A stretch of DNA of 64,000 nt from Heterodontus francisci (Eukaryota). The notes under the pieces are model-generated. The model was not told the DNA's origin and did no database searches. It saw only the letters and a list, made by a program, of their open reading frames with translations. The position numbers and the translations under genes are program-made. Shown here piece by piece: positions 1 through 64,000 of this stretch. Each line of letters begins with the position of its first letter. The stretch's first letter is position 1. The DNA lies in the NCBI RefSeq assembly GCF_036365525.1, contig NC_090418.1, positions 5,805,492 to 5,869,491 on the forward strand. Direction: 5' to 3'.

Positions 1-1457
1 CCCTGCAACAAGGACCATGTCCGAATTAGGACTAATTTAGCAGTCAGCTTTAGAAATGACTGTATCAATATGAAATGCATCCTCGGTCACTAATGGGGAG
101 ATGGTTTACAGCTTATAACCTTGTAAAGGAAGCGATAATGTGTTCATTTCATAGGCTTAATGTGACAAAACAAAAACAGGGCGGGAAGTGATGATTTTGC
201 TGTCTGTATATCGTAGCAGAATGCAAATGTTGTGAGTGCTACCATTTAACTCACTAATTATGGCTTGTTCACTCGTCCTCTCACTTGAAGGAACACTATG
301 TAAATGGGAAAGAGGTTGGGGGTTGAGAAGGGAGCTACTTCAAGCCATTCATCAATGGGCCAAACATTTCAGAATGATATTATCCAACTGCATCTTTCTG
401 TCAGGTGGCAGTCGCTGTCCACTCATTTCTGTGGGGCCTATCGTTGCTCTGCTCCTGCGGATTGCAAAATGCTGCTCTTTATCTAGCTGTGTGTTTAGCG
501 GTGACTCTGCTAACAGGTTAAGGGGCTGAGGTGAAATTTATTCTGTATATATATGTTTATAGTGAAGCTAAGAATCAGTGGTTTGACGACTGTTTGAGCG
601 CTGTCAGGATTATTCTCTCACTCTAGGTTGAGGGAAAAGCTTCATTGACCATAGAAAGCAGATGGAACGAAGCAGAGATTTCTACCATTCTGTTCTTCAC
701 ACTCCAACCCCAATGTACCATGACGTCATGCTTTTCACAAATTACCTGGATTTCTTGATTCAGAACTGAAATCTTGGCCAATTGTGTTGGGAGCAGTATT
801 CTTGGAAATTGTGTGAACTCGTAATTTTTTTTTCCCAAGTAGTCTCTCAAATTATACACCTCGAAGCTGCACAGTGTAACCCGGGTACTGCTGGCTTGGT
901 GTCTCCTCTTGGGAACTTTAAGAGGTGACTGGTGACGCTGTCGAGAGTTGACGCAGTGACAGGTGAACTGGTGTGCTTCTGATCTATCATACGACAGTCC
1001 CTTTGCCACTTATAGTCAGCAGCAACACCAATGTTGGTTATGCCACGCTGACTGAAAATGGTGGGAAGGGTGTTGCAGTGGGCCTCAGGACCTTTTGTTG
1101 GCTCCATGCCTCCCAATGCATGAAATTCTCAATCCTCGTCCTCCATTGACAATTCCTTCCGTGGCGCCTCGCCACCCTCAACCTCCACGACTGCCTCCAT
1201 CTTTAGCTCTCTGCTTCTGGTCTCGTGCGTCCTCACCACCCGTCCCCGTGCTCCCACCATTCAGGACAGATCTGTGCTTGGAAGGAAGCATGCAATACCC
1301 TGTGAGCTCGAAATCACAGTTAGAGACTGGAACATCGTTCGATTTTTCTCAGTGCTGCCCTTCAGACACAAAGGCTGTGCCTGTTGTGTCTATGATTGTC
1401 CATCAGTGCCATGCTTTTCAGTATATTGTTTTTTCAGTACACTGCTGAAGCCTCAAC

Positions 1458-1540
1458 TCCCATGGGGGGTCACCTGACCTGAAGCCCTAGCTCCCATGGG
1501 GGGGGGGGGGGTCACCTGACCTGAAGCCCTAGCTCCCATG
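1458..1540. repeat. Short tandem duplication (CTCCCATG-Gn-TCACCTGACCTGAAGCCCTAG x2)
   Basis: Directly visible; G-run length differs between the two units. Confidence 0.85.
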
Positions 1541-4500
1541 AGTCTCCTGGTAATTACGATCTGTGAATTTCAATGGTTAATTGACTTGATTTGATTAAAT
1601 TTTCAAGATATTAAGGGGAATAGATAGAGTAAATAAGAGACTATTTCCCCTGGTTGGGGAGTCTAGGACCAGGGGGCATAGACTAAAAATGAGAGCCAGA
1701 CCTTTCAGGAGTGAAATTAGGAAACACTTCTACACTCAAAAGATGGTAGAAGTTTGGAACTCTCTTCTGCAAATGACAATAGACGCAGATCAATTCACTT
1801 GAAATCTGAGATTAATACATTTTTGTTAACCAAAGGTATTGAGGGATATGGGCAAAGGTTGGTATATGGAGTTAGGTTGCAGATCAGGAACAGTCTCAAG
1901 GGGCTGAATGGCCTCCTCCTGTTGTCGTGTTTGTATCTGTACTGCCAGCGGTGTCACATTGCTGCTGTAAAGAATAGTCGTGGGGTTGGCACCTGGCAAT
2001 TAATTGCAGGATGGACCCGTGCAAGATGACGTGTAACAGCCAATCAGCTTTGCCTGCTGTCCGCATTCCACCAGGGATCCTAGACGCTTCCTCGTTCTGC
2101 TCCGCATGGAGTGCGGGCCATTTCCTTTGTCACCATCCACTTTCATTCCATCTCCAGGCTACACCAGCGTCAACAGGGAATCAGCCCAACTATTTCGTAT
2201 CCGTGTTTACCCTCCACGTGACCAAACCATTCTAATCACGTTTACCCGTCTTCCCGTATCCCTTCAATCCCGTTTCCTTCACCCACTTGTCCAGTCTAAT
2301 GTTGTGGTTTCCACCTCAACCACTAATCCTGGAGGTTCTCCAAAGCCCTTGTTTCCTGCTTTTTGTTCCAAATCTCTTGCATTCACTTTTGTAACTGCAA
2401 CCTCTTGTTCTAGACACCCCCTCCATTGACGACTGGAAATGATCTGCTTCTATCTACTCTGTCCTACCCTTCCCTCATTTTAAATGCTCCCTCGTCTAGC
2501 TGGCTTTTTTAGGGAGCTTAACTACTCTGGATAAAAGGGAACTTGGTGATTCCGGTCGCACCGGGTATCCCGAGCTTGTGCCGGGGGCTGATGAGGTAAA
2601 AAGACATCAAGCTCCATTTGGGAACTCTGGTCATGTTTTGGGGTTTGTGTGTGTGTGTGTGTGTTACTGAACGGCGCTCCTGAAATAAGTTAACAAATGG
2701 GAAAGCTACATTTCTCACTGCTGGGGAGGGTTTATCTGCTTGCTTACGCTGTTTGTGAAGTGACTACTACTTTAATGTTGAATTGAAGAGGTGCTGCAGT
2801 CAGGTACTTTCTTGTGTTTTTAATTTGTGATATTTTGTATTAATGCATAATGTAGTTTGAGATGTCTACTTTGAAATGCAAATTTGATTTAATATCTGAT
2901 GGTGACGGGTACATTTCTCTGACTAGGGGGCTTATTTTTCAGCAGCCGCACAGCATGTCACCCGAGCCGTGTCCTGTCCTGTTTTCCCCTTGGAGATTTT
3001 GATGCAGCTGAAAATATTTCCGGGTGATTCCCAATCTGCTGTGTAAAATCCTCACAAAAGGCAAAAGTTATGTCCCCTCCCCTTCTGTAATCCTAAATTC
3101 AAGTGCGCAGCTATTAAGGGAGATGAGAATGATCTGAGGGAGGATTTTGCTTGTCATTAAGGTTCTTTAATCTCTGTAGGAATGATGGAAATAGAATTTA
3201 GAATAAACTATATAAATAAGAAATATTTGCACAATGTACAACCTTTTTTTAAAAAAAAATGCTCCGAGCAGCAAGAATTTTTATTTATGTTTTTCTATTT
3301 TTTATATATATATATATATTGCAATGAATGCACTGGAAATGCAGCTTAACCCTTGCTGTGCTCACTCCGTCACAGCCAGGACGGCACTAAAGTTCGGATT
3401 GTAGCCTGATAACTTGAGCAAGGTTAATTTAAGAACCCGCACAAAATATGCTTCCCGAGCACATTTTGTCCAAACTCGAATGTGGCTTCGTGCTAGCCAG
3501 GTTGTGAAGGATTCAGCACCTTACAATCAAGGGATATGGGGATAGTGCAGGAAGAGGGAGCCGAGGTAGATCAGCCACGATCTCGTTGAATGGTGGCGCA
3601 GGCTGGAAGGGCCGAATGGCCTACTCCAGCTCCTTTTCTTATGTTCTTACCTGAACAGGTGCAGGCGGGCGAGCATGGTAACCTGGCAGCTTATAAATGG
3701 ATGTACATTTTATTCAGCTTGAAACCATAGCTACAGACTTATTTTTAAGATTTAATGAATGTTTGTATTTAATTTATTTTCTTTTACAAGCAGTTCAGGA
3801 ACCTAGAGGATCGATTTAACTTGTAACATAGGAACTAGAGGAGGCCGTTCAGCCTGTTCTGCCAATCAATTTGATCTTGACTAATTTGTATCGTAGCTTC
3901 ATCTATTCCTTAGTACCCTTGCCTAACAAAAACCTACCAATCTCTATTAAAATTTTCAATTGACTCCCAGCCTCAACAGCTGTTTGCTAGTGAGGGGCGG
4001 GGAGTTCCAGATTTCCACTCCCCTTTTGTGTGAACAGCTTTTTAAGGTTCTGCTCCCTTGCCCTGGACTCTCACCCCACCAAAGGAGTTTCTCTCCATCT
4101 ACCCTATCAATTCCTTTATTCATCTTAAGCATCTCAATTAATCACTCCCTTAATCTTCTGTACTCGAAAGAATACAAACCTTGTCTGTGCAACCTGCCCT
4201 CGCAGTTTAACCCTTTCAGTCCTGCAATCCTGCGAATCTGCACTGCACCCACTGCAAGGCCAATATATCCTTCCTGAGGTGCAGTGCCCAGACTGAACAC
4301 AGTGACTGCAGGTGGGGTCTAACTCGAGCTTTATATAACTGCAGCACTTTGTATCCAGACCCCCTAGAGATAAAGGCCAGCATTCCATTAGCCTTTCGAA
4401 TGAATTTTGTACCTGACTGTCTTCTTTTTTTCAAGTAGCTTTTATCTGAGATTTGCTACGTTCACTCCAGATCCATTATCGATTGCATGTGAGATGCAGT

Positions 4501-6967
4501 GAGCTGCCACTGTTCTGTATCGGGAGGGAGGAGGAAAGCTCCATTATTACAGCTGGACAGAATTGATCCAAGCTAAAACCTATTGAGCTGGGATGTCTGT
4601 GCTGGGTAGCTGCCGAGAGATGATAGCCCCCCTGCTTATATTATTCACTGCTGGTGAAATGCTTTGCAAACTACTGTATGTTTTAGATGCCGGGTTTACA
4701 CGATCCTGTTGTTTAGATGGTTTATCCTGTCACCCAGTCATAAAGAGAGGTCTGTGCAGCTGCCACTCGCCCTGTTATTCCCCGAGTTTAATATGCTTCT
4801 GGTGAGAACATTTCAAATAGGAAAATTGCTCAGTTTTCACCGCCCATTCTTCACCTGGGAAACTGCTGCACCAGCCAGCTTTTCAAGCAGGGTCATTGGA
4901 AGTGCTCAGTAACAGCCCTATTCACAATACAAGTGGTGAGGGATAACAGTCACCTGAATTGGTCTCATACTGTCTCGAGCACCAAGCCCAAAACAACCGT
5001 GGGGGTTTTGAGTTGATGCTGCCCAGACAGCTGCTTGATGATTGGGCGGCAGTGTTGTCGATCCCAGTTGCTGTTCTGCCAATCCCTTGAGTGGTATTAA
5101 TACACTGTTTACATAAGTAACTGGGAGGGGGAAACACTGGTCACTGCAAAACTGGACGATATGCAAGTGTTTTCTTGCCGTAAGTTGTTGCCCAGTGCGT
5201 GTCCTGTGGACCTGGAACTCCTGCTGTGAGAGCACAAATACCTCGTGCTCCATTTACTGATGACTCCTGCTCACTGTGGGGACTTGCGATCAGCATAAAT
5301 GTCCTCGCTCCAAATATAGTGGACAGTGTGTGTAAATTTCTTAAACTCTCCTGAGTAGCCGTTTCAGAACCTGTATCACCAGGTCTATGCAAGGGGAGGT
5401 CATTTTGTTGCTAATATCCTGGGACTATATGTTTGTGATGGAAAGTGACCTAGGATATTAAGTCATATGATTTTTTTTACTGCTGTTGTGATATGTGACC
5501 ATGCATCTGTATTCTTTACTTGATGATCAGTTTTTTTGAAAAGTTAATTGCACTTAAGAGTTATAACGTTGAGCCATGGTGCGATTTGACCAGTCAGTCC
5601 AACCTTCCCTACTGTCTAAGCACGCAGTCATCCAACCCAAGTGTTGTCTACTGAACAAGATAAATGCTGTGCATTGGAATGCCAACGTATGATGTGTCCC
5701 AATGTGAGATTGCCTCGCGTCTGTCGACGTTTGTTATGTTACCCTTTAGTATTCTGATTTATTTCACCCACTCCCCCCCCCCCCCCCCCATCCCAAAAAG
5801 AATGCTCATCTCTTCCGTGCGCGAACCCTCTGTCTTTGTTGAAGAATGTGGCCCAAATGCCTGTCCGCTACTCTCCGATGCCTTTCCAAATGTGAGACAC
5901 TTGGCCAAATCTAGTTGGCCATGGTGGGGGAGTGGGAGATTGTAGCCAAGCCTGACCCCTCTCACCCATCCACCTCTACTTGCGCTTTCCAGCATTGAGA
6001 CCTGGCACTTCTCTTCCTTCCCCACCCTGAGACACTGAGGTTTCTTGTGCCCCTACTGCTAGCTCAACAGAGCAGCAAAACTTAGCAGAGATTGAGGACT
6101 AAATTCAGGACCGTCCTGGTCTGTAGGGCTTGGTTACCTGCTGGTCAGTACATCAAGCAGCTCCAGGAGGTGCTAATTGTTTCTTCTTTGCTGTCGGATT
6201 AAGTCAACCCCTCTCACCCCAGCTTCCATGGTCAGTATTCCACTTCAACGTCCCATCCGTTCCTGGTCAACCAGCAGCCCAGAACAGTAACAGAGCAAAT
6301 GATCACAGCAACACTCGCGCACATTGAGTATAAAGTTATGCAGAAATTGTTCCTCTGCCTATTTTTCTTTCCTCCTCTCCCACAGTCTTGGTTCTAAGAT
6401 TGAAGTCTAAGATTGCACGGGGCTGGGTTCCCTCCAGTAACTCAGCCCGAGTTGCCAATGTGGACGTGGGTGTGGGAAAGGGGGTTTCTGGTTGGCTTCT
6501 TCCTCCCCATACCCAGTAGTTTTGAGAACAGTTGTAGCAAGCCCGACTGCTGCTCAGACACAGATGGATTCACTTGGCGTAGACCACGTATCAAACCCTG
6601 GATTGTTCTCCATTACTTGTTGGATCAGTTGACCTAGTTAGAATTTGGGAGGTTTGTGTTGTAGCCCGTGTTCCTGAATATCTCGCACACAAAAAGCCAT
6701 GATAATGAGTTTAAGGTAGTAATCCAGCTTTTAATAATGGAGGGAAGGCATTAACTCCCCTTTGGTCTACACTTCACCACATTCATTTCAAATTCATATG
6801 ATATAAAAGCTTTGCAACAGAATAACAGCCTAATAAATCCATTCTGTTGTATTCTGAATGATGGTCCGTACAAATCAGATAATCCAAAAGCTGGTAATGT
6901 TTGGGAATAGCTAACAGATTGACCGGTGCCTGCAAGAGAAAAACTCTTTAATGCAAACCCATCCTCC

Positions 6968-8280
6968 CACAAGAAACGAGCAGAAGTGGACCATATGACC
7001 CATCGAGCCTGCTCCGCCATTCAATACGATCATGGCTGATCTTGGGCTTCAATTCCACTTTCCTGCCCGCTCCCCATATCCCTTGATTCCCTGCGAGACC
7101 AAAAATCTATACCAGCCTTACATGTATTCTCGACTCCCCAACTAGTCAAAACAATCTCTCCGCTTCAACCCTGTCAAGCCCTTTCAGAATCTTGTATGTC
7201 TCAATGAAATCACCCCTCATTCTTCTAAACTGCAGAGAATATAGGCCCAATTTACTCAGCCTCTCATCATAGGACAACCACCTCATCCTGGGGACCAATT
7301 TAGTAAATCTTCGCCGCACTGCCTCCAGTGCAAGTATATCCTTTCTTAAATGTGGAGACCAAAACTGCACACAGTATTCCAGGTCCGGTCTCAGCAAAGC
7401 TCTGTACAATTTTAGTAACACTTCTTTATTCCTGTACTCCAATCCCCTTGCTATAAAGGCCAACATGCCATTTGCTTTCCTAATAGCCTGCTGCACCTGC
7501 ATGTTAACTTTGTGTGTTCCTTGTATGAGTACACCCACGTGTCTTTGAACATCAACACTTAGCAGTTTCACACATTTTAAAAAATATTCTGCTTTTCTAT
7601 TTTTACGACCAAAGTGAACAACTTCACACTTCCCTACATTATACTCCATTTTCCATCTTGTTGCCCACTCACTTAACCTGTCTATATCTCTTTGCAGCCT
7701 CTCTACATCCTCCCCGCATCTTACCTTTCCACCGAGCTTAGTATCATCAGCAAACCTAGATACATTACTCTCTGTTTCTTCATCCAAGTCATTAATATAG
7801 AGTGTAAATAGCTGAGGCTCCAGCACTGATCCTTGTGGCACCCCACTATTCACCGCCAGCTAACTTGAAAATGCCCCATTTATTCCCACTCTCTGCTTCC
7901 TGTCTGTTAACCAATCCTCTATCCACGCTAATATATGACCCCCAACACCATGAGCCCTTACCTTGCCTATTAACCTTTTTTGTGACACCTTATCGAATGC
8001 CTTTTGAAAATCCAGGTATACTACATCTACTGGTTCCCCTTTATCTACCCTACTAGTTACATCCTCAAAGAACTCAATAAATTTGTCAAACAGGATCTCC
8101 CTTTAGTAAAACCATGCTGACTTGTTCGAATCATATTATGCTTGTGCAATGTTAAGACTTCATTAATAATAGTTTCCAGCATCTTCCCAATGACTGGTCT
8201 GTAGTTCCCTGTTTTCTCTCTACCTCCTTTCTTGAAAAGCGCTGTAACATTTGCCAACTTCCAATCTGACAGGGAAATTC
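6968..8280 (-). mobile_element. CR1-clade LINE, 5'-truncated (RT fragment and 3' tail)
   Basis: ORFs 8057-8257 and 7146-7853 contain WQMANVTALFKKG-like, QHGFTKGRSCLTNL, GVPQGSVL and FADDTKLG motifs. Confidence 0.9.
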
Positions 8281-10341
8281 CTGGAAAATCAAAATTCCCT
8301 TCAGATTTCCAACAGTTCCCTGTATTTCTTTACCCCTCAGTCCCAATTTCCAGGGTGTTAGAAGGAAGATGGTAAGTTGTGAGAGCTTCTTGCAGGGAAA
8401 GACTCTGCCAAGGCTCATTATTTAAGCTCAGACGTGAAGAACAGCTTGAGGTGGCTGGGGGGAGTTGGGGATGGGGCATGGGCAATTATGGTAAACACCA
8501 GAGTACCTCCCTTATCTTGAGTACCCCCATCTACAGAGAGATGGCACCCAAGGTATCAAGTCTACAGAAGCTGGTTGAACAGAAAGCTTATTTGCTGTAC
8601 AAACCCAGTCAAGGGTTAAGCGTGAGTGAGACTAGTCCAAACCGCTATCGCTGCGAACCTCTTGCATTAAGTGCCGTGCTACCGTGACTGGGCTGTCGCA
8701 CTCTTAAGGGAACATGGTGGTACAATCGAATTCAGAACGAGTTCCCAAGTTGAAACATTGAGTGTGTAAGAATTCAGAGATTCTCCATTACTGAGAGTCT
8801 CAGCAGTTGCTATTTAAAGTGTTTTTAAAGGTGAGATCATGATGCCATGTGCAACACGACTGATGCAGGAATACTTGAAAGGACCTGAAATCATGAAGCG
8901 CAAAAAAGCGTCAGAGAACAGCCTTTCTGTATAAATTTTGTTTTCAAAGATCTGTTTTAAAGACAGCTGACACAAATGCACTTTATTTAAATGTAACTTA
9001 TTTACTTTGTGATGTTGTTTTAACAATCAGAAAACTGGAATTTGTGTGTGTCTGGTGTTTTCTCGAGCCTATGGATTTATTCTTGCGGGAGAGCAACAGG
9101 GTGAAGTCAGGAGGCTGTAAACAATCAACGTCACTGCTGAGTAATCTTTTCCTTCTGTGTGTTAATGGGTTGATTTAAGAGGGCGGTCGCAGCCTTGATG
9201 GCTCTGCCTGGATTATTTGTACATTATGGTTGTGGTATGTCGTGCTGTTGTAAATAAATGCCCATTCATCTCAACCTTGCATCAGAGTCTATTTATTCCA
9301 CACAGCTCCCAACACACCCTGTTAAAGCTGTTTCCCAAGAACGTGCTGCATGCTTCTTTGAACTCGCTGTAGAGGAGCGTGTGCAAGCTCTGCCTCCAGC
9401 ACAATACTTTCATAAGAACGAGAGTAAGCCATTTGACCCTTCAAGCCTGCTCCGCCATTCAGTAAGATCATGGCTGATCTGGTTGTGGTCTCAACTTCAC
9501 CCCACCCCCCCCCATAACCCTTGACTCCCTTGTCTATCAAAAATTTGTCTAATTCAGAATGAATGCGATGACCCATCGTTTTCAGGGGAAGAGAATGCCA
9601 CAGGCTAACAAGCCTTAGAAAAAAATGTCCCCTCATCTCGGTCTTTAAAAGGGAGCCCTCTTATTTTTAAACTGTGTTCCCTCGTTCTAGTTCTCCCCCA
9701 CAAGCGGAAACCTCTTCCCAGTATCCACTCTTATCAAGTCCCCTCGATCTTTATATGTTTCAATAAGATTCTCATTCTTCTAAACTCCCAACATTTGCGG
9801 AAGCAATGGTTTTTGAACATTTCTCTTTTGCAAGAATTGTCACAGCCCTTGTCCTGACCTCTTTAAAAAAAAAACTGTGGCTGCACTTCAAAAGTAATTA
9901 ATTGGCTGTGAAGTAATTTATGAGCTCCTGAGGATAACAATATGTATTTAGAGAGTGCCCTCGATGGAGTGAAACATCCTGGGGGGGCTTCACAGGAGTG
10001 TTATCAAACAAAATTTAACACCAATCAATTTAGGAGATATTGAGGCAAGTGCCCAAGAGCTTGGTCAAACAGCCACCAAAGAGTAAATTTTATGGAGTAA
10101 CTTACAGGGGAGAGGTTCAGGCAGGGAATTCCAGAGCTTAGGGCCCAGGTAGCTGAATGCACGTGCCGGAGGCCGGGATTGCAGAGGGTTGTAGGAGATT
10201 ACTGAGATAGGAAGGGGGAAGGCCATGAAGGGGATCTGAAAACCAGGAAGAATAAAACAATCTTTACTGAGCTGGAATTTAGTGTTACTGTCTGCTGGCA
10301 AAAGACTGCAAAAAATCTATTGGGAGGAAAGTCAGCCCAGC

Positions 10342-10690
10342 TGGAGACAGTGGTGTCATAGTAGTTTGTGAACTACTAATCCAGAGGCCCAGGCTAATGC
10401 CCTGGGGACATTGGTTCAAATCCCACCATGGCAGCTGATGGAATTTAAATTCAAATAATATTGAAAGCTAGTCTCAGTTTCATGGCATCATTGATTCACT
10501 AATGTCCTTTAGGAAAGGAAATCTCCCATCTTTACTTGGTCTGGCCTACATGTGACTCCAAACCCACAGCAACGCGGTTGACGCTTAACTGCCCTCTGAA
10601 ATAGCCTAGCAAGCCACTCAGTTGTCAAGGGCAATTATGTATGGGCAGCCAGTGCTGGCTTTGTCAGTGAAGTCCACATTCCATGCGAGA
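10342..10690 (+). mobile_element. tRNA-derived SINE with CR1-like 3' tail
   Basis: B-box GGTTCAAATCCC; 3' end GGGCAATTATGTATGGGCAG resembles the CR1 tails at 22430-22500. Confidence 0.6.
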
Positions 10691-12736
10691 ATAAATTTTT
10701 AAAAATGAAATGCCCTATTGAAATAAAATCAGTCAGTTCTTTACCCCTTCCCCTCCTCGCTTAGTTGTACTACTGTGGGTGGTTACTGAAACCAGGAGCT
10801 GACTGTGCAGTCAGTCACAGACCTCCATCCCTTCACTGAGGTATAACGTTTGAGTTAGAGATACACTCTGAAGCAAGACGTTGGTTTGGGTTTGTGGTCC
10901 TTGACCACAGAATTAATGCCCCAACTTTGTTTGGTGTCATTTGCCAGTAACTGTTGGAAGAACAATTTGGGGCCAGTGGCAGTTTCTTACCCATTTAGTG
11001 GTAGGAAGCTTTGGCAGTAGGCTCAGTATAACTTACAATTCCCACCCCGAATGGTTCACAAAGTCTAGTAAGGATATTTAGTGATCGTCTGTTCACTACC
11101 AGTCTCCCAGTAAACATCTGGCTTCACTTTAGACAGGGACATTCAGTAAAACACCTTTGGCACTTGGTTCTGAAGCTGTCCTGCCTAATGATAGGTCGGT
11201 GTAGTTAGGATTTTATTTCCCATTTGTCAGCTGTTCAGCCACTGCTGCTGGACTGCTATTCTCTTAGTGAAGCTCTGACATAAAAACAGACCATGCTGGG
11301 ATTACACAGCAGGGACATTAACACTGTGTGTAACCTTGGGAGATGGAATTCCCGCTGGAAACCCTCTCTGACCAAGCCTTTGGTCAACAGTCCTAGAATC
11401 TCCTTTTATGGTTCACTGCTTAATTACATCTGATAACACTCCTCTATCAAATGCCTTGGGATGCTTTGCTGCATTAAAGGTGCAAACCAAAAAAAAACTA
11501 GTCCTCAGTCCTATGGTTTAAATCTATTCCCAATTCTGACGTGTCCTTTCAGGCTTGGTGTATTTCCAGAATTTGCCATGACACAGTGGAATGGTTTGGC
11601 AGATTGATGTGGCTTTTGCTCCATTTAAAGGAGAGTGGATGCTGGAGACAGATAACGAACACTAGAATTACATGGGATTCACACGTGAAAATTCCTGCCC
11701 CATTGGCAGTTGCACTTGTGGCTCTGGAACTTCAGGGGCAGGTAGATAAGCAAGCTGAGGCACGGGAACCATTCCAATGGTAGAGCTCACCCTGTACTTG
11801 TAAATAAGGTAGTAACTGTGAACAATGAAATATTTGTTTTGACATGCTTGTGTTTTACTTAGATGTGGGCATCACTGGCTAGGCTAGCATTTATTGTCCA
11901 TCCCTAATTGCCCTTGAGATGGTGGTGGTGAGCTGCCTTCTTGAACCGCTGCAGTCCGTGTGGTGTATGTACACCCACAGTGCTGTTAGGGAGGGAGGTC
12001 CAGGATTTTAGACCCAACAAGTGAAAGAATGGCAACAGATTTCCAAGTCAGGCTGGTGTGCGACTTGGAGGGGAAGTTGCAAGTGGTGGTGTTCCCATGC
12101 GCCTGCTGCCCTTGTCTTCCAGGTGGGTTTGGGAGGCGCTTTCCAAATCTGTAGCCTTGTTAGATGAGCCCAGCAAAATATCAGCTCCCTTTAACCATGT
12201 CATCACATTTAGGAAGAGAAGACATTGGAATCAAGTCTCTAATTATCTCAAGCAGACAGTGGGAGTGACAAGTAGAGAAGCAAAAATGGGTTTTGCCTTC
12301 CAGCAGCACATTCTACCAGTCTCTTTCTCCCCCCCTCTTCTCCATTCCATCAACATGCATAACAGTGGGATAGAGCCTGAAAACATTTAAACCAACCCAT
12401 GTTGAAGCTATCTTTTTACAGGTTAATGCGAGAGTTGAGAGAGGAAAAAAAATCAAGTCTAATAATCGTCCCAACATTTTTATTGTGTGGGTGGATGGGA
12501 TGGAAAAGTGATTGTCAAACAATGCAGAGGAGCCCATCCATTGAGAAGTTGAGCTGGAAGAAGTCAGGCGTTCTGTTAAATTGCACAATGCATACTTCTG
12601 TTGAAGGAACAAGCTGGAGAAAGCAAGGCCAGGCTGTTCTTAAACAGAAGATTCAGGAGGTTTCCTGCTGGAAATTGGTTCCTCGCAATGGTCTGACCAT
12701 CAGGAACGAAGGCAGCTTCATCTCTCCAATACCGGG

Positions 12737-12834
12737 TTACACTTCAACAGCCTCGTGTGGGTTATTGTGTCTCTTTACTACAAATACTTTCTGTCCAGAA
12801 ATCGTTGCCATGTACGTATGCTCTCCAAATACCA
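12737..12834 (-). CDS. LAMTOR4: LAMTOR4 coding exon 4 (terminal)
   Basis: ttccag|TGGTA...GTGTAA; encodes [32 protein letters not shown]. Candidate AATAAA on the minus strand at 12479-12484. Confidence 0.93.
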
Positions 12835-15800
12835 CTGGAAGTGAAGGCATCCTGTTAGCGTTCACACCAAACTGTCGGCCGCACTCTCAGCTGTTCACCC
12901 AACCCCGCTCACCGCAGTTAGTGACACTACCAGCTGCATATCTGTGCAGCGTGTAATAATTAAGAGGCCGCTCAAACTTTTTTTGAAAAACTCTTCCCCA
13001 AAGTCAAGTACCTCAAGACAAGGTTAACAATGACATTGTAGATACAAAGCAAATCAATAAAAGTGAGGGGGAGTTTATTCTCAACCCAGCCCATCCAACA
13101 AGAGTTACCAGTTCCTTCCCATCATCTTCGACACTCGCTAGTTTTTTCTCTCCACTACCCTGGACGAAATCCATTCCTCATTAATCACCGCGTGTGACAA
13201 TCAAATTAACCGTTAACTAGCTCGATTTCTCCTCTTCCCCCCCCTCCCCCCCCATCCCCGTCTTTTGTTCATAGTTTCATGTATAGAGTTGCCGATTTAT
13301 CTTGTCCTGCAGCCCCAAGCACAACCACTATGAAGAATTTTACAGCACAGCAACAGTCCACTGGTTTATGCTCCACACGAACCTCCCCTCCCACCCTACT
13401 TCATCTCACCCTAACAGCAGATCCAGCTTCCCTTAAATGCAAGTATGCTGTTCGCCTCAACTACATCTCTTGTGGACGCAACTAACTCATAGATGTTGAT
13501 ATTCAACAGATGCCACTACATCAAGCCACGTGGAAGAGTGCGGCAGTAGGAACGGACACCTGTTAACGTACCGGACATTCTCTTGAAGAAGGGCTCGGGA
13601 TTGCCATTCATGCACAGTTTGACGGCGGTTTGCATCATGCGCATGATCACTCCAGCGGCGTGTTCATCATTCTCCAGCTCTCCTGCTGACTAGATCAAAG
13701 GACGGACATTACAGGACGACAGGGATAAGCAAGCGACAAGTAGGTAAGAGACTTGCTGCCTTGACACTGACGCTAGGATAGTAATCAGCACTGTGCCAGC
13801 CATGACTCAGTGGGTAGTATTCTCTCACCATTGAGTCAGAAAGTTGTGGGTTCAGAGTCCCACCCCAGAGACTTGAGCACAAAAATCCAGGCGGACATTC
13901 CCGTGCTGAGGGAATGCTGCACTGTCGAAGGTGCCCTCTTTCAGACAAAACGATAAACTGAGGCCATGGTCTGTGACCTTACTATCTGATAGCTGCTGAA
14001 ACTTCCCTTTTAGCCAAATAACCAGAGGACACAATCTCAACATGAAAGATGGGATTTTTTCCTTTTAAACGCAGTGAGTTGTTGTGATCTGGAACACGCT
14101 GCCTGAAAGGGTGGTGGAGGCGGATTCAATAGGAACTTTCAAAAGGGAATTGGATAAATACTTGAAGGGGAAAAATTTGCAGGGCTATGGGGAAGGAGGT
14201 GTAATTGGATAGTTCAAAAGAGCCGGCACAGGCACGATGGGCCAAATGGCCTCCTTCTGTGCTGTATTATTCTATGACAGCCTGGGGAAGTTTCATACAT
14301 CACAGAGACCGCAAGGACTGAACAGCTGAGCCAAGCTGTTCAGTGCCGAGGATGCCAGAAAATTCATGGGCACCTCCAGCAGAGAGCTCACCTGTGTTGA
14401 CGTTGCCTCTCTGACCACCTGCCTTGGCCATTCTTGTGACATCTGATCTGTTACACCCCATTGACTGTCCCAGTTAACAGGGAGAAGTGCAGCAGACACC
14501 TCAGCCTTTCTGTTATTCAGGGTTCTCTCAAACCTCTCCTCCCAAGCTCCAGCATTTTACAGCCCTGTGATTTGACAAGATCCCAAAGATCCACTCCCTT
14601 TGCTTTGTTCTTTGAAATACTTGTGTCAGCCATTATACTTACAGACAGTACTCCATCTTCACTAATGACCAGGTAACCTAGTTGATCTGGGATCCTCTCC
14701 AACCCTTGAGTCAAAGCAGAAGCCTATTTACAACAAAGATAAAGAGGAACAATATAAAAGGAAAAATATAATAGCTGTTGGGCACTAATCTGAATAGTGG
14801 ACATTGCACTAGGAACATCCAGGCCTTAGACAGAATGCAAAGGAACATCACAAGGTTGATCCCAGCTGGAGTAATAAAGGACCTAAATAGTATTTACCAC
14901 AGAAACAGGCCATTCGGCCCAACTGCTTCATGCTGGTGTTTATGCTGCACATGAGCCTCCTCACCTCACCCTATCAGCATATCCTTCTATCCTTTCTCCC
15001 TCATGTTTATTCAGCTTCCTCTTAAATATGTCAGTGTTACTCAACCACTCCCTGTGGTAGCAAGTTCCACATTCTCACCTCTCTCTGGGTAAAGAAGTTT
15101 CTCCTGAATTCCTGATTGGATTGGTTAGCGACTGTCTTATTTTAATGGCATTTAGTTTTCAAATCCACTGCCCCCCCCACCCCCACATTTACCCCCTCAA
15201 ACCCTTTTACAGTCTTAATGACCTTTCCTTGATCATCCCTCAGTCTTCTCTTGAGGAGGCAGTCCTAGCTGATTACACCTATCCTGAGAGGTATATCCTC
15301 TCAGTTCTGGTATCATCCTTGTGATTCTTTTTTGAATTTGGATTTATACAACACCTTTCACGACCTCAGGATGCCCTAACACACTTCACGGTCAATTAAG
15401 TACAGCAGCCAACTTGTACAAAATCACAATGTGATTTTGACCAGATCATTTGTTTTAGTGATGCAGGTATATTGTCCTGAACACCAGGGGGAACTCCCCT
15501 ACTCTTTATAGAGAGACACAGAAATTTAGAGCACACAGGGAGGCTATTTGGCCCATCATGCCTGTGTCAGCTGACAAAGGGCTATCCAGCTTAATCCCAC
15601 ATTCCAGCTCTTGTTCCATAGCTCTGCAGGTTACAGCACCTCAAGTACATAGCCAAGTATCTTTTTAAGTGCGTTGAGGGTTTCTGCCTCTACCACCCTT
15701 TCAGGTAGTGAGTTCCACACCCCAAATCCAATCCCCCTCAAACTCCTGGCCGCACAATCCTTTTCCCAATTGCCTTAAACCCAGGTCACCTGGCTACTGA

Positions 15801-16450
15801 CCTCTGTGATATATTGACCCACAGCTACCCAATGAGCCAAGGCTGACATCAAATGTTTCCCTCTCCTCATCATGAGCTCCACGTTCTCATTTTTTTTAAA
15901 AACGCAAAACCATTGCAAACAACAGTGGCCACAACACAGCAGGAAGGCCGAGCAATGAGGAGGGGGCAAAGCCCTAACTCGCACCCAGTCCTGTTCCATC
16001 ACCCCTTCTGCTCGCCGACAACACTGGCTCCCAATCAAGCAAGGTCTTGATTTTAAAATTCTCATCCTGGTTTCCAAATGGTTTTGCCCCTTTCCCTGTA
16101 ATCTCCTCCAGCCCTACAAATCTATACAAGAGCTGTTGTTATTAAATGCAATGCAAATTAACAATTGCAGTTTTTGCATTTAAAAGTTTTCTAACTTGGG
16201 TTTTTTTTTGCTGGGCAATGTTATTTAAACAGGAGGAGGAACTGCAACCTCCAGTCAGCTGCACGACCTCTGACCTCCCGGGGGGACGTCGCCCGGGGGG
16301 ACGCCGGTGATTTTGCGGGGCCTAGCGGCTCAGTGATCTCGAGAGGAAGTGGCAGCGGCTGCGATGCTCCCGGAGCCCCCAAAGGGAAGCTCAGTAACCC
16401 GGGCCCGTTGAGTTAATTACCCGACTAGCCGCCCCGACCGCACTCACCAT
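12737..16450 (-). CDS. LAMTOR4: Ragulator complex protein LAMTOR4; spliced CDS join(16448-16450, 14643-14723, 13572-13689, 12737-12834), 99 aa
   Basis: Joined translation is [99 protein letters not shown], which matches vertebrate LAMTOR4 as I recall it. All introns are GT-AG; exon lengths 3+81+118+98=300 nt. Confidence 0.96.
13572..13689 (-). CDS. LAMTOR4: LAMTOR4 coding exon 3
   Basis: ctag|TCAGCA...ATGTCCG|gtacgt; encodes [39 protein letters not shown]. Confidence 0.93.
13795..13985 (+). mobile_element. Deu-domain SINE (SacSINE1/AmnSINE1-like) fragment in a LAMTOR4 intron
   Basis: tRNA-like head followed by GAGGGAATGCTGCACTGTCGAAGGTGCC; similar to 34850-35215 and 29925-30120. Confidence 0.6.
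14643..14723 (-). CDS. LAMTOR4: LAMTOR4 coding exon 2
   Basis: aaatag|GCTTCT...CTGTCT|gtaagt; encodes [27 protein letters not shown]. Confidence 0.95.
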
Positions 16451-16643
16451 ATCTGCGAACCCCAGAGCGACTCCAACCTCTGCCTCACCGTCGAGCGCGC
16501 GCGCGTCACATGACCTGCAGATCCCGCCCCGGGTGACATCTGATTGGCTGGGACCCGTCGAGCGCACTGCCATGTGATTGGTCTGTCTAGCCATCAATCA
16601 TCTCAATAGATACCGCCCCTTCTCAACGTTTAATTGTTGGGAC
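16280..16643 (-). promoter_or_regulatory. LAMTOR4 CpG-rich first exon and proximal promoter with GC boxes, CCAAT boxes and a GTCACATGAC E-box
   Basis: High CpG density; CCCGCCCC, CTGATTGGCT, GTGATTGGT and GTCACATGAC (16505-16514) lie directly upstream of the ATG exon. Confidence 0.75.
16448..16450 (-). CDS. LAMTOR4: LAMTOR4 coding exon 1 (ATG only)
   Basis: Minus strand reads ...GCAGATATG|gtgagtg inside a CpG-rich region; phase 0 joins to exon 2. Confidence 0.85.
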
Positions 16644-16704
16644 AAAAACAAGAAATGGTGGATTCACTCAGCAGGTCTGGCAGCATCTGTGGAAAGAGAA
16701 GCAG

Positions 16705-16741
16705 AGTTAACGTTTCGGGTCAGTGACCCTTCTTCGGAACT
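16705..16741 (-). ncRNA. Minimal hammerhead ribozyme-like motif in a Penelope pLTR
   Basis: AGUU-CCGAAGA-A-GGGUCA-C-UGACCC-GAAA-CG-UU-AACU: stem I, core, stem II, GAAA and an ACGU palindrome in place of stem III. Confidence 0.6.
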
Positions 16742-17768
16742 GACAAATATTAGAAAAGTCACAGATTATAAACAAGTGAGGTGGGGGTTGGGACAAGCGA
16801 TAACAAAGGAGAAGGTGTAGATTGGACCAGGCCGCATAGCTGGCCAAAAGGTCATGGAGCAAAGGCAAACAATATGCTAATGGTGTGTTGAAAGACAAAG
16901 CATTAGTACAGATTAGGTGTTAATACACTGAATATTGAACAGCAGCAAGTGCAAACCTGAAGAAAAACAACCTGAAAAAAACAGTGGGTAAGCAAACTGA
17001 ACAAACTAAGATGAAATGAAATAAATGCAAAAAAAAATTGTAAAAAATGTAAAAAAGAATGTAAAAAAAAAGGAAGAAAAAATAACTAAAAATGAAAGTA
17101 AAATGGGGGGGCTGTCATGCTCTGAAATTGTTGAACTCAATGTTCAGTCCGGCAGGCTGTAGTGTGCCTAATCGGTAGATGAGATGCTGTTCCTCGAGCT
17201 TGCGTTGATGTTCACTGGAACACTGCAGCAATCCCAAGACAGAGATGTGAGCATGAGAGCAGGGGGGAGTGTTGAAATGGCAAGCAACCGGAAGCTCAGG
17301 GTCCTGCTTGCGGACTGAGCGGAGATGTTCCGCAAAGCGGTCACCCGGTCTGCGTTTGGTCTCCCCAATGTAGAGGAGACCACACTGTGAGCAGCGAATA
17401 CAGTATACTACATTGAAAGAAGTACAAGTAAATCGTTGCTTCACCTGAAAGGAGTGTTTGGGGCCTGGGATAGTGAGGATAGAGGAGGTAAATGGGCAGG
17501 TATTACACCTCCTGCGATTGCAGGGGAAGGTGCCCTGGGACGGGGACGAGGTGGTGGGGGTAATGGAGGAGTGGACCAGGGTGTCGCGGAGGGAACGATC
17601 CCTTCGGAATGCTGACAGGGGAAGGGAGGGGAAGATGCGACTGGTAGTGGCATCACGCTGGAGGTGGCAAAAATGGCGGAGGATGATCAAGGTATCTACC
17701 AAAACTCGTTTTCACAGCCACATCTCCTTCCTCAAAATTTATAATCTGTGACTTTTCTAATATTTGTC

Positions 17769-17805
17769 AGTTCCGAAGAAGGGTCACTGACACGAAACGT
17801 TAACT
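17769..17805 (+). ncRNA. Minimal hammerhead ribozyme-like motif in the inverted Penelope pLTR
   Basis: AGTTCCGAAGAAGGGTCACTGACACGAAACGTTAACT; one mismatch in stem II. Confidence 0.55.
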
Positions 17806-17919
17806 CTGCTTCTCTTTCCACAGATGCTGCCAGACCTGCTGAGTGACTCCAGCATTTCTTGTTTTTGTTCCAGATTTCCAGCATCCGCAGTATTTTGCTT
17901 TTATTTTAATTGTTGGGAC

Positions 17920-18060
17920 CCATCACCGTCCACTGTCTCCCGATTGGTTCGGCTGGCCATCAATCAACTCTCGATAGATCCCGCCCCTTACCGCGCCTGA
18001 TTGGCTGAGACTCATCGGCGCCCACTGCCTTCATTGGTCCGGACTGACAGGTAGGCGGGT
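17920..18060 (-). promoter_or_regulatory. Distal part of the LAMTOR4 CCAAT/GC-box promoter array, displaced by a Penelope insertion
   Basis: Same motifs (CGATTGG, CCATCAATCA, AGATCCCGCCCC, CTGATTGGCTG) as 16519-16643, resuming right after the target-site duplication. Confidence 0.6.
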
Positions 18061-18812
18061 GAAATAGGGACCAGGGTTTTGGGGGGAGATTCACACTGTT
18101 CATTCTTTTTCTTAGTAGTGGGGGAGTCATACAATGGTTACAGCACAGAAGGAGGCCATTCGGCCCGTCGTGACCATGCCGGCTCTCTGCAGGAGCAACT
18201 CACCTCATCCCACTCACCCGCCTTCTTTCCATGGCCTCTGCAAATTTCTTCTCTCCAGATGTTTATCCGATTTGTTTTGATTGAATCTGCCTCTGCCAGA
18301 CTGTCAGGCAGTGCATTCCAGATCCCAGTCTCTCACTGCATAGAAATGCTTCTCCTCATGTCGCTTTTGGTTCTTTTGCCAATTACCTTAAAATCGGTGT
18401 TCATTGTTTCTGGATCTTTACGCCAATGGGAACAGTTTCTCTCTATCTACTCTGTCCAGACCCCTCATGATTTTGAACACCTCTATCAAATCTCCTCTCC
18501 TCCAAGGAGAACAACCCCAGCTCCTCCCTGCTCTGGGCACAGCCAGACCACATATAAAGCCATGGGGCATTAATGAATAATCTGTTGCAGTACAGCTACA
18601 GCACTGACATCTGCCCAACCTGATCAGCACGGATCAGATCAAAGCTCTGCAATCCATTACAGATCCAGTCCTGAAATATGGTGGACGATCAAACAACTAA
18701 CTGGAGGTGGAGGCTCCAAAAACATCCCCATCCTCAATGGTGGGAAACTCAGCACGTCAATGCAAAAGACGAGGCTGAAGCATTTTCGTCCCTCTTTGGC
18801 CAGAAGTGCGGA

Positions 18813-20195
18813 GTGTTACAAGGATTTTTTTTGTATTAAAACTTCAGATTCTATGTGTTTAAAAACTGAAAAGGATTTCGGTGGTCATTGAGACATCTGG
18901 AAATGACTGAACTTTAGGGATGTTTTGAAAGGAAGTTCAACAAAAGCTGAACTTGTAAACAAGGACTGGAAAGCAGGTATTTTCAAGGAAACCAGGGGTT
19001 TTGCCCTCAGAGCTACCCTTTGAGTGACAAGACAGAATACATGACTGGGTATGTGGCTTGTTCCAGGAAGGTTTTGGTTTCATTTTTGAGCTTTAAAAGC
19101 CAGTGGGTTTGAGGTAAAGCAGTCAATTAAAATGTGATTTTGACCTGCCTGGAGATCAGAAGAAGACCCAGAAAAAGTATTACCCCTCTGTAAAGAATCC
19201 TTGCTTTTGAAAATGTCATGCAGAATGAGAACACCAAGAATGAGGCACATTAATTTTGTCATATGAGCATTGAAAACTGTTACTGAAGTGAAGAAAGGAC
19301 TTGCTTAAAAAAAATTACCAGGCGTCTGGCTGGAAAGACATTTGCATATTAACAGACAGTGATTGGAAGTCAAAGGAGCTACTCCCTGCTCCAATTCAAT
19401 CCAGAAACAGACGTCGTCATGCCAGCTAGCCACATGACTAACCTTCTGGGCATCCTGAGGTTTTTTTTGAATGGTTTAAACAGTTTGAACTCAGAGACTG
19501 CAAAAAAAAGACTGTTTGCTCCTGGAGTGAGAAGATCTCTCCTGTCTGTCTGCTCCCATCTCTTTCTCACTAGCCACTGAAGACACATGAACCTCAAGAG
19601 AGAAAAGTCTCCTACAGAGAACAAGGTTTAAGAGGAATAAAAATAAGAAATGCTGGAACCACTCAGCAGGAAGAAGGGTCACTGACCCGAAACGCTAACT
19701 CTGCTTCCCTTTCCACAGATGCTGCCAGACCTGCTGAGTGAATCCAGCATTTCTTGTTCTTATTTCAGATTTCCAGCATCCGCAGTATTTTGCTTTTATT
19801 TTAAGGTTTAAGAGGAATACAGGGCCACCATGAAAAGCAAGATCTACCTACAATCAAGGACTCTGCAGTGAGCTCGAAGAACTGTACCAACAGCCCTCTT
19901 CAGATATTGCCCCCAAACTTTTCCACTTTACTTTCGTCTGCTCTTTTCTGTCTCTATTTGCATGTGTGTATCGCGTTTGCATGTTAGCATGGGCGCATCG
20001 TGTATCCGTAGGCGTTAACCGAATTAGAGTCTAAGTTTAAGTTTGATAAATTTCAAACTTTATTTAAACCTAACAAAACTTGTTTTTGCTGGTTTCCTTG
20101 CCTTACAATTGGAAAGCAGTAAACAAGGATTCACCAAAGGGGAGCTAAAAAGATGGTGTGTTTAAAATAAAACCCTGTTGCAGTAAGATCAGGTG
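18813..20195 (+). mobile_element. LTR remnant related to the Gypsy LTRs at 44183 and 48028, inserted in a CR1 LINE
   Basis: Starts TGTTACA; 19500-20195 aligns by eye with 48390-48860 (GAAGACACATGAACC, GTGTATCCGTAGGCGTTAACC, AAACCCTGTT); CR1 sequence on both sides. Confidence 0.75.
19640..19802 (+). mobile_element. 163-bp non-autonomous Penelope pLTR-only insertion with 17-bp TSD
   Basis: AAGGTTTAAGAGGAATA at 19623-19639 and 19803-19819; the insert matches the pLTR at 17775-17904 plus a short inverted copy. Confidence 0.85.
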
Positions 20196-22410
20196 AAGGG
20201 TGAGGTGAGAGTGACTGCCCTTGACATCAAGGCAGCATTTGACCAAGTATGGCATCAAGGAGCCCTAGCAAAACTGGAGTCAATGGGAATCAGGGGTAAA
20301 ACTCTTTGCTGGTTAGAGTCACACCTAGCGCAAAGGAAGATGGCTGTGGTTGTTGGAGGTCAATCATCTGAGCTCCAGGACATCACTGCAGGAGTTTGTC
20401 AGGGTAGTGTCCTAGGCCCAATCATCTTCAGCTGCTTCATCAATGACCTTCCTTCAATCATAAGGTCAGAAGTGGGGATGTTCGCCGATGATTGCATAAT
20501 GTTCAGCACCATTCGCGGCTCCTCAAATACTGAAGCAGTCCGTGTAGAAATGCAGCAAAACCGGGACAATATCCAGGCTTGGGCTGATAAGTGTCAAGTA
20601 ACATTCGCGCCACACAAGTGCCAGGCAATGACCATCTCCAACAAGAGAGAATCTAACCATCTCCCCTTGACATTCAATGGCATTACCATCACTGAATACC
20701 CCACTATCAACATCCTAGGGGCTACCATTGACCAGAAACTGAACTGGAGTAGCCATATAAATACCGTGGCTACAAGAGCAGGTCAGAGGCTAGGAATTGT
20801 GCGGCGAGTATTCACCTCCTGACTCCCCAAAGCCTGTCCACCATCTGCATTCTCAATCTGTCCTGCAACCTACAATGATTTGTGCACATATAGCCCCAGG
20901 TCCCTCTGCTCCTGCACCCCCTTTGGATTTGTATCCTTTAATTTATATTGCCTCTCCTCATTCTACCAAAATGAATCACTTCACATTTTTCTGCATTCAA
21001 TTTCATCTGCCACTTGTCCACCTATTCCACCAGCCTGTCTAGGTCTTCTTGAAGTTTACCACTATCCTCTTCACAGTTCACAATACTTTCAAGTTTTTCA
21101 CTCCACCTGATATCAAGAAACGGCTGAACACACTGGATACAGCAAAGACCATGGGTCCCAACAACATCCTGGCTGTGGTGCTGAAGACTTGTGCTCCAGA
21201 ACTAGCTGTGCCTCTAGCCAAGCTGTTACAGAACAACTACAACACTGACATCTGTCCAACAATGTGGAAAACTGCCCAGGTATGTCCTGTTCAAAAGAAG
21301 CAAGACAAGTTCAATCCAGCCAATTACAGCCCCATCAGTCTACTCCCGATCATCAGCAAAGTGCTGGAAATGTCGTTGACAGTGCTATCAAGCAGCACTT
21401 ACTCAGCAATAACCTGTTCACCGTTGCTCAGTTTGGATTCCACCAGGACCACTCGGCTGCAGATCTCATTACAGCCTTGGCCCAAACATGAGATGAGAGT
21501 GACTGCCCTTGACATCAATGCAGGATTTGAACACTTGCGATTAAAATTGAAGTTATTGGAGATTAGAGGAAAACACTCCACTGTCTGGAGTCATATCCAG
21601 CACAAAGAAAGATGGTTGTGGTTGTTGGAGGCCAGTCATCTCAGACCCAGGTCATTGTTGCAGGAGTTTCTCAGGGTAGTGTCCTAGACTACATTCAGCT
21701 CCATTTGCAGTTTCTCAGATGATGATGCAGACCATGCCCGCGTATAGCAAAGACCCGCACCTGAGATACTGTCACTCCTCCTGATACAGCAAAGATCTAG
21801 ACTTCATCCAGGCTTGGGCTGATAAGTGGCTAATGACATTTGCTCCATGCAAATGTCAGGCAATGATTGCTTCAAACAGAGAGCACAACCAACTCCCCAT
21901 GGCATTTAATGGCAGTACCATCAAAAAACTGAGGGTCACCATTAACCAGAAACTCAACTATACCAGGTAGATAACCACTTGCCTAGTTGAATGCAATTCC
22001 AACAACACTCAAAAAAGCTCAACACCATCTAGGACATAGCAGTCCGCTTGATCAGTACCCCATCACCTTCAACATTCACTCCCTCCACCACCAGCATACC
22101 GTGGCTTTAGTGTGTACCATCTACAAGGTGCACTACAGCAGGTTACCAAGAGTTTGGTAGAACTTCACAAACCCACGAAAAACCAGCATGTTGAAGGAAA
22201 AGGCCAGCAGGCAAATGGAAACACCACCACCTTCAGATTTCCCAGCAAGTTACACATTATCCTGACTCAGACATATATCGCTATTCTTTCATTGTGGCTG
22301 GATCAAAATCCTGGAAGTAGCTAACAGCACGGTGGGAGCAGTCTCACCATATGGACTGCAGCAACTCAAGAAGAAGGTGGCTCACCACCTCCTTCTCGAG
22401 GGCATTTAGT
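20193..22410 (+). mobile_element. CR1-clade LINE fragments (at least two nested or tandem copies)
   Basis: ORF 20193-20822 has ALDIKAAFDQVWH, QGSVLGP and FADD; ORFs 21049-21687 and 21264-21491 have NPANYSPISLL and QFGFHQDHS. Confidence 0.88.
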
Positions 22411-22429
22411 GACCAGTGTCTTTTTTTTA

Positions 22430-22950
22430 TTCATTCATGGGATGTGGGTATTGCTGGCCAGGCCAACATTTATTGCCCATCCCTAATTGCCCTTGAGAAG
22501 GTAGTGGTGAGCTGCCTTCTTGAACCGCTGCAGTCCATGTGGGGTAGGTTCACCCACAATGCTGTTGGGAAGGGAGTTCCAGGATTTTGACCCAGCAACA
22601 GTGAAGGAACGGCGATATAGTTCCAAGTCAGGATGGTGTGTGGCTTGGAGGGAAACTTGCAGGTGGTGGTGTTCCCATGCATTTGCTGCCCTTGTCCTTC
22701 TAGTTGGTAGAGGTCGCGGGTTTGGAAGGCGCTGTCAAGGGAGCCTTGGTGAGTTGCTGCAGTGCATCGTGTAGATGGTACACACTGCTGCCACTGTGCG
22801 TCGGTGGTGGAGGAAGTGAATGTTTGTAGATGGGGTGCCAGTCAAGTGGGCTGCTTTGTCCTGGATGGTGTCGAGCTTCTTGAGTGTTGTTGGAGCTGCA
22901 CCCATCCAGGCAAGTGGAGAGTATTCCATCACACTCCTGACTTGTGCCTA
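22430..22950 (-). mobile_element. CR1-clade LINE 3' fragment (tail-to-tail with the preceding copy)
   Basis: MEYSPLAWMGAAPTTLKKLDTIQDKAA and NSWNSLP-type C-terminal motifs; same tail as 11860-12130 and 32725-32950. Confidence 0.85.
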
Positions 22951-23499
22951 ATAAATGCTGGCCTTGGCAACGTTGCCCACATAACGAGAATGATACCCAA
23001 CCTGTAACCTGTGTTAATTTGTGACTGGAAAGAATGCAGAACAACATTGTTTTAAGTCAAATTTCACTTTTATTCCAGGTGATGCATTATAAACTTTATT
23101 TCATTACTTTGTATGCATTGCAGGATGATCAGAGAAAAAGCTTTCAGAATTTTGACACATTGATTTGCTTCAGCCTATCTTAATTTGATCATTACCCTTG
23201 CACAGCCTTAGCTGTGTTCCTTTTAAAATACAGCAGCTACAATATAAGAAAATTATTTTAAAGCAAATCATAATCGCTGGGATAAATGTGGTCAGTAGTT
23301 TAACCGCAGTGTACATTGGTCCTTGAGATGGGCAATTGGCTCTTATATGTAGGAGATGAGATGGTTCAGCTCAGTAATGGTCTTAGCGCTGTTTTTGGTA
23401 ATTCTTTGCTTCCTGATTTGTAAAAAGATAGTCCTGGGCAATGATGAGAATCCTCACATGAAAGAATGCCCCTGTGACTGAACTACTGTGTATGTTATA

Positions 23500-23787
23500 G
23501 AGTCATAGAGAGATACAGCACTGAAACAGGCCCTTTGGCCCACCGAGTCTGTGCTGACCATTAACCATCCATTTATATTAATCCTACATTAATCCCATAT
23601 TCCCTACCACATCCCCACCTTCCCTCAATTCTCCTACCACCTACCTACACTAGGGGCAATTTACAATGGCCAATTTACCTATCAACCTACAAGTCTTCGG
23701 CTGTAGGAGGAAACCGGAGCACCCGGCGGAAACCCACACGGTCACAGGGAGTACCGAACCCAGGTCACTAGAGCCACTGTGCCGCCC
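23500..23787 (-). mobile_element. HE1-like V-SINE (internally deleted) in the 3' region of the GTPase gene
   Basis: Reverse complement starts GGGCGGCACAGTGG and has the CCGGGTGCTCCGGTTTCCTCC V-domain and a CR1-type tail. Confidence 0.75.
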
Positions 23788-23867
23788 TTTATTCAAAGTG
23801 AATGTCTAATTGAAGCATCTTGCTGAAGATTTCACCTCCCACTGCTCCAGTTACTTTATATTTTTGT

Positions 23868-26800
23868 TCACATATTGTATGTTTTCTTTATCTCTGCTTT
23901 TATGGTTTCCTTCTCTATAGTTTTCCAGTCAGCAGGGACATCAGCTTTTTTGGCATTGTAAGCCTCAGCAAACTCTTCATTAAAAGTACACAGGACGTAT
24001 TTCCAGTAGGATGCTGCTTGGATGCTGGTGTCTGGTGGAATATTCCAGGAGGCAAAGTAATTATTTACACTGCGGTAGTCTTTGCATGGGTGAAATTCAT
24101 ATTGTGTTTCTGCACAGCGGAATAAAGCATCAGATGCTACTGAAGAAGTACACACTTCCTCTACAAGCTTTTGACTGGAAAGATAGCAAAATTTATACAG
24201 ACCCTGGGGCCGATGTGCTGCAGCAAAATGCTCCTTGTGGCCCGAACCGCCTCGTTCACAAGGCACTCCACAGAACGGGCACATCTTCCCACAGCCGAGA
24301 ACTTGGCGGAAGATTTCTTCATCTGGCTGCACTGGCAGACGAGGCAGAATTTCCTCGATGTCACAGTCTTTGTTGAAGTTTGATATGAGATTCCACTCCA
24401 CATCATCCAAGGCTGCGGCAACATCAGCTGCAAACTCGTTTGCTTTAACAGCATTTTGAAAGCATACAATTTCCAGACTCCCCTTGTCAATCACAAAATC
24501 ATCCTTCAAAATATCGCAAAATTCTGTTAAAAATTCTGACACATTTTCCTTATCACTTGCCGTTGCTTGTTCGATGGCAACTTTTGTCTTCCGTATCAGT
24601 GCTTGGATTATTTTTGTGGCAATCCCTACGATTTTAGTTTTTTCTGTGTAATTCCTTATTATTCTCTTTCTGATCCACTGTTTTGCAAAATCTTCATAGT
24701 CTGTAATGTAATGTTTGTAATTTTCCATACAATGCTCTTCCAACAGTTCTAGTAAAATCACAGACTGGAGGTAGGCTCTGCTGCTCAGTTCATGATTCTT
24801 ACAGCTGGCTTTTACATCCTCAATTATCTCCACACCAAGCTTTTTGTCAGTGGCATTCTGAAAAGCTGGGTGGAGGCAGTTGTTGCACAAAGCTTGAGCC
24901 CTTTTCTGACTTTGGTCTTTCTCCCAGTAAAGATCTTTAAAAGTGGAATAGTAGGCAGCTTTCATTTCTTCCAGACGTGTCAGTGGATCATTCTCTCTAA
25001 AGAAATCTTGGTGCATCTTTTGGAAAACTGGCAGGACGCGACCGCATATATGCAGCTTTAGATCCAGCTCAAAGTTCTCATTAGTGTGAAGCTTTCTATC
25101 ATGTAACTTTTCGTCAATTGTTTTCAGCAATATCTGACAGTAAGTTTGATCAAAGTCAACTTTGGCTTTAACCTTGACTTCTGCATACTCCTCACAGATT
25201 TTTATTACACTATCTGCAAACATTTGCACTTCATCCTTAGGTTGACCTTTAAAAAAATCCCAAATTTTGTGTAAAACCTTCGTAGTGATGTGATGCTTGG
25301 TAACTTCAAAGGGATCCTTCCCTCTTTCAGACAGTTTCCCAGCTCTATCTAACGTCTGAAACACAGCACTGCTCCGATTTCGCAGACTGTTTCTCAGTTG
25401 ATTTTCAAACTCCATTTCAATATTCTGTTTTTTGAATGTCATGCCCTGAAGTGGTTTTACTGTGTCTCTCCACATCTCTTCAAACTGTTCCTCCAGTGAA
25501 CTGTCATCGAGTTCAGTCTCCTGCTGTTTGCATCTTTGTAGAAGTTCACTGACCTGGTTTTGAATATTTCCCTGATACTCCTTCTGTATTCTAACCATCT
25601 TGTCTATGCCTTTGCACCTCTGGATTGCATTGTTGCATCTCTGCTTGCAGTAAATCTCAAGCTCATTTCTCAAACTCCCAGCGCTCAAGGTGAAGTCAGT
25701 TTTGAATTTCTCTACGAGGTGGATATTTTCTGTTTTGCTGTTAAAATATTGAGCCAGGTGATTGAGAATCTTTTGTTTCTGATCTTGGAGGATGCTATTT
25801 GATTCTTGGATCAGAGTCTGATACAGTTCATCAAGCTGATTTAGAGGATGGTTGTCGATATTATTCTCAGCCTTCTCAACCCAGGAATGCATGACCTTCC
25901 TAAAATGCCACTCCCACTTCGAGTACTTCAGACTGAGCTGGCTGTAGGCATCTGCAACTAGACTGTTCCTGAAACTGAAAATGAAATTTTCATATTTTAC
26001 AGCATTCCATAAACTCTTCATCCATTCTGTGAATTGGAGAATTGTAAATGGCTCTCTTTTTCCTTTGCTCTGTTTAAATAAATCAAACAAATATTTCTTC
26101 AGCTCGAATATATTTTCACTGTAGCCAGTGTTTACAGGTGCCATGGGAGGAACACCGTGCCACAGGCCTGGAATGTACCAGTTGTTTTTTTCAGGGTCGT
26201 ACTCCATGACATCTGAAAACTTTGTGAACTCAATGTCTTTCTTCTCCATCTTTGCTGCTGCTCTTGTCATTTCATTTAGCTGATCAAGGAGGTGTTTCCT
26301 GTCTCTCATGTTCTGATCGTGTGCCGACACTTCTCCGACATTCTGATGGATGAACTGGCAGTTCGGTCTGCGCCCGACTTCTTTCATCCTCAGGAAGGCG
26401 TGCACCACTATCTGCAAGACATCCTTCATTTCAGAAGAGTTTTCCATGGCCATGTTGACTAATGTAACATCACTCAATCCAACAACCAGAGTTGCAAGCT
26501 CATTGTCATGTTCATGGCTGTCTTCCAGCTGAGCCAGTTCTGGAGCTTTTAATCCTTCTGTGTCAATAACCATGAGATACTCACAACCAATCTCCTTTTT
26601 CAGATCGCCTGTAATCTTAATCAACTGCATGAAGGCTCCTCTTGTACAGCGCCCACTGCTCACTGCAAACTGTAAACCAAACATTGTATTCAACAGAGTG
26701 GACTTGCCTGTGCTCTGTACACCCAGTACGGTTAAAACAACTATTTTAGTATTTGGTCCCAATTTCTGTGAAAGATTTTTAAGCACAGCGCTGACCCACT

Positions 26801-28594
26801 CTTCAGATATACTGGAAGCATCGCCATCCAAAAGTTCAAGTGGAAAGCCATCTAACATCAGATCAGCAGCAACTTTTGGAAGTGATAAAAACTGGCGACT
26901 ATTTTCCAGCAGAAGATGTTCACGAACTAAAGTTATCTCAGCTTCGTACATCTGCCCTATTTCCCGCATGAAATGCTCTAGCCCCAGAGAACTGTCCGAT
27001 ATTTGTTTGTCGAGTTCTATGAGCTTTTCACTTTCAGCAGGTGAGGCATTATACTGTTGTTTGTAATTCTCTCGCAATTCAGAAAGCTCCTGTCGCGCAG
27101 TGGCATCAAGAAAATATTTGATCCACTTCAGGAAAAAGCGTCTTTCTTCATTGGTCGTGTTTGCCATTTCAGTGACAAACTCAGAAAGGCTGTCAGTAAT
27201 ATCATATTCTCTCTGTTTCTTCCGCAGGTTTTTTTGTTCTTGTCTAAGCTCGTAGTTGTACATTTCTACAGGCTTATCTCCACGCTTTCTCTGCCGACAA
27301 AGCTCCTTATCTAACCTGGACCATTTTTTCCAGAGCTCTCCTTGTAATGGTAACTTTTCCATTTTGTACTCTGCGACACTTTGCGTGCCTTTTATGGCAA
27401 CAGTAATTTCCTCTGCCGCTTCTTTTGCTCGTTGGCACCTTGACTCATCTTCATCAACACTTATTTCTAACTCCCGAGCTACAGCAGCCATTTCCTCAAT
27501 GCTCATCAGGTTGGTCGCGTCTTCCAAAGTGTCCCTGATGCTCGCCTGGATCTGTTCAACAAACTCTGATGCATTTATGTTTTTATTTTTAATGATTACA
27601 TCATTCCTGTCCAGTTTCATTAACGGGGCAAGTTTCTGTAGAAAGCTGCCAGTCGAAGCCTGCTGCTCAGGTGGTGGATTCAGGATTAGGAAGTATCGTG
27701 TTTGCATTTCTGCAATGGAGTCCAGTAACTCAAATTCATCAGTACCTATTTGATCGACAAATATAAAGACTGCTGAGGATACCTTAGCCAAGAAGTGGAC
27801 TTGAGAGTGTAGCACGCTTGCATCACCGCGGAGGTTGGCAATGAGAACAGGTTCTGTGAAGATATCAATATTTCTCTTGCCACAAGGGAGATACACGCAG
27901 AACTCAACTAAACCATCAGAAATTTTACGAGGAATGTCACCACATTCCATGCTGTTAGTGATAAAGAAATTGTGATGATGGTGTGGGTTGCTTAACACCT
28001 CATTAAGAATCTTTGATTTAGATGTACTGCAACTACCTAAACGAATAAACGAAATCACATGCATCGGTGTGGTTGCCATTGCTGCCTCTTTAAATCCTTT
28101 ACTTGCTTCTAGTGATTTAGGCCTCCACTTCTTCACAATGAAACGCATGGCCCACAGCAGTAAGGTGGGGCCATCCTTACTGTAGTCTGGTAATAAGAGA
28201 GGCAAAGCAAATTGGCACATGGACATCTTCATCATCATCTCTTGCTGCAGGAAGCTATCAGCACAAAGGAAAACTGCAGTAATGACATCCAGAGGATTGC
28301 ACAAATCACCAGCCTCTTTTCCCTGGATATCAAAAAGGTTAGAAAAGTTTGTTTTATCAGCGGTCGGCGTTCTGTCTTTAGCAGCGTCTGCTGAGCATTT
28401 GATGTTTCTGGCCGTCAAGTTGAGAATCATAAGTTTCTTTAGAAAATACCACGGAGCTTCTTCCAGGGTTTGAGGCTTTGCACAGACCATGGTTTCTGGG
28501 CCAATTTCAAGAACTTTGTTTAAAGAAAGTTTCTCTGTGAAGTGTTTCTGCAGTTTCAGCTTGGAAAGTATTTCCTGAAGATTCTTTTCTTTGA
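23868..28594 (-). CDS. Giant terminal exon: URGCP/GVIN1-like (up-regulator of cell proliferation / interferon-induced very large GTPase 1-like) body
   Basis: Inside the uninterrupted 1611-aa ORF. Family motifs NPLDVITAVFLCADSFLQQE..CQFALPLLLP, G1 VLGVQSTGKSTLLN, FAVSSGRCTRGAF, G3 IDTEGL, HDNELATLVVGLSD and LWNAVKYENFIFSFRN, plus C-terminal CPFCGVPC..HRPQGL. The ORF-track start at 28703 is intronic. Confidence 0.93.
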
Positions 28595-31500
28595 CTGTAG
28601 AATGAGAGATGAAAATGCTTGTGATATGCACAGTAAATGCCTGCATTTTATGATGCCATTGTCTGTCCCATTTGGGACTAATACAGTTTTCAAAAAGATT
28701 CAATTGTTTACATTGAGTTACACAAAGTTTATAATCAGAGATTCCCCCCGATAGTCAAGTGTCCGTCTACTCTAGTGAGAATGAGTTCCAGGATTTTTTC
28801 CATATCAGTTATTTCAAACCCAGAAACTCCTGATCCAGAGCCAATTGCATCAAACAGTTTATTTTTGATTTTAACACCTCCAATTCAGAAAGTTTATTCC
28901 TAATACTGTATGTTTATTTCCTTCTTTGCTTAAATGCCACCATCTTCTTGCATCTCCTAATGGGTCACAGCAGTTAGATTGTCCATGATTGAGGAACAGG
29001 AGGAGGCCATTTAATCTCTTGAACCTGTTCCACTGTTCAATGGCTGACCTATGACCTAACTCCATATACCCGCCTTTGCCCCATATCCCTTACTCAGCTA
29101 CCCATTACCCTTAAACCTCTTCCAGATGTTCATCCCTCCTGCACCATAAAAATTGTTTATTTTCCTTACCCACTAAATATCTCATCCAACTCTTAACAAT
29201 TGATTACAAAGGATTGCATACAATATACAGCACAAAGGTCATTTGACCAACCATGCTGGCGTTTCTGCTCCACTTGAGCTGTCCCCCCCGTCTTTCTTCC
29301 TCTAACTCTATCAGCATAATCCTCTATTCCCTTCTCCCTCACGTTTGTCTAGCCTCCCCTGAACTGCATCTATACTATTCGCTTCAACCACTCCCTGTGG
29401 TAGTGAGTTCCACATTCTCACCACTCTTTACATCAAGAAGTTTCTCCTGAATTCTCTGTTTGATTTCTTGGTGACTATCTTATACTTATGGCCTCTTGTT
29501 TTGGTCTTTCCCAAAAGTGTCTACTCTTTCAAAACCTTTCATAATTGTAAAGATCTTGAATAAGTCACTCCTCAGCTTTCTCTTTTCAAGAGAAAAGAGA
29601 CCCAGCCTGTTCATCCTCTCGTCATAGGTATACCTCATATTTCTGGTATCATCCTTGCAAATTTTTTTTGCACTCTCTCTGGTGTCTCTATATCTTTTAT
29701 ATAATATGGTGACCAGAATTGTATGCAATACTCCGGGTGTAGTCTAAGGTTCGATATAAGTTTAACAGGAAGTTAGATGAGCTGCTTTCCAACCCTCAGA
29801 GATTTCCCCTTTATCTGACTAACGTTTAATAACACCAATCAAAAAGGTTTCTCTGAATTCTATCCTGTCATCCTTAAAACCTTGTTGCTGCACATTGAAT
29901 GTTTTTTGTCTACTTGAAGTCATATTGGCTCAGTGCTTAGTATCATTGCATATGGATCAGAGAGTTGTGGGGCTTGAGCCAGATTGCATGAGTTTGAGAT
30001 CATTGAGCAGACACTTGAGCGCAGTACTGAGGGAACTTTACGTTGTCGGGGAACTGACCTTTAGATGATAAGTTAATTAGAGATCCTCTCTGCCTGTTCC
30101 AGTGGTTTGGTTAGACATTAAGGAGGGGGATCTTTGACTTGAGCCTTAAAACAGGCAGCAAGTCAACAGAGTGATTGATTTGCATGTTAGTCAGAGCCAG
30201 CCTGCAGAGTTCATCTGAATGGAACCAAACAGTCATCCCTTTAAAGCTCCTGATGACTTCCAACTAGCTCTGACTCCCAGTCGGTTACAGTTAGGACCTG
30301 GGAGGTGGAGCGGGAGTGGGTGGTGGGAGGGGAGCACTTGGGGTAAAGCATTCTATATTCTAATAAACATCTAGACCTTGGCACCTTATCCTAGTTGAGC
30401 ATCCACAATGCTGCTAACTCATGTTATACCTACATTGTATAAAACTCCATGCTTAGAAAACTGAGTGGTATGAAATTGTGATGTTGTATTGAGCATAAGA
30501 GAATCCTCTGCTATTGTAAAAGCAGTGTTAGTCCATTTACACTAAATCAGTCACAACTTTTGTTACAGTGTAGAACAAAGGAATTTTGTACGTAACGCAT
30601 TTGTTTATGACATTGCACAATGTGAGTTCAATCCAAAGTTTTTCTCACTTTCAAGACATGGGTATTAGAAATGTGAACCAGTAGGCAAAGGGAACTAATC
30701 TGATTCGTAAACAGGCCCGCCATTGTACAGATCACGATAGGCTCCGTCTAGTCAACACAATAAACTGTTATTTGTTGCAGACTCGGTTCATTAAATGATT
30801 CACCTGTCACCCCTGTGCTTGCTGACCTATGTTGGCTTCTGGTCAAGTAATATCTCGATTTTAAAATTCTCGTCCTTATTTTCAAATCCCTGCCTTGACT
30901 ATCTCTGTAATCTCCTCCAGCCCCACAACCCTCGAGATATCCTCTAATTCTGGCCTATTGAGCATCCCCGATTTTAATGGGTCCACCATTGGCATCCATG
31001 CCTTCAGCGGCCTGGGCCCCAAGCTCTGGAATTCTCTGTCTACAGCTTTGCGCCTCACTTTCCTCCTTTAAGATGCTCCTTAAAATCTATCGCTTTGACC
31101 TAGCTGTTGGTCACCTGTCCTAATCATCTTATGGGGCTTGGTGTCAAATTTTGTTTTATAATGCTCCTGTGAAGTGCCTTGTGAGATTTTATTACATTAA
31201 AGACGCTATATAAATCGAAGTTGTTGTTGATAATGCACCTTCTCTTCCGATACCCTGTTTCTTTTCTTGTTCTTGATTGAGCAAGAGCTCCTTGGCAGCA
31301 GTGGTCCCATTTGCATTACTGTGGCAAGGTTCACCTGAATAAGGAGTATAAACAGTTCTTGTAAGTTCTACAATGCATTGAAATACCACTACTTCCACAA
31401 AAGGTTAGGAAGATAGGAGCAGGAGGAGGCCGTTCAGCCCCTCGAACCTCTTCTGCCATTGAGTGAGATCATGGCTGACCTGTGACCTAACTCCATATCC

Positions 31501-32491
31501 CTTGATGTTAAACTCCAAAAGCGTGTCTGCAAAGTCAACACACATTTGTCTGACAATGTCTCTGCCTAACAGATGGAAGATTAAGAATACAATGAAAATG
31601 GTCGCAAGCAGGCATTTAATTTAATCAAGTACTTAGCATCAGAAAGGCTGAAAAGATCACAGGTTGTACCTCCATCCGAGTGTTAAAGATCGGGGGATTA
31701 GAGTTTCTGCTTTGGCCGCAATTGTCAATCCGGCCGCAAATAGCACCCAAAATTTTCCAAAGTGAAATTATGGTTCAAGGTTCCACTCAAACTCATTCGC
31801 ATAATCACAAAGGTAAAATTTTCCACAAACTGGGCAGAATTTTATAATGTAATTGTTTATTTCTCTCCCTTTCTTTTAAAAAATTGCTGCATCTAAGAGC
31901 AGTAACGTGGTGCAGCTTTACTAATATAGCTGCACTGCGCAGAACCATATACTAGTTTCATTAGTGCATGCAAGCTTCTTAGGAAATGAAATATTTTTGT
32001 AATTTTTAAAAGGTGCGTACTGGCGCCCTTGCGCCTAAATTTTTAATTTTAGGCATCTCAAAGAGCTGCAAATGGGCACAATTAGTAGAAATGAGCAATG
32101 CTGATTCATTCGATCTTGGTTATAAGATTAAGCATCTTGCAATCTAATTGTTAACATAGTAATATTGACTTACAAGGTCCCACTCACCTATTGCTGCAGG
32201 ATAAAACCCAGACAATACCTCATTCAGTCCTGGGAGCTCACTTTGTAAGCTTTGTAGAACTGCAAGAAAGCTGCCACAAGCCTCCTCTCCCTTCTGAACC
32301 ACAATGTTTATAAGTGTTCTGATCTCTGCCATGGGGTCTGCTATCCCGTCTATCTGATCATACTCCTTGCTTGTGATGATAAGCGTCGCATCCAACTCAT
32401 CAAGGATGATGTTTGGTTGTTCTTTAAGAATGTTCATGAGTTTTCTGCGTATTCTCCGTACAATGTCTGATGGACGGTGTTCTCCAGCCAT
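23868..32491 (-). CDS. CARD-containing URGCP/GVIN1(VLIG)-family very large GTPase; join(32188-32491, 31239-31334, 23868-28594), ~1708 aa
   Basis: CARD exon starts at an ATG in ACAATGG and ends at ATAG|gtgagt (phase 1). A 96-nt phase 1-1 exon follows. The acceptor ctcattctacag|TCAAA opens a 4727-nt exon in matching phase 1. Total 5127 nt, no internal stops. Extra small exons cannot be excluded. Confidence 0.8.
30800..31229 (+). mobile_element. L2/CR1-type LINE 3' fragment
   Basis: CACATCACCCCTGTGCT-like and CTCTGGAATTC motifs; ends ATATAAATCGAAGTTGTTGTTG. Similar tails lie at 9955-10250, 42828-43060 and 63660-63870. Confidence 0.7.
31239..31334 (-). CDS. Linker exon of the CARD-GTPase gene (GEPCHSNANGTTAAKELLLNQEQEKKQGIGRE)
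   Basis: tattcag|GTGAAC...GAGAAG|gtgcat; 96 nt, open and phase-compatible on both sides. The donor is weak. Confidence 0.55.
32188..32491 (-). CDS. CARD (death-fold) domain exon
   Basis: MAGEHRPSDIVRRIRRKLMNILKEQPNIILDELDATLIITSKEYDQI...IRTLINIVVQKGEEACGSFLAVL shows the CARD pattern (ILD.L....II...EY..I; R.L...V..KGE.AC..FL..L). An acceptor at 32513/32514 implies an upstream non-coding exon. Confidence 0.88.
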
Positions 32492-34320
32492 TGTGTGGGA
32501 CAATTAGTAACACCTACAAAAAAAAATACAAAATCATTAGCCCACTAGCCATTAAATTTTGAATTAAATTGGAAACGTTAATTTTCTGCGTGCCATTCTG
32601 GCCGCCTTTTACAATATTGTAAATTCTGATTCCTAGCCACAGACTCAGAAGCACACTCCCACAGTGCCAGTGAGAAATACTAGATGAAATTTAGTGCCAA
32701 CTGGACTGTGATTTTTTTATTTTCTTTTTCATTCGTGGGATGTGGGCATCACTGGCTAGGCCAGCATTTATTGCCCGTCCCTAATTGCCCTTGAGAAGGT
32801 GGTGGTGAGCCGCCTTCTTGAACCACAGTGCTGTTAGGTAGGGAGTTCCAGGAGTTTGACCCAGCGACAGTGAAGGAACAGCCGCTATAGTTCCAAGTTG
32901 GGATGGTGTGTGACTTGGAGGGGAACTTATAGGTGTTGGTGTTCCCTTGCCTGATTCTCGCGTCAGGTATAGTTAAAGAACTAGCTGATTTTGTTTCTAT
33001 TTGGAATAAATTGAAAAGGGCCATTGGCTTTGTGGGAAAAAAATTGCTAATTTTTTGTTTTCCTTTCGGGAAGAACCAGAAAAGCTGAACCTCATTTTTT
33101 TGCTGGTGATGCCAGCTACAATTATCCACTTTGCCGTGATTCGTGTCATTTCATTATTGATTGCAAACAAATGGGTACATTTCCACTTTGGAATCCTTCC
33201 TTACGCTTCCCTGGGGGAGAGCTTTGTGCTGTGTCTATTTCTAGAACACCAGTGTACGAATACTCTTGTGTGCTGCCACCAGATATTAAATAGGACATAA
33301 ACTGTGATTGCCACTGTTAGCATGGGGGTCTTGCTAGATGCAATTATGATCATAGATCAGACTTCAAGGTTGAAGCCGCAATTCTACTTGCTGTGTTTGA
33401 CATTTATCTCACACCTGATAAGGTTTTGTGACTGAAGTGGAGCTTTGCAACCTCCACTGTTAACATGGCCCAATTTTCAGACTTTGCTGAATATTTTCCA
33501 TGGCAGGTCTGATTGGCATCAAGCAGAGGTCGTCATGTCCTTGCCTATCTCCTTTGCAAAACTGGCAAAGTGACATGGAAGTCATTTCTACCAGAGAACC
33601 ACACCCAATTATCCTCTGGACTTGACAGCACCATGTTAAGGGCTGCCAGCATTCTGGAGACCATTTCCAGAGAGCTGATGCTGAGTGATATGCTATATGA
33701 AGAGCCAGCAGTGGGTGTCAGCCGTGGCTCATCTGGTGGCGCACGCTCCTCTGAGCCAGCAGGTCATGAGTCCAAGCTCCACTCCAGACCTCCACCTGTG
33801 ATGTGTATTGCTGATCTCACCAGCATATGTGGGGGTCAGCTTAATGTCATTGGTATGGTGAGCCACCGACACAACCCCAGTGCAAAACAGGAGTAAACCG
33901 CGAGGGGTACGGGAGGGGGAGCTTGTTAGTACAAAATTTAAAAGCCTGACGAAACTTAATGGCGGCAGTTTTCTGGAGGGCAGCCAAATGGATAATTTCT
34001 CTTCAGCTGTACATAGAATCTTATGGTACAGAAGGAGACCATTCACAAGAGACCACTCCCCCTGCTCATCCTCCACAGCCCTGCAAATTATTCCTTTTCA
34101 AGTATTTATCCAATTTCCCTTTTGAAAGTTGCTATTGAATCTGCTTCCACCGCCCTTTCAGGCAGCGCATTCCAGATCACAACAACTCGCTGCATATGAA
34201 AAAATCTCCTCATCTCCTCCTGTGGTTTTTTTTGCCAGATATCTTAAATCTGTTTCCTCTGGTTACCGAGCCCCCTACTAGTGGAAATGTTACTCTTGTC
34301 AAAACCCTTCAAAGTTTTGA

Positions 34321-34848
34321 ACACCTCATGGGAGAGGCTGGATATAAGGAGCTGTAAGGCTTGTGAGGAATGTTCTAATCACAGGTTGCAGATGGGGAGA
34401 GTTAGAGAGCTATAGGGCCATGGCTTTCTGGGACTGCCAGAGCAGCCCATTACCCAGTAACTCAGAGAACAAAGCAACAAGGCCAGAACTTCTCTGTTGC
34501 AGACCATAAGCCCTGCTGGATGACAAATGCACGATTGCTGGGCTCGGAGGGGTGAACGCTTGTGAAAGGTGTTGACTGGTAGGAGACGGTACTTAACAGC
34601 AGGACCTTTGATCAATGCCACAGGAACCTCAATGACCTGACGAGCAAACAAGGCAAAGAAACTGACAACTGTGCCTTTTCATTTTGGCAGCACAAAGCAT
34701 TCATCTTCTCTTAAATAGAATGACAAGTTGTCGTGCACAGAAAGCCGTAGCCCTATAGCTCTCCAACTCTCCCAACCTGCAACCTGTGTTTAGAACATTC
34801 CTCGCAAACCTTACAGCTCCTTTATATCCAGCCTTTCCCATGAGGTGT
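34321..34848. repeat. ~110-bp inverted repeat (arms 34321-34430 and 34738-34848)
   Basis: Reverse complement of the right arm aligns to the left arm with about 10 differences; spacer ~307 bp. Confidence 0.9.
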
Positions 34849-34849
34849 G

Positions 34850-35215
34850 GCTCATTAGGAAGTAATGTCTGCTCTGAGCCAGCAGGTTGTGGTAGAGTCA
34901 CTTCCGGTGCAGTACTGAGGGAGTGCTGCACTGTCGGAGGGGCTATACTGAGGAGGTGCTACATTGTTGGAGGTGGACATAAAAGATTCCACAACACTGT
35001 TTGAAGAAGAGCAGGGGAGTTCTCCCCGGTGTCCTGGGTCTACAATCATCCCTCAACCAACACCACTGAAACAGATTGTCTGGTCATTATCACAGTGCAG
35101 TTTGTGGGAACTTGCTGTGTGCAAATTTGGCTGCCGCAGTTCTTACATTACAATTGCGACTACACTTCAGAAGTACCTCATTAGGTGTAAAATGCTTTGG
35201 GATGCTCTTAAGTTG
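34850..35215 (+). mobile_element. Deu-domain SINE (SacSINE1-like)
   Basis: GTGCAGTACTGAGGGAGTGCTGCACTGTCGGAGG core, GAAGAAGAGCAGGGGAGTTCTCCC and an L2-like tail TGTAAAATGCTTTGGGATG. Confidence 0.7.
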
Positions 35216-37423
35216 TGAAGGCTTCTGTTGGGCCTTCTTTTTGGCTGTGGGAATGGCAAACCTGGTGGTTGACAGCTGCAGTTGAGCAGGTGAAAAACAG
35301 TACAAAGCTATGCAGTCTGTCGGCAGCTTTAAATGTTGCACTTCCCCAGGCTCAACCAGTTCTGGCAAGCCACTGCAATTATCTTGTCATAAGTTAAACT
35401 GAGCACAATGGCGAAGACACTAGAACATAGGAACGGGGGAGGCCATTCAGCCCTTTGAGCCTGTTCTGCCATTCATGAGATCATGGTTGACCAGTATCGT
35501 TACCGTACACCCGCCTTTGTTCCGTATCCCTCAAACTCCTCAGCCATCAAGCTCAAATTTTAACTTATTAATTCAACAAACATCTACTGCATTCTGTGGG
35601 AGAGAGCTCCACACTTCTACCACCCTTTGCATAAAGAGGTGTTTCCTAACGTCTCTCCCGAAAGACCTGACTCTGATAAAGTTATGTCCACTTGTCCTAG
35701 ACTCCCCCACCGGTGAAAAAGCTTCCCTTTACCCTTTCAGTTCCCCTCAATCTTAAAAACCTGAATCAAATCACTCCTTAGCCCTCTATATTCCAGAGAA
35801 TACAAGGCCAGTTTATCCTTTCTGAGGTTCACTGCTCAGAACTGTACACAGCATTCCATTAAGTATATCGGGTGGAAACTTGTCCTGTCACAATTTGCAC
35901 ATTAGTAATGAGCATCCTGCCACAATTACCGCGATAACACCAAAAACCCTCAAGAGATTTGAAGCTTACTGGCTGATCAACTCTCAGAAAATCAGTAGAA
36001 GATGTGAAATCACATTCATAAAAGTCATTCCGTATCTCCCACGCCCAATCCCAGTAGCTGCTTTGTGTACGTGGTGGGGAAGGTCTGCAAGAAAGCTATG
36101 TTGGTCAAGGTATGAGATGTCAGCACTAGGACATAGACTAGTTTGTACCTTCTTGACATCAGACAGCCCGATTCAGGTATGGTATGATTGATGCAGTGCT
36201 GAGCAACTGCACACTTGGATGCATAATCCAGCAGCATTGCACTGAACAACAACTACTTGCATTTATATAGCGCCTTTAATGCAGTAACATACGCCAAGGC
36301 AGCCAACGAAAATTCAGGCATGTAGGTCGCAGGACGTGTCAAACCCTAGTTACACGGGGGTTGGGGATTGATCAGACATCTTGGCACATTGCACGGGCTC
36401 CATTCAGCAAAAGTTATTTGGACACACTGGGTTAGAAATTGGGACGCGTTTTGACCAATTTTGGCGGGTGCGTAAAACGGACACAACGTAAACCTAATTC
36501 TGGGCATGAGATCCTGCACCTAATCTGTGCAGGTGACATGGCCTGCTGCCATTTTGATCCTCACTGTTTTCAGGCATCTGTGGCTGCTGCTTGAAATAAG
36601 CATTGTTTCAATATAATTATTCAAAGGGTCACATTTCAGGAAAAATGGGTGAGTAACTAGAAGGAACATTGTGCTGCTCAAGCTCTGACCAGTTTTGCTG
36701 GTTCTAAAGTAGCCCTTAAAGGGGCCCCCGGAGAATGCTGAAGAGATGCGAAGGGAAAGTTTTTTCGCTTCATTTCCACTTTTGTGAAACGTTGAGCAGG
36801 ACAGCACTACTGTGGATGCTGTTGTCCTGTACTCAGACCTCCTCCATCTCACTCTTCCATGTATTGGAGCTTGTCATATAAAATCAGCGCGCATTGAGAA
36901 TCTTTTGGGCTAGAAATTGGTCTGCACCCATTTTCTTGGGCGTGGGGGTCGCGATTCGTGACCTGCCACATCATTGGGCATGGAGGTAGGGAGCATGCAA
37001 ACTTGATCGCAGTGTTGGTCCGAGTGGGGCCCGTGCTGCTGGCCAGCTGAGCGCTCAACAGGGGGTCAAGCAGCATTTGAAGAGAGCACATGGTGCAGGC
37101 AGCCTGCTCCTCTTAAAGGCAGGCTGTTCCTCTTAAAGGGAAGCTGCACTGAATCACAGGAGGCTGCTACTGAATATCAGTGCTGCAATTCTAAACCAGG
37201 AAAATGGAACACCAGGGCAGAGAGAGCAAGCTCCCAGGTTCGCAGATATAGCATTGAAGGTCTTAATGACAGAGATAGACAGGAAGAGAGACGCCATGTT
37301 TACGCAGGGAGCCAGGAATTCCCCCAAGGACCACTCTCAGAAGGGAATGGGAACAGGTGGCCAGGGAGATAAGTTCCTGGAGTTTGACTCAGAGGATCTG
37401 CCAGTAGTGTTGGAAGAGGTTAT

Positions 37424-37780
37424 GGGCGGCGCAGTGGTTAGCACCGCAGCCTCACAGCTCCAGCGACCCGGGTTCAATTCTGGGTACTGCCTGTGTGGAG
37501 TTTGCAAGTTCTCCCTGTGTCTGCGTGGGTTTTCACCGGGTGCTCCGGTTTCCTCCCACCACCAAAAGACTTGCAGGTTGATAGGTAAATTGGCCATTAT
37601 AAATTGCCCCTAGTATAGGTAGGGGAATAGAGGGACAGGTGGGGATGTGGTAGGAATATGGGATTAGTGTAGGATTAGTATAAATGGGTGGTTGATGGCT
37701 GGCACAGACTCGGTGGGCCGAAGGGCCTGTTTCAGTGCTGTATCTCTAAATAAAATAAATAAAAATAAAATAAATAAATA
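37424..37780 (+). mobile_element. HE1-like V-SINE (young copy)
   Basis: tRNA head GCAGTGGTTAGC..GGGTTCAATTC, V-domain, CR1-derived tail GGGCCGAAGGGCCTGTTTCAGTGCTGTATCTCTA and an A-rich tail. Confidence 0.9.
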
Positions 37781-38404
37781 AGTTTAATGATTTGACATGA
37801 GTGATCAAGGTCAGCGAATGCACCTTCGCATGAGCTCTCCTACCCATCACTCCACCAGCTGCTCAATGCAACACACCCCTATCACTCACCCAGCAGCATT
37901 CCCTGTGCTCTCACAACATTTAAGAAGTATTTAAATGAGCACTTGAAATACCATAGCATACAAGGCTACTGGCCAAGTGCTGGAAAATGGGATTAGAATA
38001 GGTAGGTGCTTGATGGCCGGCACAGACACGATGGGCCAAAGGGCCTGTTTCTGTACTCTATGACTCAGACCAAACATCCAGATGCTCCACCTCACCCTCA
38101 GACACCTTCCAATGCTGCCAGCCTCACACCCACCTCCCACTGTTTCCACATAATTCCAGCTATTCAGCTGTGGCAGGCGCATCACCCAAACACAGTGCAA
38201 CACAATCACTGAAATTCTTCCCTCTCTCTTTGCAGGACGAGGGGGCGCACCATAGAAGGCAGCAGAGCAGAACTGGTGGGGGACAAAGACACCTGCATCT
38301 CCTGAGCCTTACGGAGAAGCTGGTTCCCCGAATCGTGGGGCCTCATGACATCTGCCGTCGCAGAGAACATTGAGGATGATGATATGTCACTGCCTTAAGC
38401 CCTT

Positions 38405-38520
38405 CTCAACCCCCAGCTCACCCTCACCCCCCAGCTCACCCTCACCCCCCAGCTCACCCTCAACCCCCAGCTCACCCTCACCCCCCAGCTCACCCTCACC
38501 CCCCAGCTCACCCTCACCCT
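38405..38520. repeat. 18-bp minisatellite (CCCCAGCTCACCCTCACC, ~6 units)
   Basis: Tandem units are directly visible; they explain the RVSWGV repeats in ORF 38395-38580. Confidence 0.92.
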
Positions 38521-39339
38521 GCTAACTGGAATGATGAGCAAGCTGCTGATGGTGTGACCATGGACCTCTTTCCATCTCACCCTCCCCTTCCCTCACCCCA
38601 ACATTCCCCTTTCTGATTTTCTGTGCTCAAACACCCAAGAACTGGGCCAGAAGGAAGAGAGAGCAACAGCACAGCACTGATGAAGAGGCCCCGTCACTTG
38701 AGCAAAATTTGAAAACATAGCAAGATTGAAATTATTTATCCTTTGGCTCCAGCAATCTATTGGAAACAAAAACTGCTCCACATGAACTTTAGATCAGTTG
38801 GAGGTTTGAATTCTGTATCTCAGTTCTACCTGACTAAACACAACCTTCTTACATTACCTTACGTAGAATATACAGCATAAGAAACAGGCCATTCGGCCCA
38901 ACTAGTTCATGCCAGCGTTTAAACTCCACTCGAGCCTCCTGCTGTCTTTCCTCATCTAATTCTATCAGCATAACCCTCTATTCCCTCCTCCAATTTCATT
39001 TCACGCTTCTTACAACGAGTCAGATTACTATAATTACTGAACTACTTTCACAGCAGTGCACCGTTAAAATATTCTGACGGGTACTTCAAACACTGACATT
39101 TTAAATATTCATTGAACAAATTTAAAGTATTTGTCAGAAGCTTTCCTCTTCACGGAGGCCACTAAAATGAAATTTATAGATTTCATTCAGAAACTGCTAC
39201 AGTAAAAATAAGTGACAATGCTTCAAGTCATCCAAACCTTCAACTTTTCCCTTCTTTGTCAGGTATGAGGTTATGCTATTCACTGCACCCGCTTGAGGTT
39301 AGCTGCTGTTCTCAGTTGGAAATGTCTAGCATTTGCATA

Positions 39340-39460
39340 GCATCTTATATAGTTAACAACTGGCCCGCCCATAATCCCAGCTTCATCACATGGTTTCCAA
39401 AAAGTACTTAGTTTAGTTTCTATTTCAAGAATAGTTAATCATTCGACTTCCTTTCACTTA
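39340..39460 (-). promoter_or_regulatory. Candidate interferon-responsive promoter (TATA, GC box, ISRE, IRF/ETS composite)
   Basis: TATATAAG on the minus strand at ~39344-39351; GGGCGGGCC at 39362-39370; AGTTTCTATTTC at 39415-39426; ACTTCCTTTCACTT at 39446-39459. Confidence 0.45.
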
Positions 39461-39471
39461 GTTTTTTTTTC

Positions 39472-39819
39472 TAGATTTAGAGATTACAGCACTGAAACAG
39501 GCCCTTCGGCCCACCAAGTCTGTGCCGACCATTAACCACCCATTTATACTAATCCTACACTAATCCCATATTCCTACCACATCCTCACCTGTCCCTATAT
39601 TCCCATACCACCTACCTATACTAGTGGCAATTTATAATGGCCAATTCACCTATCAACCTGCAAGTCTTTTGGCTGTGGGAGGAAACCGGAGCACCCGGAG
39701 GAAACCCACACAGACACAGGGAGAACTTGCAAACTCCACACAGGCAGTACCCAGAATTGAACCTGGGTCGCTGGAGCTGTGAGGCTGCGGTGCTAACCAC
39801 TGCGCCACTGTGCCGCCCC
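39472..39819 (-). mobile_element. HE1-like V-SINE (young copy)
   Basis: Near-identical reverse complement of 37424-37750 and 56589-56937. Confidence 0.9.
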
Positions 39820-40119
39820 TTCAGTCCATGGAAAAAAATACTCTATAAACAGAATGCCTGGATAATTCCTCAGAGGATCTCCCAGTCTGCCCCAGCGTAA
39901 CTTTGTTCAAAGAGGACACCGATTTAAGGCAAAAAAAAGCACGGGCGACATGAGGAAAGGCTTTTTTTAAGCAGCGAGTGGTTAGGATCTGGAATGCACT
40001 GCCTGAGAGTGTGGTGGAGGCACACAGGGTCTTCCGCTTCCACGATGGTTGATCTCCGGAGTTTTCGCTGGCTCTATGCCCAAAAAGCTCTATTCTTATC
40101 CTGTTGCTTATCTCTATCT

Positions 40120-40830
40120 AGTGTGGGAAAATGGCGCACTGACACGGAACACAAAAGTCCGAGTGTATCAAGCCTGTGTCCTCAGTACCTTGCTCTATGG
40201 CAGCGAGGCCTGGACAACATATGTCAGCCAAGAGCGACGTCTCAATTCATTCCATCTTCGCTGCCTCCAGAGAATACTTGGCATCAGGTGGCAGGACCGT
40301 ATCTCCAACACAGAAGTCCTCGAGGCGGCCAACATCCCCAGCTTATTCACACGACTGAGTCAGCGGCGCTTGAGATGCCTTGGCCATGTGAGCCGCATGG
40401 AAGATGGCAGGATCCCCAAAGACACATTGTACAGCGAGCTCGCCACTGGTATCAGACCCACCGGCCATCCATGTCTCCGCTTTCAAGACGATTGCAAACG
40501 GGACGTGAAGTCCTGTGACATTGATCACAAGTCGTGGGAGTCAGTTGCCAGCGTTCGCCAGAGCTGGCGGGCAGCCATAAAGGCGGGGCTAAAGTGTGGC
40601 GAGTCGAAGAGACTTAGCAGTTGGCAGGAAAAAAGACAGAGGTGCAAGGGGAGAGCCAACTGTGTAACAGCCCCAAAAAACAAATTTTTCTGCAGCACCT
40701 GTGGAAGAGCCTGTCACTCTAGAATTGGCCTTTATAACCACTCCAGGCGCTGCTCCACACACCACTGACCACCTCCAGGCGCTTGCCCATTGTCTCTCGA
40801 GATAAGGAGGCCAAAGAAGAAGAAGAAAAA
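40120..40830 (+). mobile_element. RTE-clade LINE 3' fragment
   Basis: KVRVYQACVLSTLLYGSEAWT, LNSFHLRCLQRILGI, GHVSRMEDGRIPK, C-terminal CSTCGRAC..RIGL..H and a (GAA)n tail. A related fragment is at 57630-57800 (-). Confidence 0.9.
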
Positions 40831-41360
40831 AAAAGATCTCTCCAAATCTGAGCTGTATCTTTCCGGTTGGCTTAAGCTTGCTCACTTTGTTCACAGCTTC
40901 TCTTAATTGGCCCAGGCCCAAAGACCCCGGTATCACACAGTGTCCAGATAAGGCCCTTTTCCTATGTCCTGTTCTTTGTCTTGTCCCATAAAGTAATTAG
41001 TTCAAACTGGTTTTTACCATCACAGGCCAGTGTCCGAGCTCCAGGTTACTACAGGTCAAACAATCCCAGCAGTTTGTAACTGATTCTGTGTTTCTTACAG
41101 CCACTGGCCAACACAGCAGTGCGATAGTGAACAGATAATATGTTTTATTTTAGTGATAAATGTTGGCCCAGGGGAGACAAGGCAAGCTGTTTCTATCAGG
41201 AGATACCCGGAACTCCCAGAGAATCGATTACTTCATCTATTTACGCTGTTGCGAGGGTTCCGTTGGCAAGGAGCTCCATGGAACCGTAGGGCCCAATGTG
41301 TTTGAAAAGTGACTGCAGGAGGTGAAACAAGGTGGAAAGTAGTAGAATGAATGGTTAATT

Positions 41361-41412
41361 ATTCCTGAAATTGAAACCGAAACTGCATATGACATTTACT
41401 GGAAGTCACGTG
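41361..41412. promoter_or_regulatory. ISRE/GAS cluster (candidate distal promoter or enhancer)
   Basis: GAAATTGAAACCGAAACT at 41367-41384, TTACTGGAA at 41396-41404, GTCACGTG at 41405-41412. Confidence 0.5.
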
Positions 41413-41754
41413 CTGAAACATTAATATGTAGATAAGTCAGTTTGTAAGGACCAGGATATTTTCAGAACGGCCACAAGGTATTTCAGACACAACCTTGTGA
41501 AATTACTGGTAAAGAAAAAATTACAATAGGCATCTATTTAGTTTGATCACAAGAGGGAGATATATCTCTGCTGACTCCCTGCGTTTAAATTGCTAAAAGT
41601 ATTTCCCTTATCCCTTTGGCAGAATTGAGGTTTTTAAAGGACTGGAGAAACTGGCGCTCTTCCTTAGAAGAAGGAAGATTAAGATATTTAATAGAGGTGT
41701 TCAAAACTATGTTAGTGAGGCAATAACGGGAAGACATCAATTTATTATCGCCAA

Positions 41755-42435
41755 GTCATTGAAGGTGGCAGGACAGGTTGAGAGAGCCATTGATAAAGGA
41801 TACAGCATCCTGGGCTTTATTAATAGGGGCATAGAGTACAAGAGCAAGGAAGTTATGTTGAACTTGTATAAAACACTAATTGTGCCTCAGCTGGAGTATT
41901 GCGTCCAGTTCCAGGCGCCACACTTCAGGAAAGACGTGAGGGCATTGGAGAGAGTGCAGAAAAGATTCACGAAAATGGTTCTCGGGATGAGGAACTTCAG
42001 TTATGAAGATAAATTGGAGAAGTGAGGACTGTCTTCATGGGAGAAGAGAAGGCTGAGAGGTGAATTGATAGAGGTATTCAAAATCATGAGGGGTCTGGAC
42101 AGAGTAGATAGAGAGAAACTGTCCCCACTCGTGAAAGGATCGAGAATGAGAGAGCACAGATTTAAACTATTTGGTGAGAGAAACAACAATGACATGAGGA
42201 AAAATTTCTTCATGCAGCGTGTGGTTAAGGTCTGGAATGTGCTGCCTGAGAGTGTGGTGGAGGCAGGTTCAATTGAAGCATTCAAAAGGGAATTAGACAG
42301 TTAGCTGAAAAGGAAGAACGTGCAGGGTTATGGGGAGAAGGCAGGGGAATGGAACTGAGTGAATTGCTCTTTCGAAGAGCCGGTGCGGACACGATGGGCC
42401 GAATGGCCTCCTTCTGCACTGTAACAATTCTGTAA
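41755..42435 (+). mobile_element. CR1-clade LINE 3' fragment
   Basis: LYKTLIVPQLEYCVQF, LERVQKRFTKM and RVVKVWNVLPE motifs. Confidence 0.88.
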
Positions 42436-43179
42436 TAGAATGGAGAGGTTACATTTTCAGACATGCAGAGGGTGTTAGCATATAGAATTAATCACACAGT
42501 TGAGGACGAGGCCATTCGGCCCATCGTGCCTGTGCTGGCTCTCAGCAGAAGAGCTATCCAAGTAGACCCACTTGTCCCTTCTTCCCCCACAGCCCTGCAA
42601 TATTTTTCCTTTTCAAGTGTTTATCCAATCCCCTTTTGAAAGTTACCATTGAAACTGCTTCCAACGCCCTTACAGGCAGCGCATTCCAGATCACAACAGC
42701 TCGCTGCATTTGAAAAAGAATCTGTGTGTCCCCACTCTTGCCCTGAACTGGAAAGTTTCATCAACTTTGTTTAAAAATTTCCAACCCTTCCTTGCCTTCA
42801 CAGGGCCCATCTCTGAATTATCCCTTCAACAACAACTTATATTTATATAGCGCTTTAAAATGATAAAACAACCCAAGGCCCTTCACAGGAGCATTATAAA
42901 ACAAGGTATGGCAGAGCCACATAAGGAGATATTAGGTCAGATAACCAAATGCTTGGTCAAAGGGGTAGGTTTTAAGGAGTATCTTAAAGGAGAGAGATGG
43001 AGAGGTGGACAGGTTTAGGGAGGGAATTCAGGAGCTTGGGACCCAGGCAACTGAAGGATGGTGCCACCTTCATCACAATTGCTTTGTTTTTATTCTTTCA
43101 TGGGATGTGGGCTAGCATTCCAGGTTAACTGTTAAGGTGGCTGAACACACAAACAGACGTGGTCGGGCGCACCAAAGGT

Positions 43180-46100
43180 GGGCATTTATTGCCCAACCCT
43201 AATTGCCTTTGAGAAGGTGATGGTGAGCTGCCTTCTTGAACAACTGCAGTCTTTGTGGCGTATCTATACCCACAGTGCTGTCAAGGAGGGAGTTCCAGGA
43301 TTTTGACCCAGTGACAGCAAAGAAATGGTGAGATAGTTCCAAATCAAGATGGCGGGTGGCTTGGAGGGAAATTTGCAGGTGGTGGTGATCCCATGCGTCT
43401 GCTGCCCTTGTCATTCCAGCTGGTAGAGGTTGCAGTTTTGGAAGGCGCTGTCAAAGGAGCCTTGGTTAGTTCTTGCAGTGCATCTTGTAGATGGTATACA
43501 CTGCTGCCACTGTGTGTCGATGGTGGAGGGAGTGAATACAGTCATAGAGTTATACAGCACAGAAACAGGCCCTTCAGCCCATTGTGTCCATACCAGCCAT
43601 CAAGCATCTATCTATTCTAATCCCATTTTGCAGCACTTGGCCCGTAACCTTGACTGCTATGGCATTTCAAGTGTGCATCTAAATACTTCTTAAATATTGT
43701 GAGGGTTCCTGCCTCTACCACCCCTTCAGGCAGTGTGTTCCAGATTCCAACCACCCTCTGGGTGAAAAAATGTTTATGGACGGGGTGCCAACCAAGCGGG
43801 CAGCTTTTTCCTGGATGCTGTCAAGCTTCTTGAGTGTTGTTGGAACCGCATTCATCCAGACAAGTATAGAGTTTTCCATCACACTCCTGACTTGTGCCTT
43901 GTAGATGTTAGACAGGCTTTGGGGAGTCAGAGATTGAGTTATTCACCTCAGAATTCTCAGCCTCTACATGGTCTTGTAGTCACGGTATTTATATGGCTGG
44001 TCCAGTTCAGTTTCTGGTCAGTGGTAACCCCCAGGATTTTGATAGTGGGGATTCAGCAATGGTAATGCCATTGAATGTCAAGGGAAGATGGTTAGATTCT
44101 CCCTTGTTGGAGATGGTCATTGCCTGGCTCAAATGTAACTTGCAACTTATCAGCCCAAGCCTGAATGTTATCCAGGTCTTGCTGTATCAGGCAAGCCCCC
44201 AACCTGACAAGAATGAGGAAAATTAATTTTGCCACATGAACATTGATTTTGGACTGTTGTTGGTGAAGAAAGAACTTGCTTTAAAAAACAATTGGGAGAC
44301 TTTGGCTGGAGAGAGACATTAGCATATCAACAGACAGTACTGCAAAGGACAAAGGGTCTATTCCCTGCTCCAATTTAATCCACAATGGACTTTTGATTAC
44401 CAGCTTCGGATACCACTGAGGACACATGAACCCCAAGAGAGAAAGGTCTCCTACCGTGAACAAGGTTTAAGAAGAATACTGGGCCCCAACGAAAAGCAAG
44501 ACTACTTACAATAAAAAACACCTCTTCATAAATTGCTCAAACCTTTCCATTTAATTTTTCTTCTGCTCTTTTCTGTCCCTATTTGCATGTGCATATCGCG
44601 GCTGCATGCTAGCGTGAGGCGCAGCGTGTATCCGTAGAAGTTAACCGAATTAGAGTTTAAGTTTAAGGTATAATAAATTTCACTTCTTCTTTAAACCTAA
44701 GAAAACCTGGTGTGCTCATTGCTTTGCCTTATAAATGGAAAGCTGTGAACAAGGATTCACAAAGGGGGAGCTCAAAACAGTGTGTTTAAAATTAAACCCT
44801 GTTACAATAAGACAGGTGAAGACAGTAAAAGACCCCTAGATACCTTTCTCACCTGGTCATCCTAGAAATTTGGGTGCTAGCGTCTGGGATTTTACCCACA
44901 GACAAACGAGAGAAATTGGAAGTGGGAAGCCAAATTGTTCCCAATCAAAATGAGCAAATGTCAATACAAGTTTTCTTGTGGTTGTGTGCGATTGAATACT
45001 AACATGTCTGCAACTGAAGCTAGTAGTTCTCCAAGCCAGGGTGAAGTAACTTGGGATAAGTTAAAAGCACTGTCTATGGAGGAGTTGTGAAAAATGGCTG
45101 AGCAGTGTGGGATCACTGTATGTGGCAAGGCTCGGAAGTCTGAACTCCTAAGGCTAGTGGCCTACCATTTTTCTCTCGAATCTGAAGAAGCACAAGCAGC
45201 GTTAGAAGCAGACTCCAACAGATACAATTGGAACAGAGGAAACTTGAATTTGAGGAAAGGGAAAAAGAGAGAGGCAGGAGAGGAAGAAAGAGAGAGCCTT
45301 CCAGAAGGAACGCGAAGAAACAGAAAGACAGAAGAAAGAGAGAGGCAGGAGAGAGAGAGAGAGAAAGAATATTCCAGAAAGAATCCGAAGAGAGAGCTGA
45401 AGCAGCTTGAGTTAGACTAGGGGGCGACAGAGTAACCCCAGTGAAAGCATGGCCAATATGGAGAAGAATTCAGGGCTGGGTACAAAATTGCTAAAACTCA
45501 CTCAATTAATTCCAAAATTCAATGAGGAAGATGTGGAAGCATTTCTTGTGTCTTTTGAGAAACTGGCAAGGCAGCTAAAATGGCCAGCTGAGACCCGGTC
45601 ACTTTTAATACAAAGCAAGCTAATTGGAAAAGCCCATGAGGTTTATTCCTTGTTGCCAGATGAGAGTTCATCAAATTATGAACTGACCAAAAATGCTATC
45701 CACAGGGCAAATGAATTAGTACCTGAAGCCTATCACCAAATGCTTAGAATCCTCAGAAAACAAGCCAATCAAACTTATCTGGAGTTTGAAAGAAGTAAGC
45801 AGCTGGCTTTTGATCAGTGGCTGAGGGCTTTAAAGATACAGCTCAGCTAAGAGACTTTCAGAGAAGTAATCCTGTTAGAGGAATTTAAATATTCTTACCC
45901 ACTCCTATAAAAGACCCATGTAGAGGAGCAGCGGGTTCAGGGAGCCCAGCAAGCGGCCGTTCTGGCCAATGAGTTTGCTTTAATTTATAAATCGGTTTCC
46001 CAGGGCAGAACCTTTCCTAATCACCCCCACAAATCCAAAAAGGACAAAGGGTGGGAAGGTGATATCCGCCCAGGCAGTCCTGGAAGAGAAAGGAAAGCAG

Positions 46101-49100
46101 GAGACACAGGGGTCCCTCCTCAAGCCAAAAAGGAAGGTGCTGTGAGCAAGAGTGAGACTCGGAGACCTGTGTGCTTCCATTGTAATAAGGCAGGGCATTT
46201 AAAAGCTGACTGCTGGAAACTAAAGGGAAAACCAGTAGGGTTCATCAGGGCACACCCGCTCAGTGAAGACGGGACCCTGATGGAAAACATAGAACAAGCT
46301 GTGACTTTAACTGCAGTAAGAGTGAGAGCCAGGAAGTCTACCGCTGCAAGTGCAGGAAAAGTTAATAGGATTCCTGAAGGTTATTAGGGTTTTGTATTTG
46401 AAGGGAAAGTAACCCCATATCCCTTGAGTGGGTCTAGCAAGCCCATAGTAATTCTCAGGGACACAGGGGCCACCAGATCCCTTTCATTTCCCCCAGAGAG
46501 TGCAGTGAACACCAGAATGGTGGTGAATGGTATTGGAGGGCAGTGTATGCCCGTACCTGTACACCGGGTGCACCTGGAGTGCGACCTAGTTTCGGGACCA
46601 GTGACCATAGGGATTGCCCCTAGTTTGCCTGTGGACGGGGTTGACCTAATCCTAGGTAATGATTTGGCAGGGGTGAAGGTGGTAGCCCCCCCATAGTGAA
46701 AAAAAGACCGCAGGAGGTCAGAAAGTCAGGGCAGTGGCAGGAGACGGTGCCCTGCATGTGTAGTGGGTCGGGCCATGATCAAACCAGCTCCCCTAGAGGA
46801 GACTGCATTGGCATTGCAGGCAGATGACCAGGCCTGCCTGTCCCAGACATTTGTTGGAAAGTTAGGAGCCCCAGGGAATGAATTAAATGAATTTTCCATA
46901 GGTGAGGCTCAGCGAGCCGACACAGTATTGCGAGAGTTAACACAAGTTGCCCAGTCTGAAAGTGAAGCAGAGGGAGCCCCTAAATGCTACTGTTTAAAGA
47001 ATGAGGTACTGATGAGGAAATGGAGTTCTCCTCACAGACCTGAGGGCAAGGAGTGGACAGTAGTTCACCAGTTAGTGGTGCCACAGAGGTACCAGGGAGA
47101 AATATTAAGAAGGGCCCACGAGACTACAGTGGCTCTACATGCCGACATACGAAAGACCAAAGCCGGCATAAGACAGCAGTTTGACTGACCAAACTCCACA
47201 AAGAAGTGGTGGAGTACTGCAGGAGTTGCCACATGTGCCAGGTTGAGGGGAAACCCCAACCTACAGTGAAATCTGCACCCCTAGATCATGTACCGGTGTT
47301 AGGAAGGCGCACCAGCAGAGGGCTGGTGTACTGTAAGGGACCCCCACTGTGAATAAAGGAGGATAGGCAGGCACCTGGCTGGCAAAAGTTTAGAAAGGGA
47401 AGGGGAGAAAGTGACCAAGAGGGCAGGTTAAAGGAAGTCCAGGAGGAATCCCGGATGAAAACCCATACTGTCCAGTTAACCAACCCCAAAAAAATGTGAA
47501 AGGTTAGACCCCACAACTTCCTATGTAAATGCAGACTCTGGAAGCACCCCACCAGAGTTGCTAGCAGCATTTACAGGAACCTGCAGAGACAAAGAGAGAC
47601 CTCTAGGGGGCAGAGAAACTGTGAGGCTGGTGCCTCACTTGGTCGAAGTGCCACAGGAATGTGCAGCCAAGTTTGCACAAATACCTACAGACAGCAGTGT
47701 CCCAAAGAGCAAAGGGGAGAGTAACAAGGAATCCTTCCCCACAGTTAGGAAAAGGGAACCACCCATCCCCTGAAGTCAAAAGTCTTTGCATGTTTAGGAT
47801 AGATCTGCCCACTACTAGCTCTCTTGAGAGAGAAAAAAAGAGGAAATTTAAACAGCCCTGGCACCCCGAAAAGACCATTTTTAATAAACTTTAAGATTGA
47901 CGAACGAATGGAAATGAATGAGAGAAATGCATGGTTTTTCTTTCAGTATCTTGTATTTCTCTCAAACCCTGTAATGAAATGCGCCTTTTTATTTTCAAAT
48001 CACATTTCATTCCCCTCGGTGTGGAGGTGTTAGACAAGCCCCCCACATGCCAAGAATGAGGAATATTGATTTTGGACTGTTGTTGGTGAAGAAAGAACTT
48101 GCTTTAAAAAATAATTGGAGACTTTGGCTGGAGAGAGACATTAGCATATCAACAGACAGTACTGCAAAGGACAAAGGGGCTATTCCCTGCTCCAATTTAA
48201 TCCACAATGGACTTTTGATTACCAGACATTGAAGGTGGAAAAGCTCGCATTCCAAATTAACTGCTAAGATGGCCGAATACACAAACAGACGTGGTCGGAC
48301 CAGTTTGGGTCACATGACTAACTATTGGAGCTTTTTGAATTTGAACTTCCAACAAGGAATTTGAACTTAGTAAGCTGTTTTCTCCTGGACTGGAAAGACC
48401 TCTCTCCTGTCTGCTCTCATCTCGCTCTCACCAGCTTCGGAAACCATTGAAGACACATGAACCCCGAGAGAGAAAAGTCTCCTACGTTGAACAAGGTTTA
48501 AGAAGAATACTGGGCCCCAATGAAAAGCAAGACTACCTACAATCAAGGACTCTGCAGCGAGCTTGAAGCACAGTAAAAAACACCTCTTCAGAAATTGCCT
48601 CATACCTCTCCATTTAATTTTTTCTTCTGCTCTTTTCTGTCCCTATTTGCATGTGCGTATCGTGTATGCATGCTAGCATGGGACGCGGCGTGTATCCGTA
48701 GGCGTTAACCAAATGAGAGTTTAATTTTAAGGTTTAATAAATTTCACTTTTCTTCAATCTAAAGAAAACCTGGTGTGCTCATTTCTTTGCCTTATAATTG
48801 GAAAGCTCAAAATACAGTGTGTTTAATGTTAAACCCTGTTACAATAAGACCAGGTGAAGACAGTAAAAGACCCCTAGACACCTTTCTCACCTGGTCATAA
48901 CATGCTGCATATTGGTACAAACTGCTTCAGTATCTGAGGAGTTGCGAATGGTGCTGAACATTGTACGAGCATCAACGAACATCCCCACTTCTGACCTTAT
49001 GATTGAAGGAAGGTTATTGATGAAGCAGCTGAAGATGGTTGGGCCTAGGACACTACCCTGAGGAACTCCTGCAGTGATGTCCTGGGACTGAGATGATTGG

Positions 49101-49540
49101 CCTCCTACAACCATCTTCCTTTCTACTATGTATGACTCTAACCAGTGGAGAGATTTCCCCCTGATTCCCATTAACTTCAGATTCGCCTGGTCTCCTTGAT
49201 GCTATACTTGGTCAAATGCTGCCTTGACATCAAGAACAGTCACTCTCACCTCCTGTCTTGAGTTCAGCTCTTTTGTTCACGTTCGGAGAAAGGCTGTAAT
49301 GAGGTCAGGTGCCGAGTGGCCCTGACTGAACCCAAACTGAGCATTCATGAGCAGGTTGTTACTGTGTAATTGTTGCTTGACAGCAATGTCAACAACACCT
49401 TCCATCAATTTGCTGATGATTGAGAGGAGGCTGATGGAGCGGTAATTAGCCGGACTGGATTTGTCTTGCTTTTTGTGGATAGGACCTACCTGAGCAATTT
49501 TTTACATTGTCAGTTAGATGCTAATGTTGTAGCTGTACTG
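43180..49540 (-). mobile_element. CR1 LINE (43180-44182 and 48903-49540) split by the Gypsy insertion
   Basis: ORF 48887-49171 (GVPQGSVLGP) continues into 44182-43770 once the LTR element is removed. Confidence 0.8.
44183..48902 (+). mobile_element. Gmr1-like Ty3/Gypsy LTR retrotransposon, decayed and internally deleted
   Basis: LTRs at 44183-~44864 and 48028-48902. tRNA-Pro-like PBS TGGGTGCTAGCGTCTGGGAT at 44871-44890. gag IPKFNEEDVEAFLVSFEKLA, CFHCNKAGHLKADC zinc knuckle, protease ILRDTGA, then integrase N-terminal LVVPQRYQGEILRRAHE..H..C..C. No RT motifs seen. Confidence 0.9.
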
Positions 49541-50245
49541 GAATGTATGTCCGATATATCCTTTTTAACACAATCCACAACAGAGGATTCCCCTCCACCA
49601 TGGTTGACAGGGCCCTTGACCCTGTCTGTTCCATTTCCCGCACTCCTGCCCTCACACCTCCCTTCCCACCAAATTCAATGGGTCATCCTTCACCACCTTT
49701 AGCACGATGTCCCCGCCAAACATATTATCCCCTCCCCTTTCAGAATGCTGAAGGGATCGTTCCCTCTGGTCCACTCCTTAATCACCCCCAACCCTTACTT
49801 GCCTTCCCACAGCACCTTCCAATGCAAGCACAGGAGATGCAGCTGTCCTTTCACCTCCTGTCTTCCCATTTCCATCTCCCTCCCACTCTGACCCCTCTAT
49901 CCTCAGTCTCCTACCCAGTGAAACTCAAGGAACATCACCTCATCTTTCATTTAAGCACTTTACAACCTTCCAAACTTAACGCTGAGCTTAAAATCTTCAG
50001 ATCATAACCACGGCACCTATTTTTTTTGGGTAGCAGATGCGTGCAATGATTCTGCTGTTCACATAATCACTCCTGCCTTTCAGTAGCACCAACCTTCCCT
50101 TTCATTCTTTCCTCCCCTCCCCTTTCTTCCCCTGCCTCTGTACTTGTTTAAAACTGGTCACGTCTGCAACATGTTCCAGGTCCGGCGAGAGGCCACAAGC
50201 CTGAAACATTAGCTCTGTTTCTTTCTCCATAGATGCTGCCCGAGT
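49541..50245 (+). mobile_element. Degraded Penelope-like fragment
   Basis: NRGFPSTMVDRAL and KLKEHHLIFHLSTLQP remnants match the copy at 62415-63658; degenerate pLTR at 50160-50245. Confidence 0.75.
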
Positions 50246-53200
50246 TGGTTGAAAAGATTCGACTGAATGGTATGAGGGGAAATCATAAAATGGTTACAGC
50301 ACAGGAGGCCATTCGGCCCACCATGTCTGTGCCAGCTCTGCAAGAGCAACTCACCTAGTCCCACTCCCCAACCTTTACCCCACAGCCCTGCAAATTTTAG
50401 GATTAGCCACATGGATAGAAAGTTGGTTGAAGGACTGGAAAGAAGCGATAGGATAAATGGGCATAACTGAGCATAGAGAGTTGAATGTGGTGTGCCCCTA
50501 ATGGTTAGTATTCTGTCCCTTCTCATTGTGGGCACAATGACTTGGGCTAGGGGAGAGGGAGCTTAATAGGCTGACAATGCAAAAGAAGGTAAATTGGCAA
50601 ATCGTAGGGAGGATTTTCTTTTGTTAATATTCATTCTCAGGATGTGGACATCATGGCAAGACTGACATTTATTGCCCATCTGTGGTGGCCCTGTCAATGT
50701 GGGGATGAGTGTTTATATCTTCTGGTTCTCATAAGTTGGAAATAATCACACTTTGGGCTTAAAAATGCTGGAGCTCATTGTGTATTTCCATACAGTTCTT
50801 CATGCTGCTTGGTTGAAAATAGGCTTAGACTGTTGCAGTTTACACATGACATGACTCCAGTGCAGTAGTGAACATGGCACCCTGGAACACTTTATACATA
50901 ACAATTAGTTCCTAGCTCTTCACAAATTATGTAACATATAACAATGAACCTTCTTGAACCACTGATGTGATTATTCTTTGTAGCTGTTTGATGCAACTGA
51001 GTGGGTTGCAAGGCCACTTCAGAGGGCAGTTAAGTGGGACTGGAGTCACATAAGGCCAGACGCTTTTCTTTCCTGCAACTCTATCCTTGGCCATCCATCA
51101 CCATCCTTTCCCCTTTCTCCCCCCCGAATGCCTCTCCCACTGTTTTAAGTTCCCCTGGCTCTATTAGTGATACATTTAAAGCCTCAGAGTACAAAACTGC
51201 TAGTTTAAAGTTACCTAAGCCCAAACCCAACCCCCAACCATGCCTGCTGCTGTTTTCATCAGCGAGTGCAGGCTTCAATTTTATTTCCAAATTCCTGGAC
51301 TTCTCCGCCATCAAGACTACACTACTCTTCTGCAAGAGTTAGGTCAACGAGAGTCCAATCTGCGGCTCAGTTGCTCAAGTTGAAAGGTAACTTTGTGTAG
51401 CCTACAGCCCATCCCCACCCCTGCAGTTACCTACTGAGTTTACGATTGTCTTACTGGTTTCAAGTGTAGTTCCTTCCCAGACTTTGACTCTCCTGGGCTG
51501 AAGTCCATTTCTTTACTGCTTCTGGTTCTTACACTGACCCCCAACTTCATCACTGGTCTTCATTCCTACAGAGAAACCTCAGGCAGTGTCTCTATCCTTC
51601 AAATTGCTTCTGAACTCACTCGCCCTCCAAGCTTGTCTCAGAACTTGCCCTCAGTTTATAGATACTGCTTGCTGACCCCACCCTAGTCAACTTTATCCCA
51701 TCACAGGACCTCTGATTTTAACTCTGGATTCCCTGCTAGTGTCTCCTCACTATTCACCATTTATTACCAGGATACATCTATCCTAATCCTGCGCCCATTT
51801 GCATATGTGCTTTGGTTGCTGCTATGGACTCGAGCCCATCACTTCTTGTTCCCTTTTTCTCTAGCCCTTCTAGTTCCCCCTCTCCTATCATTCCTCACTT
51901 CTGGGAGTAGCTGAAGAGGTTTCAGAGCCATAAAGTGATACCAGCCATCAGTTTGGGGAGGTCTCCATCTTTTCCCTCCCTCGACTGACTTCAGAATCCC
52001 TGGCACCCTCCCCTCATAATGAGCCACAAATGTCTTAGATAAGGTAGTGCTTCCCTAGCCAGCCATGTGCTGCCTTTGCCAGAGATGGAAGAGGGGTATA
52101 TGTTGTAATGAGAGGTGTGGTACACAGGTCCCCTGCCCACCACATCTACGAGTTGGTACAAGACTAATATTGAGAAAGCAGGAGCAAACATCTTCTTCAC
52201 TTACTCCCAGGATCAGGGCAATGAGAAGTTGCTGACAATGTCATCTCTCTCCCCTCCAGCTCCATGCTAAATAGTTTCTCCTCTCTGCAGGACCTCTCAC
52301 TGCAGCCTTTAAGAAAGGTACCATTCTGCTTTGTAGCAGCTGTGCACAGTATCCAAAGAACAGCAATCCCACATTCAGTAGACCAGAACCTAGTCACTGC
52401 CCAACCCTTCCCCCATTTTGTTGATTCGTATTTACAAAAACAATCATTTTTCCGGTAATGATGTCCTTTGCTTTCCTTCTGACTAAACAGGAAAACACAT
52501 TGGGGTGGGGGGGTGGGGGCAACACAGCACTCTGCATTCCTTGTGTTAAATACCAGCCTTCTTCCCTGAAGGCCAGCAGTCAGTCCACATTGCTAATGCT
52601 GCAGCAGAAGATAAACTTAGTCACAAAGTGAATTACACTTGTCACAATTAGTTTGCTTCCCCTCCAACCAACCAAGGGTTGGTCCCATGTTGCTCCATGA
52701 AAGGTTGCAGTTATTCCTTTCCCCACCAGACCAGTGACAATAGTTTCAGTTTGTTGTTTTGGTTCAGCAGGTTGCAGAATTATTTCCACTACACTTGTTA
52801 GTGGTACAGTTGTACACAATTGCCCATACTGACAATTGTAGTGGCTTGTACAGAAAGTCAAACTGTTCTTATTGCAGGACAAAATCCTACTAGTCCAAGG
52901 GTATCAAGCAGTTTTCCTGTACTTCCTCTCCTGTTCACTGTCCATGGCAGCACAAGATCAGACAACAGATTAGTCACTGCAGAGGATAACTGTACAATCT
53001 CATCCTCAGTGACAGGGAATTATTGGATAGTGGTCAGCTGTAGGACCACTCAAGGAAACACTTACTGGGATGAAACAAGCCAACCTGCCCAGCATCAGGT
53101 GCTAATCACCCAAAACTAGCTTTGGTGGTGGGACCTCATTTACATGCCTAACACCAGGCTCCCAAAGCCACTGTTCTACTCAGAACTCTTGTGGCAAGAG

Positions 53201-53874
53201 ACTCCCAGGAGGGCACCAGAAATGCTTTAGAGAGGTCCTCAGAGCACCCCTGAAGAAATCAAATGTCCCTGTTGAGTTGTGGGAGGCCCCAGTTAGTTAC
53301 TGTCCTAGATGGAAAAAGCTCATTCGGGAAGGTATTGTACACAGAGGGATTTAGTCAGGAATATACAGAGAAGTGGAAATAAAGGGAGTGTGCTGCCCCT
53401 CATGTGGCAGAGTCTGCAGATCACACATTGGATCTCTGCCATCTCAGAGTGGAATCCCTTCAGGATTGAGGGTCACTAAGTCCCAATTTACAACCAGGCA
53501 TGTTAATTATACTGATTGTGATAAATGAATAACAAAGGATTTCAATATTCTACAATTCAAAAGGGCATAAATACAGTAAGAGCTTTAGACTTGATGGGCT
53601 CATCTAGCCTCCTCCCTTCCCTCCCAATTTAAAGATTTTGAAGGCAAATATTGCTTCCTGACGACAGGATTTGTTGGGGGTTTAAACTGCCTTTAGTACA
53701 AGTGCATGGTGAAATACTGGAGCTCTCAGTCAAATCCCCTGGATGTATACAGAGAACAAAAGGGAGGGTTTCAGCCACATTATCCTCTGTTAAAGAGCCT
53801 GCTGTGCCTGGAGTTACTTGAAGGAAGCAAGCACATGAAATATACTGCAACATTGGAGTTGTAGCAAAGAAAAA

Positions 53875-54950
53875 AGAACAAATAGAAGCATGCCATTCAG
53901 CCCTTTGAGCCAACTTTACCATTCAAATGAAATCATGGCTAATCTACCTTAGCACCATTTTCCTGCACTATCCCCATATCCTTTTTTTTTATATAAATGT
54001 AGTAATCTCAGTCTTGAACATATTCAATGACAGCTTCTGTATCTCACTGGGGCAGAGAATTCCAAAAAGATTCAACACCCTGAATGAAGAAATGTCTGTC
54101 CTAAATTGCCTGCCCCCGTTATTCTGAAACTGGTGTCCCCTGGTAGCAGACTCCTTTGCCCAGGAGAAACATCCTTCCTGCATCTGTTGAGCATTGTTAG
54201 AATTTTGTATATTTCATTCTTCTAAACCAGAGAATAAAGGCCCAGTCTATTTAATCCTTCCTCCTAGGACAATCCCTCCATCCCAGAAATTAGTTTTGTG
54301 AACCTTTGTCACATTCCATGGCAACAATATCTTTCTTTATGTGAAGACCAACTGCACACAATGCTCCATTGAAGTCTCACCAAGGCTCCATATAAATTGC
54401 AGTTAGACATCTTTACTCCCATACTCAAATCCCCTTGTACCAAGGCCAACATACCATTTGCCTTCATAACTGCTTGCTGTACCTGCATGTTAGCTTTCAG
54501 TGACTCATTAACTTCAAAGGAACTTTGTCCTTGTTAAACACTTCCTAGCCTCACCATTTGTGAAATACTGTTTCTACCAAAGTGGATGACCTCATTTTCC
54601 CATTGTATTCCATTGGGAAAATTCTTTGCCTACATGCTTAGCCTCTCCAAATCCTCTTGATGTGTCTTTGCATCCTTCTCACACCTCACTTCCACCTAGT
54701 TGTGTCATCTGCAAGCTTGGAATTATATTAATCCCCACATCCAAAATAGTATAGGTGAATAATTGGGGCCCCAAGCACTGATCCTTATGGTAGCCACTAG
54801 TCACAGCCTACCAACCTGAAAATGACCTATTTATTCCTACTGTTCTGTCCATTAACCAGTTCTAAATCCCATGCACTTTATTTTACTAGCTTTGTGTGGG
54901 ACCTGATCAAAAACTGAAAATCTAAATATACCACATCCACCAGCTCCCTT
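53875..54950 (-). mobile_element. Degraded CR1 LINE fragment
   Basis: Aligns by eye with 6968-8050 (CCAAGGCCAACATACCATTTGCC, CCCAAGCACTGATCC). Confidence 0.75.
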
Positions 54951-55835
54951 ATCTAGAGATTTTAAGACTGTAAAAATGTAGTGTTTATTAATTTGGTTAC
55001 TTTTATATCTACTTGTTAATTCACATCCGTCAACACTGGGCTAAGTGGGTAGTACAGTCACTTACTGCATTGAAAGTTATTTCTCACATTCACCACAAAG
55101 GGCTACATCTGAAAGCATTTGCTCTCTACAGAAAAGGGAAATATTTAGTTGGAATATCTAGACAAAATACAAACCTGCCCTTTGTACAGAAATTAAATTC
55201 CAGGTAGATGTGCAATCATGGATTCTTCCCACAGAAGCGAAATTTGCAACAAGTCCAGCAGACCTTCATGATTGTTGGCTACAGATTTGTGCAATAGAGA
55301 ATGAATGTACAACACTCCTTCCCCTACCAGTCAGTCACAGGAAGGAGCAAGAAGGCAACTGAGCTATGGCTTAGTAAGTAAGCTATTTCCCTTTGGCAGA
55401 AGTCCAATGAAGACCAGACTAAGGCAGCTAGCATTTGTACCTTTAAGCTAACTAAATATGTATTCAGAAGCAAGGTGCAATATAAATGTACCTAGAAAAT
55501 TCTTTTGCTGGATATAAAAAAAAAAAGAGGGGACTGGAATCAGTTAAGATAGTTTGTATTTGAAATATCACAAAACATATCCCAAGTTTAAAACAAAACA
55601 CTAGTTTCAGAATCAGTCCAGGTTACTTCCATAAAGGTATAGGGTCAAGGTTGTGTAAAGAAAAAAAACTTGAAGGTGCAGATTTAAAAAAAAAAAAAAA
55701 GTGTTCAAAAATATATACTGCTAATTAGAGATTTAACCAAATTCTCAGCCACAGAAGCCAGGCATACAATTGGCAGCAAGTTAGTGCAAATTTTAACACA
55801 TCAAGGTGGGATGAGGGATCTCTTCATTCAGGTGT

Positions 55836-56044
55836 TTAGCCAGTTCTCCGCCCAATCCACATCGTTCCACCTAAAGCACATGCACAGAACAGGCCACAAA
55901 GTCCTAGAAACAGTGCGATCCCAAGCAGGATGTAAGTGACAGTGGTGGTCCAGAAGGCAAAAAGGTATAATGTTTTATCACAGTAATTAGGAGAGGTTTT
56001 GTCAATATAATCTGGCTCGTAGATTCTGTAGATCCAAACATTTC
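55836..56044 (-). CDS. TMEM272: TMEM272-like terminal coding exon
   Basis: ttccag|GAAATG...; encodes GNVWIYRIYEP...GRRTG*. Candidate AATAAA on the minus strand at 54984-54989. Confidence 0.88.
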
Positions 56045-59000
56045 CTGGAATAGAGGAAAAATACAAAATTTGATTTACTCAATACCTTCCGTTTAACAGA
56101 GGTCACATCTCCCATAATATCTTAATTTTGGGACTTTGTCCTTCAGAATCTGCCTTTTATAGCAGGTTCCATCTGGAAAATAAAATGGGGAAAATTGCTC
56201 CCAAGTATCTGTCATTTCAAGAGTTTATTTTCTGTGTAGTTGGGTGTGCACTACAGAACAAGTCATTTGGGCACTGCATTACACATGCTGTTAGAGTAAT
56301 TAGCAGACAGCTAACAGAATAATTCATTTGGAACTGAACTCCAAATCTTGATTTTTTAAAAAAGCAAGCAGGTTGTTTTACTACAAAACCCTAGTACAGG
56401 TCAGCAGCCTCAAGAACCTTTAAAATTGGGTCAAAATTGCAATTAAGAGGTATAATGCCTCATTCAAATACCAAACAATAAATTTTTAAAAAGCCTTAAT
56501 GATTAGACAAACCATTTAGTTACCAAAATGGGTTTGATTGATCCAAGTCAAGAGCCTGCTTTTAGATTTTAGCCTAGGGAAATAGCCTGGGGCGGCACAG
56601 TGGCGCAGTGGTTAGCACCGCAGCCTCACAGCTCCAGCGACCCGGGTTCAATTCTGGGTACTGCCTGTGTGGAGTTTGCAAGTTCTCCCTGTGTCTGCGT
56701 GGGTTTCCTCCGGGTGCTCCGGTTTCCTCCCACATGCCAAAGACTTGCCGGTTGATAGGTAAATTGGCCAGTAGCAATTGCCCCTAGTATAGGTAGGTGG
56801 TAGGGAAATATAGGGATAGGTGGGGATGTGGTAGGAATATGGAATTAGTGTAGGATTAGTATAAATGGGTGGTTGATGGTCGGCACAGACTTGGTGGGCC
56901 GAAGGGCCTGTTTCAGTGCTGTATCTCTAAACTAAACATGACACTACTTAATTGGTGAAGGAGGATTAAAAAGTCAAACTGCAAGCCAGTGGGAGATCCT
57001 CTTCAATGATTTCCCCAACCTGGGAAAGCTACAAGATTACCTTCCCAAATCTACAAGTTGAATGTATTTTAGTAGTCACTTTGAAAGCTTTCTACTTCTG
57101 ATTGTTAGTAGATCTGGAGTTAGTGGAGGCCAAGGCTACTCTTGGGCACAATGCCTGCCCCCCCCCCTGCCAAAAAAAAAAAACAAACTAGGTCCCAAAA
57201 GCAGTGTACTAACTACTACAAACCATTGCTAAGACTCTGGCAGGGTGTCCAAATAGTAGCCCATGGGTCACAAGCAGCCCCAAATTCTGCCAAACTGATT
57301 CTTGAATCCCATTTGACTGTTACTTGCACTGACTTGCAATGTTAGTTTGTCTTGTGACTGAACTTGGAGGCTTGATAGGGTGGAAAGAAAAAGAAACTGG
57401 CTGTTGCAGTTGTGAAAATCACATGCCCAAATGGAACTAATTTTGTCACATTGAACACTGCTCGAAACTTACTGGACATTGCCAATAACCTTTTAAAGCA
57501 GAACTGAAAAGTTTTAAAAATGGCCAATCACATTTGTATTTTGGAGACGACAAAGGCTGGCCAAGAGACAGATGTAAATTGCCAGTCTAGCTGGAACAAC
57601 GTGGGGTGCTCCCTGATTCAGTTAGTATTCTTTGGCCTCCTTATCTCAAGAGACAATGGATACACGCCTGGAGGTGGTCAGTGGTTTGTGAAGCAGCGCC
57701 TGGAGTGGCTATAAAGGCCAATTCTAGAGTGACAGGCTCTTCCATGGGTGCTGCAGAGAAATTTGTCGGGGCTGTTGCACAGTTGGCTCTCCCCTTGCGA
57801 TTGATTTTTGTCAATAATGGGTGATCAAAAGACATTAATACCTCTTGACTTTAAAAGCCAAGGCAACCCTCTTTTCCCCCTCCCCCCAATGACTGTCTGA
57901 AAGACTCAAATTCAAACCCTCCAAGAACTGCAGTTTCAACCAAAGATGGTCACATGACACCTGCTGGCACAAGTCAGATTTTTGAATTGTGCCACAGAAA
58001 GTAAGAGACTGCAACTGAACTTGGAGAAAAGTATGTCTGTCTCTCTCCAGAGAAGTCTCAGGGAAACCAGTGGCTGCCTCTAAACCTCAAGACTACAGAA
58101 CGTCACAGGCGACCATGAAGACAGTTGAAGCCTACCTTGGGCCTTCTGGAAGCAGAGAAGCAAGCCTGAAATGGTGCACGTGGCCCTAGCAAGGACTCCA
58201 AGACTAACTTTAAGGACATTACAACCCAGTATTTGCTTACCATTACCAATCTTACTTCAACCTCCCAACTCTTCCCGTGTCACATATTTTAGTAATTTTA
58301 ACTGGTTTAGAGTGATAAGTTAATAAAACTTACATCAGGTTCAAACCCAAGAAAATTACAAATGAACCAGTGAGCAAGGGCTCACTGAGGTACTAAGCTA
58401 AAAAAAAAAATTACTGTTTAAAAAGATAAACCATGTTATGGTCAAACCAGAGAAGGAGAGAGGGGGGAGCCGGAGATCCCTTCCTCACCTGGTTGTAAAT
58501 GCTAAAACCAGAACACCCAAGATCTGTAAATTACATAAACATTGATTTAGATGGCTCCTTCCTCCTCGAATACACTTATGAACAAGGGGTTGATAAGGGG
58601 GAAAAAAACTTCATGCAATTCTGAACACAGGCAAGTACCAGTACATGCAATGTATGCACCCTAAATAACCCCAGTTCATTTTAACAAGTTAAATATCACA
58701 AGTTCCACTCCAAGTTACCTGTTATAAACCAGATGAGAGAGAACAGCGATACCAGAGTTTGCCAAATGTGGCCAATTTTATGGAAGGCCAAAATGTTGCT
58801 CTCATCATTTGGGGTACACGAAACCAGTGATACCATCACAAAGAAGAGTGTAAAGCTTCCAGAAACAATGAGGTAAATTGGAATCAAGTATTGCTTGGTA
58901 CAAGAATCTAAATACACAGTGCCTGTAAGAGGAGGAAGAAACAAGGGAAAATATTAATAAAGAGACAAATAAATAAATAACAAAGCATGTTTCACACTAT

Positions 59001-60596
59001 GAAAATTAGTTTAGAAGCAGGCTATCTAGCATTCACCCCAAGTCTGTTCTTTCAACAAATTCCTCAATTCTCTTACCCAACACAAAAAAGAGACTGTTCA
59101 ATCTTGAAAGCTTTAATTTCCACAGATTTTTTTTTTATTTTTTAAAAACAGCCTTTGGCTTGGGGTGGGGGAGAGAAGAGAAAGGGGAAGAAGGAGGAGG
59201 GTAAAGAGCTCTGGATTCCTACTACACTTGAGAAATAAAGTACTTCCTAATTTCCATTCCAAATGGCCCAACTAGCTTTAATTTGCCCCATTGTTCTCTA
59301 TTCCCTAGAGTAGAAAGTTTGATCTACCCAGTTAAATCCAGAAGCATCCAAAATCAATTAGATTATTTTTTTTTAAAAAGTTAGATTTTGGTTTGGTTGC
59401 TCTGAAAACCAAGTCCTTAAACAAACAGAAGTGTGTGGCAACATAGTCTTGAAGCAAGGTTGCTGCAAGATTCTAGTGGTTTTCTGCAGCATGACTAAAC
59501 AAAGAGCCACAACGAGATAATGTTTATTTCCCCATCTAAAATTAACAGCATCAGCACTTGCTAGAACAAACTGAAACATAGTCTAGATAAGCAATTTTTG
59601 ATTCATGGAACAAGATTATTAAAAAGGAGACAAGGCCAACAGACATCTTACCAATAGTGATAGAGGCAATCGCCAGTAGAGAGGTCATAATTTTCATGCA
59701 CACTGAAAAGGAATTTTTTAAAAAGGTTAATGTGCTACATGAATATATTCTGTTCCAACAATATAGAAGAGAATGCAGCTCTTCACCCAATCATGCTTGC
59801 CTTTTGAAGAGCTATCCAATTAGTCCCATTCTTTCTCTATCCCTCCCCACCCCTGAAAACTTTCAGAAGGAAAGGGTAAAACTATGGATTCTGCTGTCAC
59901 CCTTTCAGGCAATGTGTTCCAGATGACAATTCAGTGTCAAAAAAACTAATCTGGCCTCTGGTTCTTTTGCCATGTATTCATAGCATGATGCTGAGAGTGG
60001 AGATTATATACTTGTTAAATTCATAACTTTCTTACTTCAGTCCAGTAGAAGTAATTTAAACTAGGTTCAGAGGCCAAGCAGGATAAGAGGAGTAATTATA
60101 CATTGATCTTTTTGATGAAAGTGATATTAGCTGAACACTAAAGAGTTGAGGGTTTGAAAAGATAAGGCTGGCTGATGTGACATGTCCATGGTTGATTTGA
60201 CAGGATAATTCCACAGCACAGTAATTTGTTACTGTAGATAAAGTGTCCATTTTCTACAATAGCCCTTCAAGTAGCAGTATCACAGTTCAGGTTTACTAGA
60301 TCTAACTAGTAAAGTCGAACACTCCTGTCTTTTACGGACATCAGTAAAGCAGAAACATAGTGCTACAGCAAATATCAAGTCAGAAAAAAAGCTTCTAGTG
60401 GGCACAAAACAGTTATTCACTTAGCCCATATCTAATGCATCAGTTGCATTTTACTATAATCAAGATCTATTGATTTGTTCATTTGCACGAGAGTTGATTA
60501 AATAGTACCTGATGCCATTGGGGAAACTGGAGGCTCTTCAATAGTCCGGAGGAGTGGAGTGTACAAGCTACGTTCTAGGTCCATGTCGTTCACCAT
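55836..60596 (-). CDS. TMEM272: TMEM272-like multi-pass membrane protein; join(60509-60596, 59652-59702, 58719-58922, 55836-56044), 183 aa
   Basis: Translation MVNDMDLERSLYTPLL...ASITIGTVYLDSCTKQYLIPIYLIVSG...LIWFITGNVWIYRIYEPDY...YCDKTLYLFAFWTTT. Motifs G..YL..C.....IPIYL.V.G, WFI.GN.W.Y and YC.KTLYLFAF are typical of TMEM272. All introns GT-AG, phase 1; 88+51+204+209=552 nt. May be a paralogue rather than the strict orthologue. Confidence 0.82.
56589..56937 (+). mobile_element. HE1-like V-SINE in the last intron of the TMEM272-like gene
   Basis: Full GGGGCGGCACAGTGGCGCAGTGG head, V-domain and CR1-derived tail. Confidence 0.9.
57805..58500 (+). mobile_element. Possible solo LTR
   Basis: Shares GGTCACATGAC, AATAAAACT and the terminal CTCACCTGGT(T/C) motif with the Gypsy LTRs of this window. 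Confidence 0.45.
58719..58922 (-). CDS. TMEM272: TMEM272-like coding exon 3
   Basis: cttacag|GCACT...ACAG|gtaact; encodes GTVYLDSC...IWFIT. Confidence 0.88.
59652..59702 (-). CDS. TMEM272: TMEM272-like coding exon 2
   Basis: ttttcag|TGTGC...ATTG|gtaaga; encodes VCMKIMTSLLAIASITI. Confidence 0.8.
60509..60596 (-). CDS. TMEM272: TMEM272-like coding exon 1
   Basis: Acceptor cctag at 60613; ATG in GAAATGG; donor TCAG|gtacta. Confidence 0.7.
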
Positions 60597-62414
60597 TTCC
60601 TATCCACAGGACCTAGGATTAGGAGCAGCAAGTCCACATTAACAGGCAAGCACCCATCTATTTTGGCAGTCTGAGTCCTACCTTCAGTCAGTTTGTTTGG
60701 ATCCCATTGGCAAGGGTAGACAACACATTAATACTGACTAAGCTACTTACACTCAAAACACCTGACTTTCTTAATTAGCACACAAGCTCCAGATGTAACC
60801 AGACCCAGTCAAATCTTTTAAAGGACAACCTTTTTGAAGACAAATTGGGAAGAACACAAAGGTAATAAATGTTGCTTGACCTGCATGTTTCTAGCATTGG
60901 CTGTGTTTTCTCTTTGCAACACTAACAGTTCAGCATCACATGCAGAGCGTCCCATCCACAGACTTCCTTTTTCTTGCAAAAAGCCACAATTAAAAAAAAA
61001 ATAAACTTTGACTAAAAGGCATCTTAAAGTAGGCCATACAGCCCCTCGAGCTTGCTCTACCAATTAAGTTCATGGCTGAATTTTTACCTCAACTCCACAT
61101 TTCTTCCCCCAACCTCCAAAAAAAAAACACTCATTTATGAATATACTCAACTGAACATCCACAGCCTTCTAGGAATAGAGAACGCCAAAAGATTCCCAAA
61201 CTTCTGAAATTACTCCTCAGTCCCAAATGGCCAACCTCTTAATGAGATGAATTCTAGTTCTCGACTATCCAACCAGGGAGTGGCCTAGGAGATGGTGAAC
61301 TTTTGTACTAGATTGGTCCTTGGGATGACTGAGATTGAATAGAGTGGACTTTTTTTTTTAATCCCTAGAGTTAAGACTGAGGTAATCTAATTAAATGCAT
61401 AATTCTTAAGGGGCCTGGACTGGATATGTAGTCAGTGCACACGAACAGGAATAATTTAAAGTTTTTTTCTAAAAAACTAAAAAAAGGAGGAATAACTTGT
61501 GTTACGGTAAAAGTAGCTGTTAATGTTTTGATAGCGTGGGATGATCTGACACGGGTGGGGGGAGAACATACTTGCCTGGGAGCAAAAAAAAATGTTAAAT
61601 ATTTCAACAGTGGATAACGTCATGTTAAATCAGGTGTTCCACAAACCTAGTTGATATGAAAGCCAATAAGAAGTATACTTCTCACTCTTCTACTGAAGTT
61701 ACCTGCAGCAATCGTCCGGAATTATCAGAAGTTTAAAAAAAAAAGAACCCAATAGGAAGGAGGCTTAAAAATAAGAGCCAGAGAGTCAAGTTTCCTCCTT
61801 CTTGTATGCGAAATAGAGGAACGAAAAGCCAATATATAAGCACTTTAACTCAACTGTTCTTTCCAACAACAAAATGGGGAGGGGAAGAAATAGTCTTGCA
61901 TTTATAAGGCGCAAGCAAACGACACACAAAAGTCACATCCAAAATGATCTAATAGAACTTGAATTTCAAATACCCGCAGTGCACTGACAATCAAACTTTT
62001 TTTTCCTCTCCTCTCGCCCAAATAAAAGTTGTTGAAACCAAAATGAGAATTGCCGATTAAAATAAAAACTCTTCCGAGTTAAACTGCCAAGGAAACCCAG
62101 ATTAAATGCATCACAAAAATACCAACCAGTTTAACAGATCGTCAACGTTGACACCAAACAAAAAGCAGATTAAAATCAGGTAGCGTAGCCTAACCCAACT
62201 TTATTAAACTTCCTTCCGATTTCTTCACCCGAAATTCTCGTGTTTAATTTTTGCTTTTAATTGGTTGATTGTTGGGAGCCACTCAAACTTTTGCGGCACA
62301 CTTTAGTCACATGTAGAGAAGCAAAAATATGCCTTTTAGTTTTTACTTGGATTCTGTGGTTTATTTTGGTTTTCAGCTGTCACACTGCCTCAATAACAAC
62401 CTTTATTTATATAG

Positions 62415-63658
62415 GACGCATCTGCTCTGATGATGCTACCTTCCATGACGGTGCTTCTGATCTGACCTTTTTCCTCAACCAAGGATGTCCCCCCACTGTG
62501 GTTGACAGGGCCCTCAACCGTGTCCGACCCATTCCCCGCACCTCTACCCTCACCCCTTCCCCTCCCTCCCAGAACCGTGACAGGGTTCCCCTTATCCTCA
62601 CTTTTCACCCCATCAGCCTCCATATCCAAAGGATCATCCTCCGCCATTTCCACCACCTCCAACGTGATGCCACTACCAGTCGCATCTTCCCCTCTCTTCC
62701 TCTGTCAGCATTCCGAAGGGATCGTTCCCTTCGCGACGCCCTGGTCCACTCCTCCATTACCCCCACCACCTCGTCCCCGTCCCATGGCACCTTCCCCTGC
62801 AATCGCAGGAGGTGTAATACCTGCCCATTTACCTCCTCTCTCCTCACTATCCCAGGCCCCAAACACTCCTTTCAGGTGAAGCAGCGATTTACTTGTACTT
62901 CTTTCAATGTAGTATACTGTATTCGCTGCTCACAGTGTGGTCTCCTCTACATTGGGGAGACCAAGCGCAGACTGGGTGACCGCTTTGCGGAACACCTCCG
63001 CTCAGTCCGCAAGCAGGACCCTGAGCTTCCGGTTGCTGGCCATTTCAACACTCCCCCTTGCTCTCATGCTCACATCTCTGTCCTGGGATTGCTGCAGTGT
63101 TCCAGTGAACATCAACGCAAGCTCGAGGAAGAGCATCTCATTTACCGATTAGGCACACTACAGCCTGCCGGACTGAACATTGAGTTCAATAATTTCAGAG
63201 CATGACAGCCCCCCATTTTACTTTCATTTTTAGTTATTTTTTCTTACTTTTTTCTACATTCTTTTTTACATTTTTTACAATCTTTTTTTTGCATTTATTT
63301 CGTTTCATCTTAGTTTGTTCAGTTTGCTTACCCACTGTTTTTTTCAGGTTTGCACTTGCTGCTGTTCAATATTCAGTGTATTAACACCTAATCTGTACTA
63401 ATGCTTTGTCTTTCAACACACCATTAACATATTGTTTGCCTTTGCTCCGTGACCTTTTGGTCAGCTATGTGGCCTGGTCCAATCTAGACCTCCTTTGTTA
63501 TCTCTTGCCCCACCCCCACCTCACTTGCTTATAACCTGTGACTTTTCTAATATTTGTGGAGTTCCAATGAAGGGTCACTGACCCGAAACGTTAACTCTGT
63601 TTCTCTTTTCACAGATGCTGCCAGACCTGCTGAGTGGTTCCAGCATTTCTTGTTTTTA
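62415..63658 (+). mobile_element. Penelope-like retroelement, 5'-truncated (RT C-terminus plus GIY-YIG), with 13-bp TSD
   Basis: ORF to 63205 has RICSD, YCIRCSQCGLLYIGETKRRLGDRFAEH and GLNIEF. TTTATTTATATAG at 62402-62414 and 63659-63671. Inserted into a LINE/SINE tail. Confidence 0.92.
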
Positions 63659-64000
63659 TTTATTTATATAGCGCCTCTCAACCAAATTAAAAAGTTCCAA
63701 GGCCCTTCACAGGAACATTATGAAACAAAGTATGATACTCAGCCACAAAAGGAGACATTGAGTCAGATCAGAAGCTTGGTCAAAGAGGTAGGTTTTAAGG
63801 AGTGTGGTAAAGGAGGAAAGCCATGTGGAGAGGTGTAGGGAGGGTAATTTCAGAGCTTGTTCTGAAAAGCCTATTGGAGTGATCATTTCTTTAATGGACC
63901 TATAATGGTGACACTGGGCAGTCCCAGGGCACCTTTCACATCCCTGGGATGTCCAAAGTGCTTTGCAGCCGATGAAGTAATGTGAAAACAGCCAGATCAT

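Follow-up and report, generated by a model that had tools for sequence, protein, structure and literature searches.

Mammalian CARD6 and URGCP (also URG4) are poorly understood proteins. According to passages of one article (PMC6949089), reports on CARD6 conflict, describing it as an activator or as an inhibitor of NF-kB, one study cited there has CARD6 inhibiting NOD1/RIPK2 signalling, and CARD6 knockout mice are described as having no signalling abnormality. Human GVIN1 (VLIG-1) has a predicted LG–helical–LG–C-terminal order and coats Burkholderia thailandensis; the paper that reports this describes GVIN1 as intronless and as having its own N-terminal domain, and does not contain the word CARD (Guo et al., 10.1101/2025.03.24.645074). 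Our literature search, with key older papers outside its reach, returned no description of a CARD-bearing full-length very large GTPase. Here, we describe a gene of the horn shark (Heterodontus francisci) that encodes such a protein.

The gene lies on the minus strand of the 64,000-nt stretch of DNA that we analysed (the window), and its three coding exons join into a CDS of 5127 nt that specifies 1708 amino acids. Exon 1 (32188..32513) carries a short 5′ UTR, the ATG at 32491 and codons 1–101, its coding part (32491–32188, 304 nt) ending at a phase-1 donor; exon 2 (31239..31334, 96 nt) runs from phase 1 to phase 1 and encodes a charged linker; and the coding part of exon 3 (23868..28594, 4727 nt without an internal stop) specifies residues 134–1708 and the stop, with contigs reaching past it to at least 23722. 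Both introns between coding exons (853 and 2644 nt) are GT-AG, and there are three introns in all, counting one behind a non-coding first exon. By direct comparison the joined product is identical to RefSeq XP_067879694.1, so that the exon coordinates and reading frame proposed in a first-pass annotation were right. That annotation had also supposed that the fusion was missed by existing gene models and would be named URGCP-like, which proved mistaken: the fusion protein is already in RefSeq, under the label 'interferon-induced very large GTPase 1', and as a gene model it is a routine database entry.

The evidence for splicing consists of contigs assembled from sequencing runs that we presume, as a guess, to be of RNA; such contigs drop rare forms. 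The joint between exons 1 and 2 (an 853-nt skip, GT-AG, minus strand) was present in 4/4 runs examined, from two samples, two studies and two organisms, exon 2 being covered and joined in all four. The letters past exon 2 in contigs of runs X1 and X2 are those of 28567–28594, which places exon 2 next to the GTPase exon, and a single X4 contig covers 27751–28594, 92 further letters and 32184–32519, that is, all three exons. Both junctions foreseen in the first-pass annotation (32188>31334 and 31239>28594) therefore occur in contigs. Its 96-nt exon is indeed spliced between the CARD and GTPase exons, although its description as optional found no counterpart: among the contigs listed, which drop rare forms, none skipped exon 2 (an in-frame joining of exon 1 to exon 3), and none listed used an alternative, in-frame 81-nt exon 2. 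Contigs of X1, X3 and X5 cover much of intron 2 as well, and hence unspliced or CARD-less forms may exist. That cover, together with the guessed nature of the runs, is what could be said for the fusion being an annotation artefact, with the CARD and GTPase exons on separate transcripts; the joints, which contigs from two organisms place precisely at GT-AG, the contig across all three exons and an identical domain order in dozens of species have largely refuted this idea and make it extremely improbable. A processed copy is also an unlikely source of the joints, since a genome search found the CARD exon once. The CARD–GTPase fusion is thus real, as one spliced polypeptide.

Ahead of a helical part and a Cys/His tail, the protein has a CARD and two GTPase-fold domains, the first degenerate and the second intact and GBP/atlastin/Sey1-like. 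By analogy with other large GTPases, we favour, at just under an even chance, a reading in which it would be an interferon-induced GTPase that assembles at a target, either a microbe or a membrane, and in doing so clusters its CARDs, whereupon a CARD partner would be recruited. The CARD (residues 10–86; 32234..32464, minus strand) had been called in the first-pass annotation and scored 37.6 bits against PF00619 (E 2.3e-9; cut-off 23.9). It is ARC/NOL3- and CARD6-like, is 31–42% identical to the CARDs of CARD6, and is held on a linker of 40 residues; a search with the CARD alone returned just five shark proteins among 75 candidates. Its nearest solved structure is the CARD of ARC/NOL3 (4uz0, E 2e-9), with caspase-1 at E 0.015. 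This ranking, as well as the one study in which CARD6 inhibits NOD1/RIPK2 signalling (cited in the passages of PMC6949089), would suit a protein that acts as a brake, with an ARC-like CARD that caps caspase or RIPK2 filaments and that the GTPase cycle would release or concentrate. We consider such a role unlikely, given that CARD sequence likeness leaves the sign of action unfixed and that a decoy needs no 195-kDa GTPase, the GTPase being the best conserved part of the protein.

The first G-like domain (residues 296–515; 27450..28109, minus strand) lies within Pfam URGCP (PF25496; 380 bits, cut-off 27) and is predicted to adopt a P-loop GTPase fold. It has GxxxxSKS instead of GxxxxGKS, its S-K-S being invariant in 51/51 alignment rows, and NLRG at the G3 position. 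Folded alone (model pLDDT 85.8), it best matched SMG9 (Z 13.2, rmsd 4.5, 200 aligned), the other matches also being G domains. These models suggest that the 'URGCP domain' itself contains a degenerate GTPase fold, and that this domain is likely a pseudo-GTPase. The second G domain (residues 741–1010; 25965..26774, minus strand) matches Pfam URGCP_GTPase (PF25683; E 4.5e-195, 648 bits, cut-off 55) and is intact at G1 (GVQSTGKS, residue 758, 26723–26700) and G3 (DTEG, residue 811, 26564–26553), both on the minus strand, with the G2 Thr within RCTRG, in agreement with the complete VLIG-type GTPase first noted here. It is 92–93% identical in three other sharks, and GVQSTGKS and DTEG recur in 118/120 and 115/120 of the homologues listed, respectively. 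Its model matched Sey1 (Z 24.0, rmsd 3.1, 261 aligned) and GBP1 (Z 22.6), and Sey1, GBP1, atlastin and RNF112 all fell at Z 21–24. When the profiles of the two G domains were compared, the alignment was confined to the 17-column P-loop (E 0.055, not significant), and their likeness to each other therefore rests on the models. Towards the C terminus, a Cys/His cluster (residues 1568–1635; 24090..24293, minus strand) lies inside the GVIN1_C region (PF26772, which, like PF25974, is a precomputed match) and includes C1568, C1572, C1575, C1579, H1586, H1589, H1594 and C1615, invariant in 55/55 rows, a pattern that likely binds zinc.

The protein thus has the features of the VLIG/URGCP very large GTPase family, namely its domains, intact G1–G3 in a GB1/RHD3-like fold, tandem G domains and a Cys/His C terminus. 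Pfam detected no transmembrane anchor and no GBP family on it. Identity as an NLR receptor was rejected, as no NACHT/NB-ARC or LRR family was found with Pfam at E 0.001 and the core is predicted to fold as a GTPase. The shark protein shares the fold of its second G domain with GBP1, atlastin, Sey1/RHD3 and RNF112 but differs from them in the HQNV found where G4 probably lies and in having both a CARD and a further G-like domain; its P-loop is Sey1-like and lacks the arginine that we take to be present in that of GBP1. Zebrafish Gbp3 and Gbp4, single-chain combinations of a CARD with an immune GTPase of the dynamin superfamily that presumably act with ASC, belong to the GBP family, are much shorter and carry the CARD C-terminally, whereas the shark CARD is N-terminal; they are an independent fusion. 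The shark protein shares with GVIN1 the predicted order of domains, Pfam families and a single giant exon that encodes most of the chain, but its gene has three introns. Moreover, 133 residues precede URGCP_N in the shark protein versus ~800 in long-type relatives (frog, 2407 aa; fish, 2347 aa), which form a separate clade. Grouping the shark gene with the long type, our inferred stand-ins for GVIN1 in a tree that holds no mammalian GVIN1, was rejected (p-AU 2.6e-4), and the shark gene is probably not a GVIN1 orthologue.

The comparison with CARD6 and URGCP is closer. Like the shark protein, CARD6 has an N-terminal CARD of the same subfamily, a charged linker, URGCP_N and a degenerate G domain with SKS, and it was the top match (score 0.93) in an Atlas look-alike search with residues 1–480. 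Unlike the shark protein, in which the intact second G domain and another 700 residues follow, CARD6 ends after the degenerate domain and then has an unrelated low-complexity tail. Homology to the shark protein ends at residue 514–554 in 8/8 CARD6 proteins, none of which matched the second G domain, as had been supposed of CARD6 at the outset, and at residue 971 in 7/7 URGCP proteins. URGCP is 35–39% identical to the shark protein over residues 134–971 and shares its helical linker and the two G-like domains, but its chain terminates behind the second G domain, it has no CARD and it is altered at G2/G3 (DSGG in 3/4 rows and DSEG in 1/4, versus DTEG in the shark). Separate trees of the CARD, the first G domain and the second G domain each follow the species tree, and mammalian CARD6 and URGCP nest inside the tetrapod full-length genes (support 100/99), which suggests that they are truncated descendants. 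The two are sisters (87/81 under a mixture model, 96/93 under LG+G4), although this may be partly an artefact, both being long branches. A 3-residue insert kept in sharks is missing from the amniote CARDs with which the CARD of CARD6 groups. Placement of CARD6 beside the shark gene (one-to-one orthology) and placement outside the full-length genes were both rejected (p-AU 4.3e-5 and 1.1e-5, respectively). On these sequence comparisons, the shark gene is co-orthologous to CARD6 and URGCP and likely represents their ancestral vertebrate form; of the 'ancestral or convergent' architecture first proposed, the ancestral part was thus supported and the convergent part was not. A likely full-length common ancestral form of these two mammalian proteins is, accordingly, still extant, and what CARD6 was built for becomes testable.

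The architecture is not rare. A CARD was present in 61/120 homologues listed (sharks, chimaera, coelacanth, amphibians and reptiles) and absent from 59/120, and a lamprey gene model also has one. Cartilaginous fish have a single conserved orthologue, whereas reptiles, amphibians and fish show lineage-specific expansions with domain swapping. Relatives carry PYD, TRIM, PYD-RING-B-box, Ig, FN3, AIG1, RRM or, in frogs, a kinesin motor at the N terminus; the slot thus appears exchangeable across the family. No CARD was found in the ~10 kb in front of the horn shark genome's own paralogues. On an 82-row tree, CARD presence required 14 changes, some gene models being incomplete. Among the differences listed (in part) between the two organisms, 11/13 in the CARD exon were non-synonymous and two synonymous, against 12 non-synonymous, seven synonymous and one at the stop in the C-terminal part. 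The swapping, the 14 changes and the 11/13 count raise the possibility that the CARD is an input, docking the GTPase on death-fold filaments (ASC, RIPK2, MAVS) or baiting pathogen proteins, with the GTPase body coating or remodelling the target. We think this somewhat improbable, because the CARD was retained from lamprey to reptiles and duplicated or triplicated in the latter, the enzyme was lost in mammals while the CARD and pseudo-G domain stayed, and the 11:2 count is indistinguishable from neutral (sites 236:67). Positive selection on the CARD thus found no support in that count.

The non-coding first exon (39238..39306, minus strand; donor after 39238) was identified from the loose-end letters of X1 and X2 contigs, which match once, at 39244–39270; contigs extend 63 to 270 letters beyond the joint, and the 5′ end is approximate. 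About 180 nt upstream of this donor is GAAANNGAAACT (39415..39426, minus strand), a match to what we take to be the ISRE consensus, followed by a GC-box-like and a TATA-like stretch. The consensus has three matches in the window versus 0.41 expected (at least three in 0/100 shuffles), and the GAAANNGAAACT region is a candidate interferon-responsive promoter. Contigs of X1 and X2 may extend across the site, and an Rfam search of the window gave no match. The gene sits between MBLAC1 and LAMTOR4, with TRAPPC14 also a neighbour (the flank survey covered 132/1165 low-repeat open frames and was partial beyond MBLAC1). Such housekeeping neighbours, the single orthologue of cartilaginous fish, the Sey1-like P-loop and the finding of the gene's contigs in 6/6 runs examined would be expected of a constitutive cell-biological GTPase of the membrane, cytoskeleton or growth control (as the name URGCP implies) with no special immune role; the expansions and swapping, the ISRE-consensus site and the death folds point instead to immunity and leave this reading very unlikely.

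The reading that we favour, in which GTPase assembly clusters CARDs, would proceed from the observed splicing, domain content, intact G1–G3 and wide conservation. Interferon induction is suggested by the promoter site and by GVIN1. (Note that the GVIN1 analogy crosses subfamilies, and that an ISRE match differs from induction.) Modelling predicts that two GTPase folds stand in tandem; the first probably cannot hydrolyse GTP and may serve as a built-in partner or scaffold, as in SMG8 with SMG9. The second G domain, by analogy with GBP1, atlastin and GVIN1, may form GTP-driven dimers and coat-like polymers. The least certain step is that polymerisation could draw the CARDs, on their linkers, close enough together for a filament of the caspase-1-like, ASC or RIPK2 kind to be seeded. 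The presence of a PYD, a second death fold, in the CARD's slot in turtle and frog relatives speaks for this chain; the CARD-less relatives and paralogues, the resemblance of Ig, FN3, AIG1, RRM and kinesin N termini to targeting parts rather than outputs, the inhibitor ARC/NOL3 as nearest solved CARD, and the conflicting reports and knockout phenotype of CARD6 (in the passages of PMC6949089) speak against it. Should CARD signalling indeed be seeded by GTP-driven assembly, vertebrates would have a third route from intracellular microbe detection to inflammation, the other two being NLRs and the recruitment of caspases in trans by GBP coats. More speculatively, and with a chance well short of even, non-mammalian vertebrates may possess an undescribed NLR-like receptor class in which a giant pseudo-GTPase/GTPase core replaces the NACHT ATPase. 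Such a core would polymerise on pathogens, and whichever module (CARD, PYD, TRIM or frog kinesin motor) occupies the exchangeable N-terminal slot would convert this into signalling or transport; the shark gene would be its conserved founder form, and its dismantling in mammals into CARD6 and URGCP would account for neither having a clear function alone.

The human CARD6 neighbourhood is, as we presume, different from the shark MBLAC1/LAMTOR4/TRAPPC14 locus. PRKAA1 and true RPL37 were not located in a marker search, hence no CARD6-type locus was placed in the horn shark, and the top candidates that were scored on contig C48 included no match to RPL37, MACPF or the AMPK sensor. MRPS24, which we take to be a neighbour of URGCP, lies on contig C47 of the horn shark rather than on the contig of the gene described here.

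Joining coding exon 1 (32491–32188; 304 nt from the ATG at 32491), exon 2 (31334–31239; 96 nt) and exon 3 (28594–23868; 4727 nt with no internal stop) of the minus strand across introns of 853 and 2644 nt, both GT-AG, yields a protein of 1708 amino acids that is identical in every letter to the stored model P0003 (RefSeq XP_067879694.1, Heterodontus francisci), named 'interferon-induced very large GTPase 1'. A stop codon lies in frame upstream of the ATG. In Pfam searches, exon 1 matched CARD with a score exceeding the cut-off, and exon 3 contained the URGCP and URGCP_GTPase domains, with G1 at residue 758 and G3 at residue 811. Seven sequencing runs, all presumed to be RNA, carried the gene stretch, and contigs of six were aligned. 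The joint between exons 1 and 2 was present in all four runs checked (two samples, two organisms), the 28 letters past exon 2 in contigs from runs X1 and X2 match the start of exon 3 exactly, and a single contig from run X4 covers all three exons; exon-2 skipping was found in none of the contigs listed. These splice joints, together with the identity to XP_067879694.1, establish that the CARD exon is joined in frame to an intact VLIG-type GTPase exon, as the first-pass annotation had proposed. Its view that the fusion is missed by annotation was not borne out, the joined protein being already a RefSeq gene model; such models are common in databases, and it is the architecture that is apparently uncharacterised.

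Contig letters preceding exon 1 map to a single place, a non-coding upstream exon with its donor at 39238; the contigs are insufficient to place the 5′ start of the transcript. An ISRE-consensus site lies ~180 nt upstream of this donor (one of three matches in the window, versus 0.41 expected), and contigs from two runs may extend across it. The other two matches, also upstream of the shark gene, are at 41373–41384 (+) and 57387–57398 (+). Much of intron 2 (28595–30836) was covered by contigs from runs X1, X3 and X5, and intron 1 was nearly bare. This coverage may reflect unspliced RNA, DNA or an alternative 5′ end: as judged from the reading frame, retention of intron 2 would bring a stop 14 codons into the intron and so give a CARD-only protein of ~148 amino acids, and a CARD-less start would be the alternative.

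In a homologue search, 1198 of 7995 scored candidates passed an E value of 1e-20. Among the 120 listed, from which domains were counted, 61 carried PF00619, and a CARD profile built from these carriers matched 62, some with two or three CARDs. The carriers among these matches came from sharks, a chimaera, the coelacanth, a caecilian, salamanders, turtles, lizards and crocodilians; none of the 11 ray-finned fish proteins named among the 120 had a CARD. Of the 150 best-scoring among 1768 representatives, 14 also had a CARD, with both frogs and a Lampetra model in this group. The latter (P0304; Lampetra fluviatilis XP_078736050.1) combines CARD, URGCP and GTPase in one model, which suggests that the layout is older than jawed vertebrates.

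Separate phylogenies were built for the first G region (a quick one with 82 rows and a careful one with 32, hand-picked to span taxa), for the CARD (48 rows and 90 columns, weakly resolved) and, from 31 rows, for the second G domain; all track the species tree. The shark gene clusters with other sharks and the chimaera (100/99), with bony vertebrates as sister. CARD6 and URGCP fall inside tetrapods (100/99) as sisters (87/81 under a mixture model, 96/93 under LG+G4), and constrained trees that placed CARD6 beside the shark gene (p-AU 4.3e-5) or outside the full-length genes (p-AU 1.1e-5) were rejected, these constraints having been picked after the first tree was seen and both branches being long. 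At most, CARD6 (8/8) aligns to shark residues 1–89 and 135–554 and diverges beyond them, short of the second G domain, in agreement with the earlier view that it lacks the canonical GTPase half; URGCP (7/7) aligns at most to residues 134–971, has no CARD and has altered G2 and G3. Given these placements and alignment limits, CARD6 and URGCP would most simply each be truncations of a CARD-bearing full-length gene, and the separate trees uphold the suggestion of a CARD6-like ancestral architecture. Proteins of a long type (2407 aa in a frog, 2347 aa in a fish) group in a clade of their own, and a tree forced to unite the shark gene with them was rejected (p-AU 2.6e-4); we infer that this clade, sampled here outside mammals, is GVIN1 proper. 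In the tree, lamprey proteins lie towards URGCP without a resolved placement, and a single origin of the fusion is therefore firmer for jawed vertebrates, where it appears well supported, than across all vertebrates, where it is only plausible. Zebrafish has CARD-GBPs, Dufner (2006/2008) reportedly related CARD6 to interferon-inducible GTPases, and Li et al. (2009) may also bear on prior knowledge. The literature listings searched, with most subscription papers outside their scope, showed nothing that describes full-length CARD-VLIG proteins or treats CARD6 and URGCP as split descendants; that either has been mentioned before is a real chance, if the less probable case.

A model of residues 135–1034 (pLDDT 81.8, pTM 0.84) comprises two domains with alike strand–helix order. 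The second G domain matches Sey1 (Z 24.0, rmsd 3.1, 261 aligned) as well as GBP1, atlastin and RNF112. The first, modelled separately (pLDDT 85.8), matches varied G domains, SMG9 best (Z 13.2, rmsd 4.5, 200 aligned), by a modest margin, since a TIR domain (Z 11.2) is among its 50 match rows; profile comparison of the two G domains gave no significant similarity. The first G domain has GxxxxSKS at the G1 position, its S-K-S invariant in 51/51 rows (CARD6 and URGCP included), and NLRG at the G3 position, and is a predicted pseudo-GTPase. Eight Cys/His residues, likely zinc ligands, are invariant in the C-terminal tail (55/55 rows). The intact second G domain is the best-conserved part (92–93% in three sharks versus 62–78% for the CARD).

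We propose that the gene would be induced by interferon, and that GTP, by analogy with GBP1 and atlastin, would drive the protein to form dimers and polymers through its second G domain, with the first serving as a partner within the chain. The target would be located by the helical and Cys/His half, and the CARDs, once clustered, would recruit a CARD protein. VLIG/GVIN is one of four interferon-induced GTPase families (PMC8286824), and human GVIN1, predicted to share the core order of the shark protein (10.1101/2025.03.24.645074), coats B. thailandensis and requires interferon-induced cofactors (10.1101/2025.03.24.645074; PMC12133148). Against this mechanism, the functional data on CARD6 are contradictory (PMC6949089), and the closest solved CARD is that of the inhibitor ARC. 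The N-terminus, CARD or other, may instead be a targeting part rather than an output, a role suggested by the exchangeability of N-termini among relatives: in gene models rather than reads, the GTPase core also follows PYD, PYD-RING-B-box, Ig, FN3, AIG1 or RRM (P0059, P0136, P0209, P0099, P0069, P0073 and P0081). Arguably a greater surprise than the shark protein, four frog models (P0288, P0290, P0293 and P0309, from Bombina, Xenopus, Phyllobates and Hyperolius) place a kinesin motor, KIF13-like and with mostly intact motor motifs, ahead of the CARD and very large GTPase, with FHA in three of the four. These chains could be read-through models, but their recurrence over four genera speaks against this, and a motorised immune GTPase is possible.

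At least seven single-exon very large GTPase paralogues lie in the shark genome, on contigs C29 (29.3, 50.5, 52.4, 53.3 and 54.5 Mb) and C130; two are near-identical, one is disrupted by shifts of frame and a stop codon, and none had a CARD in the upstream stretches searched. A further exon, encoding a related type of CARD (31% identical), lies at 86.86 Mb of contig C7 (1486–1776 of the fetched stretch L002). The shark gene is flanked by MBLAC1 (~60 kb past the right end of the window) on one side and by LAMTOR4 (exon at 14520–14723, minus strand) and TRAPPC14 (exons just beyond the left end) on the other. In human, these three genes are adjacent to each other and are not known to be linked to CARD6 or URGCP; set against this map, the shark neighbourhood therefore implies that the gene moved in one of the two lineages. 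Weak matches to GIY-YIG, reverse transcriptase and DUF6451 mark retroelement remnants at 62261–63205 (+), 7146–7859 (−) and 40007–40768 (+), and ~46% of the window consists of sequence repeated in the DNA fetched.
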